NCBI GenBank assembly: GCA_963699545.1
Contig: CAVOUE010000005.1
Span: forward strand, 352,001-416,000
DNA: 64,000 nucleotides
DNA from: Nitrospirota bacterium
Lineage (GTDB): Bacteria; Nitrospirota; Thermodesulfovibrionia; Thermodesulfovibrionales; UBA9159
Direction of reading: 5' to 3'
Below the pieces are notes generated by a model that worked only from the letters and a program-made list of their open reading frames with translations, had not been told where the DNA came from and did no database searches. Both the position numbers and the translations under genes were made by a program. Positions 1 through 64,000 of this stretch are shown in pieces (the first letter of the stretch is position 1; every line of letters begins with the position of its first letter).

Positions 1-283
1 CGCCTCATCCGAAGTGAAGGCTCCCCCCACTCTTCTATTGATTCCGCTTACTGGAAAATTTATTTCACAGGTTATGGGGATCATAGTATTAGCCTGTGGT
101 TTTCTTGTCCCGAACAGGTTGACGCATCGTCCAGTTGTGAAGCGGGCCTTGTGTTTTGCGTTGCTCTTGAACGAGTAAAGCCAGATTCCCAAGCTCTCTA
201 TCCATGCAACTTTGGCTTCAAAATTGCCGCCTGGATAACCTATTAGGGAAATAATTGGGGACACATCCCGTTTTTCTTCTTCC

Positions 284-357
284 TGCAGACTCTCACCATT
301 ACTATCGGAAATAGTAACACTTGGAGAGATAGCTGACGTGCGAGTTATCAGGTGGAC
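284..357. repeat. ~74-bp imperfect direct repeat, copy 1 (copy 2 at 2781-2854)
   Basis: TGCAGACTCTCA-CATTACTATCGGAAATAG-AACACT--GAGAGATAGCTGACGTGCG shared by both copies. Confidence 0.9.
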
Positions 358-385
358 TTTGTGGTCGCCTTAAGTTCCTCCCACC

Positions 386-418
386 GTAGACACCAGGGGC
401 AAGCCCGTCGGTATCTAC
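386..418. repeat. GTAG-type REP-like palindrome
   Basis: GTAGACACC...GGGCAAGCCC...GGTATCTAC nested inverted repeat. Confidence 0.45.
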
Positions 419-445
419 ACATATCCACTCTTCAAAATATATTAG

Positions 446-754
446 TTAGCCACCAATTACTGCGGTGTCCTCCTTTAATGCCTGAGATATTTCACGCTGG
501 ACTATAGGGAAAGTAATTGAGTTCCAGGCGTCACCAAAATGGTTGGTAAGCATAGTTAAAGCTGTTGGGTCATTTGTCTCAATAACAAAAAAGATTTTCA
601 GGGGAGAGCTTCCTACGACTTCATATCGCATAATTGTTTTACATTTCTTATGAAAAACCTTATCCTTGCCTTTTCTTATCCACGACGCCCTTTCCCGATA
701 GATGTCTTTTCGAGTCATATTCTCTTTGGCATCAAAAATAGAGATATACCACAT
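446..754 (-). CDS. Small hypothetical protein (DUF3303/GYD-like), C-terminal IGG
   Basis: 102-aa ORF with GGAGG RBS; FFVIETNDP pattern reminiscent of DUF3303. Confidence 0.6.
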   Translation of the reverse strand: MWYISIFDAKENMTRKDIYRERASWIRKGKDKVFHKKCKTIMRYEVVGSSPLKIFFVIETNDPTALTMLTNHFGDAWNSITFPIVQREISQALKEDTAVIGG

Positions 755-831
755 ATTAGACCTCCGTTACTGGCGGGAATACTGTGATTCCCGTCAGTGG
801 TAAATGGAATCTGACCTATGATCAGCTCGCA

Positions 832-930
832 TCAGCCTCCAATGTAACCAGCTGAAACTTGCTCCTTTTCAGGCGCTTCTTCCTGTATACGAAATGAAGC
901 AGTGCTTTCGATATCGCGGGCGTACCACAC
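832..930 (-). CDS. Candidate 32-aa small protein ending in GYIGG
   Basis: Own translation: GTG start at 930, MWYARDIESTASFRIQEEAPEKEQVSAGYIGG, TGA at 832-834; weak RBS. Confidence 0.35.
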   Translation of the reverse strand: MWYARDIESTASFRIQEEAPEKEQVSAGYIGG

Positions 931-949
931 TCTCTAACCCAAAAAACTT

Positions 950-1294
950 TTACACCACACTGCCTTCGCCCCTTAAATAGCCGAGAACCTGCGGGTTCGG
1001 TTTAGGAAGCCCTGCTATCTTCCAGGCCTTGAGAGGATCAATAAACTGCGTTATTACACAATCCTTAGGCTGATGGACGTGCGAACATATTCTGTCCAGG
1101 AGCGGGAAGAAATTGTATTTCATGTAATAATCCCTCATGAATTTTATGATGTCCATCCGGTCTTTTGTCAGCTCCTCCACCTTTTCATTTTCTGCTAATC
1201 CACAGGCGACCTTCTCATTCCATTCAGCAGTATTCACGAGATAACCTTCATCATCGACGGTTATCTTCAGCGCTCCATGTTCGATTACAGGCAT
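950..1294 (-). CDS. TusE/DsrC family protein lacking the C-terminal cysteines
   Basis: DDEGYL..W, IIKFMRDYY and AWKIAGLPKP motifs of DsrC/TusE. Confidence 0.85.
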   Translation of the reverse strand: MPVIEHGALKITVDDEGYLVNTAEWNEKVACGLAENEKVEELTKDRMDIIKFMRDYYMKYNFFPLLDRICSHVHQPKDCVITQFIDPLKAWKIAGLPKPNPQVLGYLRGEGSVV

Positions 1295-1406
1295 CTGAAA
1301 CTCCTTCCTCAGTTAAACTGCCATTTTTCTTTGACCTAAACGTCGCAACAAAGTGCTCTCGAATACAACGATCAGGTTACGTTTTAAGTCCCTACGCCAT
1401 GATTTG

Positions 1407-1434
1407 ATGCTATCACACCTGCAATAAATGTCAA
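1407..1434 (-). promoter_or_regulatory. Sigma70-like promoter for the DsrC-like operon
   Basis: TTGACA-16 nt-TAGCAT with extended TG on the minus strand. Confidence 0.5.
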
Positions 1435-1696
1435 CATTCAAGAATAAATGGTCCGTGTGCTTCAGCCTTTTAGCAAAACCTTTGCAGAATCCCCCTTGCC
1501 ACGGGGAGTTTCACCAAGATATTCGCTGAGAGCGGAAAAGACCAGGGACACATCCCAGTTTCGGCTTGCAGGTTCAGGAAAATATTAGGGACACATCCCG
1601 TTATTTAACGCATCCCAAGGATTGACAGCACTCTTTGTTATATCCTTCTTTTCGCGCGCAGAGAACAATTTTGCTGTCATCATTTCCACCACATAT

Positions 1697-2380
1697 TTAC
1701 TTAAACCCCAACCTTTGTGGAGGAAAATCGATTACCTCGCATGAAGATCTCAGTCCTTTCTGCGTCTTCTTGCTGAGCTTCAGTGATCTTATAACCGACT
1801 CCAACCGATCAGTATCGAGCTGCCGGGCAATGGCGGCACATTGCTCAAGGTCCTTATCTTTCTTGCTCTCGCCCAGCCTTCTCTGGGCCGTAATCAATTT
1901 ATGGACGAAGAAGGCTTCAGGTAGTGGCGCCCTTACCTTGAAGTTTCCAAAATCTGCTGTGAACGGGAAGCTGAGGAGAAGATCAACAAAAGGAAGGGGT
2001 GATGCCGTGATGTTCCATTTTCTTACTGGTACAACCTGCTCATCCCGCCCACCTTTACGATGTGCAACGAACTCAACAGTGAAATTTTCGTGAGTAAACC
2101 GACGGATGCCTGACTGCATGACAACAGGAATATAGCCGAGATCAGTGATGACCTTTTCGAGGTCAACTTTCTTTGCTCCGCCTAAGGGGGCAAATTTGAC
2201 CGCAAAATCTATGTCCAGCGTGCGTAAGACATAAGGGATGCCAAAAGCTTCCTGATACAGGGGCATCACCCAGCTTCCAATCAGAAGGGATTCATTGAAG
2301 AATCCTACCAAAGAAAATGCGCTCAAAAGTTCTCGGACTTCTGACGGGAAAATGTTCTTATTCGTGAGCGATACTTCCAT
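1697..2380 (-). CDS. GSU2403-family / AbiEii-like nucleotidyltransferase-fold protein (putative toxin)
   Basis: LIGSW..., LRTLDIDF, P.PEAFFVHKL, KKDKDL motifs. Confidence 0.8.
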   Translation of the reverse strand: MEVSLTNKNIFPSEVRELLSAFSLVGFFNESLLIGSWVMPLYQEAFGIPYVLRTLDIDFAVKFAPLGGAKKVDLEKVITDLGYIPVVMQSGIRRFTHENFTVEFVAHRKGGRDEQVVPVRKWNITASPLPFVDLLLSFPFTADFGNFKVRAPLPEAFFVHKLITAQRRLGESKKDKDLEQCAAIARQLDTDRLESVIRSLKLSKKTQKGLRSSCEVIDFPPQRLGFK

Positions 2381-2720
2381 GTCCCCTTCTTCTGCCTGCT
2401 TGCAGTATCTTATTCAGATAGGCAATTTTCTTTTCGTAGGACTGCATTTCCTTCTCATATTTTTTCCTCATGGCAAGCTTTTCTAAAATCTCCTGCATCT
2501 CCTTATTAGGTATATGCTTGCCGATAACTTTCTCCCCTTCACGATACTTCAGGTAATAGTAAGAATACACCTTATCCTTGTAGCGCTTTTTCCTCTCGCT
2601 TATCACACCTTTCGGAAGTTTAGATACGGACTTCTCAAGTCTGTCAAACATCTCCTGACAACGCTTGAGTTCATCGCGAAGCATCCCGCTTATGACCTTA
2701 TCTTTTTCCACCACTTTCAT
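2358..2720 (-). CDS. Small basic DNA-binding protein, putative antitoxin partner
   Basis: LPKGVI..RKK..YYYLKYREGEKV pattern; overlaps the NTase gene by 23 bp. Confidence 0.65.
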   Translation of the reverse strand: MKVVEKDKVISGMLRDELKRCQEMFDRLEKSVSKLPKGVISERKKRYKDKVYSYYYLKYREGEKVIGKHIPNKEMQEILEKLAMRKKYEKEMQSYEKKIAYLNKILQAGRRRGHGSIAHE

Positions 2721-2780
2721 GCCCTTATTATGCTTTGTGTGGTGGAAAAAAGCAATGCCCTTGATCCGACTGAATACCTT

Positions 2781-2854
2781 TGCAGACTCTCAACATTACT
2801 ATCGGAAATAGAAACACTCAGAGAGATAGCTGACGTGCGGAGTCTCAGGTGCAC
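2781..2854. repeat. ~74-bp imperfect direct repeat, copy 2
   Basis: Matches 284-357. Confidence 0.9.
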
Positions 2855-2923
2855 ACCACAGGCAAATGGGTTTCTTATGATTTATCTCATACCACACCGC
2901 GAATAATCTGATACAATAAAAGT

Positions 2924-3166
2924 ATGCTTAAGGAAGGATGTCCGGGAAGCAAAGAGATCAGGAACCCGTTCCCTGAAGAGATCGAGTGCTTTTGGTGCGG
3001 CGCCGTCAACGAGATATGGTCTGACGAAACCGAAAGAGCCTGCAAAGGCTGCGGCAAGACAATCTCCAGGGATATCGGGGTGACCTGCCTTCAGTGGTGC
3101 CCGGCGGCGCGGGAGTGCGTAGGCGCTGAAAAGTACGAACGCCTTATGAAGGCGGTGCACAAATAG
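2924..3166 (+). CDS. Cys-rich zinc-ribbon small protein
   Basis: CPGS, CxxC, CxxC, CxxWC motifs; TGaTACAAT 6 nt before ATG. Confidence 0.8.
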   Translation: MLKEGCPGSKEIRNPFPEEIECFWCGAVNEIWSDETERACKGCGKTISRDIGVTCLQWCPAARECVGAEKYERLMKAVHK

Positions 3167-3224
3167 CAGCCCGTTGTCTTCCTGAGGGGAGGAAGGCGTC
3201 GGCCTTGTGCAGAGGGGACAGACC

Positions 3225-4027
3225 GTGAGGAGAAAGGCAGCGGTTGCAGGGCAGTTTTACCATGACTCTTCTGCCCGGCTCAGCCATCAGGTCCAGCAGT
3301 ACATCACCCATGGTCTGCCCAGGGAACCGCCATCGGGATCCTTTCCCCGCACGCAGGCCTGATCTATTCCGGTGCGGTTGCCGGTGAGGTCTATTCAAGG
3401 ATATCGTTGCCGGGAACCCTCCTGCTGATCGGTCCCAACCATACCGGCCTCGGGGCGCGGATGGCCCTGATGTCCGAGGGCGAATGGGAAATTCCGACAG
3501 GTCTCTTTTCGATCGACGAAAGGCTCGCGCAGAGGATCCTCTCCAGCGCGCCGCTGGTCTCAAGCGACTCCCAGGCCCATATCTTTGAACATTCCCTTGA
3601 GGTCCAGCTTCCCTTTATCGCTGCGTTCTCAAAAGGCTCCAGGATCGTGCCGCTGACCGTCATGTCGGCCACGCTGGAAGAATGCATGTCCCTTGGCGAG
3701 GGCATCGCGAAGGCGATCAGGGGCCTGGATTACCCCGTATTGATGGTGGCGAGCTCCGACATGAGCCATTATGTCCCCGATGCCGTTGCGCGAAAGAAGG
3801 ACAAGATGGCGATTGACAGGGTCCTTTCCCTTGACCCCAAAGGGCTGTTCGAAACCGTGCGGAAGGAACAGATATCGATGTGCGGGTATTTGCCCGCCGT
3901 CATAATGCTCTTTGCCGCAAAATCCCTTGACGCGAGGGACGCGAGACTCATAAAATACGCAACGTCAGGGGACGTGAGCGGCGATTATGATGCTGTCGTC
4001 GGTTACGCGGGGATTATCATATCGTAG
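3225..4027 (+). CDS. amrB: AmmeMemoRadiSam protein B (MEMO1 family); N-terminal indels probably assembly errors
   Basis: RKAAVAGQFY start at 3225; GPNHTG, EHSLEVQLPF, SSDMSHY, SMCG, VVGYAG motifs. Confidence 0.9.
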
Positions 4028-4142
4028 GGGTCAAGGGTCGAGTGGTTCTTCGATCCTGTTAACACGTTGCCGTTCTGTTGTTTTCTCTTGAACCCTTAAA
4101 TCCTCTTCACCCTGAACCCCTTTTTCTTGTTGCACTTTCTCC

Positions 4143-4172
4143 TTGCCCAAATACCATGATTTCTGGTATAAC
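4143..4172 (+). promoter_or_regulatory. Promoter upstream of 6S RNA
   Basis: TTGCCC-18 nt-TATAAC with extended TG. Confidence 0.5.
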
Positions 4173-4200
4173 AAAAGTAGGTTTAGATTGAGGGCAGTTT

Positions 4201-4380
4201 GCCTGCCCTGTTTGTGATGGGTGAAAAAAGTTGATCCGGCAAATTAGATCTTTTGGGAGTCAGAGTAAGGGGTACGGTGCGCATGCCGGGCATTCATTTG
4301 CCTGGAAGCCTGAAGTCTCCTTCAAGACACCCACCTATACACTAGGCGGATCTGATTATTCACCTGCACGGCAGGGCGGG
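4201..4380 (+). ncRNA. ssrS: 6S RNA
   Basis: ~180-nt non-coding segment; ends pair (CCTGCCCTG..TGTG/CACGGCAGGGCGGG, GGTGAA/TTCACC, GATCCG/CGGATC); conserved position upstream of rny. Confidence 0.8.
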
Positions 4381-4626
4381 TTTATTTTGCGGGTTCTTTT
4401 GATCGCGTTGCTTTTTGTGAGGAATTTAAATAAAAAAATAGAGGAATCTGGCACATTGCCTCCCTTCATGAACGCTGACACCGCTTCAGGCAGCCGGAAA
4501 GACCGCATTGTCCCGGAAGATTCCTTTAGGCTACAGAGTCGTATATCTCTCTTGCCATCCTTGCAATAGCATAACAGACACAGTAAGCCCGCACTGCCCT
4601 CATCGGCACTATACTACGAAAGGGGG

Positions 4627-6198
4627 ATGTGTGCGATGATCGACGTGTGGTACCTGCTCATTGCTGTCATCACCGGCATTTCAGTTGGCGTACTCCTCAG
4701 CCTTCTCTACAAACGCTCCATCAAGACCCAGCAGTCGGCCCTGAAGCAGGAAAAAGAGAATATTGTCGCAGAGGCAAAAAAGACGGCGGATGTCATCAGG
4801 AAGGAAGCCGCTGTCGAAGCCAAAGACCTCGTATACCAGGCAAAGTCGGAAGCGGAAAAGGAGCTCAGGGAGAGGCGCAATGAAGTGAACCAGCTGGACA
4901 AGAGGCTCAGGCAGAAAGAAGAGACCCTGGAGAGGAGGGTCAGCCAGTCGGAAAAAAGAGAGCACGAACTCAACAAGAGGGAGAAGGAATATAACGCAAA
5001 GGAGCGCGGACTTCAGGACAAGGAAAACCAGTACGCCCAGATCATCAAGGACCAGATGGCGGCCCTCGAAAGGGTTTCCGGCCTGACCGCGGATGAGGCG
5101 AGGCAGGAACTCGTCAGGAGAGTGGAAGAAGAGATGCGCTTCGAGTCCTCAAAGATCGCCAAGAGGATAGAGGATGAGGCGCGTGAAGGCGCCGAGAAGA
5201 AGGCCAAGGAGATCGTGAGCCTCGCGATCCAGCGGTATGCCAGCGACTATGTCGCTGACGGGACGGTAACAGCGGTGAGCCTCCCCAACGACGAGATGAA
5301 AGGGAGGATCATAGGAAGGGAGGGGAGGAACATCCGTGCCCTGGAGGCTGCCACAGGGGTCGACCTCATCGTGGACGATACTCCTGAACTCGTCACCCTT
5401 TCCGGCTTTGACCCTGTGAGGAGGGAAATAGCCCGTATGTCGCTGGAAAGGCTGATCGCCGACGGAAGGATACATCCGACCAGAATAGAAGAGATTGTTG
5501 AGAAGATCAAAAAGGAAGTGGATGCCACCATCAAAGAGGAAGGCGAAAAAGCGGTCTTCGACCTTGGTCTTTCGGGCATACACCCGGAGATCATAAGGCT
5601 GATGGGGCGGCTTAAGTACCGGACGTCTTATGGGCAGAACATGCTCCAGCACTCAAGGGAAGTGGCATATCTCGCAGGGATGATGGCGTCGGAACTCGGT
5701 GTTGATGTGAAACTCGCAAAGAGAGGGGGGCTCCTCCACGATATCGGCAAGGCGGTTGACCACGAGATTGAAGGCTCCCATCAGGAGATAGGCTCAAACA
5801 TCGCCAAGAAGCACGGAGAGAACCCCAAGGTGGTTAATGCAATCTATGCGCATCACGGCGATGTGGAGCCGACAACCGTGGAAGCCGCCCTTGTTGCGGC
5901 GGCAGACGCCCTTTCGGCGGCACGGCCGGGAGTGAGAAGGGAGAGCATCGAAAACTATCTGAAGCGTCTTGAAAAGCTGGAACAGATGGCGATGTCGTAC
6001 AACGGCGTCGAGAAATGCTATGCCATACAGGCCGGGCGAGAAGTGAGGATTATCGTGAAACCTGAGGACATCACTGACGAGATGGCGTCCATGCTCTCCC
6101 GGGACCTCTCAAAGAAAATTGAAGCCGAGCTGACCTATCCAGGCCAGATCAAGGTCACTGTCATCAGAGAATCGAGATACGTGGAGTATGCAAAGTGA
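4627..6198 (+). CDS. rny: Ribonuclease Y
   Basis: N-terminal TM, coiled coil, KH ([12 protein letters not shown]), HD (LLHDIGK). Confidence 0.97.
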
Positions 6199-6276
6199 GA
6201 CGATGGGCTATAGGCTGTTGGCGATGAATCGGGAAGGAGCTATGGCCTATGACCTCTTGCCTGGTGCCTCCGCGTT

Positions 6277-7059
6277 ATGAAGGTCCTTTTCATCGGGGAT
6301 ATCGTCGGCACAGTGGGGAGAGGGACTATCAAGGCCCTTCTCCCGGCGCTCCGTGACCGGTACAAGATCGATCTCGTTGTGGCGAACGGCGAGAATGCGG
6401 CAGGGGGCTTCGGGATAACGGAGAAAGTGGCCACAGAGATCTTCGGCCTTGGCGTCAATGTCATGACCAGCGGAAACCATATCTGGGATAAGAAAGAATC
6501 CGTCCCTTATATAGCCAAGGAGAACCGGATCATCAGGCCGGTGAACTATCCTCCGGGTGTTCCCGGCTTTGGCAGTGTTGTCGTCACCCTTCCCTCCGGG
6601 GCGAAGATCGGTATCGTCAATATATCGGGAAGGGTCTTCATGTCAAGCATTGATTGTCCTTTCAGGGTAGGGAAGGCCGAGATCGAGCGGGTACAGAAAG
6701 AGACGCAATGCATCATCGTGGATTTCCATGCCGAGGCCACGTCGGAGAAGATCGCCTTTGGTTATTTCATAGACGGTAAGGTGAGCGCGGTCGTGGGCAC
6801 GCACACCCACGTTCAGACGGCTGACGAAAAGATCCTGCCCGGCGGCACAGCGTATATCACTGACGTAGGTATGACCGGCCCGGAAATCTCGGTCATCGGA
6901 ATAGAGAAGGAACAGATCATCGAACGTTTTCTTCTCCAGATGCCGAGAAAGTTCGAGACGGCAAGGGGCAACGGAATGCTCTCAGCCGTGGTGATAGAGA
7001 TCGATGCCAAGTCCGGGAAGTCAACCGCCATTCAGAGATTGCAGCTGACATACCCGTAA
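6277..7059 (+). CDS. ymdB: YmdB-like metallophosphoesterase (TIGR00282)
   Basis: GDIVG, NGEN, GNH, DFHAEATSEK, GTHTHV; follows rny. Confidence 0.95.
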   Translation: MKVLFIGDIVGTVGRGTIKALLPALRDRYKIDLVVANGENAAGGFGITEKVATEIFGLGVNVMTSGNHIWDKKESVPYIAKENRIIRPVNYPPGVPGFGSVVVTLPSGAKIGIVNISGRVFMSSIDCPFRVGKAEIERVQKETQCIIVDFHAEATSEKIAFGYFIDGKVSAVVGTHTHVQTADEKILPGGTAYITDVGMTGPEISVIGIEKEQIIERFLLQMPRKFETARGNGMLSAVVIEIDAKSGKSTAIQRLQLTYP

Positions 7060-7096
7060 GGGGTTGACAGGAACACGTTCCAAGGGGGTAGCGGTA

Positions 7097-7519
7097 ATGA
7101 TGGAAGCGAAGGTTAAGTACGTCGACGGGATGCAATTTGTAGGCGAGGCCTCATCAGGCCATGCTGTTGTGATGGACGGTGATGCAAAGTTCGGAGGCGC
7201 GAACACGGCGGTCAGACCGACAGAACTCCTCCTCATCGGCCTTGGCGGCTGTTCCGGCATGGACGTGGTCTCCGTCCTTAAGAAGAAAAAACAGGATGTC
7301 AGGGGACTGGAAATCAATATAAAAGGCCAGAAGGCTGAAACCTACCCCCAGAAGTTCACTCACATCGACATAGAATTCGTTGTGAGGGGCCGCAATGTTT
7401 CGGAAGAGGCGGTGAAGCGGGCGATTGACCTCTCCATGGAAAAATACTGTTCGGTGAAGGCAACCCTGGAAGGGTGCGCAGAGATAACCTTTCGCTACAG
7501 GATAACAGAGGAAGAGTAG
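7097..7519 (+). CDS. OsmC family protein
   Basis: RPTELLL.GLGGCSG and KYCSV motifs. Confidence 0.9.
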   Translation: MMEAKVKYVDGMQFVGEASSGHAVVMDGDAKFGGANTAVRPTELLLIGLGGCSGMDVVSVLKKKKQDVRGLEINIKGQKAETYPQKFTHIDIEFVVRGRNVSEEAVKRAIDLSMEKYCSVKATLEGCAEITFRYRITEEE

Positions 7520-7568
7520 CTTCCTCTGTTATTCCCTTCGGCTGCCCTCGATACCGGGTTGCAGTCTG

Positions 7569-8646
7569 TTATCTGCGCGAGCTCCCGAAAGACCCAGTGC
7601 CGCCTCCGCTGAACGTCCTCCCCCCACCCAGCGACGAGCCGAACGATCTGCTCACCGCAGCAGACGGGTTGAACGTTCTTCCGCCAGAGGACGAAGCAAC
7701 AAATGTCCGCTGCTGCACGGAATGACCGCTGAACACCCTGTTTTCAGAACGGTAACCAGCCCCTCTCCCAACAGACGGCGTACTGAATGATCTGCCACCT
7801 CCGGAAAAAGGAGCGGCAGTGCCGCGAATATTGGTTTGTGAACCGGTTACGCTGCTGCCAGTGGCTGGAGCGGACATCCCGCTCCTCCTCGCCGCTGCAG
7901 GGCTGCCGGCGTTGAGAATCGCCTGAGCTCCGCTCTGCGCGGAAGGGCTGGCCCAACCTCTGCCTCCACTGTCACGCAACGTTCCTCCGTGAACTCGGCT
8001 CGCAGGGTCAATGCGGGACATCCTGCCTGTGGAATCTCGGAAATGGTTGGAAACAATTTCCCTGTGCCCGAAATGTTCCCCGTCATGATGGTGCCCGTGC
8101 CTATTCACGTGCACATCGAAGTCTGCGAGGACAAAGAATCCCGGGAACCAGGCATTCCACCACCAGAACGGATAAGGTACCCACGTGTACAGGTAATAAT
8201 AATCCGCAGGCGGTGCATAGTAGGTGACTACCGGCGGACCCTCAGCAGAGTAATACCCGTTTATCGCAGCCGGGTCAGGATATTGCTCATGAGCGGCCAT
8301 ATCTTGAACAGGCTGACCGGGTGTATGGGCCAGTACAGACAGGTTAAGCTCGCTCGTCACATTCTGGAAAACTTCCAAGGCCTCGCCTCTTCCCATGGTT
8401 ATCCGCCCAGAATCAGCAGCTTCACCAATGGCCTGCCGCCCCAAGGAGACTCTCTGCCTCGGTCTCGTTTGCAGTGGTCCCCACATCGAACGCCTCAGCC
8501 AGTCTTATCGCCAAGGTACCTTCACGTACTAAGGGCTGTGAAATCGGAGGATTTTCGCTCGTTGTCCCGGCCTGCGCACTCATCAAAGCGGGAGTGAAGA
8601 GCAAGCTGCCCAAGACAGCAACAACCAAAAAAAGTGTGCTTTTCAT
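7569..8646 (-). CDS. Secreted protein with Pro/Tyr/Trp-rich core and Gly/Ser/Arg-rich tail (split by an indel near 8.43 kb)
   Basis: Signal peptide MKSTLFLVV...; continues into the 7569-8486 frame. Confidence 0.65.
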
Positions 8647-8933
8647 AGTCGCCACCTCTTTTCAACACACTCATCTGCACTTTTGACCTCCTATACTTAG
8701 CATAGAACGAGTTATTCATATAAGCAACTCTATAACTCTCTGGAAGACCGTGGGTAATGGCGGTTTTTGGATGTTAACAATCGAAATTGCCACGTTTTAT
8801 CGCTTGTCCAATTCTCCCTCCTGGTAGCTCCTTTTATCTCATTCGACCAAGCCTCTCTCCCTCACGATTTCCCGCACTTTTTTTCTCTATGAATGAGGGG
8901 ACAACCGGACATTTTTTATGATAATCTACCTTA

Positions 8934-9386
8934 ATGCTGATCCGGATGATTCTTAAGAACCTTGCCACTCTCGGCTTCATAGGCTATCTGCCTTTTGCGC
9001 CGGGGACCTTCGGCACCGTGGCCGCAGTGGTCCTCTTTGCCCTTCTGAAACCTCCGTTCCCTCTGCACGTAGTCCTCGTGCTTGTGATTACCATGGTCGG
9101 GCTGGTTGCCGCGGAAACAGCGGAGAAGATATTGAACGAGAAGGACAGCAGCCATATCGTGATCGATGAACTGGCCGGGTATGCCGTGGCTGTTCTTCAC
9201 GTCCCTTTTACCCTTCCTTACTTGATTATGGCCTTTCTTTTATTCAGATTTTTCGATATACTAAAGCCGCCGCCTATACGATGGATTGAGAAGGTCTTTC
9301 CCGGAGGAGCAGGCGTCATGGCGGACGACCTTATGGCGGGACTTTACGTGAACGTATTATTACAGGTATGGAAAGTTCTTGGATAG
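8934..9386 (+). CDS. pgpA: Phosphatidylglycerophosphatase A
   Basis: APGTFGT, IVIDELAG, FRFFDILKP, VMADD. Confidence 0.95.
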   Translation: MLIRMILKNLATLGFIGYLPFAPGTFGTVAAVVLFALLKPPFPLHVVLVLVITMVGLVAAETAEKILNEKDSSHIVIDELAGYAVAVLHVPFTLPYLIMAFLLFRFFDILKPPPIRWIEKVFPGGAGVMADDLMAGLYVNVLLQVWKVLG

Positions 9387-9856
9387 AGCCGGTCGAAAGA
9401 ATTCATACGCACTTCAAGGCCTCCTGGAAGAGGCTCTGTGTCGCCGAGTCCTGCACGGGAGGTCTTGTCAGTCATCTTATCACCAGTCTTCCCGGCGCAT
9501 CCCTTTTCTTTGATTCCGCCGTTGTGTCCTACTCCAACGACGCCAAAATAAGACTTCTTGGGGTCAAGAGGTCTCTCATCAGAAAGCACGGCGCAGTGAG
9601 CGAAGAGGTGGCTCAGGCGATGGCGGTTGGCATAAGGGGTAAGAGGGGATCTGACTTCGCCCTGGCAACTACAGGGAATCTCGGTCCCGTACCCATGGAA
9701 GGCAAACAGGTAGGCTTGGTGTATATGGCGGTGGACTTTGAAAAAGAGACCGTGTCAAGGGGAATGATATTTGAAGGGGACAGGGAAGAGATAAAACTTC
9801 AGGCCGCGCTGTCTTCTCTTCGGTTTCTCGCCGAGGTCGTCGAGACCTGGATATGA
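9368..9856 (+). CDS. pncC: CinA C-terminal domain / NMN deamidase
   Basis: AESCTGG, GAVSEE motifs. Confidence 0.88.
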   Translation: MESSWIEPVERIHTHFKASWKRLCVAESCTGGLVSHLITSLPGASLFFDSAVVSYSNDAKIRLLGVKRSLIRKHGAVSEEVAQAMAVGIRGKRGSDFALATTGNLGPVPMEGKQVGLVYMAVDFEKETVSRGMIFEGDREEIKLQAALSSLRFLAEVVETWI

Positions 9857-10419
9857 GATGCTTTGTTGCAGTAAACATCGAGGATTCCCTGAAAAAAGAG
9901 ATCCGTTCCGCAATAGGCGACCTTACTTCGGGAAGATGGGATGTGAAGTGGGTTCCCGTGGAGAATCTTCATATCACCCTTAAATTTCTCGGTGATGCCG
10001 CCGATGATACCGTGCAGAGGGTGAAGGACTGCCTGGCGCGGATTTCGAAACACCATGGTCACTTTGAGGTCAAACTTCAGGGCGTCGGCGTGTTTCCTGA
10101 TAGGAAAAGACCGAGGGTGGTTTGGATAGATCTACTGAATTCAGAGAAGCTCAAGAAACTTCAAGCTGAAGTTGAAGTTTCTTCTGTATCTATAGGATTT
10201 TACAAAGAAGATAGGAGTTTTTCTCCTCATCTGACAATCGGGAGGATACGCGCACTGAGGGACAGGGATACGTTCATCCGGGCTATAGAAACCCTAAGTG
10301 ACAGGGATTTTGGTAATATAGGGGTGAATAAAATCTCTTTCATGAAAAGCGACTTAAAACCTACAGGGGCTCAGTACTCCATTGTGGCTGAGTTTCCCCT
10401 TAACAAGGAGGAACAATGA
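9853..10419 (+). CDS. thpR: RNA 2',3'-cyclic phosphodiesterase
   Basis: Two HxT motifs ([16 protein letters not shown]). Confidence 0.93.
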
Positions 10420-11411
10420 CCAATAAGGACAAGATAAAGGCGCTCGATCTGGCGATCTCCCAGATCGAACGGAGCTTCGGCAAAGGGGCCATTATGAAAC
10501 TGGGTGCAGGAGAGGTGGCGGAAGGGGTACAGGCAATACCCACAGGTTCCATCACCCTGGATATTGCCACAGGAATCGGCGGCTATCCCCGGGGAAGGGT
10601 CGTCGAGATCTTCGGACCTGAATCTTCGGGAAAGACAACCCTTGCCCTTAACGCCATCGCCGAGGCCCAGAAGGCCGGCGGCGTTGCGGCATTCATCGAC
10701 GCAGAGCACGCCCTCGATATAAACTATGCAAAGAGGATCGGGGTGAAAGTGGAGGACCTGCTCGTATCGCAGCCCGACACCGGCGAACAGGCCCTGGAAG
10801 TGGCTGAGGCCCTTGTGAGAAGCGGCGCTGTTGATATCATTGTGATCGACTCCGTTGCGGCCCTTGTGCCGAAGGCGGAGATAGAAGGGGAAATGGGAGA
10901 TTCTCTTCCCGGCCTTCAGGCCAGACTGATGAGCCAGGCGATGAGAAAGCTCACTGCGGTCATCTCAAAATCCCTCACGACACTGATATTCATCAACCAG
11001 ATAAGAATGAAGATAGGGGTGATGTTCGGAAACCCCGAGACCACCACCGGAGGAAATGCCCTGAAGTTCTATTCCTCCATGAGGCTCGATATACGGCGGA
11101 TAGACAATCTCAAGGAAAATCAGGAGACCGTGGGTGGAAGGGTAAGGGTAAAAGTGGTGAAAAACAAGGTCGCTCCTCCTTTCAAACAGGCTGAGTTTGA
11201 TATATACTTTAACGAAGGAATATCAAGGGTCGGAGAGCTTGTGGACCTGGGAGTCGATGGTGGAATCATCGAGAAATCCGGGGCATGGTACAGTTACAGC
11301 AGCTCCCGGATCGGCCAGGGAAGGGAGAATGCCAAGGAGTTCCTGAAGAACAATCCAGAGGTCTGCGAAGCCATCCAGCAAAAGATCATGGAACTTAAGA
11401 TGAGGAGATGA
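10416..11411 (+). CDS. recA: Recombinase A
   Basis: GPESSGKTT, full RecA signature. Confidence 0.99.
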
Positions 11412-11414
11412 TCC

Positions 11415-12573
11415 ATGGAAATCAACGAACTGCTCAAAACCGCCATTACGGAAAATGCGTCTGACCTGCATATCAAGGTCGGCTCACCCCCCATTGTCCG
11501 GGTGACCGGAGAGCTGATACCTCTGGTCTCGAGGAGAGGATTTCGCAGCAGGAGGCCATGAAGATCGCCTTTGCCGTGATGAGCCCCGGCCAGAGGGAGG
11601 TCTTCAAGCAGAAGAATGAGATCGACCTTGCGTACAGCGTCCCGGGTCTCGGCAGGTTCAGGTGCAACGTCTTCATCCAGAGAGGCACCATCGGCCTGGT
11701 CTTCAGGGTCATCCCCATGAGGATTCCGTCCATCGAAGAGCTCAACCTCCCGGAGGTTCTGCAGAAGATCGCCATGGAGGAGAGGGGTCTCGTCCTTGTC
11801 ACGGGAACAACAGGAAGCGGTAAAGTCCACGACACTCGCCAGCATGATCGATTACATCAATATGAACAGGACATGCAACATCATCACCATCGAAGACCCC
11901 ATTGAATATCTCCACAGGGATAAAAAGAGCATCGTAAACCAGCGCGAGGTGGGTAGCGACACCGAGTCCTTCGGAAGGGCATTGCGCTCGGCCCTCAGGC
12001 AGGACCCTGACGTGATCCTCGTGGGCGAGATGCGTGACTTCGAGACGATCCAGACGGCCCTGACTGCTGCGGAGACCGGTCATCTCGTCTTCAGCACCCT
12101 CCATACCATCGATGCCACAGAGACGGTGAACAGAATCATCGCGGTCTTCCCTCCCTATCAGCACAAGCAGGTGAGCATCCAGCTGTCCTCGGTGATCAAG
12201 GGCATCATCTCCATGAGACTTATGCCCAAGGCTGACGGGAAAGGCAGGGTGCCGGCAGTGGAAGTTCTTGTCGCTACAGCAATGATAAAGGACTGCATCC
12301 TCGATCCGGACAAGACAAAGCTCATTCCCGACACCATTGCCCAGGGCAAGACTCCACTACGGCATGCAGACCTTTGACCAGTCCATCTTCGATCTCTTCA
12401 AGTTGGGACTGATCACCTACGAAGAAGCCCTGAGGAGGGCGTCAAACCCCGACGACTTCGTCCTGAGGGTAAAGGGCGTCCGTTCCACCAGTGATCTCAC
12501 CTTCGATGAACAGGCTTCGCCGACGGAACCGCCGGCGAAATCCGGGGTGGAGATTCAGCGATTTGCGAAATGA
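11415..12573 (+). CDS. pilT: Type IV pilus retraction ATPase (several indels, likely assembly errors)
   Basis: ASDLHIKVG, GRFRCN, GTTGSGK, EDPIE, ALRQDPD, GMQTFDQ across frames. Confidence 0.9.
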
Positions 12574-13067
12574 GGGTACAGGCTCCTCGCCTCTCTGTGT
12601 TACACTATGCGTACCGGCTCCTGAGCTACAGAAGCAGAAGCGAAGAGGAGATGGTCAGAAGACTGAGGATGAAGGGTTTTGATGAACTCTCCGTCAGGAA
12701 GGCCGTATCCCAGCTCAGGGAGAGCGGCTTCCTCGACGACAGGAAACTCGCGGCCTCCCTCAGACAACACGCAGAGGAGTCGAAGCAACTGAGCCTCATC
12801 GGAACACGGAGATTCCTTCTCCAGAGGGGTGTCCCTCCGGAGATAATCGCCGAGGTGGTGGGGGATATCGACGAGATCGGGACGGCAACGAAGCTCGTTG
12901 AAAAAAAAATCGCTGCGTGGAGAAAACAGAGCCTTTCCCGGAAGGGCTTGCAGATGGACGGCGCACTGATCAGAAAACTGTACGGTGTTCTCTACCGGAA
13001 GGGATACCCTGCCGATGCGATAAGAAAAGTACTGCACCGCTATGCAGACAAGGAGGATTTGGAATGA
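12570..13067 (+). CDS. recX: Regulatory protein RecX
   Basis: RLLSYRSRSEEE, GFLDD; synteny with recA. Confidence 0.85.
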   Translation: MRVQAPRLSVLHYAYRLLSYRSRSEEEMVRRLRMKGFDELSVRKAVSQLRESGFLDDRKLAASLRQHAEESKQLSLIGTRRFLLQRGVPPEIIAEVVGDIDEIGTATKLVEKKIAAWRKQSLSRKGLQMDGALIRKLYGVLYRKGYPADAIRKVLHRYADKEDLE

Positions 13068-13462
13068 AGAACGCGCTTTTTTTTGCTCTGCTTTTTACGC
13101 TTGGTCTCTTGAGCCTCTCAGGATGCACAACCGCGGTGAGGTACTCTCCCGAAGAGATAAAGGGCTACCCCCCTGCGATCCAGGAACAGATACAGCAGGG
13201 CAATGTGGTAGCCGGGATGACCCCTCAGCAAGTTCGGTACGCATGGGGATCTCCGACAACAGTGAATGTGATCACGCCGACCCAGGACGGAAAACTGCGG
13301 GAAGAATGGCTTTATTCGTCCGGGATATTCGTGCAGAGAAGACTCCTCTTTGTCGAGGGAAGACTCTTCGATATCTTCCCGGAACCAAAATCAGCGCCCG
13401 CACCTGCTCAGGAGAACACAGCAGCCGGAAAAATGATGAAGAGGAAAGGCATCCCGAGATGA
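13064..13462 (+). CDS. Lipoprotein (SmpA/OmlA-like)
   Basis: LSGC lipobox; GMTPQQVRYAWGSP, EEWLY. Confidence 0.75.
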   Translation: MKNALFFALLFTLGLLSLSGCTTAVRYSPEEIKGYPPAIQEQIQQGNVVAGMTPQQVRYAWGSPTTVNVITPTQDGKLREEWLYSSGIFVQRRLLFVEGRLFDIFPEPKSAPAPAQENTAAGKMMKRKGIPR

Positions 13463-16120
13463 AAAGCGCTGAGATCAGAGCTTCATACCTTGATTATTTC
13501 CGGGGCAAAGGGCACGAAATCGTAAAGAGTTCTGCCCTTATCCCGAAAGGCGACCCTACCCTGCTCTTTACCAATGCCGGGCATGGTCCAGTTCAAATCC
13601 GTTTTTCTCGGAGAAGAGACAAAGACCATATAGAAGCGCCACCTCCTGCCAGAAATGCCTGCAGGGCAGGGCGGCAAGCACAGCGACATAGAAAATGTGG
13701 GGCATACCGCACGACACCACACTTTCTTCGAAATGCTTGGGAATTTCTCCTTCGGCGACTATTTCAAGAGGGATGCCGTATCCTTTGCATGGGAGCTCCT
13801 CACGGAGCGGTTCAGCTTCCGGAAGACAGATTCTGGGTGTCGGTGTATGAGGACGACGACGAGGCGGCAAAGCTCTGGACGGAGCTTACCGGAGATACCG
13901 GACGGCAGGATCGTGCGACTGGGAGCAAAAGACAACTTCTGGCAGATGGGTGATACAGGACCGTGCGGACCGTGCTCCGAGATCATCATCGACCAGGGAC
14001 CGGACGTGGGCTGCGACAGAGAAGATTGCACCGTTGGATGCGACTGTGACAGCTACCTGGAGATATGGAACCTTGTCTTCATGCAGTTTAACAGGGACGA
14101 CCAGGGAAACCTTACCCCTCTCCCGAAACCGAGCATAGATACAGGGATGGGCCTTGAAAGGGTTACTGCAGTACTGCAGGGCAAGCTCAACAATTTCGAC
14201 ACAGACATCTTTTCCACCATCATATCTGCGGTGAGCCATTCCACCGGCGTCGGCTACGGCAAGAGCCGGCAGAGCGATGTCTCAATAAGGGTCATTGCCG
14301 ACCATATGCGGGCCATCTCCTTCCTCCTTACAGAAGGCCTTATGCCCTCCAATGAGGGACGCGGCTATGTCCTCAGGAGGATCATCAGAAGGGCTGCACG
14401 TCATGCCAGGATGCTTGGCATCCACAGGCCGGTGCTCCACCGGCTGGTAGACTCCGTTGTTGAGAGCATGGGGGATATCTACCCTGAACTCCATGAGGAA
14501 AGGGAACGGGCAGCCAGGTTCCTGATGATCGAAGAAGAGCGCTTTGCCAGGACCCTTGAACAGGGCATGAGGATGATGGACGACATCATTGCGACCATGA
14601 ACAAATCCGGCCAGAAACTGATCCCTGGCAGCGAGCTCTTCAAGCTCTATGACACCTTTGGCTTTCCGCTGGACCTGGCCCGGGATATTGCCGCTGACAG
14701 TGACCTGCTCATCGATGAAGACGGATTTCAGAAGGAGATGGAGATACAGAGGGAAAGGGCGCGGGCCTCGTGGGTGGGAGAAGAGGAGGCCGTGGCATCC
14801 ATTTACCGGGAGCTCATCTCCGAGATCGGCAGGACGGAATTCCTTGGCTATGAAACCCTGGAGTCGCAATCGCTCATAAAGGCCATCCTCAGGGATGGAA
14901 AAGTGATAAAGGAGGCAAAAGAAGGTGCAGAGGTCGAGGTCTTCCTCGACAGGACACCCTTCTATGGAGAATCCGGCGGACAGGTGGGAGACACCGGCGA
15001 GATCACGGGCGAGAACTTCAAAGCATCGGTGATCGACACTCGAAAACCCCTGGAAGGACTCCACGCGCATGTGGTGAAGATCAGGAAGGGAGCCCTCCAC
15101 GTGTGGGACAAGGTGCGGTGCAACGTGGATGCCGAAGAGAGAAAAGCGACGATGAGAAACCACACCGCCACTCATCTGCTCCAGGCTGCCCTAAAACTCG
15201 TATTGGGCGACCACGTCAAGCAGGCAGGCTCCCTTGTTTCGCCTTCGCGCCTCCGCTTTGACTTTACGAATTTCTCGGGTCTTGATGAACCCGAGCTCTC
15301 TGCCATCGAGGCCATGGTGAACGAAAGGATACTGGAGAACCTTCCCGTAAACACGACAGTGATGGATATACAGACCGCCATTGAGTCGGGCGCTACCGCT
15401 CTTTTCGGAGAGAAGTACGGGGAATCGGTGCGGGTTGTCTCAGTGCCGGGATATACTTCGGAGCTTTGCGGGGGGACCCACTGCAGGGCCACGGGGGATA
15501 TCGGTCTCTTCTCCGTCGTGTCGGAAGGAAGCGTTGCATCCGGTATCAGAAGGATCGAGGCGTTCACCGGCAAAACGGCATTTCAGTTCCTTCGGGACAA
15601 AGGCACTGAGTTGAAGAAGATCAGCGACCTCCTGAAGACCGACCACGCTTATCAGAGGATAGAGAAACTCATGGCGGAACTGAAAACGATGGAAAGGGAA
15701 CGGGATGCCATAAAACTAAAGGCGGCCACGAGGGACTCTTCATCCATTCTGGAGCGGGCCCGCACCATACACGGGATCACCGTGCTTTCCCACAGGGTTG
15801 ACGACCTTGAACAGAAGGACCTGAGGATACTTGCCGACACCATCAGGGACAAGGTAGGCTCCGGCATTATTTTTGTGGCGTCGGTAAAGAACGGCCAGGC
15901 ATCCATGCTCGCCATGGTCACGAAAGACCTCACCGGCCGGTTCAGCGCGGGAGATATGCTGAAAGAAGTCGCGGCCATGGCAGGAGGCAGGGGCGGTGGC
16001 AAGGCGGAAATGGCACAGGGAGGCACAAGCGATCTGGATGGACTGGACAAGGCACTGGAATCGGTATACGATATAATTGAAAAGAAAATAACGGGGAACA
16101 AGGTTCAGGTTACGAAATAG
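13459..16120 (+). CDS. alaS: Alanine--tRNA ligase (N-terminal indels likely assembly errors)
   Basis: DPTLLFTNAG, RHHTFFEMLGNF, NHTATHLL, ELCGGTH, GGRGGG. Confidence 0.97.
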
Positions 16121-16190
16121 AACAGGGACGTTTTCAGACCTCTCGTTGCTCTTGACTCATGACCCGTCAGTCTCATTAAGGAGGTGCCTT

Positions 16191-16517
16191 ATGACTTTTT
16201 TTGATGCCGTACGAAACGCTCTTCTTGCTGGGTTCGGGGTGCAGGAAAAGGTAGCCGAGTTCGTTAATGATCTGGTGAAGAAGGGGGAGCTGAGCGAATC
16301 CCAGGGCGCAAAGCTCGTGAGGGAATGGGCAGACAAGGCTGACAGCAGCACCGAGCAGTTCAGCAAGAGTCTTTCGGACATCATCTCAAAAACAATGGAA
16401 AAAATGACCATCCCCTCGAAAGACGATTTGGACAAACTGAACAGGAAGATCCAGTCCCTCACGGCGCGGGTGAAGAAGCTGGAGGGGATCAAGGAGGAAG
16501 GTCCGGAAGAGGAATAG
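16191..16517 (+). CDS. Phasin-like / polyhydroxyalkanoate granule-associated protein
   Basis: LLAGFG...LVKKGEL...IPSKDD coiled coil; typical partner upstream of ubiB. Confidence 0.75.
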   Translation: MTFFDAVRNALLAGFGVQEKVAEFVNDLVKKGELSESQGAKLVREWADKADSSTEQFSKSLSDIISKTMEKMTIPSKDDLDKLNRKIQSLTARVKKLEGIKEEGPEEE

Positions 16518-16522
16518 CTCTG

Positions 16523-18220
16523 GTGGATCTCTTCAGAGTCACCCGCACCTACAGGTCTGCACGAAGGCTTCAGCAGATCATCAATGTCTTTCTCAAGCAC
16601 GGCTTCGGCCGTATCATAGACCAGATACACCTCGGCAGATACGTCCCTTTCAGAAAGCGTCTCAAGACGTTCGGCCAGTGGCCCGCGCTCAAGGGACCTT
16701 CGGTGCCGGAGCGGCTCCGCATCGCCTTTGAAGAACTGGGACCAAGTTTCATCAAGCTGGCGCAGCTGCTCTCTTCCCGATCGGACCTTATCACGGCGCA
16801 GTTTGCAAACGAGTTCAAGAAGCTCCAGGACGAGGTCCCGCCCTTCCCTGTGGCAGTGGCAAAACAGATCATCGCGGAAGAGCTGAAAAAACCCCTGGGC
16901 GAAATATTTATCGAGTTCAGGGATGAGCCCGTTGCAGCGGCATCCATCGCACAGGTGCACTATGCAAAGCTTCTGGACGGCGGCGAGGTCATCGTGAAGG
17001 TCCAGCGCCCGGGGATACGGGAGCAGATCGAAACCGACATCAACATCCTTACCACGGTAGCACGCCTTCTGGAGCGGCATGTCCCTGAGAGCAGATTCTT
17101 TAATCCCACAGGAATTGTTGATGAATTCTCAAGGACTCTTTACAAGGAGCTGGACTTTGTGGGAGAGGCAAAGAATTGCTCCCGGTTCAGGAAGAGCTTC
17201 GAAAACAACCCCGACATTTATATACCGCAGATCTACGGAGATTATGTTACCGAGAAAGTCCTGGTCATGGAGAGGATCAAGGGGGTGAGGATCGACGACA
17301 TCCCCGGGATCACGGCCATGGGCCTTGACCGCAAGCGACTCGTGAAGATCAGTGTGGACGCCTACTTCAAGATGATCCTGGACGACGGGTTCTTCCATGC
17401 GGATCCCCACCCCGGGAATATCCTCGTGACCGGGGACGGGATGCTCGCCTTTGTGGATTTCGGCATCGTGGGGAGCGTAACTCCTGAAATGATGGAGACC
17501 ATGGCAAACACCTTCCTCGCTCTCATTCACAGGGACTTTGACGGCCTCATTGACCAGTACGTCGAACTCGGGTATGTGCCTGAGGATGTCGACCTTGACA
17601 AGTTCAGACGGGAGTTCAGGACAGACCTCCTCTATTTCCTTGAACCGCTCTACGGGCTCACGCTCCAGGAGATCAACTTCGCACAGTACCTCGACATCAT
17701 CACCCACATTGCGCTGAAACACAGGATGCAGATACCTGCCGACTTGCTGCTCATCAACAAGGCGATGCTCATTCTCGAAAATATCGGCAGGGAACTGGAC
17801 CCCGGCTTCGACTTCGTTGCAGCGGCAGAGCCCTACGCGGAGAAGATCGTGATGAGCAAGTACAGCCCCTCAAAGATGATGGAAAAGGCAGGCAAGAATG
17901 TCATGGAAATGGGAGATTTCATCTTTCTGTTTCCAAAACAGATAAAGTTGATCATACGGAAGATCCTCAGGGACGATGTCCATCTGAAGATGACCCATAT
18001 AGGGCTGGACCGGTTCATCACCGACATGGACCGTTCGAGCAATCGCATCACCTTCGGCCTGATCATCGCCGCCATGCTTCTCAGCTCCGCCATAATGCAA
18101 TCATCAGGGGTAGGATCAAGGATCTTCGGCATGTCCGTCCTCGGTCTCATGAGTTTCGGTTCCGCCTTCCTTCTGGGCATATGGCTCATCATATCCATCA
18201 TACGCTCGGGAAGACTTTAA
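16523..18220 (+). CDS. UbiB/AarF (ABC1) family kinase
   Basis: GPSFIKLAQ, AAASIAQVH, VKVQRP, FFHADPHPGN, DFG. Confidence 0.95.
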   Translation: MDLFRVTRTYRSARRLQQIINVFLKHGFGRIIDQIHLGRYVPFRKRLKTFGQWPALKGPSVPERLRIAFEELGPSFIKLAQLLSSRSDLITAQFANEFKKLQDEVPPFPVAVAKQIIAEELKKPLGEIFIEFRDEPVAAASIAQVHYAKLLDGGEVIVKVQRPGIREQIETDINILTTVARLLERHVPESRFFNPTGIVDEFSRTLYKELDFVGEAKNCSRFRKSFENNPDIYIPQIYGDYVTEKVLVMERIKGVRIDDIPGITAMGLDRKRLVKISVDAYFKMILDDGFFHADPHPGNILVTGDGMLAFVDFGIVGSVTPEMMETMANTFLALIHRDFDGLIDQYVELGYVPEDVDLDKFRREFRTDLLYFLEPLYGLTLQEINFAQYLDIITHIALKHRMQIPADLLLINKAMLILENIGRELDPGFDFVAAAEPYAEKIVMSKYSPSKMMEKAGKNVMEMGDFIFLFPKQIKLIIRKILRDDVHLKMTHIGLDRFITDMDRSSNRITFGLIIAAMLLSSAIMQSSGVGSRIFGMSVLGLMSFGSAFLLGIWLIISIIRSGRL

Positions 18221-18267
18221 GGGATTGGCGCTTTCGTCACGGTCTTCAGTGACTACGAGCTCTGTGC

Positions 18268-19572
18268 TCACTTGCCCAGCAGTATTGACCCCTCAGAAAA
18301 GAATGTCCCCGCCACCGCAGCGGTCATGAGGCATGCAAGGGTCGCTGCGATAAGCGCTTTGAAACCGATGCTGGAAAGGTCCTTCGTCCGCCGGGGAACG
18401 AGGGCCGCCGTGCCGCCGACGAAAATGGCAAGAGACGCGAAGTGGGCGAACCCGTTCAGGGCATAAGCAGCAAGGACCGCAGAGCGGGGATCCCTGAGAG
18501 CCCCGGAATTGAGGAGCACTGCAAGGTCCTGATACGACTTCACCTCTGTGAGCACAGCCCGCTCACCTATGAGCCTGGCGATCTCCACGGCGTCTGCGAA
18601 AGGGACACCGATCACAAGGGCAAGGGGATAGAACAGGTACCCCAGAAGACCCTTCAACGACCAGTCAACCTGAATTCCCAGGAGATCGTTCAGTCGCATC
18701 CCGACACCGGAAAGGAAAAGATCCACGAGCGCCACAATGCCGAGGAACGCAAGGAGAAGCGCCACGATCCCTGCCACCATCTTAAGCCCCTCGTTCGCCC
18801 CTGTGATGATCGCTTCCATTATGCTTGATTCTTTTTCATAGTGAGGGACCACGTCCATCCCCAGTGTCTCCGGTTTCCCGGTCTCGGGCATGATGATCTT
18901 TGACATAACAATTGCCGCTATGGCGGAAAGAATGGATGCTGAGACAAGGTGACCGGCTATGGTGGGGAACTTTTCTTTCAGGAGGAAGACGTAAAGGGCC
19001 AGGACGTTGGATGCGGTTGTGGACATGCCGGCAGCGAGGATGGTACAGAGCTCGGAGCGGGTCATGCCCCCCAGGTAGGGCAGGACAGTCATGTTGGCTT
19101 CCACCCCGACAAAGATATTGCTGGATACGCTGAGGGACTCTGCACCGCTTATCCCCATCAGTCTTGTAAAGACCTTTGAGAACAGCCTTATAAGCCTGGG
19201 CATCACGCCGATGTAGTAAAGGGCTGCCATGAGGCTCGCAAAGAATATGATGGTCGGAAAGGCCTGGAATGCCAGAATAAAGCCGATGGATTCTTCGCCT
19301 GCTTCATTCCTTGTGCCCGGTGGAAGGGCAAGCCTGCCGAAGAGGAACCTCGTGCCTGCACCTGCGCTGTCAAGGAGCTTTACCACCACGTCGTTCACAA
19401 AAAGGAAGAGCCGGGAGCCTGCAGGAACGACGAAAATGAAAAGGGCCAGGAGAAGCTGGAGGGCGGTTCCCCAAAAAATGACGCGCCAGTTGATGACCCT
19501 TCTGTCGGCGGAAAGACCCCAGGCAACGGCCATGAGGATGAAGATACCGATAAAACTTATGAGGTTATACAT
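18268..19572 (-). CDS. CNT/NupC family nucleoside transporter
   Basis: AFQAFPTIIFF, NIFVG, YALNGFAHF motifs. Confidence 0.92.
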   Translation of the reverse strand: MYNLISFIGIFILMAVAWGLSADRRVINWRVIFWGTALQLLLALFIFVVPAGSRLFLFVNDVVVKLLDSAGAGTRFLFGRLALPPGTRNEAGEESIGFILAFQAFPTIIFFASLMAALYYIGVMPRLIRLFSKVFTRLMGISGAESLSVSSNIFVGVEANMTVLPYLGGMTRSELCTILAAGMSTTASNVLALYVFLLKEKFPTIAGHLVSASILSAIAAIVMSKIIMPETGKPETLGMDVVPHYEKESSIMEAIITGANEGLKMVAGIVALLLAFLGIVALVDLFLSGVGMRLNDLLGIQVDWSLKGLLGYLFYPLALVIGVPFADAVEIARLIGERAVLTEVKSYQDLAVLLNSGALRDPRSAVLAAYALNGFAHFASLAIFVGGTAALVPRRTKDLSSIGFKALIAATLACLMTAAVAGTFFSEGSILLGK

Positions 19573-19586
19573 GTTCTCAATCCATC

Positions 19587-20357
19587 CTACTTCTTCCGTT
19601 CGAACATGGTCCCTGCGATCACCACAAAGGCAACAGACGTGGCGAGGAGAACACCGATATCCGTCACAAGGGAAAAATCAAAAACTCCTCCGTCTCTGAA
19701 TATGGCATGTTTCAGGGCATCTATGCCGTACGTGAAAGGATTCAGCCGGGTGAGGATTTTCAGAATGTCAGGAAGCAGTTTCACGGGGTACATGGCGCCG
19801 GAGAGGAAGAACATTGGCATCACGATGAAGTTCATGATGACGCTGAAGCTCTCAAAACTTTCATAGAACGTGGCGATGACGATTCCCAGGGACGCGATGC
19901 AGAAGGAAAGCAGCGTGCAAATCAGGATGGTCTCCATGATCGCCGGCACGCCGATCTTGATGCCGAGGAACGGGAACAGCGCGAGGATTATCACGGCCTG
20001 GATCACGGAGATGATGGTCCCGCTCAAGGCCTTCCCAAGCACTATCGAGAACCTTGACACCGGCGCAACAAGGATCTCCTTCATCAGGCCGAATTCCTTA
20101 TCCCAGATGATGGAGATGGATGAAAAGATGGCGCTGAAGAGGATGGTCATGCCGAGAATGCCGGGGAATATGAACTGGATGTAGGTAACACCTCCCATCG
20201 CCCCCATACCCGGAGAAACGAGCCTTGACATGCCGCCGCCCACAAGGAAGAGCCATATGAGGGGACGCGCGATGGTCGATATGAGCCTGGACTTCTCCCT
20301 TATGAATTTCTTGAATTCCCTGGCGACCAGGACGTAGATGGCATTAACCTCTATCAA
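19587..20357 (-). CDS. ABC-2 type permease (DrrB-like)
   Basis: FIFPGIL, DKEFGLMKEILVAP, FLSGAMYP. Confidence 0.92.
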   Translation of the reverse strand: MIEVNAIYVLVAREFKKFIREKSRLISTIARPLIWLFLVGGGMSRLVSPGMGAMGGVTYIQFIFPGILGMTILFSAIFSSISIIWDKEFGLMKEILVAPVSRFSIVLGKALSGTIISVIQAVIILALFPFLGIKIGVPAIMETILICTLLSFCIASLGIVIATFYESFESFSVIMNFIVMPMFFLSGAMYPVKLLPDILKILTRLNPFTYGIDALKHAIFRDGGVFDFSLVTDIGVLLATSVAFVVIAGTMFERKK

Positions 20358-21348
20358 CCTTCCTCCTGTAGGAGCGCACTTCCTCTTTTATGGTATCTCC
20401 CGGGGACACGTCCTCAGCCCTGATCTCCTTCCCTGTCATCTTCAGAAAGACATCGTTCAGTGTCGGCCGCTGGAGCCTTACGGAAAGCACGCTATCACCC
20501 AGGGCCCTGATGATTTCGGGGATGCAGGCATCCCCTTTCAGGGAGGTCAGGAACAGTTCACCGTCCTGTTCAAAGACATCCACCTGGAACAGTTTCTCTA
20601 TTTTGCCCTTCGCCGTTTTATTGTCCGAGGTCTTGACGTAGATGACATCACCGCCGATGGTTTTCTTGAGTTCTTCAGGGGTCCCCATGGTGATGATCTT
20701 CCCATGGTCGATAATGGCGATCCTGCTGCAGACCTCCGCCTCTTCCATATAATGGGTGGTCATAAACACCGTCACCTTGTGTTTCCTGGGAAGTTCTACA
20801 ATAAAGTTCCAGAGATTTGCCCTGGTCTGGGGATCAAGCCCCAGCGTGGGCTCATCAAGAAAGAGCACCTTCGGCCTGTGGATGAGTCCCCGAGCCACCT
20901 CGAGCCTCCGCTTCATGCCGCCCGAGAATTTCTTCACGAGGTCGTTCCTTCTCTCGCTGAGGTCAACAAAATTCAGGGCATCCCTTATCCGCTCTTGTCT
21001 CTCTGACTTCTTTACGTCATAGAGATAAGCGTGGAACACAAGGTTCTCATATGCCGTCAGTTCCTTGTCCAGCGTAGTGTCCTGAAACACGATGCCGATG
21101 GCTTTTCTCACCTCGGATGATTCCTTCATGCAGTCATGCCCGTAAATAGAGGCTTTCCCTGATGTGGGGGAGAGCAATGTGCAGAGGATATTTATGGTCG
21201 TCGTCTTTCCTGCGCCGTTCGGCCCGAGAAAGCCGAATATCGTACCCTCCTCCACTTCAAAGGAGATATCATCTACCGCAGTGAGATTCCCGAACTTTTT
21301 GACGAGATTTTCTACTTTGATTATTGGCTTGCGTATGGGCATAGACAT
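20344..21348 (-). CDS. ABC transporter ATP-binding protein (DrrA-like)
   Basis: GPNGAGKTT, FSGGMKRR, LDEPT. Confidence 0.95.
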   Translation of the reverse strand: MSMPIRKPIIKVENLVKKFGNLTAVDDISFEVEEGTIFGFLGPNGAGKTTTINILCTLLSPTSGKASIYGHDCMKESSEVRKAIGIVFQDTTLDKELTAYENLVFHAYLYDVKKSERQERIRDALNFVDLSERRNDLVKKFSGGMKRRLEVARGLIHRPKVLFLDEPTLGLDPQTRANLWNFIVELPRKHKVTVFMTTHYMEEAEVCSRIAIIDHGKIITMGTPEELKKTIGGDVIYVKTSDNKTAKGKIEKLFQVDVFEQDGELFLTSLKGDACIPEIIRALGDSVLSVRLQRPTLNDVFLKMTGKEIRAEDVSPGDTIKEEVRSYRRKVDRG

Positions 21349-21434
21349 ATAAGAGTTTAGCAGAAAAGGAATATTGTTGACAGAGGCAAAAACGGTTGAT
21401 AGAATACGCTTTAGGGAAAGGCGGTGACATTGAA

Positions 21435-21839
21435 ATGAGGCGTTCATCCATAATCGCTGTGTTTGTCAGTCTGATGGTTACGATGGTATCGATTGCATGG
21501 GCTGCGACCAACCTTAACTCGTCGAAAAGCAACATTTATAGACTCGTCTACTCGGCAGAAGCGGTGACTTCATCGCAGGCAACCGCAATCCTTGCCGAGC
21601 TGGACAAGATCGGTCCGGCAGATGAAGCGAGATTAAAACAGTGGTTGCCCGCGAATTTTAAGAGACATGGCGTTCAAGGCGACAGCATCAAGAAGATCAT
21701 CATCATACCGGCTGACAAAACGCGTAAGTCAATCACGATCATCCTCTTGACGAACCCTGCGGATGAGCCTGCGGCACGCCATATTGCAGTGAGCGATTCG
21801 GGTGCTGTTGGCAAGCCAACAATTGATATTAAGAAATAA
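21435..21839 (+). CDS. Secreted hypothetical protein
   Basis: Signal peptide ending AWA; NLNSSKSN motif. Confidence 0.65.
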   Translation: MRRSSIIAVFVSLMVTMVSIAWAATNLNSSKSNIYRLVYSAEAVTSSQATAILAELDKIGPADEARLKQWLPANFKRHGVQGDSIKKIIIIPADKTRKSITIILLTNPADEPAARHIAVSDSGAVGKPTIDIKK

Positions 21840-22004
21840 GCATCCTTTGCTCGCACCCCCGTTCCCGTCCTACGGACCGCGGAATGGAAAAGGGAAAGGG
21901 TGACCACTCTGTTGAGAGATGCCTCCAACCGCATATAACGACATATTGGCGCTCCCGCACTTCGGGAACCCAAAAGAGAAAGTCATGACCAAGGAGAAAA
22001 CAGG

Positions 22005-23177
22005 ATGAGAAGAACGGCAGCCTTATCATTCGTTCTCTTATTGTCCCTATTCTTGATCCGTCCGGCCTTTGCAGCTGAAACAGCCGGAAGATTTGCCTTT
22101 GTCCCCAGCGAAGGAGACAACAATTTGATGATCGTTGACCTGATCGCCGAAAAGGTGGTGAAGACCCTTCCCACGGGTAAGACACCTCACGCCCTTGCTT
22201 TTACAAAAGAAGGCAAAGGGTATGTGAACAACAGAGGGACAAAAGACTTGACGGTGATTGACGGGAATACATTTGAAGTTATAACGACCATATCATTGCC
22301 TGCAACGTCATTCCAGCTCGCCCTCTCACCGGACGGCAAGACCCTCGCTGTGGCATACAAGGACACACTCAAGGTCTCCCTTATCGACACGGCCACAGAT
22401 AACATCATTAAGACGGTTGCCATCGGAAAAGAGCCTGAAGCGGCTTTCAAGGGTGCGATGATGAAACACCCCTACTGGTCAAGGGACGGGAACTGTCTTT
22501 ATGCATCGGACAATGTTAATAACACCATTGTGAAGATCGATGCGGCAATTTTTGAGATAAAGGCAACCATTCCTTTGCCTGGCTCAAATCATTATATCCA
22601 TCCTTCCCGGGACGGAAAACTCCTCTATGCCGTGAATGAGACGACAAAGACGGGGACGTCCGTAACACTCATCAATCCAGACACGGACAAGATCATTAAG
22701 GACATCCCTATCCCCCTCGAAGCCGGGGAGCCCGGTCTCGGACATCACGGGGAATTCACTAAGGACGGACGGTTCTTCTTTGTCTGCAACGAGGGAGGGA
22801 GGACAGTGGCCGTTATCGATACCGCAAGAAAAGAGGTGGTGAAGACCCTTAAGGCGGGAATGGGAGCAGGCCATCCTGCGATGACAAGGGATGGCAATTA
22901 TATATTCGTTATCCATCACAAGGACAATGTTGTCACGGTCATAGACACGTCAAAACAGGAAGTCATAAAACACATCAATGTCGGGACAGGGAAAAAACAG
23001 GCCCACGGCTCGTACTTTTCCCCGGACGGTAAGTATCTCTACATGATCAACGCCGAGGACAACATGCTGCTTAAGATCGATATCGCAACGTTTGAAGTGA
23101 CATCGAAGATACCGGTAGGAAAATCGGCGATGTATTTCGGGATCAAAGAAGGTACGGGATTCCCGAACACCGAATAA
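22005..23177 (+). CDS. Periplasmic YncE/YVTN-type beta-propeller protein
   Basis: Signal peptide; repeated SPDGK.LY / VxVID blades. Confidence 0.88.
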   Translation: MRRTAALSFVLLLSLFLIRPAFAAETAGRFAFVPSEGDNNLMIVDLIAEKVVKTLPTGKTPHALAFTKEGKGYVNNRGTKDLTVIDGNTFEVITTISLPATSFQLALSPDGKTLAVAYKDTLKVSLIDTATDNIIKTVAIGKEPEAAFKGAMMKHPYWSRDGNCLYASDNVNNTIVKIDAAIFEIKATIPLPGSNHYIHPSRDGKLLYAVNETTKTGTSVTLINPDTDKIIKDIPIPLEAGEPGLGHHGEFTKDGRFFFVCNEGGRTVAVIDTARKEVVKTLKAGMGAGHPAMTRDGNYIFVIHHKDNVVTVIDTSKQEVIKHINVGTGKKQAHGSYFSPDGKYLYMINAEDNMLLKIDIATFEVTSKIPVGKSAMYFGIKEGTGFPNTE

Positions 23178-23244
23178 GATTTAAGGAATTTTGCCTGGCC
23201 TGCCTGGATAGACTCTCATCCTTGACAGAGGAGGTTTCTATGAG

Positions 23245-24216
23245 ATGGATTTTCTGACAGTACTTTTCCCTGTGTCGGGTGTAACAACAAATGTATTATT
23301 ACCACCCTTAGTGGCAATGGTCATTTCGTTTTTTACTTCTATGGGTGGCATTTCCGGCGCATTTCTTCTCCTTCCTTTCCAGATGAGTGTCCTAAATTAT
23401 ACGGCCCCCTCAGTGAGCGGAACGAATCATGTTTTTAATATCGTCGCGATCCCGAGCGGTGTGTACCGCTTTATAAGAGAAGGGCGCATGGCATGGCCGC
23501 TTACGTGGACAGTAGTGATAGGCACGCTTCCCGGCGTGTTTTTCGGTTACTACATAAGGGTTCTATGGCTTCCAAACCCCAAGGCATTTAAACTTTTTGT
23601 AGGTTGTGTGCTGCTTTATATCGGCATACGTCTTGTTAAGGATCTCTTGGGCAAGGCAAGACAGAAGTCTGCGGGCACTAAAGCGCTTGAAGAAAAATTC
23701 AAGGCAAAGGTCAATGAAATCAAAAAAGAGCAGAGCGCGAGGGCGGCAGCCGGGATACCTGCAGATGCAGTAGTAAAGACGGTCTCCATATCATTGAAGA
23801 AGATTGAGTACGAATTTTGGGAGGAACGGTTTTCCTTCAATCCTGTCGGCATGTTCATTCTGGCCTTTATTGTCGGCATCATCGGTGGTGCCTATGGGAT
23901 TGGCGGTGGTTCGATTATTGCACCTTTCTGTGTGGCAATATTTCATCTGCCAGTTTATACCATAGCCGGTGCTGCCCTTATGGCAACCTTTATCACCTCT
24001 TTTGCTGGTGCAGTCTTCTTCAGCATCATTCCTGCAACTGGAGGCGTTTCGGCAATGCCTGACTGGCCCTTGGGTATTCTTTTCGGCTTCGGCGGTTTCA
24101 TCGGCATGTACCTCGGAGCTAGGGCTCAAAAGTTCGTTCCCCAAAAGGTCATCAAAATGATAGTAAGCAGCGTTATGGTGTTTCTTGCGATTAAATACAT
24201 TGTCCAGTATTTTTAA
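23245..24216 (+). CDS. TauE/SafE family sulfite exporter
   Basis: GGISGAFLLLP and GIGGGSII repeats, multiple TMs. Confidence 0.9.
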   Translation: MDFLTVLFPVSGVTTNVLLPPLVAMVISFFTSMGGISGAFLLLPFQMSVLNYTAPSVSGTNHVFNIVAIPSGVYRFIREGRMAWPLTWTVVIGTLPGVFFGYYIRVLWLPNPKAFKLFVGCVLLYIGIRLVKDLLGKARQKSAGTKALEEKFKAKVNEIKKEQSARAAAGIPADAVVKTVSISLKKIEYEFWEERFSFNPVGMFILAFIVGIIGGAYGIGGGSIIAPFCVAIFHLPVYTIAGAALMATFITSFAGAVFFSIIPATGGVSAMPDWPLGILFGFGGFIGMYLGARAQKFVPQKVIKMIVSSVMVFLAIKYIVQYF

Positions 24217-24231
24217 AGAAAGAAGAATAGC

Positions 24232-24590
24232 ATGAAGGAAAATATATGTCCGATAGCAAAGATGGAGAAACTCCTTATCGCAACGGACGGCTCAAAGTTC
24301 AGTGAAGGAGCTATACGTGAGGCTTTAAGTCTCTCAAAACAGTGTCCAAGCAGACTTATTGCCGTATCCGTGGTCAAGACGAATCTCGAGTTCGAAATGA
24401 CCATGCCTCAGGTCATTGAAAAAGATGAGGGGGAAGCAACGAGGCATCTTGAAACAATTAAGGCAAAGGCATCAAAGAACGGCATTGAAGCCATGGAAGG
24501 CAGGGGCTTGAAAGGCTTCTTATGGGCAGTGTCACGGAAAGAGTGATTGGTTATGCAGAGACCGCGGTCTTGGTAGTCAGAGCAAAATAA
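24232..24590 (+). pseudogene. Universal stress protein, internally deleted/frameshifted
   Basis: LLIATDGS N-terminus joined out of frame to LLMGSVTERVIGYAETAVLVV. Confidence 0.65.
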
Positions 24591-24607
24591 ACTGAATTGA
24601 GAGCTGA

Positions 24608-25771
24608 TTGCTGAATCGTAAACCACACACTGCAAGTCTTTTTCTCTCTTTTCTCAAGCTTGGCCTGACAGCCTTCGGCGGGCCTGCCATGGTTGCATAT
24701 ATAAAAGACCTGTCCGTAACACCGCCACAAGTGGCTCGACGAAGAGACATTTAACGATGGTGTGGCCACTCTGTCAAATCTGTACCCGGGCGCCACAGCC
24801 ATGCAGACAGCCGCCTATGTGGGCTTCAGAATAAAAGGCATAATAGGAGCATTATCGTCATTTGTTGGATTCGGTTGCCTGCATTCGTTTTGATGCTGAT
24901 CCTGTCATCACTCTATGCAAAGTATCATGCTGTTCCGAGGATTGTCTCGCTCTTTAACGGCCTGCAAGTAGTGGTAGTTGCTGTTGTTGCAAATGCAACC
25001 TATTCTTTTGGTAAAACTACCTTCAAGGGTTGCAGAGATTTTGTTATTGCTCTGGCTGCATCTTTTCTTTTTGGTTCAGGGATAAGCCCCTTTATTGTGA
25101 TTTTGGGCGCTGCTGCCGCTGGAATTGTTCTTTTTAGAAGTGTCCCCGGCGTGCCTGAACGTGTATATGAAAGAGAAAAAGATGAGCGCTTTCTCAGACA
25201 CTTCCCGCTGCTTCTCTTGGTTCCTGTTCTGGGACTGCTCGTGCTCTACCTTATGGATGCAAAGCTCTTCAATCTGGCGGCACTGATGATGAGGATAGAT
25301 TTGTTTGCCTTCGGCGGCGGTTTTGCATCGTTGCCTCTGATGCTCCACGAAATCTCAGACGTAAGGGGCTGGATGGACAACAAGACCTTTATTGATGGTA
25401 TCGCGCTCGGACAGGTCACCCCCGGTCCTATTGTCATCACAGCGACCTTTGTAGGATATCTCATTCATGGAACGTCCGGTGCCATTGTGGCGACTTTGGC
25501 AGTCTTTACCCCGTCTTTCTTGATGGTTGTCGTCATTACCCCAATCTTTGACAGATTGAAGGCATCTGCCTATTTCCTTGGGGCGACAAAAGGAATACTC
25601 GCCTCTTTTGTAGGCCTTCTTTTTTTCGTCACGGTAATATTTGCATTGGCTGTGCCTTGGGATATTATCAGGGCCTTATTGGTATGCGCAGCTTTTGTCG
25701 CGTTGTATAAGAAAATGGATATTCTTCCTGTTATGCTCATAACAGCGGTTATCTCGATTGTTGTATTTTGA
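24608..25771 (+). CDS. chrA: Chromate efflux transporter ChrA (5' part frameshifted, start approximate)
   Basis: AFGGP, PGATAMQ, AFGGG, GQVTPGP motifs. Confidence 0.85.
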
Positions 25772-25874
25772 CGACTTCTGTTCATAAATCCTCACGGCTT
25801 TCCTCTTCAAATCTTCACAATAATGGGAAACGTTAACAGGACAAAAACTTCTCTCAGTCGTTATCATATCAGCG

Positions 25875-26451
25875 ATGAGCCAAAGTGCTGACGAATTGTC
25901 AATTATAGACAGGTTCAAAAAGGGTGATGAATCGGCATTCGAAGAACTTGTCCTGAAATACCAGGACAGGATATACAACCTCTGCCGTCATATGCTCGGT
26001 AATGCCCATGATGCTGAAGACGCTGCACAGGACACTCTTCATTAAGGCATATCAGAATCTGAAGGATTTCAGACCGGAGGCTTCGCTTTACACATGGCTC
26101 TATCGCATTGCAGTAAATACCTGCCTTGATTACAAGAAAAGGCCTCTTTTTCGAATCGCTCTTCAAGAAGCTCCGATGAAGGTGAGGAGTTTATCTGAGA
26201 ACCAGTCGTCAGATGAGCCTTCACCGGAAAAACTGTATGAATCAAAGCAGATTGGGCGTGCCTTACATAAAAGCTTAGGAAAACTGTCCCTCAAACTGAG
26301 GACGGTAATCATTCTGAAGGAAATTGAAGGCCTTTCATACGAGGAAATTGCGGAGATTCTCGAAGTCTCCATAGGCACCGTAAAATCGAGGATATCCAGG
26401 GCAAGGGAAGAGTTAAAAGTATTGATGAAAAAATTTAGGGAACAAAAATGA
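25875..26451 (+). CDS. ECF sigma factor (frameshifted)
   Basis: DAEDAAQD, TWLYRIAVN, SYEEIA...GTVKSRISRAR. Confidence 0.9.
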
Positions 26452-26464
26452 AACTGAATCGTTT
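26439..26464 (+). promoter_or_regulatory. ECF-type promoter for anti-sigma/periplasmic sensor genes
   Basis: GGAAC-16 nt-CGTTT at the 3' end of the sigma gene. Confidence 0.55.
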
Positions 26465-26482
26465 AAATAGTAGGAGGCAAAG

Positions 26483-26933
26483 ATGAAGTGCTCAAAGGCG
26501 CATAAACTCATATCACCCTATATTGACGGTGAACTGTCGGAACGGGACATGAAAACACTTGAAGACCATATGAAGGTCTGTCACAAGTGCCGGACGGAAT
26601 TCGAGGAGAGGCAAGGAACTGCATAATTTATTTGCAAATGCGGATAAATTTAAAGCGCCCTATGGCTTTCATACAAGGGTCATGGCGAACATAAGTTCAG
26701 GAAAGACAAGAAAGCTTCAGGAATTTCCGATTCTTGTCCAGGCTTGCGGAGGCAGTTGTGATTGCTTGTGGTCATCGCTTTCGGTATATTGTCCGGCAGC
26801 TTTCTGATAAAGGCTTATATGCCGGATAAAGCGACGAGATGTAATGGCTTCACTTTCACTTGATGTCTTTGACTCCGCACCTCCGGGTTCTTTGGGCGGG
26901 GCATATCTTGCAATGACGGAGGTGAAGAAATGA
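26483..26933 (+). CDS. Zinc-finger anti-sigma factor (multiple indels)
   Basis: ISPYIDGEL...HMKVCHKC (HxxxCxxC) followed by a TM segment. Confidence 0.75.
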
Positions 26934-27411
26934 AAAATAGCACCCTAAAATTCCTTCTTGATCGTCTCCCTGATATTAAATATTTCCTTCCTGGGAGCTG
27001 CAGGATATCAGTATTACAAGAAGTCAACGTACTGGACCTCACCTTTTGGCTATAAGATTAAGAAGGGGCCATTTCTTATTTGAAGAGCTTTCCTTGCGTC
27101 CGGATCAGCTGAAGGCGATGAGGGAAACTGCAACCAAATTCCGGGCGGTAATCGATGAAAAGAGACAGGCAATCGCCTCAAAGAGAAAAGAACTCATTAC
27201 GCTTATGCGTCAGGACAATCCTGACAGAAATGCCATTGCCGCCGTCGTATCCGAGATCAGCGGAATGCAGGAAGAGATGCAGCGAATGATAGCCATGCAT
27301 ATGCTCGACATGAAGGCCGGACTGGATAAAGAGCAACAAAAGAAGTTTCTCGATTTGATAGAAAACGCCATGACAGAGGGGAGACAGATGGGATGTCCGC
27401 CGGTGCAATAA
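26930..27411 (+). CDS. Periplasmic heavy-metal sensor (Spy/CpxP/ZraP family; 5' indels)
   Basis: LSLRPDQ...LDKEQQKKF helical repeats; downstream of anti-sigma. Confidence 0.75.
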
Positions 27412-27619
27412 AATTGATGAACCGCGAAACGCCATTATTTAGCGTTAAACAATCAGTATTCAAAAGCTTCCCTTTGTGCTGCAGCGCGGGTGAATTTGAT
27501 CAGCTCCGCTTCAGCACGATCAAGTGAGGGTGACCCTGAAATGGCCAGGACTAGGATCAGGCATCCCTCGATTCGCAGTATCTTGACTTCTTGCAACAAA
27601 ATGATAGGGGGCAACAGAA

Positions 27620-28780
27620 ATGAAATTGTCAGGTAAAAAGAAGATTATGGGCGTTATCATTGCGGCGTTTATCATTGGGTTCTTAGGGTATAAGATCTTC
27701 TGGTACCGGCTGCCGGTGGTCGCAGTCGTAGTCAAGAACGCAGAGATACATGGCAAAGTCCACGGGCCGGGCACGGTACAGTCCAGGGTGCCTGTTACGG
27801 TGAGCGCCAAGATTACCGGTATTATAGAAAAGCTCTATGTGGACCAGGGAGAAGACGTGAAAAGAGGCCAACTCCTTGCTGAACTCGACTCTGTCGAATT
27901 AAGAGCAAGGGAAGCCGCGGCACGCTCAGCCCAAAATCGGGCAGAACGCGACCTTGCACGAGCGCAGGCCGACCTGGTAAAGTCCGAAGCCAATCTTGCC
28001 TTAGCACAAAGCAATTATCAAAGGGACTTGGAACTTGTCAGGCCAGGATTTATCTCACAGGCGGCCTTTGACACCACCAAAACAGCCCTTCGGGTGTCCG
28101 AGAGCGATGTTGCAGCCAATCAGGCTGCCGTGAAGGCCCTCGAAGCGGCTGTCAATCAGGCAGAATCCGAAACTCGTGTGGCGGAAGCGCTGTACGAGTA
28201 CACGCGTATTCTGGCCCCAATGGAGGGGGTCATAACAGTGCGCAAAGCAGAAATCGGCAATACGGTCTCACCAGGGACACCTATATTCCAGATGGTGAAT
28301 TATCAGATATGGGCGGCCTCCTGGATCGATGAAACCAAAATAGCCCAGCTTCGCGAAGGCCAAAAGGCCTTGATCAAGTTACGGTCAGGGAGAGTCTATC
28401 CTGGTGAAGTTGTCCGCATCAACAAAGAGGCTGATACCGTGACCCGCGAGTTGGAAGTTGATGTAAAATTTGACACTCTGCCAGATCCCCTTGTAATCGG
28501 AGAAGAGTCCGAAGTCGATATTGAAACGGGCCGTCAAACTGCTCCGGCCGTTGCCATATCAGCCGTTATAGAAAAAAACGGTTCCAAAGGAGTAATGATA
28601 GTTGCTAATGGCAGGATGAGCTTCCGTCCCGTTGTTCTCGGCTTACAGGACGGGCAGCGAGTCGCAGTCTTAAACGGGGTGAGCGAGGGCGAGACGGTGG
28701 TACTTAACCCTGCAGTGACTGAACTGAATAAAAAAGTAAGGCCACAACTTAAATCCGATGTGGTGAAGAAGAACCAATGA
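27620..28780 (+). CDS. Efflux periplasmic adaptor (MFP)
   Basis: VSAKITG...GQLLAELD, coiled coil, APMEGVI. Confidence 0.92.
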   Translation: MKLSGKKKIMGVIIAAFIIGFLGYKIFWYRLPVVAVVVKNAEIHGKVHGPGTVQSRVPVTVSAKITGIIEKLYVDQGEDVKRGQLLAELDSVELRAREAAARSAQNRAERDLARAQADLVKSEANLALAQSNYQRDLELVRPGFISQAAFDTTKTALRVSESDVAANQAAVKALEAAVNQAESETRVAEALYEYTRILAPMEGVITVRKAEIGNTVSPGTPIFQMVNYQIWAASWIDETKIAQLREGQKALIKLRSGRVYPGEVVRINKEADTVTRELEVDVKFDTLPDPLVIGEESEVDIETGRQTAPAVAISAVIEKNGSKGVMIVANGRMSFRPVVLGLQDGQRVAVLNGVSEGETVVLNPAVTELNKKVRPQLKSDVVKKNQ

Positions 28781-28853
28781 GCATAATGTGTTCTGGTAAC
28801 TCGTCGTATTGGAATCTGTAGAGTTATATCTCATCGCGTCTGCGGAGAATTGA

Positions 28854-30053
28854 ATGGACTTAGCATTTTATGACTTGAAGCAGCACAGGGGCCGGTTCAT
28901 TGCTACGGTTATCGGTGTGGGGCTTCTGTTCACCATCGTCCTCGCCATGAACGGCCTCTATCGTGGCAATATTTATGAAGGACTTGCCCTCATCAACGCC
29001 ACCAATCCCGATCTCTGGGTGGTGGAACGGTATCGGGGAGGCCCGTTTAACGAGCAGTCTACCATACCCGAAGTTTACCATTACAGCGTAAAGACGGTGC
29101 CTGGCGTGGAAGAGGCTAGCCCTTTTATCTACTACACCGTTGAAAGACCGATAGCGGGTAAAAGCCGACATTTCAGCATTATCGGTTACGATATCTTTGG
29201 TGGGCTGGGCGGTCCTCAGAAGATCTTTGCCGGCAGAAGCATCCAGAATGCTCATTACGAAATGGTCGCCCATCCAAAGTTGGGAGTGCACATAGGGGAC
29301 AGGGTAACTCTGGGTCTGCACACCTATACGGTGGTGGGCTTAACCAAAGAGGCGGTCTCTTCTGATGGGGAGGCTCTGGTGTATCTCTCATTGCCTGACG
29401 CCCAGGAAGTGCTTTATCAGAGAGACAATGAAGAGATTCGCGATCAGCGCAAGAGACTTGTCCGTACTCTATCCGTTCAGAGTTATCTATCCCCAAACCA
29501 GGCTGAAAAATTGCTTGCCCCCCTGCAGTCCGACACACACATAATAAATGCTATTCTGGTGAGGCTGAAGCCCGGAGCAAATCGAGCCGAGGTGGCCCGT
29601 CTTATCGATGATTGGCTATATCTCTCCTCTTTCGGCACGGAGAAGGAGGTTGAATTGATGCTGAAGGGTCGGCTGGCCAGTATGGCTAAGCAGCTTCTGC
29701 TTTTCAGGACGCTTCTTCTGCTCATCTCTGTAGTCATAGTTACCCTGGTGGTCTATACATTTACCATGGAAAAAATCCGGAGCATTGCGGTCATGAAACT
29801 TATTGGCGCCCCCAATTGGGTAATCGTCCGCATGGTGATGGAACAGTCTCTCCTTTTGACGGTCGGCGCTTTCTTGTTCGGAGTAGTTCTGATCCTGAAT
29901 ACGTATTCTCTATTTCCCAGGACTATCATGATACTTCCCGGAGATACCCTGCTTACTTTCATAATAGCTTTTGCTGGTGGTATCCTCGCCAGTATTTTAG
30001 GGCTCTGGCAGGCGTTGAAAACCCAGCCCGCCATGGCACTGGGGGGACAATAA
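28854..30053 (+). CDS. ABC permease (MacB/FtsX family)
   Basis: N-terminal TM, periplasmic domain, EKIRSIAVMKLIGA. Confidence 0.9.
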   Translation: MDLAFYDLKQHRGRFIATVIGVGLLFTIVLAMNGLYRGNIYEGLALINATNPDLWVVERYRGGPFNEQSTIPEVYHYSVKTVPGVEEASPFIYYTVERPIAGKSRHFSIIGYDIFGGLGGPQKIFAGRSIQNAHYEMVAHPKLGVHIGDRVTLGLHTYTVVGLTKEAVSSDGEALVYLSLPDAQEVLYQRDNEEIRDQRKRLVRTLSVQSYLSPNQAEKLLAPLQSDTHIINAILVRLKPGANRAEVARLIDDWLYLSSFGTEKEVELMLKGRLASMAKQLLLFRTLLLLISVVIVTLVVYTFTMEKIRSIAVMKLIGAPNWVIVRMVMEQSLLLTVGAFLFGVVLILNTYSLFPRTIMILPGDTLLTFIIAFAGGILASILGLWQALKTQPAMALGGQ

Positions 30054-30739
30054 TGGAGATCCTCAGAATCGAGGGTCTGTCGAAAACTTTCGGGTCCGGT
30101 GACTTGGAAGTCCGGGCACTCGAAGATATAAGCCTCTTGGTTTCAAAGGGTGAGCTGGTGGCCCTGCTCGGGCCGAGTGGGTCTGGCAAGACGACCCTGC
30201 TTTTATGCATCAGTTTGATTCTGGAGCCCTCAACAGGTAAGATCGACTTTGACGGTCAGACCATATTTCAGAAAAATGGATGGGGCGGCATAGACATACG
30301 CCGCGTTCGCCGGGAAAAAATAGGCTTCACCTTCCAGTCTCACAATTTGATCCCTTTTCTTACAGCCAAACAGAATGTGCTTTTTCCTTTGAGTCTCGTC
30401 GGCATGAAGAAAGAAGTGGCTGAGGGCCGTGCCATGGAACTTCTGGAATACATGGAGATCGCCAACCGGGCCGATTACCTGCCGGGTCTGCTTTCCGGGG
30501 GCGAGCAACAGCGAGTAGCCATTGCACGAGCCCTGGCAAACAAGGCAAAACTCATCCTGGCTGACGAGCCGACGGCTTCTTTGGATACCGCCAGGGGAAT
30601 GAGGGTCATGGAATTGTTAAAAAAGATCGCCAGGGAAAATCAGTCTGCGGTGATCGTGGTGACCCACGATGAACGGATGATCGCAGGTTTTGACCACGTG
30701 TATTATCTTAAGGACGGCTGCCTTGAGCTGAATCAATAA
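30053..30739 (+). CDS. ABC ATP-binding protein (LolD/MacB-like)
   Basis: [22 protein letters not shown]. Confidence 0.95.
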
Positions 30740-30927
30740 TTATGCAGAGCACAGATGCATGGCAATTGGCTTTTGGCTGTTGCTTGGAGCTGATTTGGTG
30801 AGCCTGTAAAGGATGAGGGCGTGATTGATGAATAAGATGAAAGCAGTTTCAACAGCGCAATCGTGCCAGGCATCTTGAGCGCTGGGAACGCTCAGTCTTA
30901 TTGAGAGCTTGGGATTCCGGATTCTCG

Positions 30928-32886
30928 TTACACTTCTTCCCCGTCGATCGCCTTCCGCACCAGCTTCGCCATCTCCGCTACCCTGTACGGCTTGTTCAGG
31001 AATCCGAGAACCCCTGACTCCCTCAACCCGTTGGCCTCGTCCGCGGCGTAACCGCTGGAGATGATCACCTTGACGTCCGGGTTCATCACCTTCAGACGGC
31101 CATAGGCTTCAATGCCGTCAACCTTCGGCATGACCCTGTCCATGAGGATCAGCGCAACGTCGGCGCCACATTCACGGTAAACCCTGACCGCATCTTCACC
31201 GTCCACTGCAGTGATCACGTTATACCCCAGTCCCGTGAGGATGGAGGATCCGAGAGCCCGGATCAACTCTTCATCATCGGCCAAGAGAATCGTTTCTGTC
31301 CCCCTCGGAAGTTCCTGCTTCTCCACGTGCGTTTCCGCAGGCGCACTTTCCGCGGTGACGGCGGGAAGATACACCCTGAACTCCGAGCCCCTTCTGACCT
31401 CACTGTACAGGTTTATCCAGCCCCCGTGGGCCTTCACTATGGAATAGGTAACGGCAAGACCAAGGCCTGTGCCCTTGCCCTTGGTCTTTGTGGAGAAGAA
31501 GGGCTCAAATATCCTGTTCCTTATCTCCTCAGGAATACCCTCCCCCGTGTCCTTGACCGCCACCGTCACGTAATGCCCGGGCTTTGCATAGACATAATGC
31601 CTGCAATATTCCTCATCCACCAGCGCATCCCCGGTCCGTATTTCTATGACCCCACCCTTGCTGATGGCATCCCTTGCATTCACTACAAGGTTCATTACCA
31701 CCTGCGTTAATTGGGCCGGATCTCCATCCGCCGGCCGGATGTTCATCTTCGGTAACACGCGCATCTCGACGGTCTCCTCGACCATTCGCCTGAGCATTTT
31801 CATGGCATCCTCTATGAGGTGGTTCATATTAACGGGTTGACGGGTTGCCGGCAGCTTCCTTCCGATGAGGAGTATCTGGCGCGTAAACTCTGTCGCCTTT
31901 TCCGTCAGCTCCAGTACCCTGCCCAGGTATTCCCGTGCAGCGGGGTCGACAGAATCCTCAAGAGCCAGTTCAGAGTATCCCATGATTCCCGTGAGAATGT
32001 TATTGAAGTCATGGGCAATTCCCGCAGACAGAGTACCGATAGCCTCCATCTTCTGCGCGTGAAGGAGGGACGCCCTGTGCTCATCGAGTTCCTTTGTGAT
32101 GGCGCTGGTCCTCTCCTGCAGTTTCCCTGTCATGGCGTTGAAATTATCGGCCAGGATGCCGAATTCGTCCTTCGAAGCCACCCTGATCGTGTGCGAAAGA
32201 TCCCCCGCAGCCACCTTCCTGATCCCCTCTGTCAGCCGGGAAACCGGTGCAAGGACAATATGATGAACCACAAGGTAAAGGGGGATGGAGAGAAACAAAA
32301 TGAAGACAAACCCGAAGGCACCTATGGCATATCCCTGCTTCCGGATATAGGCGTCCGCGGACTGAAGGGAGAAGGCGAATTCGATCCCGCCCAGTTCCCT
32401 TTCCTCGCGTGAGTGGATGTGGCAGGATGCGGCATAGCACGAAGGGGCATTCAGGATCGGCTCGGTCATGACAACGGCCCTCCCGCCCTTTACCTCTCTC
32501 ACGAAGCGGGAACGCCCATTCCCATCGCTCAGGGATTCACTCGCAAAAGCGTCAAAACCGCTCCGTATGGATGCGAAGCGTACAACACCGTGGGCATCCA
32601 GGACCTTGATCCATAAAATATTCTCGGTGGTGGCCAGGGAATTTACTGTCTGCCCGACATAGTCCCTGCGATTGGTGAGCATTCCATAGTAGAGAGCCCT
32701 CTTAATCACGTCCATCTGTGATTCGGCAAAGTTGATGTTCTTGTTGAGCTCTTCATACTGCATGTGCCGGATGGAGGGATACCAAAAAAGGAGGCTGACC
32801 CCGAGAATGATCAGGACGCTCATGATAATGAGCTTCCCAGCGAGGGAAAGGAACGGTTGCCCCGTCGATGAGTTGTCTTCTGCCAT
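30928..32886 (-). CDS. Hybrid sensor histidine kinase (periplasmic sensor-HAMP-HisKA-HATPase-REC)
   Basis: [19 protein letters not shown], receiver LLADD...MD.VMP. Confidence 0.95.
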
Positions 32887-33118
32887 TTTTAAGCGCTGCG
32901 GCTTTCTTTCTCTATGTTGCTGGTTAATACCCTGCGGCAAAACCTCACGGTATCTTACCATAATGAATTACGCTTTGTTCTATCCGCTTGCGTCTGTTCC
33001 ATGGTCTGGTGAAAACAGTGAATTCTTTTGATGGTGGCGACGCAAGTTCCATGCCACTCTTCCCGACTCGATGCGTCCTGGTTGTCTATGATATAATTTT
33101 TTATATGGCTTTGGGAGG

Positions 33119-34057
33119 ATGACCGGTAAAATGAAATTGACCTCTGAGAAACGTCTCAGCGTAAGCCTCGGCCTGACCGTCCTGATACTGGTTGCCGAAG
33201 TGGTGGGTGGGATCCTGAGCAACAGTCTTGCCCTGTTGAGTGACGCAGGCCATGTGCTCACTGACGCGTTTGCCCTCGGGCTGAGCATGATAGCCTCGCG
33301 CATAAGCAGAAAGCCCTCCGACGAGAGGGCCACCTACGGTTACCAGAGGGTGGGCCTCTTGGCCGCAGTGGTCAACGGGTTGAGCCTCCTGGCGATAGCG
33401 GCTTTCATCTTCTATGAGTCGTATAAACGCTTCATGTCCCCTCCGCAGATCGACGTCTCCCTGATGCTGCTCATCGCCGGATTCGGCCTTGCAGGCAACG
33501 TGATCATGGCCCTCATCCTCGGCACGGAGCATGAAGACCTGAACATCAGGAGTGCATGGCTCCACGTCCTGGGGGATACCCTGTCCTCTTTGGGGGTGAT
33601 CGTATCAGGAGCGATCATCTACGCCACGAACTGGGTGTACGCAGACCCTGTTGCAGGCCTGGTCATCGGAATGATCATCGTTGCCGGGGGCATCCGGGTC
33701 GTGAAAGAGGCGGCCACCATATTCCTCGAAATGACACCTCAGGGCTTCGTGGTCGAAGAAATCGCCAAGAAGCTTTGCGACGTGCCGGAAGTTATGGGAG
33801 TCCATGATGTCCATCTCTGGTCCGTGGCCCACAAACGGATAGCTTTCTCCGCTCACATATGGGTGCACGACCAGAAATTGAGCGAGACGGAGAGCATAAG
33901 GCGGAAGATCGAGGGCATGCTCACGGACCTCGGGATTGGCCACATCATACTCCAATTCGAGTGCGGTGAGTGCGAAAACGGCGGCCTTTACTGTCAGATA
34001 CCGAAGAGATCTCATTACAGGAGCGATGTTACGCACCATCACCACGGAGAACACTAA
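33119..34057 (+). CDS. CDF family Zn/Cd/Co transporter (CzcD-like)
   Basis: [24 protein letters not shown], His-rich tail. Confidence 0.93.
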
Positions 34058-34104
34058 CACACACTTCCTTGCAATTACAGTTAATTATTATTTATCATTA
34101 CGTT

Positions 34105-36726
34105 ATGATACAAGGGATACTAAGAAAGGTTTTCGGCACAAAGAACGAAAGGGAGATGAAGCGTCTGTGGCCCATGGTGGACAGGATCAACGCCTTGGAG
34201 CCCCGGATCTCTTCCCTCAGCGACGAACAGCTCAAGACAAAGACCCCCGAGTTCAGGAGCAGACTTGAAGAGGGAGAGACTGTGGATGACATCCTCCCGG
34301 AAGCATTTGCAGTGGTGAGAGAGGTCTCGAAGAGGACCCTGGGGATGAGGCACTTCGACGTTCAGCTCATCGGCGGAGTCGTCCTGCACGAAGGCAAGAT
34401 CTCGGAAATGAAGACGGGTGAGGGAAAAACTCTGGTGGCCACTCTCCCCGTTTATCTGAATGCCCTTTCCGGACAGGGTGTCCATGTGGTCACGGTCAAC
34501 GACTATCTGGCCAGAAGGGATGCCCGGTGGATGGAGCCGATTTACCGTTTCCTCGGCATGTCGGTCGGCATCATCGTCCACGGCCTCACCGACGAGGAGC
34601 GCCAGGCAGCCTATGGTGCGGATATCACCTACGGGACGAACAACGAGTTCGGTTTCGATTACCTCAGGGACAACATGAAATACGACCTCTCCCAGTACGT
34701 CCAGCGGGAGATGAATTTTGCGATTGTGGACGAGGTGGACAGCATCCTCATCGATGAGGCGAGGACCCCCCTTATCATCTCCGGCCCTTCGGAGGATTCC
34801 ACCGACAAATACTACACGATCGATAAGATCATTCCGAAGCTTAAGAAAGACCAGGATTATACCATCGACGAAAAGGCCAAGACCGCCATCCTCACAGAAG
34901 AAGGGAGTCTCAGGGTCGAGCACCTCCTCGGCACCACGAACCTCTATGACCCCGCGAACATCGAACTGGTGCATCATACGCTTCAGGCCCTGAAGGCGCA
35001 TGCCATCTTCAAAAGAGACGTCGATTACGTAGTGAAGGACGGAGAGGTCCTCATTGTGGACGAATTCACCGGAAGGCTTATGCCGGGCAGGAGATGGAGC
35101 GACGGCCTCCATCAGGCGGTTGAGGCAAAGGAGGGGGTCAAGATCGAGAGCGAAAACCAGACCCTTGCCACCATCACGTTCCAGAATTATTTCAGGATGT
35201 ACACCAAACTCGCCGGCATGACCGGAACCGCAGATACCGAGGCTGAGGAGTTCGCAAAGATCTATAACCTCGACGTACTTGTCATACCCACGAACAGGCC
35301 TCTGATCCGACCCGATTACCCCGACGTGATCTACAAGACCGAAAAGGCTAAATTCAATGCGGCGATACGGGAGATCGAGGAACTGTACCAGAAAGGGCAG
35401 CCCGTGCTCGTTGGAACGATATCCATAGAGAAGTCCGAGACCCTGAGTCATATGCTGAAGAAAAAGGGCATCCCCCACTCCGTGCTGAACGCGAAGTACC
35501 ACGAGCGGGAAGCAGAGATCATTGCCCAGGCAGGGAGAAGTAGCGCAGTGACCATTGCAACGAACATGGCCGGAAGAGGCACAGACATTGTCCTTGGCGG
35601 CAACCCCGAGGGCCTTGCCCGCGATCTCCTGAAGGAGAAGAAGGAGTTCGCCGAAGAAGAGTGGCAGCAGACGCTGGGTAAGGCAAAAGAGCTCTGCCAA
35701 CGGGACAGGGAAAAAGTTGTGTCCTGCGGCGGCCTCCATATCCTTGGCACAGAGAGGCACGAGGCAAGGAGAATCGACAACCAGCTGAGGGGCCGTTCAG
35801 GCAGGCAGGGTGACCCGGGGTCTTCCCGGTTCTATCTCTCCCTTGAGGATGACCTCATGAGGATCTTCGGCTCGGACAGGATATCGGGGTTAATGTCAAA
35901 ACTGGGCATGGAGGAGGATGTGCCCATAGAGAACAGAATGGTCTCAAAGGCGATCGAGAATGCCCAGAAAAAGGTGGAAGCCCACAATTTTGACATCAGG
36001 AAGCACCTCCTGGACTATGACGACATCATGAACAAGCAGCGTACCGAGATATACTCCTTCAGGAAAGAGATCCTCCAGGGAGAGGGACTGAAGGAGAAGA
36101 TCTTCCAGATGATAGACGACATCGTTGACGAAATCGCGTTCATATACTGCCCCGAGGAAAAGCACCCGGAAGAGTGGGACATGAAGGGGCTGAAGGCTGC
36201 CGTCTTCGGAATATTCTCCATCACAGTGGACAACGCCCCCACCGGTATCGATAGCCTGAGGGAATCCCTCTCCTCGGTCATAAAGTCCGCCTACGACAAG
36301 CGGGAATCTGACATAGGCAACGAGACCATGCACTACCTCGAAAAAGTGGTCTTCCTCCAGGTGCTGGATGCCCAGTGGAAGGATCATCTCCTTGGCATGG
36401 ATCACCTGAAAGAGGGGATCGGTCTCCGGGGATACGGCCAGAGAGACCCCCTCACTGAATACAAGAAAGAGGCCTTTGATATATTTGCCGACCTCACCGG
36501 CAGGATATCCATGGACACCGTGAGCCGCCTCTTCAAGGTCCAGATACGGGAAGAGGAGGGGGTCAAGAAGCAACAGGTGCAACTGAAACAGCCGGTGCGG
36601 TATAATCGGGGTGAGGGGTCTGAGACGAACCAGCCCGTCACGAAAGGCAGGAAGATTGGAAGGAATGATCCATGCCCGTGCGGAAGCGGCAAGAAATACA
36701 AGAAATGCTGTGGCGCGAATGCCTAA
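34105..36726 (+). CDS. secA: Preprotein translocase SecA
   Basis: [38 protein letters not shown]. Confidence 0.99.
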
Positions 36727-38105
36727 GATACTTGTCATAGGGACAAGTCTTCTTGACAGGAGCTTCGAAGCTCTGTCCAGACACGGGGAAGCATCCAAAT
36801 TCAAATCTCTCGGCAGTGTGCATGTCAGGGCGGATGATCAGGTCGTTCTTCTCATCGTTGATAAGGACCAGCATAGGGAGCCGACCTTCAAAGATTTCGT
36901 AAGAACCTTCGCGGACGTGCCGAAGATCATCATATCCCATGATGATTCCTTCAGAGGCTTCGCCCGCTGGCTCAGGCTTCCCCTCACCTACCCGGTGCAT
37001 AATCCGGGCGAAAAGGAATTGGTCTTTCTCGCCGATCGTCTCGTGGCCGAACGGGACGTGCAATCTGAGAACAGGAAACTGAGGAATGACCTTTTTACCT
37101 CTCAGAGGGAGCTGGAATTCTTTGATGCGGTCGGGAGGGTCCTTACCTCGGACATGGAGCTTGATAACATGCTGGTCGTCATTATGAAAAGGACCAGGGA
37201 TATGATCAGTGCCTCGTCGTGGTCCATTTACCTCCTGGATGAAGAGACAGGAGACTTCGTGCTCGAAAAGACGGACGGAAGGAAGAAGAAAGACAAGGCC
37301 CTCAAATTGAGGTTGAAGCCGGGGGAGGGAATTACGGGCTGGGTGATCCAGGAAGGAATTCCCCTCATAGTTCCGGACGTTCTCCCGCGATGCACGGTTT
37401 GCAGGCTCAGCCCGCAGCCCTCGAAAGGCGATATCACTCATCTGTGTCCCGATTAAGAACAAGGAGCGCGTTATCGGTGTCATGGAATTTGCGGACAAGA
37501 CCACCGGCAGCCCCTTCACCAGGGATGACCTTAACCTCCTTCTGAAGATCGTGGATTATGCCGCCATTTCCATAGAAAGGGTCTCCTTGTACCATAAGAT
37601 GGCCGAACTGGCCATCACTGATGACCTCACCAAGCTCTTCAATTCCCGGTATCTGAACAGGACCATCGAGGTCGAGATCCACCGCTGTGAGCGTTCGCGC
37701 ACGTCGGTCTCTCTTATCTTCATGGATATCGATTATTTCAAGAATGTCAATGACCATTACGGTCATCTGGTGGGGAGCAAGGTCCTTGTGGAAGTGGGAC
37801 AGCTTCTCATCAAGAGCCTACGCTCCATCGACATTGTGGCGCGCTACGGAGGGGACGAATTTGTGGTGGTCCTTCCCCAGACCTCGCCGGATGTGGCGAC
37901 AAAGGTGGCCGAAAGGATACGAAAATCCATCGAACAGAACGTCTTCCTGAAGAAGGAGGGCTACGCCATCAGGATAACCGCCAGCTTCGGTGTCGCCTCC
38001 TATCCCGAGAGCGCAAAATCGAAAGAGGAGCTCCTAAAACTGGCTGACGAAGCGATGTACAGGGTGAAGAACTATACTAAGAACGGGGTTTATGCAATCA
38101 TGTAG
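36719..38105 (+). CDS. GAF-GGDEF diguanylate cyclase (indel near 37.4 kb)
   Basis: GAF (GEGITGWV...CVPIKNK) plus RSID I-site and ARYGGDEF. Confidence 0.88.
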
Positions 38106-38134
38106 AGCTCTCAACAGGTTACCTCTTTCCCGAC

Positions 38135-38800
38135 CTAATGACAATTCCCCTGACAATCACACGTCAGTTCACCCTTTGATTTCTCAAATGCTTCTCTCCC
38201 CTCCCTGCAAGCAAGGCCAGCTATCCCAATTGCACCTATGGAATCCAGCATACCGATACTGGTAACCTCATAGCCGACACTTGAGATAAGAAGCACAACA
38301 GAAAGATACACACACGCCTTTGAGCAATTTGCATCCGCCAGGAGTGCCTGAGAATTATACAGTCTGCCAATTTTGACTTTGTAATGAACAAGAATCCACA
38401 TACAGAGGATTGACACGACGGACACAACAATACCCCATAAGGTGGTTTCAGGTCTATATTCCTGATAGATGTTTATCGCAGAAGTGACGACCAATCCGAC
38501 AGCCAGGACATAAAATGCTCCTCCTGTAATCTGGAGTGCCCTCTTTTCAAAGATGTCATGATTAGTACTGTCATCTTGTTTCATGCGCTTGATCATGTGC
38601 CATATCCCAATGCCTGAGACTACTTCAACATAAGAATCCAGCCCAAAACCGAATAGTGCGACAGTCCCATCCTGAAGCCCAAAGAATACAGAAACACAGC
38701 CCTCAATTACGTTGTAAAAGATTGTTACAAGGGCAAGGGCTGATGCCCATTTGTAAAATGGTTTCCTCTCGTTAAGAGACTGAGGTATGAGTATTTGCAT
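38135..38800 (-). CDS. CDF-like cation transporter
   Basis: YNVIEG, FGLDS, ALLADA motifs. Confidence 0.8.
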   Translation of the reverse strand: MQILIPQSLNERKPFYKWASALALVTIFYNVIEGCVSVFFGLQDGTVALFGFGLDSYVEVVSGIGIWHMIKRMKQDDSTNHDIFEKRALQITGGAFYVLAVGLVVTSAINIYQEYRPETTLWGIVVSVVSILCMWILVHYKVKIGRLYNSQALLADANCSKACVYLSVVLLISSVGYEVTSIGMLDSIGAIGIAGLACREGREAFEKSKGELTCDCQGNCH

Positions 38801-38988
38801 CGTTCTATAATAGCCCAAAACTCCATGAGTTTCCTCATGTCCTGAATAAACCGCTGGTTCCCCTTCTCAGCAAATCCCCTGCCTGACATCAGCAAAAACC
38901 CTGTAGGACATTACATCCGAATCGGCTGCTACTACTTTCACTTGACCATTTATACCATCTCGTCTTAGAATGAAGAAAAGGGGGCACT

Positions 38989-39318
38989 ATGAAAAAGCTC
39001 TTCCTTGCTTCGATGGCGTTGTTTTCACTCTTTGCATGGACCATCGCTTATGCCCAAGAGCCATGGCGAGAGTATTGGATGAGACCCTGGATGATGAATT
39101 GGGGATTTGGATTGTGGTGGTTTATGCCTTTTGTCATGATCGCTTTCTGGATTGCTGTAATAATAGGAATAATTTCTCTTATCCGATGGCTCGCGAGGTC
39201 TGAAAGAGGCAGAGAGATAAAGTCAGGGGAGACAGCACTTGATATTCTAAAGAAGAGATATGCTAAAGGGGAGATAAGCAGAGAAGATTTTGAAACGATG
39301 AAGAAGGATATTTCATAA
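38989..39318 (+). CDS. SHOCT-domain membrane protein
   Basis: ALDILKKRYAKGEISREDF. Confidence 0.88.
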   Translation: MKKLFLASMALFSLFAWTIAYAQEPWREYWMRPWMMNWGFGLWWFMPFVMIAFWIAVIIGIISLIRWLARSERGREIKSGETALDILKKRYAKGEISREDFETMKKDIS

Positions 39319-39339
39319 GGTTTGACGAACGGAGGATTT

Positions 39340-40083
39340 ATGACTGAAAAGATAGACGTTGAAGGAATTCAGGATGCCGTGCGCAAGAAGTATGCAGAGG
39401 TCTCAAGCACGGCTGAAGGTAAACTTAACTATCCCACAGGAAGGGATGGTGCAATCTTGCAGGGTTATGACCCCCAAGTCATTCAGAGTGTGCCAGATGA
39501 ATTGATACAGTCATTCTGTGGTGTGGGAAATCCCTTTATTCTGGGACCAATCAGTTCGGGAGAAACAATACTTGATGTGGGCTGCGGTGCGGGATTTGAC
39601 CTCATTGTTGCAAGTCGCATGGTTGGGCAAAATGGCAAGGTATGTGGCATTGACCTTACGCCGGAAATGGCCGACAAAGCAAGAAATAATCTAAAACAAT
39701 ATGGAGTTCAAAATTATGATGTTCGGGTAGCGGGAGCTGAGTCCATTCCGTATCCCGACAGCAGCTTTGATGCAGCAATCTCAAACGGAGTGTTGAACCT
39801 TTCACCCTTAAAAGAAAGGAGCTTCAGAGAGATATACCGGGTCCTCAGGCCGAATGGTCGCCTCCAGTTCGCAGATATCGTTCAAAAGGAAGACTGTGGT
39901 GCGATGTGCAGCACCCTTGAAGCATGGTCAAATTGAATTGCGGGCGCGATCTCAGTTGGAGATCTGATAGACCTGATGAAGGGCATAGGTTTTGTTAAGG
40001 TGGAATATGTGGGCGAGACAAAGGTGTCGACTTCGCAATTTACCGTGGGGGGCTTATTTAGGGCAGTCAAGGTGAACAGTTGA
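39340..40083 (+). CDS. ArsM-like SAM-dependent methyltransferase, predicted selenoprotein (TGA 39934-39936 = Sec)
   Basis: SFCGVGNP, LDVGCGAG, ISNGV; frame continues W-S-N-U-IAGA for 48 more codons; hairpin downstream. Confidence 0.85.
39948..39964 (+). promoter_or_regulatory. Bacterial SECIS-like hairpin
   Basis: GATCTC-AGTTG-GAGATC starting 12 nt after the TGA, with G in the apical loop. Confidence 0.7.
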
Positions 40084-40310
40084 TGCGTTCAGGAATAGGA
40101 CAATAAAGAAACCTCTCATCAGGACGCTCCTTTTTTCTCCCTTTTCGCAGTTTCACAGAAGAAAGCATGGGACTGAAATGACAAAATTCGTCATAGCGTA
40201 TAAAAGTTGCATACCTTCGTGACAAGTATTACTCTATACTTGTCTGCGCAGCTGGAACGGAATGTTAAGGAACTACTTTCGGAAAAATGGTGTTTGTGCT
40301 ATAATTTGAC

Positions 40311-41405
40311 GTGGCTTTTTTCAATTACGTTACAAAAGAAATTACGCTGAAGGTTGTCTATTACGGCCCCGGTCTGAGTGGCAAGACCACCAATCTGCAG
40401 CACCTCTATTCCGTTCTGGATGCCTCATCCAGAGGGAAATTCATCTCCCTTGCCACAGAGTCTGACAGGACCCTCTTTTTCGATTTTCTCCCTGTGGAAC
40501 TCGGCAAGATAAAGGACTTTTCCGTGAGGTTCCAGCTCTACACGGTTCCCGGGCAGATACGCTACAACGCCACGAGAAAGCTTGTCCTGAAGGGTGCGGA
40601 TGCCGTGGTGTTCGTGGCGGATTCCCAGAGGGACATGAGGGAGCAGAATCTTGAGAGCTTCGCGAATATGAGAGAGAACCTCGTTGCCAATGGTCTGAAC
40701 CCCGACGAGATCCCTGTTGTCTTGCAGTGTAACAAACGTGATCTTCCGAACATCCTTTCAGTGGAGGAGATCAGCAGCGACCTGAACAGGAATAATTACC
40801 CGACTCTGGAGGCGGTGGCCTCTCAGGGCGCTGGGGTTCAGGAGACCTTCCGCCTGGTCACATCGAATCTTCTCAAGGACATTGCGAGAAAGCATAAGGT
40901 GGACATATCTTCAGCGAAAGAAGAAGCGATCACGGTGAAGGTCCCGGAAAAAGAGACGTTCGCCCTTGCCGGGGAAGTGCTGCCTCCGAAGGCCTTGCCG
41001 GTGGATGCAGGAGCCCATCAAATGAGGGTGCCGCCCAAAGAGGAAGTTTCGCCGTTTGCTGCGGCGCCGCAGGCAGCTGCACCTCCACGGACGCCGTTCA
41101 CTCCACAGGAGAGGGAGTCACCTCGCACAGCGGTCAGGGAGGCGGAAGAAAAGCCTCTCCGTGCCCGTCCGGTTCCTGCGAGGGCCGTCCCGTATCCTGA
41201 TGAAAAGATGACTTCTGTCCTGTCCCTGCTCAGAGAGATGAATCATTCCCTTGCCGGGTTACGGGAGGCCGTATCCGTGCTCTCCAGAGAGGTCAGGGAA
41301 ACCGGAAAACAACAGGCGGACATGATGAAGACGCTCAGGGAGGTTAGCATCTCTGTGGCCCAGAAGAAGAAGGGCAGCTGGTGGTCCCGTCTTTTTTCCC
41401 GCTGA
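40311..41405 (+). CDS. MglA-family small GTPase with long C-terminal extension
   Basis: YYGPGLSGKTTN, RTLFFDF, YTVPGQ, NKRD. Confidence 0.92.
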   Translation: MAFFNYVTKEITLKVVYYGPGLSGKTTNLQHLYSVLDASSRGKFISLATESDRTLFFDFLPVELGKIKDFSVRFQLYTVPGQIRYNATRKLVLKGADAVVFVADSQRDMREQNLESFANMRENLVANGLNPDEIPVVLQCNKRDLPNILSVEEISSDLNRNNYPTLEAVASQGAGVQETFRLVTSNLLKDIARKHKVDISSAKEEAITVKVPEKETFALAGEVLPPKALPVDAGAHQMRVPPKEEVSPFAAAPQAAAPPRTPFTPQERESPRTAVREAEEKPLRARPVPARAVPYPDEKMTSVLSLLREMNHSLAGLREAVSVLSREVRETGKQQADMMKTLREVSISVAQKKKGSWWSRLFSR

Positions 41406-41474
41406 TCTCTGCACGTGCTTGAAAATTCCTGTCCACACCTGTCAGAATAATTAGCTTATGCTTCGGAGAGTGCA

Positions 41475-42238
41475 ATGAACGCTAGGGCGCTGGTGAGTGA
41501 ACTTCAGGACTTCTATCTCCTTTCCTTTCGCGGCCTCATGGGGCTGCTGGGGAAACCCTTCTACCTGCGCGATACTATTGAACAGATGGACTATGCGGGT
41601 GCAGGTTCGTTCTTTATCATAATCCTCGTATCCCTCTTTGTGGGGATGGCCCTTTCCCTCCAGCTGGCAGCCGAGCTTTCGGTGCTCGGCCTGAAGATGT
41701 ATACCGGAAAGGTCGTGGGTATTTCGATCGTCCGTGAGATAGGCCCTGTTGCCGCGGCCCTTGTCTTTACCGGACGGGTCGGTTCAGGAATGGCGTCCGA
41801 GCTGGGATCCATGGTGCTCGGACATCAGGTGGATACGCTCAGGGTCTTCGGCGTTGACCCCGTAAAAAAGCTCGTCACCCCGAGGATAGTCAGCGCCCTT
41901 GTTATGCTGCCCGCGCTCACCCTTATTGGAGACGCCGCTTCCCTTATCGGGGGGTATTACATCGCGGTGTTCGTCAGCCACCAGAGCGGTAATGTCTACT
42001 GGAGCTCCATCAGGGAAGTTCTGAATTTTGAGAATGTCTTTCCGGCTCGGTGAAGCCTTTTATCTTCGGCTTTCTCATTTCATCCATCAGCTGTTACATG
42101 GGACTTTCCGCGAAGGGCGGCGCCATCGGTCTCAGGGGGGCGACTACGAGGGCGGTGGTGCTCTCCATCATCATGATCATCGTCGCCGATTTTATCCTCA
42201 CAAGGATATTGCTTTATGCCCTGGGGTTCAGCGTATGA
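41475..42238 (+). CDS. mlaE: MlaE family ABC permease (one indel)
   Basis: REIGPV, GRVGSGMASELGSM, ATTRAVV. Confidence 0.88.
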
Positions 42239-42984
42239 TCAGCTTTGACGGAGTCAGTTTCTCGTACGGTTCACGGTCCATCCTGAGTGACCTTCATTTC
42301 TCCATCGGGGCCGATGAAAGGGTGGCAGTGCTGGGAGGAAGCGGAGAAGGCAAAACGACCATTCTGAAACTTATTATGGGCCTCATTCGACCTGACTCGG
42401 GGAAAATATTCATAGACGGCGAAGATATCACCGGCAAGACGGAAAAAGGACTGCGGGACGTGCGGATGAAATTCAGCATCGTCTTCCAGGAAGGGGCCCT
42501 GTTCGATTCTCTGAATGTGAAAGAGAATGTGGCCTTCTGTCTCAGAGAATACACCAACATGTCGGATGAAGAGATCGACCGGAAGGTGCGGGACCTTCTC
42601 CGGAGGGTGGACGTCGAACAGGCAATGGAACTCATGCCCGAAGAGCTGAGCGGAGGGATGCACCGGAGGGTCGCTATCGCCCGGTCCCTGGCCGCTTTCG
42701 AACCGATGATGTTCCTTTACGACGAGCCGACAAGCGGCCTTGATCCGGTGAACGCCGACAACATATGCAAACTTATCCTCGACCTCTCCCGGAACGGAAA
42801 GGGTTTCATCATCGTCACCCACAAGGTCTTTGACGCGTTGAAGGTTGCCGGCAGGTTCCTGTTCCTGCAGGACGGGAAGATGCTCTTTGACGGGGACAGG
42901 GAACAGCTTCTCCATTCCCCCATTCCCGAGATTCAGACATTCATTAGCGAGTTGCAGCATAAAGAGGAGGGAAAACATGTTTGA
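42235..42984 (+). CDS. mlaF: MlaF family ABC ATPase
   Basis: GGSGEGKT, FQEGALFDS, LSGGM, YDEPT. Confidence 0.88.
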   Translation: MISFDGVSFSYGSRSILSDLHFSIGADERVAVLGGSGEGKTTILKLIMGLIRPDSGKIFIDGEDITGKTEKGLRDVRMKFSIVFQEGALFDSLNVKENVAFCLREYTNMSDEEIDRKVRDLLRRVDVEQAMELMPEELSGGMHRRVAIARSLAAFEPMMFLYDEPTSGLDPVNADNICKLILDLSRNGKGFIIVTHKVFDALKVAGRFLFLQDGKMLFDGDREQLLHSPIPEIQTFISELQHKEEGKHV

Positions 42985-43957
42985 TATGAAGAAGCAGCTC
43001 ATGTGGTCAAAACTGAAGGTCGGCGCGGTGATCACCCTCGCTCTCATTACCCTGTTTTTTACCGTGTTCTTTGCGGGGGGGATCGAAGATCTGCTCTCTC
43101 CCAAGATCAACGTGAAGGCCCAGATACAGGATGTGAAAGGATTGCGGCAAGGCTCGCCCGTATGGCTCTCAGGCGTAGAGATAGGCTCGGTGAAAGCGAT
43201 ACAGCTTCACCCCGAATTCGGGACGGTTATCACCCTTTCGGTGAAAAAGAGCGCCATGAAATACGTGAAGAAGGACTCCCACGCCAGTGTGCTTACCATG
43301 GGTCTCCTCGGAGACAAGTACGTTGAATTGAGCGCCGGGACCGCAAAAGCAGGTGTTATTCAGCCCGATGATATGATCGCTGGGGCGGCCCAGCTCGAGC
43401 TGAAGGACGTGATGGAAATCGGCACGGTTTCCATACAGAGGATGTCCGATTTCATCAGGAAGCTTGACAACCTCCTCACAAAGATTGAAAAGGGTGAAGG
43501 GACGGTCACCAGGTTCCTTACCGATCCGACCCTCTACGATAATCTCAGGGATGCCACGAAGTCATTGTCCCTGACCCTTAAGGACATCAGGGATGCGAGG
43601 GGCACCATGAAACTGCTCATGGAAGACCCCGCACTCTATAACAATCTCCTTGCCGCTTCCTCTTCCCTGGAAGGATTGAGCAGAAAGATGAACGAGAGCT
43701 CGGGCACACTGAGGAGGATGATCGAGGACCCCGCACTTTATAACAGGCTGCTGGCCGCCACTGTGTCTTTGGAGGAGTTCAGTACGAAGTTCAACTCTGT
43801 GCTGGAAAAAATCGATAAGGGCGACGGCGTTGCGGGAACTCTTGTGAACGATAAAGAGATGGCCGGAGAGCTGAAGGACACGGTGGCGGAACTGAGACAG
43901 CTCCTGAAGGATATCAAGACTGACCCGAAGAAATACTTCAAGTTCAGCGTCTTCTGA
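42977..43957 (+). CDS. mlaD: MlaD/MCE family protein
   Basis: GLRQGSPV..SGVEIG, GLLGDKYV, helical repeats. Confidence 0.88.
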   Translation: MFDMKKQLMWSKLKVGAVITLALITLFFTVFFAGGIEDLLSPKINVKAQIQDVKGLRQGSPVWLSGVEIGSVKAIQLHPEFGTVITLSVKKSAMKYVKKDSHASVLTMGLLGDKYVELSAGTAKAGVIQPDDMIAGAAQLELKDVMEIGTVSIQRMSDFIRKLDNLLTKIEKGEGTVTRFLTDPTLYDNLRDATKSLSLTLKDIRDARGTMKLLMEDPALYNNLLAASSSLEGLSRKMNESSGTLRRMIEDPALYNRLLAATVSLEEFSTKFNSVLEKIDKGDGVAGTLVNDKEMAGELKDTVAELRQLLKDIKTDPKKYFKFSVF

Positions 43958-44019
43958 GGCAGAAAGATCGTGCAGAAGATAGAATACGTTCTTGTGTTTG
44001 CGTAATTTTGTATCCCGTC

Positions 44020-44910
44020 ATGGACAAACAAAAGAGCAACTGGATACCGGGTAGACCCTTTAGCTTCCTGTTGAAGGTATTGAGTGACTTCAAACGGAAT
44101 CAGGGTCTGTTGCTCTCCGGCGCCATTGCCTACTACACCCTGTTGTCAATTGTGCCCATGTCAATCCTTGCCCTTATCGTGCTGTCCCATTTCATAGAGG
44201 AGACACAGTTATTTCACACCTTATCAACGTATCTGGAAATGATGATACCCGGCTATGCAGCAACGTTGACTGAACAGGTACGGGTATTCCTTGAGCACCG
44301 CAAGGTGATCGGCGGTATCGGGTTCATGGTCATGCTATTTTTTAGTTCCATAGCCTTTACCGTGCTTGAGAACGCCATGTCGGTGATCTTTTTTCACCGT
44401 GTCAGAATTCAGCGCCGCCACTTCTTGATCTCCGCCATTATTCCTTACATGTATATCTTCCTGATGGGTCTGGGTATTGTACTCGTGTCGTTTATCTCGG
44501 GAGCAATAGAGACGTTTGAAGGCAGACAATTAATGATTTTTGGCTGGGGTGTAAGACTTCAAGGGGCCTCCGGAGTTGCGCTGTATATACTGGGAATAAT
44601 CGGTGAGGTGCTGCTGCTCACTTCTCTCTATCTGGTCATGCCCGTGGCGCGTATCACATTTCGCCATGCACTGATCGGAGGAGTAACCGCAACGGTTTTA
44701 TGGGAGATCACCCGTCGCGTGCTGGTCTGGTATTACTCGGTCTTGTCTATGGTGAATCTGATCTATGGTTCTTTCGCTACGGCGGTGGTGGCCCTTCTCA
44801 GCATAGAGGCCATCGCATTGATCCTTCTGTTAGGCGCTCAGGTCGTCGCGGAGCTTGAGCGGACGGCCGGCGAACTGGCCAGGAAAAAGCCGTCGGGTTT
44901 TGAGACATGA
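44020..44910 (+). CDS. YihY/virulence factor BrkB family membrane protein
   Basis: AIAYYTLLS, YGSFAT, LLLGAQ. Confidence 0.9.
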   Translation: MDKQKSNWIPGRPFSFLLKVLSDFKRNQGLLLSGAIAYYTLLSIVPMSILALIVLSHFIEETQLFHTLSTYLEMMIPGYAATLTEQVRVFLEHRKVIGGIGFMVMLFFSSIAFTVLENAMSVIFFHRVRIQRRHFLISAIIPYMYIFLMGLGIVLVSFISGAIETFEGRQLMIFGWGVRLQGASGVALYILGIIGEVLLLTSLYLVMPVARITFRHALIGGVTATVLWEITRRVLVWYYSVLSMVNLIYGSFATAVVALLSIEAIALILLLGAQVVAELERTAGELARKKPSGFET

Positions 44911-44966
44911 TGCTCATTGTAACAGGGAGTAGACCTCGCGAACACGGACGGGAAGCGGAAAGAACC

Positions 44967-45617
44967 TCACACCAGCTTCTTCACCAGGATCTCTCTCGCG
45001 ATGTCAGGGTCAAGGGCGATGGTGGTCTCGTCGATCTGGATCACGCAGGACGGCATCTTCTGGAGAAGTTTAATGGTGCTGCCCGGGGCTATTCCCACTG
45101 AACCAAGTCTCGCGAGCCTTGCTGCCTCGGACGGGATGATAAAGACGATCCTCCCCTTTGAACCTACCTCAAACTCCGACAACCGCGTGACCACCGGCGA
45201 CACTTCAAGCTTATATTTCTTGCAGCATTCTCCCTTGGGGATGGGCTTTCCGTGAGGACAGGTGGGGGGATGACCCAGGAACGTGCACACGCTGTCGGTC
45301 AACTCCTCGCTCAGGATGTGTTCCATCCTGCACGCGTCCGCTTCCACCACTTCATCTTTCATCTCGAACACGTCCATGAAGAGCCTCTCCGCCAGACGGT
45401 GGCGGCGTATCAGTCCCCTTCCAAGAAAACGCCCCTTGTCCGAAAGATGGATTATTCTCCCTTCAGTCGTCACGAGAAGGTCTTCTCTTAATGCTCCCAG
45501 AAGTTCGTCAACATCGGGGTCATCTGAACTTAATCTGAACCGTTCCAGTTCGTAATGTCCCTCTTCATCGAGAAGCCAGAGGACCTCGAGTGCCTCGTCT
45601 ATGCGTTCTCTATCCAT
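44967..45617 (-). CDS. DtxR/MntR family metalloregulator with FeoA domain
   Basis: RRHRLAE, ACRMEH, PPTCPHGKPIP, C-terminal FeoA-like domain. Confidence 0.92.
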   Translation of the reverse strand: MDRERIDEALEVLWLLDEEGHYELERFRLSSDDPDVDELLGALREDLLVTTEGRIIHLSDKGRFLGRGLIRRHRLAERLFMDVFEMKDEVVEADACRMEHILSEELTDSVCTFLGHPPTCPHGKPIPKGECCKKYKLEVSPVVTRLSEFEVGSKGRIVFIIPSEAARLARLGSVGIAPGSTIKLLQKMPSCVIQIDETTIALDPDIAREILVKKLV

Positions 45618-46237
45618 TGTCTTCTCCGAAGGGAAGCTCCGGGGACAGGACCCTTTCGAAACTCTTCCGGTGGATCGGGCAAGGGCCATGGAGAACGGAT
45701 ATTCTCCACATGCTCCCGGGTGGAATATCCCTTGTGTTTCCAGAATCCGTATACGGGATACATCCCGTCATACTGCCGCATAATTCCATCCCTTATGACC
45801 TTCGCGATAATGGATGCCGCTGCGATGGAAGCGCTTTTTGACTCTCCCTTGATAAGGGGGACCTGTTTGACATCCAGGGAAGATAACTGAAGTGCGTCTA
45901 TGAGCAGAAGGTCCGCCCCGTCGGAGAGGTCCTCCACCGCCCTCTGCATAGCGAGTTTGGTCGCATTCAAGATATTGATCCTGTCTATGGTCTCCGCGTC
46001 CACGATCCCAACACCAACATCGACACAACAGCAGAGAACGTCCATAAAGAGGGATTCCCTTTCTTTCTCCGGAACCTTCTTCGAATCCCTTAGCCCCTTT
46101 ATCCTCTTTCCGGACGGGAGAACCACCGCTGAAGCCACAACGGGACCCGCCAGGGGGCCCCTTCCCGCTTCGTCCAGACCTGCGATACGGTGATACCCCT
46201 CTTTCCTGAAGGACTCATCGTAGCGGTAGATGCTCAT
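45610..46237 (-). CDS. rnhB: Ribonuclease HII (indel near the 3' end)
   Basis: GLDEAGRGPLAGPV, DSKK, SIAAASI. Confidence 0.95.
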
Positions 46238-46606
46238 CTACTCTTCTTTTGTCTGCTCCACGCTGGTCCTTTCCTTCTCCCTTATCTTGGCCGCCTTACC
46301 TTTCTTCTCCCTGAGATAGTAAAGCTTCGCCCGCCTTACCGCACCCTTCCTCATCACATCGATCCGCTCTACGGAGGGCGAATGGAGGGGGAATATCCTC
46401 TCGACGCCGATGCCGAAGGAGACCTTTCTCACCATGAAGGTCTCCCTGATGCTGGTGCCCCTCCTCGCGATCACGACGCCCTCAAAGGGCTGAATCCTTT
46501 CTTTATCCCCTTCCACAACCTTCACGAACACCTTCACCGTGTCACCCACATTGAAGGAAGGGACCTTCTTCTTGTATCCCTCTTCTACTGCATTAATCAG
46601 ATTCAT
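46238..46606 (-). CDS. rplS: 50S ribosomal protein L19
   Basis: [23 protein letters not shown]. Confidence 0.98.
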
Positions 46607-47342
46607 TGCATTGCTCCTCCTTTATCTCAAAAAGTAATGTACGGTCTTCGTCAGTGAGAGAAACCTTTTCCAGTAGATCCGGTCTTCTCTTCAGCGTTCT
46701 CCTCAGCGCTTCCTTCCTCCTCCATCGCGCTACCTCGCCGTGGTTCCCGGAAAGCAGCACATCGGGCACTTCATATCCTTCGTACTCCGGTGGCCTGGTG
46801 TAATGCGGATAATCCAGGATCCCCCACGAAAAAGACTCTTCCACAATAGAATGTTCATCCCCAAGTGCCTCAGGGATGAGCCGCACGATGGAATCTATTA
46901 TAACCAAAGCGGGCAATTCTCCGCCAGTCAAAACGTAATCGCCGATGGATATCTCCCTGTCCACAAGACCGTCCCTCACGCGCTCATCAACGGCCTCGTA
47001 CCTCCCGCAAATGAACAGGAGCCTTCTTTTTTCCCTGGATAGGGCAAGGGCCATCCCCTGACTGAACCGTTCCCCCTGCGGGGTCATCATGATGGTGCAT
47101 GTATCAAGACCGTCTGCCTTTACGGACTTCACCGCTTTGAAAAAAGGTTCCGGCTTCAGCACCATGCCGGGTCCCCCGCCGTAGGGATAATCATCAACCG
47201 TCCTGTGACGGTCCATCGTGTAGTCCCTGAGATTGTGAACCTTGACATCGATGATACCTCTTTGAACGGCCCGTTCGAATATCTTCAAAGAAAGATATGA
47301 TTCGAAGATCCCGGGGAATATGGTTATGATCTCACAGCGCAT
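46593..47342 (-). CDS. trmD: tRNA (guanine-N1)-methyltransferase
   Basis: [27 protein letters not shown]. Confidence 0.98.
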
Positions 47343-47523
47343 CCCTCTCCTCGCCTTTTGAGATTCCTCATTATACACCACTTTTCAGCCCCCCGGAGAT
47401 GCTTCGCCAAAAGAAGCGACTGCTGTAGGACAATGAGACCGGGAGGCCGGGAGTACTGACCGAAAGCAGAACAGCGAAGGGCATGGTGAACTTTATGAAA
47501 GGGGGCGTGAAAGGGTCGTCAGC

Positions 47524-47565
47524 TCATGGTGGAGTTCAGGACCGCAGTCCTGAACTCCACCATGA
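47524..47565. repeat. Perfect 19-bp inverted repeat (hairpin)
   Basis: TCATGGTGGAGTTCAGGAC-CGCA-GTCCTGAACTCCACCATGA. Confidence 0.9.
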
Positions 47566-47568
47566 CGT

Positions 47569-47799
47569 TTATTCAAGGATTTCAAGAACGCAGCGTTTTC
47601 CGATCTTTGTGCCTGCAGCGCCGAGTATGGTTCTCATGGCGCGGGCGGTCTTTCCCTGCTTTCCTATCACTTTACCGAGGTCGCTGGTCGCTACCCTCAA
47701 CTCAAACACCGTGGTCCTCTCGCCTTCCACCTCTTTCACGCTCACCTCGTCAGGACTGTCAACCAGAGCTCTCGCCATCGATTCCACTAACGCTTTCAT
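47569..47799 (-). CDS. khpA: KH-domain RNA-binding protein
   Basis: [13 protein letters not shown]; downstream of rpsP. Confidence 0.92.
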
Positions 47800-47830
47800 C
47801 TCATCCACCTCCATAGGAATTAAGAACCGC

Positions 47831-48067
47831 CTACAGGCCGGCCTTCTGCAAAAGCTTCTTCGCGATTACGGTAGGCTGTGCTCCCTGCTTCAACCAGTGC
47901 CTCGCCCTCTCCACATCGATCTTTGTCTCAGCCGGACCCTTCTGTGGATCGTACGTCCCGAGAATCTCTATAAAAGGCCCGTCCCTTCTCGCCCTGGAGT
48001 CAGATACCACCATGCGATAGAAAGGCCTCTTGTGGGCTCCTAACCTTGTCAGTCTGATCTTAACCAA
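47831..48067 (-). CDS. rpsP: 30S ribosomal protein S16
   Basis: [20 protein letters not shown]. Confidence 0.98.
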
Positions 48068-48131
48068 AAACTCACCTCCTCAACTGTTTTCTGCCCTAGC
48101 ATTCTAATATATTTCCACCGTAAAGTAAAGA

Positions 48132-49451
48132 CTAAAATGGCGGCATCTTCGGCATGCGCATGCCCTTTTTCCCCTTGAACATCTTCATCATCTTCTTCAT
48201 CTCCACATACTGCTTGATCACCCGGTTGACATCGGTGACGGTCGTACCGCTCCCGGCAGCGATCCTCCTCCGCCTGCTGCCGTTCAGGAGATTGTGGTTC
48301 CTCCGTTCTGCAGCGGTCATCGAGCTAATAATTGCCTCCACCTTCACAAATTCCCTCTCGTCCACCGACACGTTCTTGACCTTGTTGAAACCGGGGATCA
48401 TGCCCAGAAGGTTTTCGATGGGACCCATGCTCCGTATCTTTTTGAGCTGTTCCCTCAGGTCTTCAAAGGTAAAGGACTCCCCGAGTATCTTCTCCTGAAG
48501 TTTTTCGGCTTCCTTTCTGTCAAAGGCCTGCTCTGCCTGTTCGATGAAACTCAGCACATCCCCCATCCCGAGGATCCTTGATGCGACCCGGTCAGGGTGA
48601 AAGGCCTCGATCATCTCGATCTTTTCCCCTGTGCCGATGAACTTTATCGGTTTCCCGGTAACGGACCGTATGGAAAGGGCAGCGCCGCCCCGGGCATCAC
48701 CGTCCATCTTGGTAAGGATGATGCCGTCAATGCCGATCTGTTCATTGAAGTTCTTTGCGCTATTCACCGCATCCTGTCCGGTCATGGCATCGGCCACAAA
48801 AAGGGTTTCCCTCGGATTCACCTTCGCCTTTATCTCCGAGAGCTCCTTCATCAGGCCCTCATCGATATGGAGCCTTCCCGCTGTGTCCATGATGAGTACG
48901 TCACGGGCGTCCAGCCTGGCCTTTCTCACTGCCTCATCGCAGAGGGCAACGGGGTCTTTCATCTCTTTGGAATAGAAGACCGGTACTTCAAGCTGTTTCC
49001 CAAGGGTGATCAGCTGATCGATGGCGGCGGGACGCTGAAGGTCAGCAGCTACCATCAAGGGGCGTCTGCCCTCCTTCTTGAAAAGGCGGGCAAGCTTAGC
49101 AGATGTCGTAGTCTTTCCTGAACCGTGAAGGCCCACCATCATGATAACGGTGGGCGGATTAGGTGAAAGGTGTATCTTCGTGCCGGTGCCGCCGAGAAGC
49201 TCGCGGAGCTCGTTATTGACGATCTTGATCACCTGCTGACCGGGAGTGAGGCTCTCAAGGACCTCCTTGCCCACGGCCTTCGTCTTCACACTCTGGACAA
49301 AGTCCTTTACGACCTTGAAATTGACATCAGCCTCCAGAAGGGCGATGCGCACCTCTTTCAGCGCCGCGTCAATGTCCTCTTCCTTGAGAATACCCCTGCT
49401 TCTCAGTCTTTTGAATATGGATTCGAGTTTCTCGCTTAAGGCTTCAAGCAT
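48132..49451 (-). CDS. ffh: Signal recognition particle protein
   Basis: GSGKTTT, DTAGR, DGDARGG, M domain. Confidence 0.98.
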   Translation of the reverse strand: MLEALSEKLESIFKRLRSRGILKEEDIDAALKEVRIALLEADVNFKVVKDFVQSVKTKAVGKEVLESLTPGQQVIKIVNNELRELLGGTGTKIHLSPNPPTVIMMVGLHGSGKTTTSAKLARLFKKEGRRPLMVAADLQRPAAIDQLITLGKQLEVPVFYSKEMKDPVALCDEAVRKARLDARDVLIMDTAGRLHIDEGLMKELSEIKAKVNPRETLFVADAMTGQDAVNSAKNFNEQIGIDGIILTKMDGDARGGAALSIRSVTGKPIKFIGTGEKIEMIEAFHPDRVASRILGMGDVLSFIEQAEQAFDRKEAEKLQEKILGESFTFEDLREQLKKIRSMGPIENLLGMIPGFNKVKNVSVDEREFVKVEAIISSMTAAERRNHNLLNGSRRRRIAAGSGTTVTDVNRVIKQYVEMKKMMKMFKGKKGMRMPKMPPF

Positions 49452-49969
49452 TACAGGAGGTTCTCCACCTCTTTCGAAATGGTTTCGGCAAGGCTGGGGG
49501 AAAAGCCCATATGACGCTTCACCACCCTTCCTTCTTTATCAATGATGAACATCACCGGGATACCGCTCACTCCGTAGGCGACATTCACGCTCCCGCTATC
49601 CACCATCACCGGGTAGACAACGGCATGCTCCTTTACAAAGGCGCTCACCTTGGAAAGGGCATCACCGCCCTTGTCAACAGCAATACCAAGAAGTTGGACA
49701 TTCTTATCATGGAAGTTTTCGGACACCTTGTTCAGTTCGGGGACCGCTTCTCTGCATGGCGGGCACCACGTGGCCCAAAACTCCAGGATTACTACCTTGC
49801 CTCTGAGCTCGGAAAGCCGCACGGCGTTTCCCTGGAGACCGGTGAAGGTAAATTCAGGGGCCTTGCCGCTTTCACCGACAGCCCTTTCCTCCGCCTTCTG
49901 GCATGAAACGGCAAAAAGGCACAGAGCAACGAGGCACGCGAGAACGCAGATGTTTTTCAGATGATCCAT
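49451..49969 (-). CDS. TlpA-family thiol-disulfide reductase lipoprotein
   Basis: FWATWCPPC, lipobox AVSC. Confidence 0.92.
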   Translation of the reverse strand: MDHLKNICVLACLVALCLFAVSCQKAEERAVGESGKAPEFTFTGLQGNAVRLSELRGKVVILEFWATWCPPCREAVPELNKVSENFHDKNVQLLGIAVDKGGDALSKVSAFVKEHAVVYPVMVDSGSVNVAYGVSGIPVMFIIDKEGRVVKRHMGFSPSLAETISKEVENLL

Positions 49970-50012
49970 GAGCACGAGTTTCCTTCCCGGATTTCGATAG
50001 AGGAAGACTCTT

Positions 50013-50345
50013 TCAGGAGGCAAGAAGGAAATCGATCTTTGCCTTGAGCTGCGGCTTGGGAACCGCTCCCACAATCTGGTCGACTTTCTGACCGTCTTTA
50101 AAAAACATTACGGTCGGTATCCCCATGATCTTGTAGCGGCTTGCGATGTCCGGATTCTCATCAGTATTAAGCTTCGCCACCCGTATCTTTCCCGTATATT
50201 CCGTTGCAAGCTCCTCAACCGTCGGAGCGATCATCCTGCATGGTCCGCACCATACCGCCCAGAAATCCACCATGACCAAGCCCTGACCCTGAAGAATCTC
50301 TTTATCCCATGTATCGGTCGTCACATTTACAATGCCTTCTGCCAT
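50013..50345 (-). CDS. trxA: Thioredoxin
   Basis: WCGPC. Confidence 0.97.
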
Positions 50346-50567
50346 ATGAACCTCCTGAAATTAATTGGTCTTTAATTATATTTGCTGAACCCCCTCTTTG
50401 TCAACGCAATCCCCGTTCATCAAACGCAGACAGAGGAGAGGACATTCACTCGCCCGAAAGGCACATCCTCAAAGCGACGACAAACGTAATCATCTTTTGT
50501 TCTGTTCGCTCCGTTACAACGCCGTCCGCCTTAGCTGTCAACTGACCGAACCTCTTCAGAACAGGCG

Positions 50568-50972
50568 TCACTCAATATCTGCCGAGTAATCCGACAATGC
50601 GCCGATCGAAACTATCTTCCCTTTGAATCCCTTTCGATTAAATTTTCCATAGGCCATGGAATTATCATAGAAACGGATATGCTTTTTTTCTCTGTCCAGA
50701 TCAAACTTGCCGCCACCCACAATGACCCACGCAGGTTCAAAGATGTCATAGCGGTTGCCTTCGCTGTTACGGGACCCGTGAAGCCCTTTCTCTCTGCAAA
50801 AACGCTCTACGATATCGGCATGGAAGGAGGCAACTTCCCTGGGAGCGAGAACAAGGTATTCCGTGGTTCTGTGCCTTATCTGCACGAACTTGCCCGAAAG
50901 GTTGGACGACAGAGGCACCCCGGCTTCACGGTAATGGGAGGATTCCGAGTAATCAATAAGAATAACGTCCAT
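50568..50972 (-). CDS. Putative Janus/Ocnus (PHPT1-like) phosphohistidine phosphatase
   Basis: GKFVQIR, FHADI, GGGK, KKHIRFYDNSMAYG motifs. Confidence 0.65.
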   Translation of the reverse strand: MDVILIDYSESSHYREAGVPLSSNLSGKFVQIRHRTTEYLVLAPREVASFHADIVERFCREKGLHGSRNSEGNRYDIFEPAWVIVGGGKFDLDREKKHIRFYDNSMAYGKFNRKGFKGKIVSIGALSDYSADIE

Positions 50973-50994
50973 CCTTCCCGCTCTACCGCATCGC

Positions 50995-51684
50995 TTACTT
51001 ATTTCCTCCTCTGCCCTGCAACTTCTCAAGTGCCATTTCTGCCTGACCCTTTACGATGGAATCCTTCTCATTCTCAACAATGCGCCGGATATGGGGAATC
51101 GCCTGAGGGTTTCCGATCTCTCCCAGTGCCTTGATGGCGCTCAGCCGGATGCTGACATGCTCGTCATTTAATACACCGATAAGGTGAGGGACCGCCTCTT
51201 GACTGCCGATCTTTCCCAGGGATGATATCGATGCCTCCCTCGTAAGAAGCTCCCGGTCAGTAATACCGCTGATCAGTGCATCCACCACGCGTGAATCCCC
51301 CTTGAAGCTGCCAAGCGCCAGAGCAGTGTATGACTTTATGGCAGGACACTCCCAGTTAAGGGTGGCGTCATTGAAGATCGGCAGCAGGACTTCAATTGCC
51401 CTCGGATCGCCTGTCTCTCCCAGCAATTGGATTGCCGTCACCTTGACCACCGTGCGCTCCTCTCTGGTGTTCACAACCTCCATCAGCAGCGTTACCGTTT
51501 TTTCATCCCTCGCATTGCGGAGCTTTTCCACGGTCGCGAGACGGACCTGCCAGTCCATATTATTCAGGCTTTCCCTGACCGAGCTCATGTCTTCAACGGC
51601 ATACGACGTCCCCGGGACGATCATCACCGCGGCAAACAAGATATAAACAAACGTTTTCCCAAACAACTTTCTGTAAAGCGTCAT
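50995..51684 (-). CDS. Exported HEAT-repeat protein
   Basis: Signal peptide and repeated ALG.IG...AVP.L HEAT/PBS-lyase units. Confidence 0.88.
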   Translation of the reverse strand: MTLYRKLFGKTFVYILFAAVMIVPGTSYAVEDMSSVRESLNNMDWQVRLATVEKLRNARDEKTVTLLMEVVNTREERTVVKVTAIQLLGETGDPRAIEVLLPIFNDATLNWECPAIKSYTALALGSFKGDSRVVDALISGITDRELLTREASISSLGKIGSQEAVPHLIGVLNDEHVSIRLSAIKALGEIGNPQAIPHIRRIVENEKDSIVKGQAEMALEKLQGRGGNK

Positions 51685-51896
51685 CTTTCTTTCCTCCTTT
51701 TCCGGTATACGGTCTGTCTAAAATAAGTATACCTTATGCAGCCACAGAAAATGTGCAGCGGGCATATGGTAAAAACCGAATCACGTCGGCTCACCCGCAT
51801 GGAGAAAAGCCTTCACAGGGCAAAAGACTCGTGCCGCTTCATGCGAACAGAAAGACATGAACGCGCGACGGGACACACGCTCTGCACTCACCTCGT

Positions 51897-52136
51897 TTAT
51901 GATTCGTTAAAGAGATAGTTCAGGCCATTCTCAGTGAGTTCTAACCCTTTTGAGGGAGTTATGATCACGTAGCCTTCGTTGCGTAATTCATTCAATGCAC
52001 CATCCATTCCTGCAAAATCGGATGGTTCCCAATTGCTGGAACTGAGCGATAACTCCGACGAAGTCAACACCATGCCCGCCTTCACCTTCTCATGCTTTCT
52101 GAACAGTTCCATAATTTTCACGGCCGTTTTGCTCAT
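51897..52136 (-). CDS. Small hypothetical protein (winged-helix-like)
   Basis: AGGAG RBS; LRNEGYV...LELTENG wing motif. Confidence 0.65.
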   Translation of the reverse strand: MSKTAVKIMELFRKHEKVKAGMVLTSSELSLSSSNWEPSDFAGMDGALNELRNEGYVIITPSKGLELTENGLNYLFNES

Positions 52137-52312
52137 GTGCTCTCCTTATGACATCTATGGGTTCGCTGATATGCTGACTGCCCCTCACCCGTCCTCCATA
52201 AAATGCTATGACGTTTCACGGCTTATGTCAATGGGAGCGACAGAGCGGGAATGCCTTTCTCCGCTTGTATTGACAAGGAGGGATGACCACATGTTATTTT
52301 ATAGGCGCAAAA

Positions 52313-52387
52313 AGGCTCGTAGCTCAGGGGGAGAGCGCTTCCTTGACACGGAAGAGGTCGGCGGTTCGAAACCGCCCGGGCCTACCA
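52313..52387 (+). tRNA. tRNA-Val (GAC)
   Basis: Cloverleaf AGGCTCG/CGGGCCT, anticodon arm CTTCC-TTGACAC-GGAAG, GGTTCGAAACC, encoded CCA. Confidence 0.97.
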
Positions 52388-52395
52388 TTTAAGAT
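52341..52395 (+). repeat. attL core (55 bp, 3' half of tRNA-Val)
   Basis: Identical to 62843-62897. Confidence 0.95.
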
Positions 52396-52402
52396 CAGGT
52401 AG

Positions 52403-53515
52403 TTAGGCATTTGCGACGGCCTCTTGTTTTTGAAAACTGTGAAGTAAATGTGAAGTGTGCACTTCGTTGACCTTTATCTCCGGTGCATTGTTGAGCACCT
52501 GATCAAGAACATTCACAGCATTCGCCAGGTGTGCCGGTGCCAGGTGTGAATACCGAAGAGTCATTTTGATATCTTTGTGACCCAGGAGTCTCGATACTGA
52601 GGTGAGGTCCACACCGGCCATGACAAGATGAGACGCGAAAGTATGCCGGAGATCGTGGAAGTGAAAGTCCTGAATCTTTGCCCTTCTCAATGCGCTGCCG
52701 AATGACCGTTTAACATCCTGGTAGGGTTTCCCGCTTGTCGGATCGTAAAAGACATAGGGAACATCAAGCCTTCTGGTGAGGCCCTGCAGCGTGCTCCTGA
52801 GAGTGGAATTAATCGGGATTTCCCGGCGCTCTCCGTTCTTCGTCTTGTCTAGGAGAATAAAACCATGCTTCAGATCAATGTGAGTATCCCATTTGAGTTT
52901 CAGAATCTCGCCCTTCCGCATGCCGGTGTTGAGCGCCGTTATTACAATCGGCCTCAAGTGCTGATCGCATGCGTTGATAAGATCCCTGCATTCCTCCTGG
53001 GAGAGATACCGGAGTCTCTTGTTTTCCGGGAGCATCTTCACCTTACGGATTTTCTTCAGAACGTCCGCCTCGACCATCTCCCATTCAACAGCCTTGGAAA
53101 ACATAGCCTTCAAGACATTCAGCGTCTTGTTATTGCTGGCACCTTTCAGGCCTCTGTTTATTGTGTCTGTCTGAAGTTGTTCAACAATGGCAGTGTTGAA
53201 TCTTCTAAGAGGGAGAGTTCCGAAGACATGCAATAATTGTCCGATGATATACCCCTTCACCCTCGCTGAATTCTGACGCCCGGCGATCCATGCCGTGTAT
53301 TTCTCTGCGAGTTCCGCAAAGGTGTGATTGCTGATCTTCTTGACCTCGGGTTCCTTTCCGTCCCGGATTGTTGCTCTCCTGCCATCAAGAAGCGTTGCGG
53401 CATCATCGTATTTCTTTTTTCCCGAGGACTCTCGCCGCATTCTTCCATCGAGGCCGACGTAGCATATCCAGTAAACAGAACCACGTCGATAAATTCCTTT
53501 ACCTCTTCTTGCCAC
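52403..53515 (-). CDS. Tyrosine recombinase/integrase
   Basis: TGMRKGE, KTKNG, FHDLRHTFAS, LLGH...TLRYSH. Confidence 0.97.
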   Translation of the reverse strand: MARRGKGIYRRGSVYWICYVGLDGRMRRESSGKKKYDDAATLLDGRRATIRDGKEPEVKKISNHTFAELAEKYTAWIAGRQNSARVKGYIIGQLLHVFGTLPLRRFNTAIVEQLQTDTINRGLKGASNNKTLNVLKAMFSKAVEWEMVEADVLKKIRKVKMLPENKRLRYLSQEECRDLINACDQHLRPIVITALNTGMRKGEILKLKWDTHIDLKHGFILLDKTKNGERREIPINSTLRSTLQGLTRRLDVPYVFYDPTSGKPYQDVKRSFGSALRRAKIQDFHFHDLRHTFASHLVMAGVDLTSVSRLLGHKDIKMTLRYSHLAPAHLANAVNVLDQVLNNAPEIKVNEVHTSHLLHSFQKQEAVANA

Positions 53516-53741
53516 TCTTCATCACCTTCCTTCCCGTTTTCATTTTCGTTCCCTTCTTCTTTCTGTCACCACCTTTCTTTACCTTCAGGCATTCAAGGGC
53601 GAGATGCAAGAAGGCCGGAACTTTTCTTTCCCCTGATTCCCATTGAGAGACACAGGGCCTTGTCACTCCCAGCAGTTTTGCGAGCTGCCCCTGGCTTAGG
53701 CCGTGGCGCTCTCTCCATACTGTCAGTTTCTTAGGTTCCAT
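53499..53741 (-). CDS. XRE-family HTH regulator
   Basis: GLSQGQLAKLLGVTRPCVSQWESG. Confidence 0.9.
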   Translation of the reverse strand: MEPKKLTVWRERHGLSQGQLAKLLGVTRPCVSQWESGERKVPAFLHLALECLKVKKGGDRKKKGTKMKTGRKVMKSGKKR

Positions 53742-53747
53742 GTCACA

Positions 53748-53776
53748 ATGTTACCACAAAAGAAAGGCGTTGTCAA
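53748..53776 (-). promoter_or_regulatory. Leaderless sigma70 promoter for the HTH-integrase operon
   Basis: TTGACA-17 nt-TAACAT-6 nt-ATG. Confidence 0.7.
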
Positions 53777-53784
53777 GCATTATT

Positions 53785-53960
53785 TTCACGGGGTGGTCTG
53801 CAAGGGTCTGTGCGAAGTGGGACTGCTTGTGACTGATGCCGTTGGGAAGAGACGGTTTACTGCCTCTTTTGCCGTCCATACTTCCACCACGGGAAGTTTG
53901 CTCCTTTAATAACTCCCCCAGCTTCGCCTCGGCGTAAAGAAGTGCCTCACCCATGCGCTC
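53785..53960 (-). pseudogene. Fragment resembling the N-terminal region of phage MT-A70/DNA-methylase-associated proteins
   Basis: GEALLYAEAKLGELLK...LPNGISHKQSHFAQTLADHP; no convincing start or methylase domain. Confidence 0.45.
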
Positions 53961-54729
53961 TGGAACCGCTCTCTCGGTGCATGCTGTGGTATGGCTTCCC
54001 GTCAATCGTTCGCTCTCCGTCCATCCTGTCAAGGGCATTCTGTTACTTTTCATAAGAAATACTATTAACAACAAAAAAGAGAAGATAAAGAACGGTGGGT
54101 CTTCTCTCTTGGGTGCGTGTGGGTTCGTTCTGTTTGGTCTGTTGTGTATGTGTGCGCCCGTCGAGTCGAGGAGGTGCCTCTTGGTCGGGCGTCCGTGTCC
54201 GTAGCGGGTCTCTCTTTCCCGGGGGAGTGCGGTGCCGGTGTAGTGCGTCTCTGTCGAGGTGCGGAGATGTGGGACCGCTTCATGGTCTGGGCTTGGGTAT
54301 GGTCTACCCTTCGTCAATCGCTCCTCCTCTCTCTCTTGATGCCTGGACCTGTTCAAGGGGTGTAACGTGCCTCTTGCTCGCCAAAGGAAAGGATAAGACA
54401 GTCTCAGCGCCCTTTAGTAGTGTTTTGTTATTTGAGATCAGGGAGTAGGAGATACCATCCGGTCCCGATACCCGATGAAAATTGAACGGTTTCCTGATGT
54501 TACAGAAAACGTTACTTTTGGTAACATCTGTGCAACTGTTATTCATTAACTCTCCGATTTCTTTCGATCAAACATCAATAATCCTGTATATCAACAGGGA
54601 TCGTCCGCTTATGGTATAGAGCGTCTGATGAGGTAGACGGTCGAGGTAGACGGTTGTTGACTTCACTCTTTGGTTCACAGTTCAAATAAACCTCTTTATT
54701 TTCCATGCCTTTAAAGCCTGTCACTACCC

Positions 54730-55044
54730 TTATACGGTAGTGCTCACCCTACCCTTACGGGTGGGTTCTCCTACTCCCGGCGTCCAGTGCTTCTTTGTCC
54801 AAGCGTCGATCTCTGACTTCCTGAAGCGAAGCTGCTTATTCCCGAGCTTGAAGAAGGGGATCGTCTTCAGGTGTGTTTGCTCATAGATCCACTTATGCTC
54901 TACCTTCAGGTATCCAGACAGGCCCGGAACATCAAAGACAATATCCTCCTGGCGGTGCCCGTTGCCTGGAAGTAAGGGCTTCAGGAGTTCAAGGACCTTC
55001 TCGGCTATGGCCTCAACGTCCTGCGGTTCAAGTTCGGTTCTCAT
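54730..55044 (-). CDS. Excisionase-like HTH (HTH_17) protein
   Basis: LSGYLKV..KWIY...IPFFKLG.QLRFRKSEIDAW. Confidence 0.85.
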   Translation of the reverse strand: MRTELEPQDVEAIAEKVLELLKPLLPGNGHRQEDIVFDVPGLSGYLKVEHKWIYEQTHLKTIPFFKLGNKQLRFRKSEIDAWTKKHWTPGVGEPTRKGRVSTTV

Positions 55045-55185
55045 GCCGTCTCTGTCACGGAGCGCAGCCTCCCCCCCCCCCGTATGACCCTGAAGGCCCC
55101 GGCCCTCCTTTTTCTGGCCGTCGACCTCCTGAAAAAGAGATGATACCTATATCGAGATATTTACTGGCGTGCTGGCAAATCTTCC

Positions 55186-56316
55186 TCATTTTTTTTGCAT
55201 CCCTTCCAGCAGTTTAAATGCTCTTTTATAAGACTTCGCTGGATCTATTTTCGGCATAATGCCCGTATCGACAAATCGCTTCAGTTCTAACGAGACGCGA
55301 GTAAATACTTCATCCCAGTTACCATGGCTACCTTGTCGAAAAATCCGCATAGAATCATAAAAACAGGTATCTTCAAAACCAGGTGTCCATATCCAGTCCC
55401 AAATATGCTCAAACGGCAATAATGTCCAAACGGGAACCCCTAATGCACCTGCAAAATGTACTACATTGTTGTCTATGGCAATGATCAGATCAAGGCACGC
55501 TATCTGTGCAGCAAAACTTTCAAAGTCTTTAAGTGAGTCAGCAGGATCGGGCCAGTCATGAACGGTAACGCCGAAGTTGTCTTTGACCTCATTCAATTCA
55601 TCGGGGCGTGCTCCATATTGAAGATTCAACCAATGCACTCCCTGGATGGAAAACAATTTCCCCCACTGACCCAACTCCGTAGATTGCAACCTCCAAATTT
55701 CCCGCATCGGTACCTTGCGCCATGCGATACCAATTTTCAGCCCTTTACCGAGTGACTGAAGACGCTCGCGCCATACCTCGACTCTTTGAACGTCCGGGAT
55801 AAGGTGGCGTGGCGGCCACGGGAAGACATGGATATAAGCCATTCGTAAAAATACGAGATCATAGAACGAGAGAGACAGAATATTGCGAACCTGCCCGGAA
55901 TAATTCGGGTAGAGCGGGGAAGAAAGGAGCTCACATATTCCATCATTATTATTTCCCACTATAAGCAGTTCGGGATATGAACGTTTTAAAAGCCCTATGA
56001 TCCGATTATCATCAACAATGACAACACACAAATTATTTTCTGCGATTAAGGGAATAACGGGGAACCCCAGGATCGTGTCTCCTATTCCGATTTTATAGAC
56101 TGACTTCTTTAAAATGACGAAGACAATTCTATCCTTGATCTTCTCACCGCTTTTTAATGAGTGTATTACTTCAGGGGAAACATATTGTTCTATAAAAGAA
56201 TCAGAGGGACCCTTTATTACTTTATTGAGCCACTCAGCGCCTTTCGCTAATACATCCAGGAAGCTCTCGTTTCCAGGGTTATTCATGATCGAATGCTGTT
56301 TAATAAGCTTCTTCAT
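55186..56316 (-). CDS. Glycosyltransferase family 9-like protein (type usually fused to TPRs)
   Basis: GIGDTI, KIGIAW, LNLQYG, LDLIIAIDNNVVHFAGALGVP, FYDSMRIFRQ. Confidence 0.8.
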   Translation of the reverse strand: MKKLIKQHSIMNNPGNESFLDVLAKGAEWLNKVIKGPSDSFIEQYVSPEVIHSLKSGEKIKDRIVFVILKKSVYKIGIGDTILGFPVIPLIAENNLCVVIVDDNRIIGLLKRSYPELLIVGNNNDGICELLSSPLYPNYSGQVRNILSLSFYDLVFLRMAYIHVFPWPPRHLIPDVQRVEVWRERLQSLGKGLKIGIAWRKVPMREIWRLQSTELGQWGKLFSIQGVHWLNLQYGARPDELNEVKDNFGVTVHDWPDPADSLKDFESFAAQIACLDLIIAIDNNVVHFAGALGVPVWTLLPFEHIWDWIWTPGFEDTCFYDSMRIFRQGSHGNWDEVFTRVSLELKRFVDTGIMPKIDPAKSYKRAFKLLEGMQKK

Positions 56317-56644
56317 ACATTCTCCGCATCTTCACACCCGGACTGTTGAAATGGAAAATGCTATAGTCGCAGCCGCGCCAGAATCGAGTCTGGAAGTATT
56401 TGTCGATAAGCAGGATCATGGTGTCGGCGTCGAAGTCGTGGCTGACAGTGAAATGATCATCAGCACAAAAAAGGGTCCGGCAGAGTCTTGACCAGGTTTC
56501 CGGTCTCGCCTTCCGGTATTCGGGGAGTGCGTACCCTTTACGCTTTTGCAAGAAGTACCGGATAACCTCATCGGCTTCCTCATCGACTTCATACTCTTCA
56601 GAAAATTCTTCGTAAGAGAGAGGGTCTTTCTTTTCAGTAGTCAT
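56300..56644 (-). CDS. Hypothetical protein
   Basis: 114-aa ORF translationally coupled to neighbours. Confidence 0.6.
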   Translation of the reverse strand: MTTEKKDPLSYEEFSEEYEVDEEADEVIRYFLQKRKGYALPEYRKARPETWSRLCRTLFCADDHFTVSHDFDADTMILLIDKYFQTRFWRGCDYSIFHFNSPGVKMRRMYEEAY

Positions 56645-56714
56645 TTTTCACCCTTTAAAAAAAGAGACGCGAATTTTTCGTAAGGAAAATTCCCTTGTAG
56701 TTTTTCTTCTTCTT

Positions 56715-56759
56715 CTTAAGCTTAACCTTCATCTTAACCTTCTACTTAACCTTAACCTT
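56715..56759. repeat. Iteron-like CTTAA(CCTT) repeats
   Basis: CTTAAGCTTAACCTTCATCTTAACCTTCTACTTAACCTTAACCTT. Confidence 0.65.
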
Positions 56760-57141
56760 CACGCCGTCCTTGTCCCGGAGTACTCCTGGACTTGTCCGGG
56801 AATGAGGGGAAAAGATCATCCCCGAGGCGGTCTTCTCTCAAAACTTGATGTCTTTTCCAATTCAGAGAGTGGAGGTATTCAACCCCGTCCACGGTGAACC
56901 ATTTAACAGAGGTTTCCTTTGAAATCTCATCCAGACATTTCTTGATTGTGGAAATATCGAGCCAGGCAATAAGCGGACAGCATTCGCCCTTAATGAAAAA
57001 AGGAGAGCCGTTCATTTTCCCGTGGGAGTTGAAGTGTGGGATAATCAGACAGAAAAGGGAAAGAGCTTTCGGGGAGAGGGCCGCGACTCCGTGAGAGCGA
57101 GCAATTGATTTTCTGATCATCCTGCCAGGTTCAGTTTTCAT
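56752..57141 (-). CDS. Phage-type replication protein, N-terminal domain
   Basis: GRMIRKSI..S, LF..IIPH...GKM, YL...NWKRHQ; followed by iteron-like repeats. Confidence 0.65.
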   Translation of the reverse strand: MKTEPGRMIRKSIARSHGVAALSPKALSLFCLIIPHFNSHGKMNGSPFFIKGECCPLIAWLDISTIKKCLDEISKETSVKWFTVDGVEYLHSLNWKRHQVLREDRLGDDLFPSFPDKSRSTPGQGRREG

Positions 57142-57369
57142 CTATTCCCCTCACCTTTCCGCTTTCTTGCCCATAGCGTCATTTTATAAGTACCCCGGAG
57201 TCCCAAAGGGGACCATTTTGTTGTTCACCCCACGATCCGTCAATAAGCTCGCCTTTACTGACTGTGGCTCCCCTTTTCCTTGCTGCTCCTTTTGCTTGGC
57301 GGCATGGAGGTGCTGAGGAGGTGACAGGACTCCGGGATACACCCTATTTTCCTATTAGTGCACATCCCT

Positions 57370-58479
57370 TTATTTCATGCTGTAGTCGGTGAATGCCTTG
57401 AGTTCTTCGGCGCGTCTTCTCAGTGCCTCGCCTTTCAGCTTGTCGAAATCCCGGACAAAGTTCCGATTATTTAAAATCCACATCCTCAAAAGTTCCTGAC
57501 TGACTTCAGTGCCACGCGTGGTCAAAACCTTAAAGAATTCATTCGCAAGGCCATCGAAAAGTGTCAGTCGCTCAGGGTCAGTGATATCAGCACCCTCACT
57601 TCCTAAAGCCCGGATCTCTGTCAGGTCTGACACGAGTTGATCCCTCGCCTCACGATTCTTCTCCGAGTTGTGAAATGACATTACGATTTTCTTGATGGAC
57701 TGAGGGAGGTGAGAAACTTTACTGAGACCCCTGTCAGAGAACAGTCCTGAGAAAACATCCTTGGCATAGTGCGGTAACACCTGCTTAAAAATGAAGTCAA
57801 AGGATTCTTCAACAGCTTCATATTCCAGGGACCTGGAAAGACAACACATAATCGGCGCGACCCGCCTAAGACCGTTGCAAATAAAAAAGACCCATGCGTC
57901 TGCGCCTCGGGGTTCCACGGCTTTTTCCCGGAGAACTTTGAGCTTATCGTCGTCAACAAGCCCATCAATTGCCCTCCGGATTTCGAGAAGCCGAAGAATA
58001 CAATCGTCAGCACCACTCACATCACTTGCGCTGATGGCCTCGCTAAATTTGCCGATGCCTTTTAGATATGCAACAACCCCGATCACCCCCACGCCGCAAT
58101 AGATGGTAGGAAAAATGACCGCGAAGTCTTCAGGAAAACTCTTCTGGAACTCCTTAAATCGTCCATACGCACTAAACAGCTCCCCCTTTAACGTATGTTC
58201 GTTTATGGGCCGGTAACGCCCCTTTAACTCCGAGACCTGGTTAGGGAACGATACATAAGCCTGGGCAGTCAAGGAAGAGTTGTAGCCCGATTCCAGCTCA
58301 AGAACGACCGCATCGACAATCTGCATGTCCTGGTTGAAACTCGCTTCGTCGTGGAGATACTGATAATTGTTGTTCAGCGCAGCACAGCGCCCCAAGAATA
58401 AAAATTTTGCGTCGTAGAGTGCCACAACGCCCCTGGTATTTTTGCCGAAACCGTATACATCCCTTTCGATACTATCCAT
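57370..58479 (-). CDS. Hypothetical protein
   Basis: 369-aa ORF with AGGAG RBS; no recognisable family. Confidence 0.7.
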   Translation of the reverse strand: MDSIERDVYGFGKNTRGVVALYDAKFLFLGRCAALNNNYQYLHDEASFNQDMQIVDAVVLELESGYNSSLTAQAYVSFPNQVSELKGRYRPINEHTLKGELFSAYGRFKEFQKSFPEDFAVIFPTIYCGVGVIGVVAYLKGIGKFSEAISASDVSGADDCILRLLEIRRAIDGLVDDDKLKVLREKAVEPRGADAWVFFICNGLRRVAPIMCCLSRSLEYEAVEESFDFIFKQVLPHYAKDVFSGLFSDRGLSKVSHLPQSIKKIVMSFHNSEKNREARDQLVSDLTEIRALGSEGADITDPERLTLFDGLANEFFKVLTTRGTEVSQELLRMWILNNRNFVRDFDKLKGEALRRRAEELKAFTDYSMK

Positions 58480-58485
58480 TTTGTT

Positions 58486-58740
58486 TTACTCCTTTGGCAT
58501 TTGCATCAACACAGTGTGCATACGCCTTTTCAAATTTTTCATTTTGTCCACAAAGGTCCTGACATTGACCTCAGCCCCACCGTCAAACCTTCTTTTCGCC
58601 GCAGCGAATCGCTCATTTATTTCAAAGGTAAATACAGCCTTGCCGTTGGTGATGATGATTTCAGCAGGTTCATCGAGGTCCAGTTCAAAATACGAGGCTT
58701 CCGGGATCGAGAGAGTCGAGTAAATCTTTGGAATGGTCAT
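58486..58740 (-). CDS. Hypothetical protein
   Basis: GGAGGT RBS; operonic spacing. Confidence 0.6.
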   Translation of the reverse strand: MTIPKIYSTLSIPEASYFELDLDEPAEIIITNGKAVFTFEINERFAAAKRRFDGGAEVNVRTFVDKMKNLKRRMHTVLMQMPKE

Positions 58741-58822
58741 TGTTTCACCTCCTCTTCTTTCGTCTTCTTGTTTCTTTTTTTTGGCTACCCATCAGTTACA
58801 GATAGCGCAACTCAAAACAAAC

Positions 58823-59209
58823 TTACAAGTTAAACTTTTTCGCGCGCTCGGCTGCGTGGTCCCGGAGTGCCTGATTCCTTTTTTCTGTCTCTTCGTCAAT
58901 GTGCCTAAGAGACTCTTTTACTTCAGCGTCGATGCGTGCCTCCATCTGAGGTGAAAGCTTTCGAGGTCCGAAAATCGATTTGTATTTACGGTCGGTTTCG
59001 AGATCTGCGAATAGTCTTTTTCGGTCTTCACTTGGAAAGACTTTGTGTAATCGGTCCTTCTGGTCTTCATCCAGGCCAACTTTTCCGTTTTCAAACAACG
59101 AAAGGGTCGCCGCATTAATACCAGTGAGGTTTTGCAGGTCCATCAGAGTCAGTCTTTTTGCGGTTCTTAAAATTTTGAGTATCTTCATTTTCGGCTCCTT
59201 GCGTGGCAA
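58823..59209 (-). CDS. XRE-family HTH protein
   Basis: LRTAKRLTLMDLQNLTGINAATLSLFENGK. Confidence 0.82.
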   Translation of the reverse strand: MPRKEPKMKILKILRTAKRLTLMDLQNLTGINAATLSLFENGKVGLDEDQKDRLHKVFPSEDRKRLFADLETDRKYKSIFGPRKLSPQMEARIDAEVKESLRHIDEETEKRNQALRDHAAERAKKFNL

Positions 59210-59309
59210 TTGCTATTAATTATTTATATTAAATCTGATAAACGGGAGAATTGCGAAGTAACGCGCGCAGGTATCCGTTACTTGAATTGTCTTACTGTGT
59301 CAGCAGGGC

Positions 59310-60254
59310 TTACTTTTGGGTTTTCTGAGAGGACTTGCGTGCTGGTAGGAATTCGCTTAGATTGCGTATCGTTCGGGTTTTCTTTATAAGATCGAAAGCC
59401 TTATTAATTTGGTTGGTAATTAAACATTCTTTCTCTTCCCAATAATCATGCCAGGATTTACCATCTTTCCTCGGAGGTGCTTTCTCAAACTGTTTAAAAA
59501 TCTCGTCAAGGATCATGATAATAATTTTTCTCTTTCCTTTGAAGCCCTCCCTTTCGATCTCCTTGTATCTATCATATAATTTGAAATCGAGTTCTATAAT
59601 TTCGAACATCTCTTTGTCCGGGATAAGAGTATCCGCTGAAGTTCTCTTATCAAGAAACATTTCTCCCTTTAAAGTGGGGTTCTTTATGAAAAATCTCTTC
59701 TTCTCAATTTCAACGATTCTTTCTATCTCGTCACGTAAAATCTCCTTGGGCAAGGCTGGGTGATAACTGATATGTGCGGGCAGAGAAGGATCATAATAAG
59801 ATTTGATCAACCTGTTTTCTACTCTCTCGTATGTTTTCACAAGAGAATTATTTCCTAACAACTGCTTTGCCGCATACCGATTTTTTTTGTTTTTGTCATT
59901 GGCTTTTATCGCCTCATTCAGGTCTTTCCATTCAGCATCACTTAATGAATCCTTCGTTGGTTCCTGCGAGGAAGTTAAAATTGCATATTGACTCACCCTC
60001 TTTGTAATACTTCCAAAACGATCTTCATGTTGCTTTACAGTCCACCTTTCTCCTTTTATCAAACACGGCAATAAGGCATCTTTGTCTCTCAATTTCGCGT
60101 AATCCTCTCGGCGCTTTAGAGCCATAACAAACCAATAATGCGCTATATCATGAGGTGCCAAAATATGGCTCCATGAAGGAAAAGAACCTTTTTCGATGCT
60201 CTTGATATATTTCTGAATGGGGGTATCCAAGAGGGGTTCTTTTTTTTGTTTCAT
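59310..60254 (-). CDS. Hypothetical AT-rich protein
   Basis: 314-aa ORF with AAGGAG upstream. Confidence 0.7.
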   Translation of the reverse strand: MKQKKEPLLDTPIQKYIKSIEKGSFPSWSHILAPHDIAHYWFVMALKRREDYAKLRDKDALLPCLIKGERWTVKQHEDRFGSITKRVSQYAILTSSQEPTKDSLSDAEWKDLNEAIKANDKNKKNRYAAKQLLGNNSLVKTYERVENRLIKSYYDPSLPAHISYHPALPKEILRDEIERIVEIEKKRFFIKNPTLKGEMFLDKRTSADTLIPDKEMFEIIELDFKLYDRYKEIEREGFKGKRKIIIMILDEIFKQFEKAPPRKDGKSWHDYWEEKECLITNQINKAFDLIKKTRTIRNLSEFLPARKSSQKTQK

Positions 60255-60302
60255 CTGTCTCGTAGTGTTCTCCTTATTGCTGTTTTTTATTAAAACAACA
60301 TT

Positions 60303-60548
60303 CTAATACCAGGAATAACCTTTGCCCTGCATACAATAAGCTTCGCTATCTACCTGATCCATTAATCTCCTTGCTGCCATAGACTGCGCCTTGCATTGAT
60401 TCAGGTCTTGCCAGACTTCCTGCTGTGTTTTATTGGGATGATGCCAGCCTTGCCCTGTCCAGTACGTCGCACTTCCCCCCTGGATTGCCGGACCACAGGA
60501 TGAAAGAAGTACAGATAAACATACGCATGTAATTGTAATACGTTTCAT
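60303..60548 (-). CDS. Small lipoprotein
   Basis: GGAGG RBS, MKR start, LSSC lipobox, two further Cys. Confidence 0.75.
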   Translation of the reverse strand: MKRITITCVCLSVLLSSCGPAIQGGSATYWTGQGWHHPNKTQQEVWQDLNQCKAQSMAARRLMDQVDSEAYCMQGKGYSWY

Positions 60549-60850
60549 TTTATCCCCTCCTTGAGTCTCCGTGGTCATTTCCACCTGCTCAAAATATACT
60601 CCTGTCCCCCTGCAAAATCAAGGCAGGAGCCCCAGGTTTCCCCGAGGCCCCTTACTTCCGTTCAGTTCTCCCTTTGATCCACCGGAACGAAAGACGGCAT
60701 TCTGTCATACTGATTTTCCAGCACGGAAATCCTGATGTCCGCAATTCCGTATTCAAACGCCATGATCCCGGTGGTATCTATCCTCAAAGAGATCGTGTGA
60801 TAACCGAGATCATGCAGAGCCTGCTCCGGGAGTTCTCCGAGGACACAGTG

Positions 60851-61663
60851 CTATCCTTTTTCTTTTTCACGCTCGGCCCTTCGTGCTGCTTGAACATATT
60901 GTTGGCCCCCGCGCGACGACTCTGGAGATCCCACAATTCCACCGCCGCACAGGGATGGCGCTTTCACGTCTTCCTTCCTGGTGGCTACGTACTCATCGAG
61001 TTTCTGCTTGAGGTTCGGCTTTTCGAGGAAGATATCCCGGACAAGATCACAAGGGTCAAAGGCTTCCACCTGGATTAAGAGAGCATCCCGAATGGATACA
61101 GGGTCTTTCTCCGGGTTTGCGTCCAGCTCTTCAATGAAACGCGTTATGGTCTGTCGAATCTGCTTCTTAAATTCCTCTCTCACTTTTGCCTGAGACTCCA
61201 AAAAACCCCCTTTGATCTCATTGAGCAGTGCCACCATAAGCTCTTTGCCTTCCTCTGCTTCTTGTTCCATCTTCTTCTCACTGCTCTCCATGAGGAGCTT
61301 GTAGAGGGTCATGCGGGCCTGAGATTTAGGGGGGAGCGTTGAGAGCATTTGTCGCCCGTATGTCTTAAGAAAATCAAGCTCCTTCTCTGGCGTCATATTG
61401 GCATTGACGAAATTCTCAAAGTCCATTTCCCCCGGAGCGGTGACAGGCGGCGCGGTAAGCGACTCCTTGTCCGCAGTGTTTATTTTTCTGTTGATCGCGG
61501 GCCGTGAGACGCCCAGGACCACACTTATGTTGCCGTCTGACCATCCCAAGAACGTTTTCAGCCCCCTGAGAAATTCCCGTGGAATGTGTGCTATTGTCCC
61601 GGACGGCTTCACGCCTTTCGCCAGTTCTTTCCACAAGTCGCTCCTGATCCTGCTTTCTTTCAC
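60851..61663 (-). CDS. Hypothetical protein with N-terminal HTH
   Basis: GWSDGNISVVLGVSRPAINRK helix-turn-helix pattern. Confidence 0.65.
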   Translation of the reverse strand: MKESRIRSDLWKELAKGVKPSGTIAHIPREFLRGLKTFLGWSDGNISVVLGVSRPAINRKINTADKESLTAPPVTAPGEMDFENFVNANMTPEKELDFLKTYGRQMLSTLPPKSQARMTLYKLLMESSEKKMEQEAEEGKELMVALLNEIKGGFLESQAKVREEFKKQIRQTITRFIEELDANPEKDPVSIRDALLIQVEAFDPCDLVRDIFLEKPNLKQKLDEYVATRKEDVKAPSLCGGGIVGSPESSRGGQQYVQAARRAEREKEKG

Positions 61664-61908
61664 TGGCGTTCCCCCCGTTCTTTCAATCTTTCTTTCACCG
61701 CTTCCGCAAAATACCGCTTAGCCTTCTCCCTGTCACCCATTGCGCAATAAGCGAATAGCAAAGCTGTGATGTACCCGTGCTCGCCTTTTTCCTCTAATGC
61801 CTTTCTACGCCTCGAACTTTCATCGGGATCCATCCGGTGGCTCATCTCCTCACACGCAAGTGTCCAAAACCCTTCACTTGGGCCTTCTACGTCTGTAATT
61901 TCGTTCAA
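61660..61908 (-). CDS. Hypothetical protein
   Basis: AAGGAG RBS, 4-bp overlap with the next gene. Confidence 0.55.
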   Translation of the reverse strand: MNEITDVEGPSEGFWTLACEEMSHRMDPDESSRRRKALEEKGEHGYITALLFAYCAMGDREKAKRYFAEAVKERLKERGERQ

Positions 61909-61977
61909 AACCGTTCTCCTTTCTGAGCTACAACTGATGTCCGCCTACGGAATAGTTGTATCCGCTTGCGATCTCTA

Positions 61978-62313
61978 TCACGTTGTCTTCGTTTTATAGC
62001 CACCTACCTGCCTCGCTGCTGTGTTGAGATAGGGTTCCAACTTTTCAATGGCTCTCTGGATCGCCTTATCCCATTCAAAACCGTTATACGGGCTTTCATA
62101 GGCCACCACACACAGCTCTTTGAGGATATTTCGGATATCCTCTGCCGGCAAAGGCCCGGTTTCCCCCGGAATAGGGTCACTGTGGGGGCCTGGGGGCTTC
62201 TCAGAAGCGATCTCCCCGGGACAGGTAACATCTGTCGAGCCACAATGCAGACAGGCCGTGGAGCGTTCTGACTGGAAATCAGTGTCACAGTCTGTGCAGT
62301 GCCAGGTCTTCAT
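61978..62313 (-). CDS. Zinc-ribbon protein
   Basis: CTDC...CLHCGS at the N-terminus. Confidence 0.6.
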   Translation of the reverse strand: MKTWHCTDCDTDFQSERSTACLHCGSTDVTCPGEIASEKPPGPHSDPIPGETGPLPAEDIRNILKELCVVAYESPYNGFEWDKAIQRAIEKLEPYLNTAARQVGGYKTKTT

Positions 62314-62315
62314 GA

Positions 62316-62666
62316 TTAATCACACCCTCCGAAAGAAAGGCCAAAGGCTCCCTTCAGGAGTGTACACACCTCGCTGACGGCAAGTTGGACTCCATTGAAA
62401 TCATATCCCTCAAGAGAGCCTTCCTTGTCCTCATCGTTTAAAACCGTCCTTACCGTGGTCAGACGGATCAAGGACTCTTGAATCAAAGTCTCTATCCGGC
62501 TTTTAGTATTCAGGTCATCCCTTGATGTCAAGAATCCCCCTACGGATTCCAGTTCACCGCAAACCATCATGCCGATCTTATCCAACCCGCACTTCTCGAC
62601 AACCTCACGGCATACTTTTAAATCCTCATTCTCCGCCTTCTTTTCTACTGCCTTCAAATTTGCCAT
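62316..62666 (-). CDS. Hypothetical protein (true start MANLK at 62666)
   Basis: AGGAGG RBS before the ATG; the longer ORF-track start runs through attR. Confidence 0.65.
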   Translation of the reverse strand: MANLKAVEKKAENEDLKVCREVVEKCGLDKIGMMVCGELESVGGFLTSRDDLNTKSRIETLIQESLIRLTTVRTVLNDEDKEGSLEGYDFNGVQLAVSEVCTLLKGAFGLSFGGCD

Positions 62667-62842
62667 GTTAAGCCTCCTTTTTTTGTTGACTGTGAAGTTG
62701 TTGTGAAGTAAACATAGGGGTAAACCTTTCCGTGAGCGAGTGTTGAAATTCCTCAGATTGTGGTAAATTGGGAAAGTCTTGAAATAGAAAGAAAAAGAAA
62801 TAGAGGGAACTATACGGAAAAGGTTGACCCCATCTCGCAGCA

Positions 62843-62897
62843 CCTTGACACGGAAGAGGTCGGCGGTTCGAAACCGCCCGGGCCTACCATTTAAGAT
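62843..62897 (+). repeat. attR core (55 bp duplicate of the tRNA-Val 3' half)
   Basis: CCTTGACACGGAAGAGGTCGGCGGTTCGAAACCGCCCGGGCCTACCATTTAAGAT. Confidence 0.95.
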
Positions 62898-63236
62898 GAC
62901 CTTCGTCTGTTGTTTCTCAGCCTGCCTAAGTGTATCACCTGAAACCATGGGTAAGGGACAGTTCTCTTTAGTGGCATGTCTTTTGAGATCTTCCTGAATT
63001 AGTCGCGCAGGGTTCCGTCTGGCTCGTTAGTGACGAATGTTCACACATTATCAAAGTTGCGTTATCCCTAGCACTGACTCCGACAAATGGTATGAATCCT
63101 ACCCGCGGCAATATTGTATTAAATTATGAATGGTTATTGGCAATTTAAGGTAATCTGTTGGTATATTTGCCGGACAGACACTCTTCGAAATAGAGGGTTG
63201 AAAAATGAAATCTTTTGAGCGTACTATTGAGATAGC

Positions 63237-64000
63237 GTGGAAATCCCTATTATAGAAAAAGATTCTGAACTGAAATTCCCTCATTTTACTGTGCTGAAGG
63301 CGTCCGCAGGCTCAGGCAAGACCCACATGCTCACCAAGAGATTCGTACAGTTCATTCTTTCTGAAAAAATATCGAAGAACAGACTGCGGAATATTCTTGC
63401 AATAACCTTCTCGAACAATGCCGCCAAGGAAATGAGGGAGAAGATCATCGAGTGGCTCAAATTGCTTCATTTCGGCGATCCGGAAAAAACTGAACAAATG
63501 CTTGAGGCGGTCTCGATGGACCGGGAGAAACTGGCGGAGCGGGCCGGCCAGATGGTGGAGGAGATACTCTGGAATTACGCTGATTTTGAGGTGAGGACCA
63601 TAGACAGCTTCATGACATCGATCTTCAAGACTTCCGCCATCGACTTTGGATTCAATACTGAGTTCGATATCCTTATGAACAATGATGCGCTCATGGAATA
63701 CTCTTTTGATTTGTTCTTGAGGGGCGTCCGGGAGGGCACGCAAGAGACAGAACTCCTTCTCAGTATAGTCTCAGCGATCCAGGAAGGGAAACAGGGCCAG
63801 GAAGCCTATATGTGGGACCCGTCATCAGCACTCCTTGAAGAAGTGAAAAGCCTCTACGGAAAACTCTCGGCAACCGGCAAGAACCCTATGATAGAGGACT
63901 ACTCAGGAGCCTTTGACGATATAAAAAATGAGATAAGAACTGCCATCGACGGCCTTGAAAAAGTGGTCCTCAAGTCAGGGCTCGGAAAACGGGCAAACTC
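63237..64000 (+). CDS. AddA/RecB-like UvrD-family helicase (truncated by window end)
   Basis: Own translation: LKASAGSGKT, ILAITFSNNAAKEMREKI, VRTIDSF. Confidence 0.9.
   Translation, partial: MEIPIIEKDSELKFPHFTVLKASAGSGKTHMLTKRFVQFILSEKISKNRLRNILAITFSNNAAKEMREKIIEWLKLLHFGDPEKTEQMLEAVSMDREKLAERAGQMVEEILWNYADFEVRTIDSFMTSIFKTSAIDFGFNTEFDILMNNDALMEYSFDLFLRGVREGTQETELLLSIVSAIQEGKQGQEAYMWDPSSALLEEVKSLYGKLSATGKNPMIEDYSGAFDDIKNEIRTAIDGLEKVVLKSGLGKRAN

Follow-up and report, generated by a model that had tools for sequence, protein, structure and literature searches.

A distant bacterial homologue of the phosphohistidine phosphatase PHPT1 encoded in a Nitrospirota genome

The span 50568-51684 of the window, the 64,000-nucleotide stretch of DNA that was analysed, is occupied by two open reading frames, both on the minus strand in the ORF list of the window. 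The downstream frame encodes a PHPT1-like protein and the upstream frame a HEAT-repeat protein. The genes, the putative active-site codons and the flanking signals are located as follows.

50013-50345: trx, the 3' neighbour, whose promoter match marks where the HEAT/PHPT1-like unit ends downstream
50375..50404, minus strand: sigma-70-type promoter match before trx, TTGACA-18-TATAAT, perfect at 12/12 positions
50568..50972, minus strand: PHPT1-like (Janus/Ocnus, PF05005) gene, from the open reading frame and its translation, 134 aa plus stop
50646..50660, minus strand: Ser105-Met106-Ala107-Tyr108-Gly109 loop, paired with PHPT1 Ser94-Met95-Ala96-Tyr97-Gly98 in HMMER alignments
50706..50717, minus strand: Gly86-Gly87-Gly88-Lys89 turn, paired with PHPT1 Gly75-Gly76-Gly77-Arg78 in HMMER alignments to PDB 2ai6
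50820..50822, minus strand: CAT codon of His51 in the F-H-A triad, proposed general base and counterpart of PHPT1 His53
50889..50891, minus strand: AAG codon for Lys28, within G-K-F; may be the counterpart of PHPT1 Lys21
50973..50994, minus strand: 22-nt spacer from the HEAT stop codon to the PHPT1-like ATG, with a purine-rich GGGAAGG just before the ATG
50995..51684, minus strand: HEAT-repeat (PBS-lyase-type) protein gene, 229 aa, Pfam HEAT_2 E 1.4e-32 and HEAT_PBS 8.7e-21
51859..51882, minus strand: terminator-like hairpin upstream of the HEAT gene, candidate upstream end of the unit (weak evidence)

The 134-aa protein contains, in the order that the original prediction had given, the motifs GKFVQIR (residues 27-33), FHADI (50-54), VGGGKF (85-90) and KKHIRFYDNSMAYG (96-109), all located in the translation. 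The ATG start that yields 134 residues is supported over a 153-aa ORF with a TTG start, because most homologues in a set of 35 sequences from the Nitrospirota clade begin at the same methionine, and because the longer frame would run into the HEAT gene. Purifying selection acts on the PHPT1-like gene, whose dN/dS is 0.36 against the related locus L001 and 0.25 against L002. Neither a signal peptide nor a hydrophobic segment was seen when the sequence was read by eye, and therefore the protein is probably cytoplasmic.

The protein is a true but distant bacterial homologue of PHPT1 and the Janus/Ocnus proteins, as had been predicted from its motifs. Pfam PF05005 (Ocnus) matches it with an E-value of 6.1e-6 and 26.7 bits, above the gathering cut-off of 23, and the match aligns residues 36-114 with positions 29-94 of the 108-position profile. 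The same profile is matched by 109 of 134 family representatives, and Ocnus is the sole Pfam family matched by the protein at E up to 1; NCBIfam gave no match. Profiles built from the 35 sequences and from the wide set of 134 representatives were searched against the PDB, and both retrieved human PHPT1 as the top match (E 2.6e-4 and 6.9e-7, respectively). PHPT1 was also the top PDB match of two single representatives, P0231 and P0255 (E 0.008 and 0.028), in alignments that cover the C-terminal part only. A phmmer search of the PDB with the single 134-aa sequence did not find PHPT1 and returned chance matches at E 0.6 or worse. Likewise, a profile of the N-terminal half (41 sequences, residues 1-78) did not retrieve PHPT1 from the PDB, its best match being BRSK1 at E 0.37. 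Therefore, the pairings of GKFVQIR and FHADI with PHPT1 are not significant by sequence alone; the support for them comes from the Pfam and fold matches and from the invariance of residues.

The AlphaFold (AF2) model of the protein has a pLDDT of 89 and a pTM of 0.84. In the Foldseek comparison with PHPT1 structures that the original prediction had proposed as a check, human PHPT1 chains take all of ranks 1-5 on the PDB (E 1.4e-6 to 2.2e-5, probability 1.00), followed at rank 6 by a match with E 0.05. The TM-scores of the AF2 model to the PHPT1 chains are 0.54-0.60 by query and 0.58-0.74 by target, with 19-22% identity and an rmsd of 5.2-5.9 Å. According to Foldseek, the α/β fold of PHPT1, a β-sheet flanked by two helices, is present in the model. 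PHPT1 is described with six strands (PMC4817053), and the model has additional strands at residues 2-7, 66-68 and 75-77.

Several of the best-conserved residues of the family match, or probably match, residues of the active site of PHPT1, for which PMC4817053 and PMC11277029 describe roles of Lys21, His53, Ala54, Arg78, Ser94 and Ala96 and a general-base mechanism. His51 occurs in every one of the 134 representatives and forms the only invariant column. It is the first residue of the model helix 51-62, lies inside the Pfam-matched stretch and belongs to a triad in which the first position is Tyr/Phe in 124, the second His in 134 and the third Ala in 110 of the 134 sequences. The corresponding triad of PHPT1 is named in PMC4817053 as Tyr52-His53-Ala54. 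We infer the equivalence of His51 and PHPT1 His53 from motif, position and spacing rather than from a printed residue alignment. His51 and Ser105 are 54 residues apart and PHPT1 His53 and Ser94 are 41 apart, a difference of 13; the Pfam match places 79 residues on 66 profile positions, a difference also of 13, and this agreement favours the proposed pairing. Lys28 is Lys in 128 of 134 representatives and lies outside the local Pfam match; it may correspond to PHPT1 Lys21 (first long strand), as the whole-chain Foldseek match and the PHPT1 motif quoted in the original prediction suggest.

The printed HMMER alignments show the S-M-A-Y-G loop to be identical, residue for residue, to PHPT1 94-98. 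Among the 134 representatives, S105 is kept in 130, A107 in 103, Y108 in 125 and G109 in 133, and PMC4817053 reports that the Ser94 hydroxyl and Ala96 amide of PHPT1 bind phosphate. In the GGG-K turn, which also aligns directly with PHPT1, G86 and G87 are each kept in 132 and G88 in 123 sequences. The residues conserved in at least 90% of the representatives are K28, F29, F58, G86-88, S105, Y108 and G109. Further positions (Tyr8, Glu38-Tyr39, Cys59, Trp82 and Phe111) are invariant in the Nitrospirota clade of 35 sequences and weaker in the wide set.

Other residues of the PHPT1 site differ. Arg78 is not kept, and the residue aligned with it is Lys89; this position is Lys in 35/35 sequences of the close clade and mixed in the wide set (H33, R27, K18, W10, Y9). 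Lys89 would preserve the charge of Arg78 in the close clade, although there is no conserved arginine. The alignment of the 134-sequence profile, together with the triad order, places Ser49, Asn104 and Arg113 at the positions of PHPT1 Glu51, Tyr93 and His102. Position 113 is variable in the wide set (L29, P22, R20); early mutagenesis cited in PMC11277029 found His102 important for PHPT1 activity. The original claim that the catalytic residues are retained thus holds for the likely catalytic His51 and the Ser-x-Ala phosphate loop, both strongly conserved, and fails for Arg78, Glu51, Tyr93 and His102.

By analogy with human PHPT1, which would supply both its chemistry and its substrate, we propose that the protein is a small, metal-independent phosphoramidate (P-N) hydrolase of the PHPT1/Janus-Ocnus fold, probably cytoplasmic, which most likely acts on protein phosphohistidine. 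We give this reading a probability of about 0.5; phosphohistidine phosphatase activity is plausible for the sequence and model described here. The start of helix 1 (Phe50-His51-Ala52) and the Ser105-Met106-Ala107-Tyr108-Gly109 loop would together make up the phosphoryl pocket, with the phosphate held by backbone amides and the Ser105 hydroxyl, and positive charge supplied by Lys28 and Lys89. A water molecule activated by His51 would attack the phosphoryl group directly, so that no phospho-enzyme intermediate would form. Candidate targets are histidine kinases, HPt domains, nucleoside diphosphate kinase and PTS-Ntr carriers, all of them bacterial phosphohistidine proteins. The fold and the active-site conservation are what point to this function, and the gene context offers no target.

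E. coli SixA, the proposed functional analogue of the 134-aa protein, comes from an unrelated family, the histidine phosphatase superfamily, and its reaction passes through a phospho-His enzyme intermediate. The mammalian phosphohistidine phosphatases LHPP, a HAD-type enzyme, and PGAM5 share the proposed substrate class. PGAM5 belongs to the PGAM family (PMC7461546). In the Pfam search at E up to 1, which returned Ocnus only, the 134-aa protein matched no SixA or histidine phosphatase superfamily profile and showed no similarity to LHPP or PGAM5, in agreement with its earlier designation as non-SixA. SixA is described as a small cytoplasmic phosphohistidine phosphatase acting on the ArcB HPt domain, NPr and Ndk (PMC7948535, PMC12934123), with a conserved active-site His that is essential (PMC7948535), and a stationary-phase defect is reported for an E. 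coli strain deleted for sixA (PMC12934123); PHPT1-type enzymes are thought to use direct attack by water (PMC11277029).

The closest characterised protein is human PHPT1 (14 kDa; PDB 2hw4, 2nmm, 2ai6). The two proteins share the Pfam family, the fold, a similar size (134 aa here and 125 aa in PHPT1), the Y/F-H-A triad at the start of helix 1, the GGG-basic turn and the S-M-A-Y-G loop, and neither has a noted metal-binding motif. Besides the low identity and the substitutions at Arg78, Glu51, Tyr93 and His102, the bacterial protein differs from PHPT1 in a stretch from the His to the Ser loop that is longer by about 13 residues, the extra N-terminal strand of the model, the clade-specific invariant Cys59, Trp82 and Tyr8, and its bacterial host. 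Drosophila Janus-A, Janus-B and Ocnus and C. elegans PHIP-1 belong to PF05005 as well, but are animal proteins. PHIP-1 is described as a PHPT1 orthologue with a catalytic His, and it dephosphorylates G-beta and bacterial CheA in vitro (PMC11277029).

PHPT1 reportedly acts on phospholysine and phosphoramidate. A protein of the same fold and chemistry could act on the phosphoramidate of a small molecule, or on an N-phospho residue other than phosphohistidine, for instance phospholysine, and serve metabolism or housekeeping rather than signalling. The gene neighbourhoods bear on this reading, which we consider rather unlikely. The commonest neighbours among 60 loci are a convergent YceG gene (17), an ABC1 kinase (17) and Opp permeases (13 and 12), followed by phasin (11), AlaRS (8) and GGDEF (5). 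In most loci the family gene stands by itself amid housekeeping genes (YceG, ABC1/UbiB-type kinase, AlaRS, Opp permeases, trx/ffh) and was never seen in a signalling operon, and PHPT1 residues that contact the substrate (Glu51, Tyr93, Arg78) are not kept, all of which suits a small-molecule substrate; the neighbourhoods, however, show no small-molecule pathway either, and the sole characterised family members act on proteins (PMC11277029). The same 60 neighbourhoods contain no conserved two-component or PTS link and so lend no support to the signalling role suggested originally. Within the window, the nearest histidine kinase (30931-32961) is 18 kb from the PHPT1-like gene.

It is similarly unlikely, in our estimate, that the protein is a non-phosphatase of the Janus/Ocnus fold, in which the pocket binds phosphate or another ligand, or has a regulatory or adaptor function, and the role of the conserved His is a different one. 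The phosphohistidine phosphatase role of the Drosophila Janus proteins is described as unclear in PMC4817053, and therefore membership of the family is no guarantee of such activity. A changed function would also fit the distance from PHPT1 at about 20% identity, the clade-specific Cys59, Trp82 and Tyr8, and the extra N-terminal strand and the longer segment from helix 1 to the GGG strand that the model suggests. Against this, the one invariant residue of the family is the His of the Y/F-H-A triad, and its best-conserved loop is the phosphate-binding loop of PHPT1; this is the pattern expected of selection on a catalytic site.

Phosphohistidine is in much wider use in bacteria than in animals. 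If the 134-aa protein is a phosphohistidine phosphatase, as we favour, a large bacterial PHPT1-type family with an invariant His and under purifying selection would add a second route of phosphohistidine removal in bacteria, where SixA is described in a 2020 paper as the only phosphohistidine phosphatase for which an in vivo target has been proposed (PMC7948535). The family comprises 783 clusters at 90% identity, and its hosts are almost all uncultured Nitrospirota known from MAGs. The genome scan used two peptide patterns from the Nitrospirota clade, and the taxon range of the scan is therefore biased towards this clade. The JGI annotation and a protein atlas already label bacterial members automatically as 'Janus/Ocnus family'. 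Detection is not new, given these database tags; what is new is a family without any characterised bacterial member. No paper on a PHPT1-type protein from bacteria came up in full-text literature searches, which agrees with the statement accompanying the original prediction. In the literature cited here, PHPT1 is treated as a mammalian or animal enzyme.

More tentatively, we speculate that Nitrospirota, some other bacteria and possibly phages possess a second, non-SixA class of phosphohistidine phosphatase of the PHPT1 type, which would use direct attack by water to reset the phosphorylation of histidine kinases and HPt domains, Ndk or PTS-Ntr. In that case, animal PHPT1/Janus would be an offshoot of an old prokaryotic family and not an animal invention, and the bacterial family would offer a way into the origin of the animal enzyme. 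Simple, soluble 134-aa proteins would also serve the study of the unusual PHPT1 mechanism. The family had no match in phage and plasmid collections by tblastn. In the Foldseek viral library no match reached E 0.001 or better, and the best was an uncharacterised protein of Tenacibaculum phage pT24 (E 0.009).

At the N-terminus of the HEAT-repeat protein encoded upstream, basic residues are followed by a hydrophobic run and SYA-VE; read by eye, this resembles a Sec signal peptide. In this genome, the PHPT1-like gene is probably co-transcribed with this unrelated gene, as first proposed: the two lie on the same strand, the terminator scan found no terminator-like site in the 22-nt spacer (50973-50994), and the spacing is similar in L001. 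The hairpin that may mark the upstream end of the unit is weak evidence, because it is the only such site in 49900-52400, while shuffled sequences averaged 2.0. The pairing itself is not general. Of 60 loci, only one, L001, has a HEAT gene beside the family gene (phmmer against 465 neighbour ORFs; tblastn against 65 loci). The next-closest relative, L002, has no HEAT gene and keeps the tRNA-Val/trx/ffh frame and the same downstream genes. The pairing therefore says nothing about function, and HEAT was rejected as a conserved partner: it is a lineage-specific accident, not a feature of the family. That the two proteins work together as a two-gene module, as their close arrangement here and in L001 might suggest, is very improbable in view of the rarity of the pairing and the L002 locus, and because a signal-peptide-like N-terminus in the HEAT protein but not in the PHPT1-like protein probably puts the two in different compartments.

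Tandem paralogues that appeared upstream in about 7 loci were an artefact, a frameshifted ORF in L035 having joined an Opp permease to the family gene, and reclustering removed them. No fused or longer forms were present among 8000 scored candidates of 346-2000 aa, which is weak evidence. P0174 (1414 aa, 10 stretches), which is repetitive and lacks the family motifs, was discarded as a false positive. P0252 (278 aa) and P0258 (197 aa) bear N-terminal extensions.

P0001 is a new, uncharacterised bacterial member of the known Janus/Ocnus family (PF05005), whose human representative is the phosphohistidine phosphatase PHPT1. It is rated as a member of a known family because its Pfam score exceeds the cut-off and database entries of the family already carry automatic labels. 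The gene follows one for a HEAT-repeat protein:

50568–50972, reverse strand, PHPT1-like gene (P0001, 134 aa; ORF translation)
50995–51684, reverse strand, HEAT-repeat protein ORF (229 aa), 3' end 22 nt upstream of the P0001 gene

The four motifs on which the original prediction was built all occur in order within residues 27–109: GKFVQIR (27–33), FHADI (50–54), VGGGKF (85–90) and KKHIRFYDNSMAYG (96–109). The 134-residue start is preferred, because most homologues in an alignment of 35 close relatives start at that methionine and a 153-residue form overlaps the HEAT gene; this longer ORF, with a TTG start, is disfavoured. Purifying selection acts on the gene: compared with its two nearest orthologues, dN/dS is 0.36 for one and 0.25 for the other.

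The likeness of P0001 to PHPT1 is real, as Pfam, profile searches of the PDB and fold comparison agree. PF05005, the sole Pfam family found, matches residues 36–114 (E 6.1e-6) with 26.7 bits against a curated cut-off of 23 bits. A single-sequence search of the PDB did not retrieve PHPT1. A 35-sequence family profile placed three human PHPT1 entries on top (E 2.6e-4), and a 134-sequence profile found PHPT1 at E 6.9e-7; the following matches in both searches had E-values of at least 0.19. The AlphaFold2 model of P0001, built from the 35-sequence alignment, has a mean pLDDT of 89 and a pTM of 0.84, and is poor only at residues 12–16. In a Foldseek search of the PDB, human PHPT1 chains occupy ranks 1–5 (E 1.4e-6 to 2.2e-5, probability 1.00), with TM-scores of 0.54–0.60 (query) and 0.58–0.74 (target) and 19–22% identity, and rank 6 has an E-value of 0.05. 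The proposed homology is borne out, including by the Foldseek check suggested for it.

Excerpts of PMC4817053 place Lys21, His53, Ala54, Arg78, Ser94 and Ala96 in the catalytic site of human PHPT1, and list Glu51, Tyr52, His53, Tyr93 and Met95 as substrate contacts. In part of PMC11277029, His53 has the role of general base: it activates water, and no phospho-enzyme intermediate is formed. HMMER alignments place Gly86-Gly87-Gly88-Lys89 of P0001 on Gly75-Gly76-Gly77-Arg78 of PHPT1, and Ser105-Met106-Ala107-Tyr108-Gly109 on Ser94-Met95-Ala96-Tyr97-Gly98. Single family representatives align to PHPT1 in the C-terminal part only; the N-terminal half-profile did not retrieve PHPT1, and no alignment paired His51 or Lys28 with a PHPT1 residue. 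The His51–Ser105 spacing exceeds that of His53–Ser94 by 13 residues, which appears to agree with the Pfam match of 79 P0001 residues on 66 profile positions. In the model, His51 is the first residue of helix 51–62, and the Ser105 loop lies between strand 98–102 and helix 116–122.

Conservation was assessed on matches of an exhaustive HMMER search that covered 1.84 billion cluster representatives; 242 matches had E ≤0.001. The set comprises 134 of the best 150 of these matches, 110–200 aa long; the repetitive P0174, a false positive, was excluded. His51 is the sole invariant column (134/134). Gly109 is kept in 133 representatives, Gly86 and Gly87 in 132 each, Ser105 in 130, Lys28 in 128, Tyr108 in 125, Gly88 in 123, Ala52 in 110 and Ala107 in 103, and position 50 is Tyr or Phe in 124. 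The predicted retention of the catalytic residues holds for the likely catalytic His51 and the Ser105 loop, but Arg78 of PHPT1 is replaced by Lys89, and Glu51, Tyr93 and His102 by Ser49, Asn104 and Arg113. The latter three positions are variable; position 89 is Lys in 35/35 close relatives and His, Arg, Lys, Trp or Tyr in the wide family set.

We hypothesize, with a probability of about 0.5, that P0001 is a phosphoramidate hydrolase of the PHPT1 type and most likely acts as a phosphatase on protein phosphohistidine. His51 would serve as the general base, and the Ser105/Ala107 loop, Lys28 and Lys89 would grip the phosphate. Identical chemistry directed at a small-molecule or other N-phospho substrate is doubtful. 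A non-catalytic or different role of the Janus/Ocnus fold is similarly unlikely; in its favour, part of PMC4817053 calls the phosphatase role of the fly Janus proteins unclear. With P0001, a proposed second class of bacterial phosphohistidine phosphatases can be tested directly. In excerpts of PMC7948535, SixA, PHPT1, PGAM5 and LHPP are the only phosphohistidine phosphatases credited with proposed in vivo targets. As anticipated, among the matches listed in full-text literature searches, with subscription-only papers outside their scope, none dealt with a bacterial protein of the PHPT1/Janus family, as judged mainly by title or abstract.

A genome scan with one genome per species gave 65 family loci, 60 of which have a callable complete family ORF (L054, L058, L063, L064 and L065, truncated or frameshifted, were left out). 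Neighbours in these 60 loci are varied and mostly housekeeping: convergent YceG and convergent ABC1/UbiB-type kinase (17/60 each), upstream same-strand OppB-type (13/60) and OppC-type (12/60) permeases, phasin (11/60), AlaRS (8/60) and a GGDEF protein (5/60). No histidine kinase, HPt, PTS or NDK gene recurs beside the family gene in the 60 loci, and the gene context lends no support to the suggested link to two-component or PTS signalling. The window contains two signalling genes:

30931–32961, reverse strand, hybrid histidine kinase (HAMP, HisKA, HATPase_c, receiver), 18 kb from the PHPT1-like gene
37482–38102, forward strand, GGDEF protein, 12 kb from the PHPT1-like gene

These distances are too large to suggest linkage. 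In L035 (4092–5405), an OppC-like permease and the family gene share a single 437-aa ORF, linked by a segment of unusual composition, probably owing to an assembly frameshift; the apparent paralogy of Opp permeases to the family is an artefact of this ORF.

The upstream protein matches Pfam HEAT_2 (E 1.4e-32) and HEAT_PBS (E 8.7e-21); its nearest NCBIfam models, NblB and CpcE, are both far under their cut-offs. Its N-terminus, a basic stretch followed by a hydrophobic stretch and SYA-VE, reads like a Sec signal peptide. The family gene closes a housekeeping block that runs, in this order, through rnhB, rplS, trmD, a KH-domain protein gene, rpsP, ffh, a TlpA-like redoxin gene and trx. Two signals flank the gene pair:

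50404–50375, reverse strand, perfect sigma-70-type promoter of trx
51882–51859, reverse strand, terminator-like hairpin upstream of the HEAT gene

Since trx has its own promoter, the HEAT and PHPT1-like genes form a separate two-gene unit. Their predicted co-transcription is plausible in the window, but an adjacent HEAT protein occurs only in L001 (phmmer of 465 neighbour ORFs; tblastn of 65 loci), whose family gene is 72% identical to P0001. In L002 (65% identical), the family gene still has tRNA-Val on its upstream side and trx, tlpA and ffh on its downstream side, but the HEAT gene is absent. The pairing is not a family trait, and a functional module of the two proteins is highly improbable. 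A 79-aa ORF without a Pfam match (51897–52136, reverse strand) lies between the HEAT gene and tRNA-Val, and the terminator-like hairpin follows it; in L001 these two genes are only 136 nt apart, too close to accommodate the ORF.

A word-indexed search gave 258 clusters at 90% identity; among those listed, 96/120 carry a precomputed PF05005 label, and JGI names some 'Janus/Ocnus family'. The wide family profile found 783 clusters, and 109 of the 134 representatives match PF05005 individually. Sixty of the 65 loci are labelled as Nitrospirota-lineage MAGs (Nitrospirae/Nitrospirota, Nitrospiraceae, Nitrospiria, Thermodesulfovibrionales, Ca. Sulfobium), a range that is biased because both search patterns come from the Nitrospirota clade. 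The others are three Thiohalomonadaceae, one 'Betaproteobacteria' MAG and one 'uncultured bacterium'. The Thiohalomonadaceae members (L059, L060, L062) are divergent (32–34% identity, about 130–152 aa), and all three have ORF cluster c22, represented by a HAD-type hydrolase, downstream on the same strand. The Betaproteobacteria-labelled locus L015 (JBLMWN010000004.1) has OppB, OppC and the family gene, then convergent YceG, ABC1 kinase, phasin and AlaRS, the order of many Nitrospirota loci; mis-binning of the contig, rather than presence of the family in Betaproteobacteria, may explain this.

A protein atlas holds a bacterial 'Janus/Ocnus' cluster of 343 members, 54% with PF05005, and a further cluster of 66, in which some of the few members with a taxon label are phage (Viruses 40%). 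This cluster and a weak Foldseek viral-library lead, A0A1B4XX83 of Tenacibaculum phage pT24 (E 0.009, TM 0.42/0.51), are weak signs of phages carrying Janus/Ocnus-like proteins; phage (tblastn with P0001) and plasmid collections gave no match. Long fused family forms were not found, which is weak evidence. P0252 (278 aa) and P0258 (197 aa) carry a C-terminal PHPT1-like domain behind unannotated extensions of about 150 and 90 aa, and are possible natural fusions, potentially hinting at partners.

Beyond the HEAT gene, an exact 55-nt direct repeat (52341–52395 and 62843–62897), overlapping the 3' part of tRNA-Val, flanks a 10.5-kb insert (52341–62897):

52313–52387, forward strand, tRNA-Val
52403–53515, reverse strand, tyrosine integrase

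With this integrase, two HTH proteins and about 12 ORFs without a Pfam match, the insert looks like an integrated mobile element. In L001 and L002, tRNA-Val adjoins the family gene or the HEAT gene, and AddAB-like nuclease/helicase genes lie upstream.
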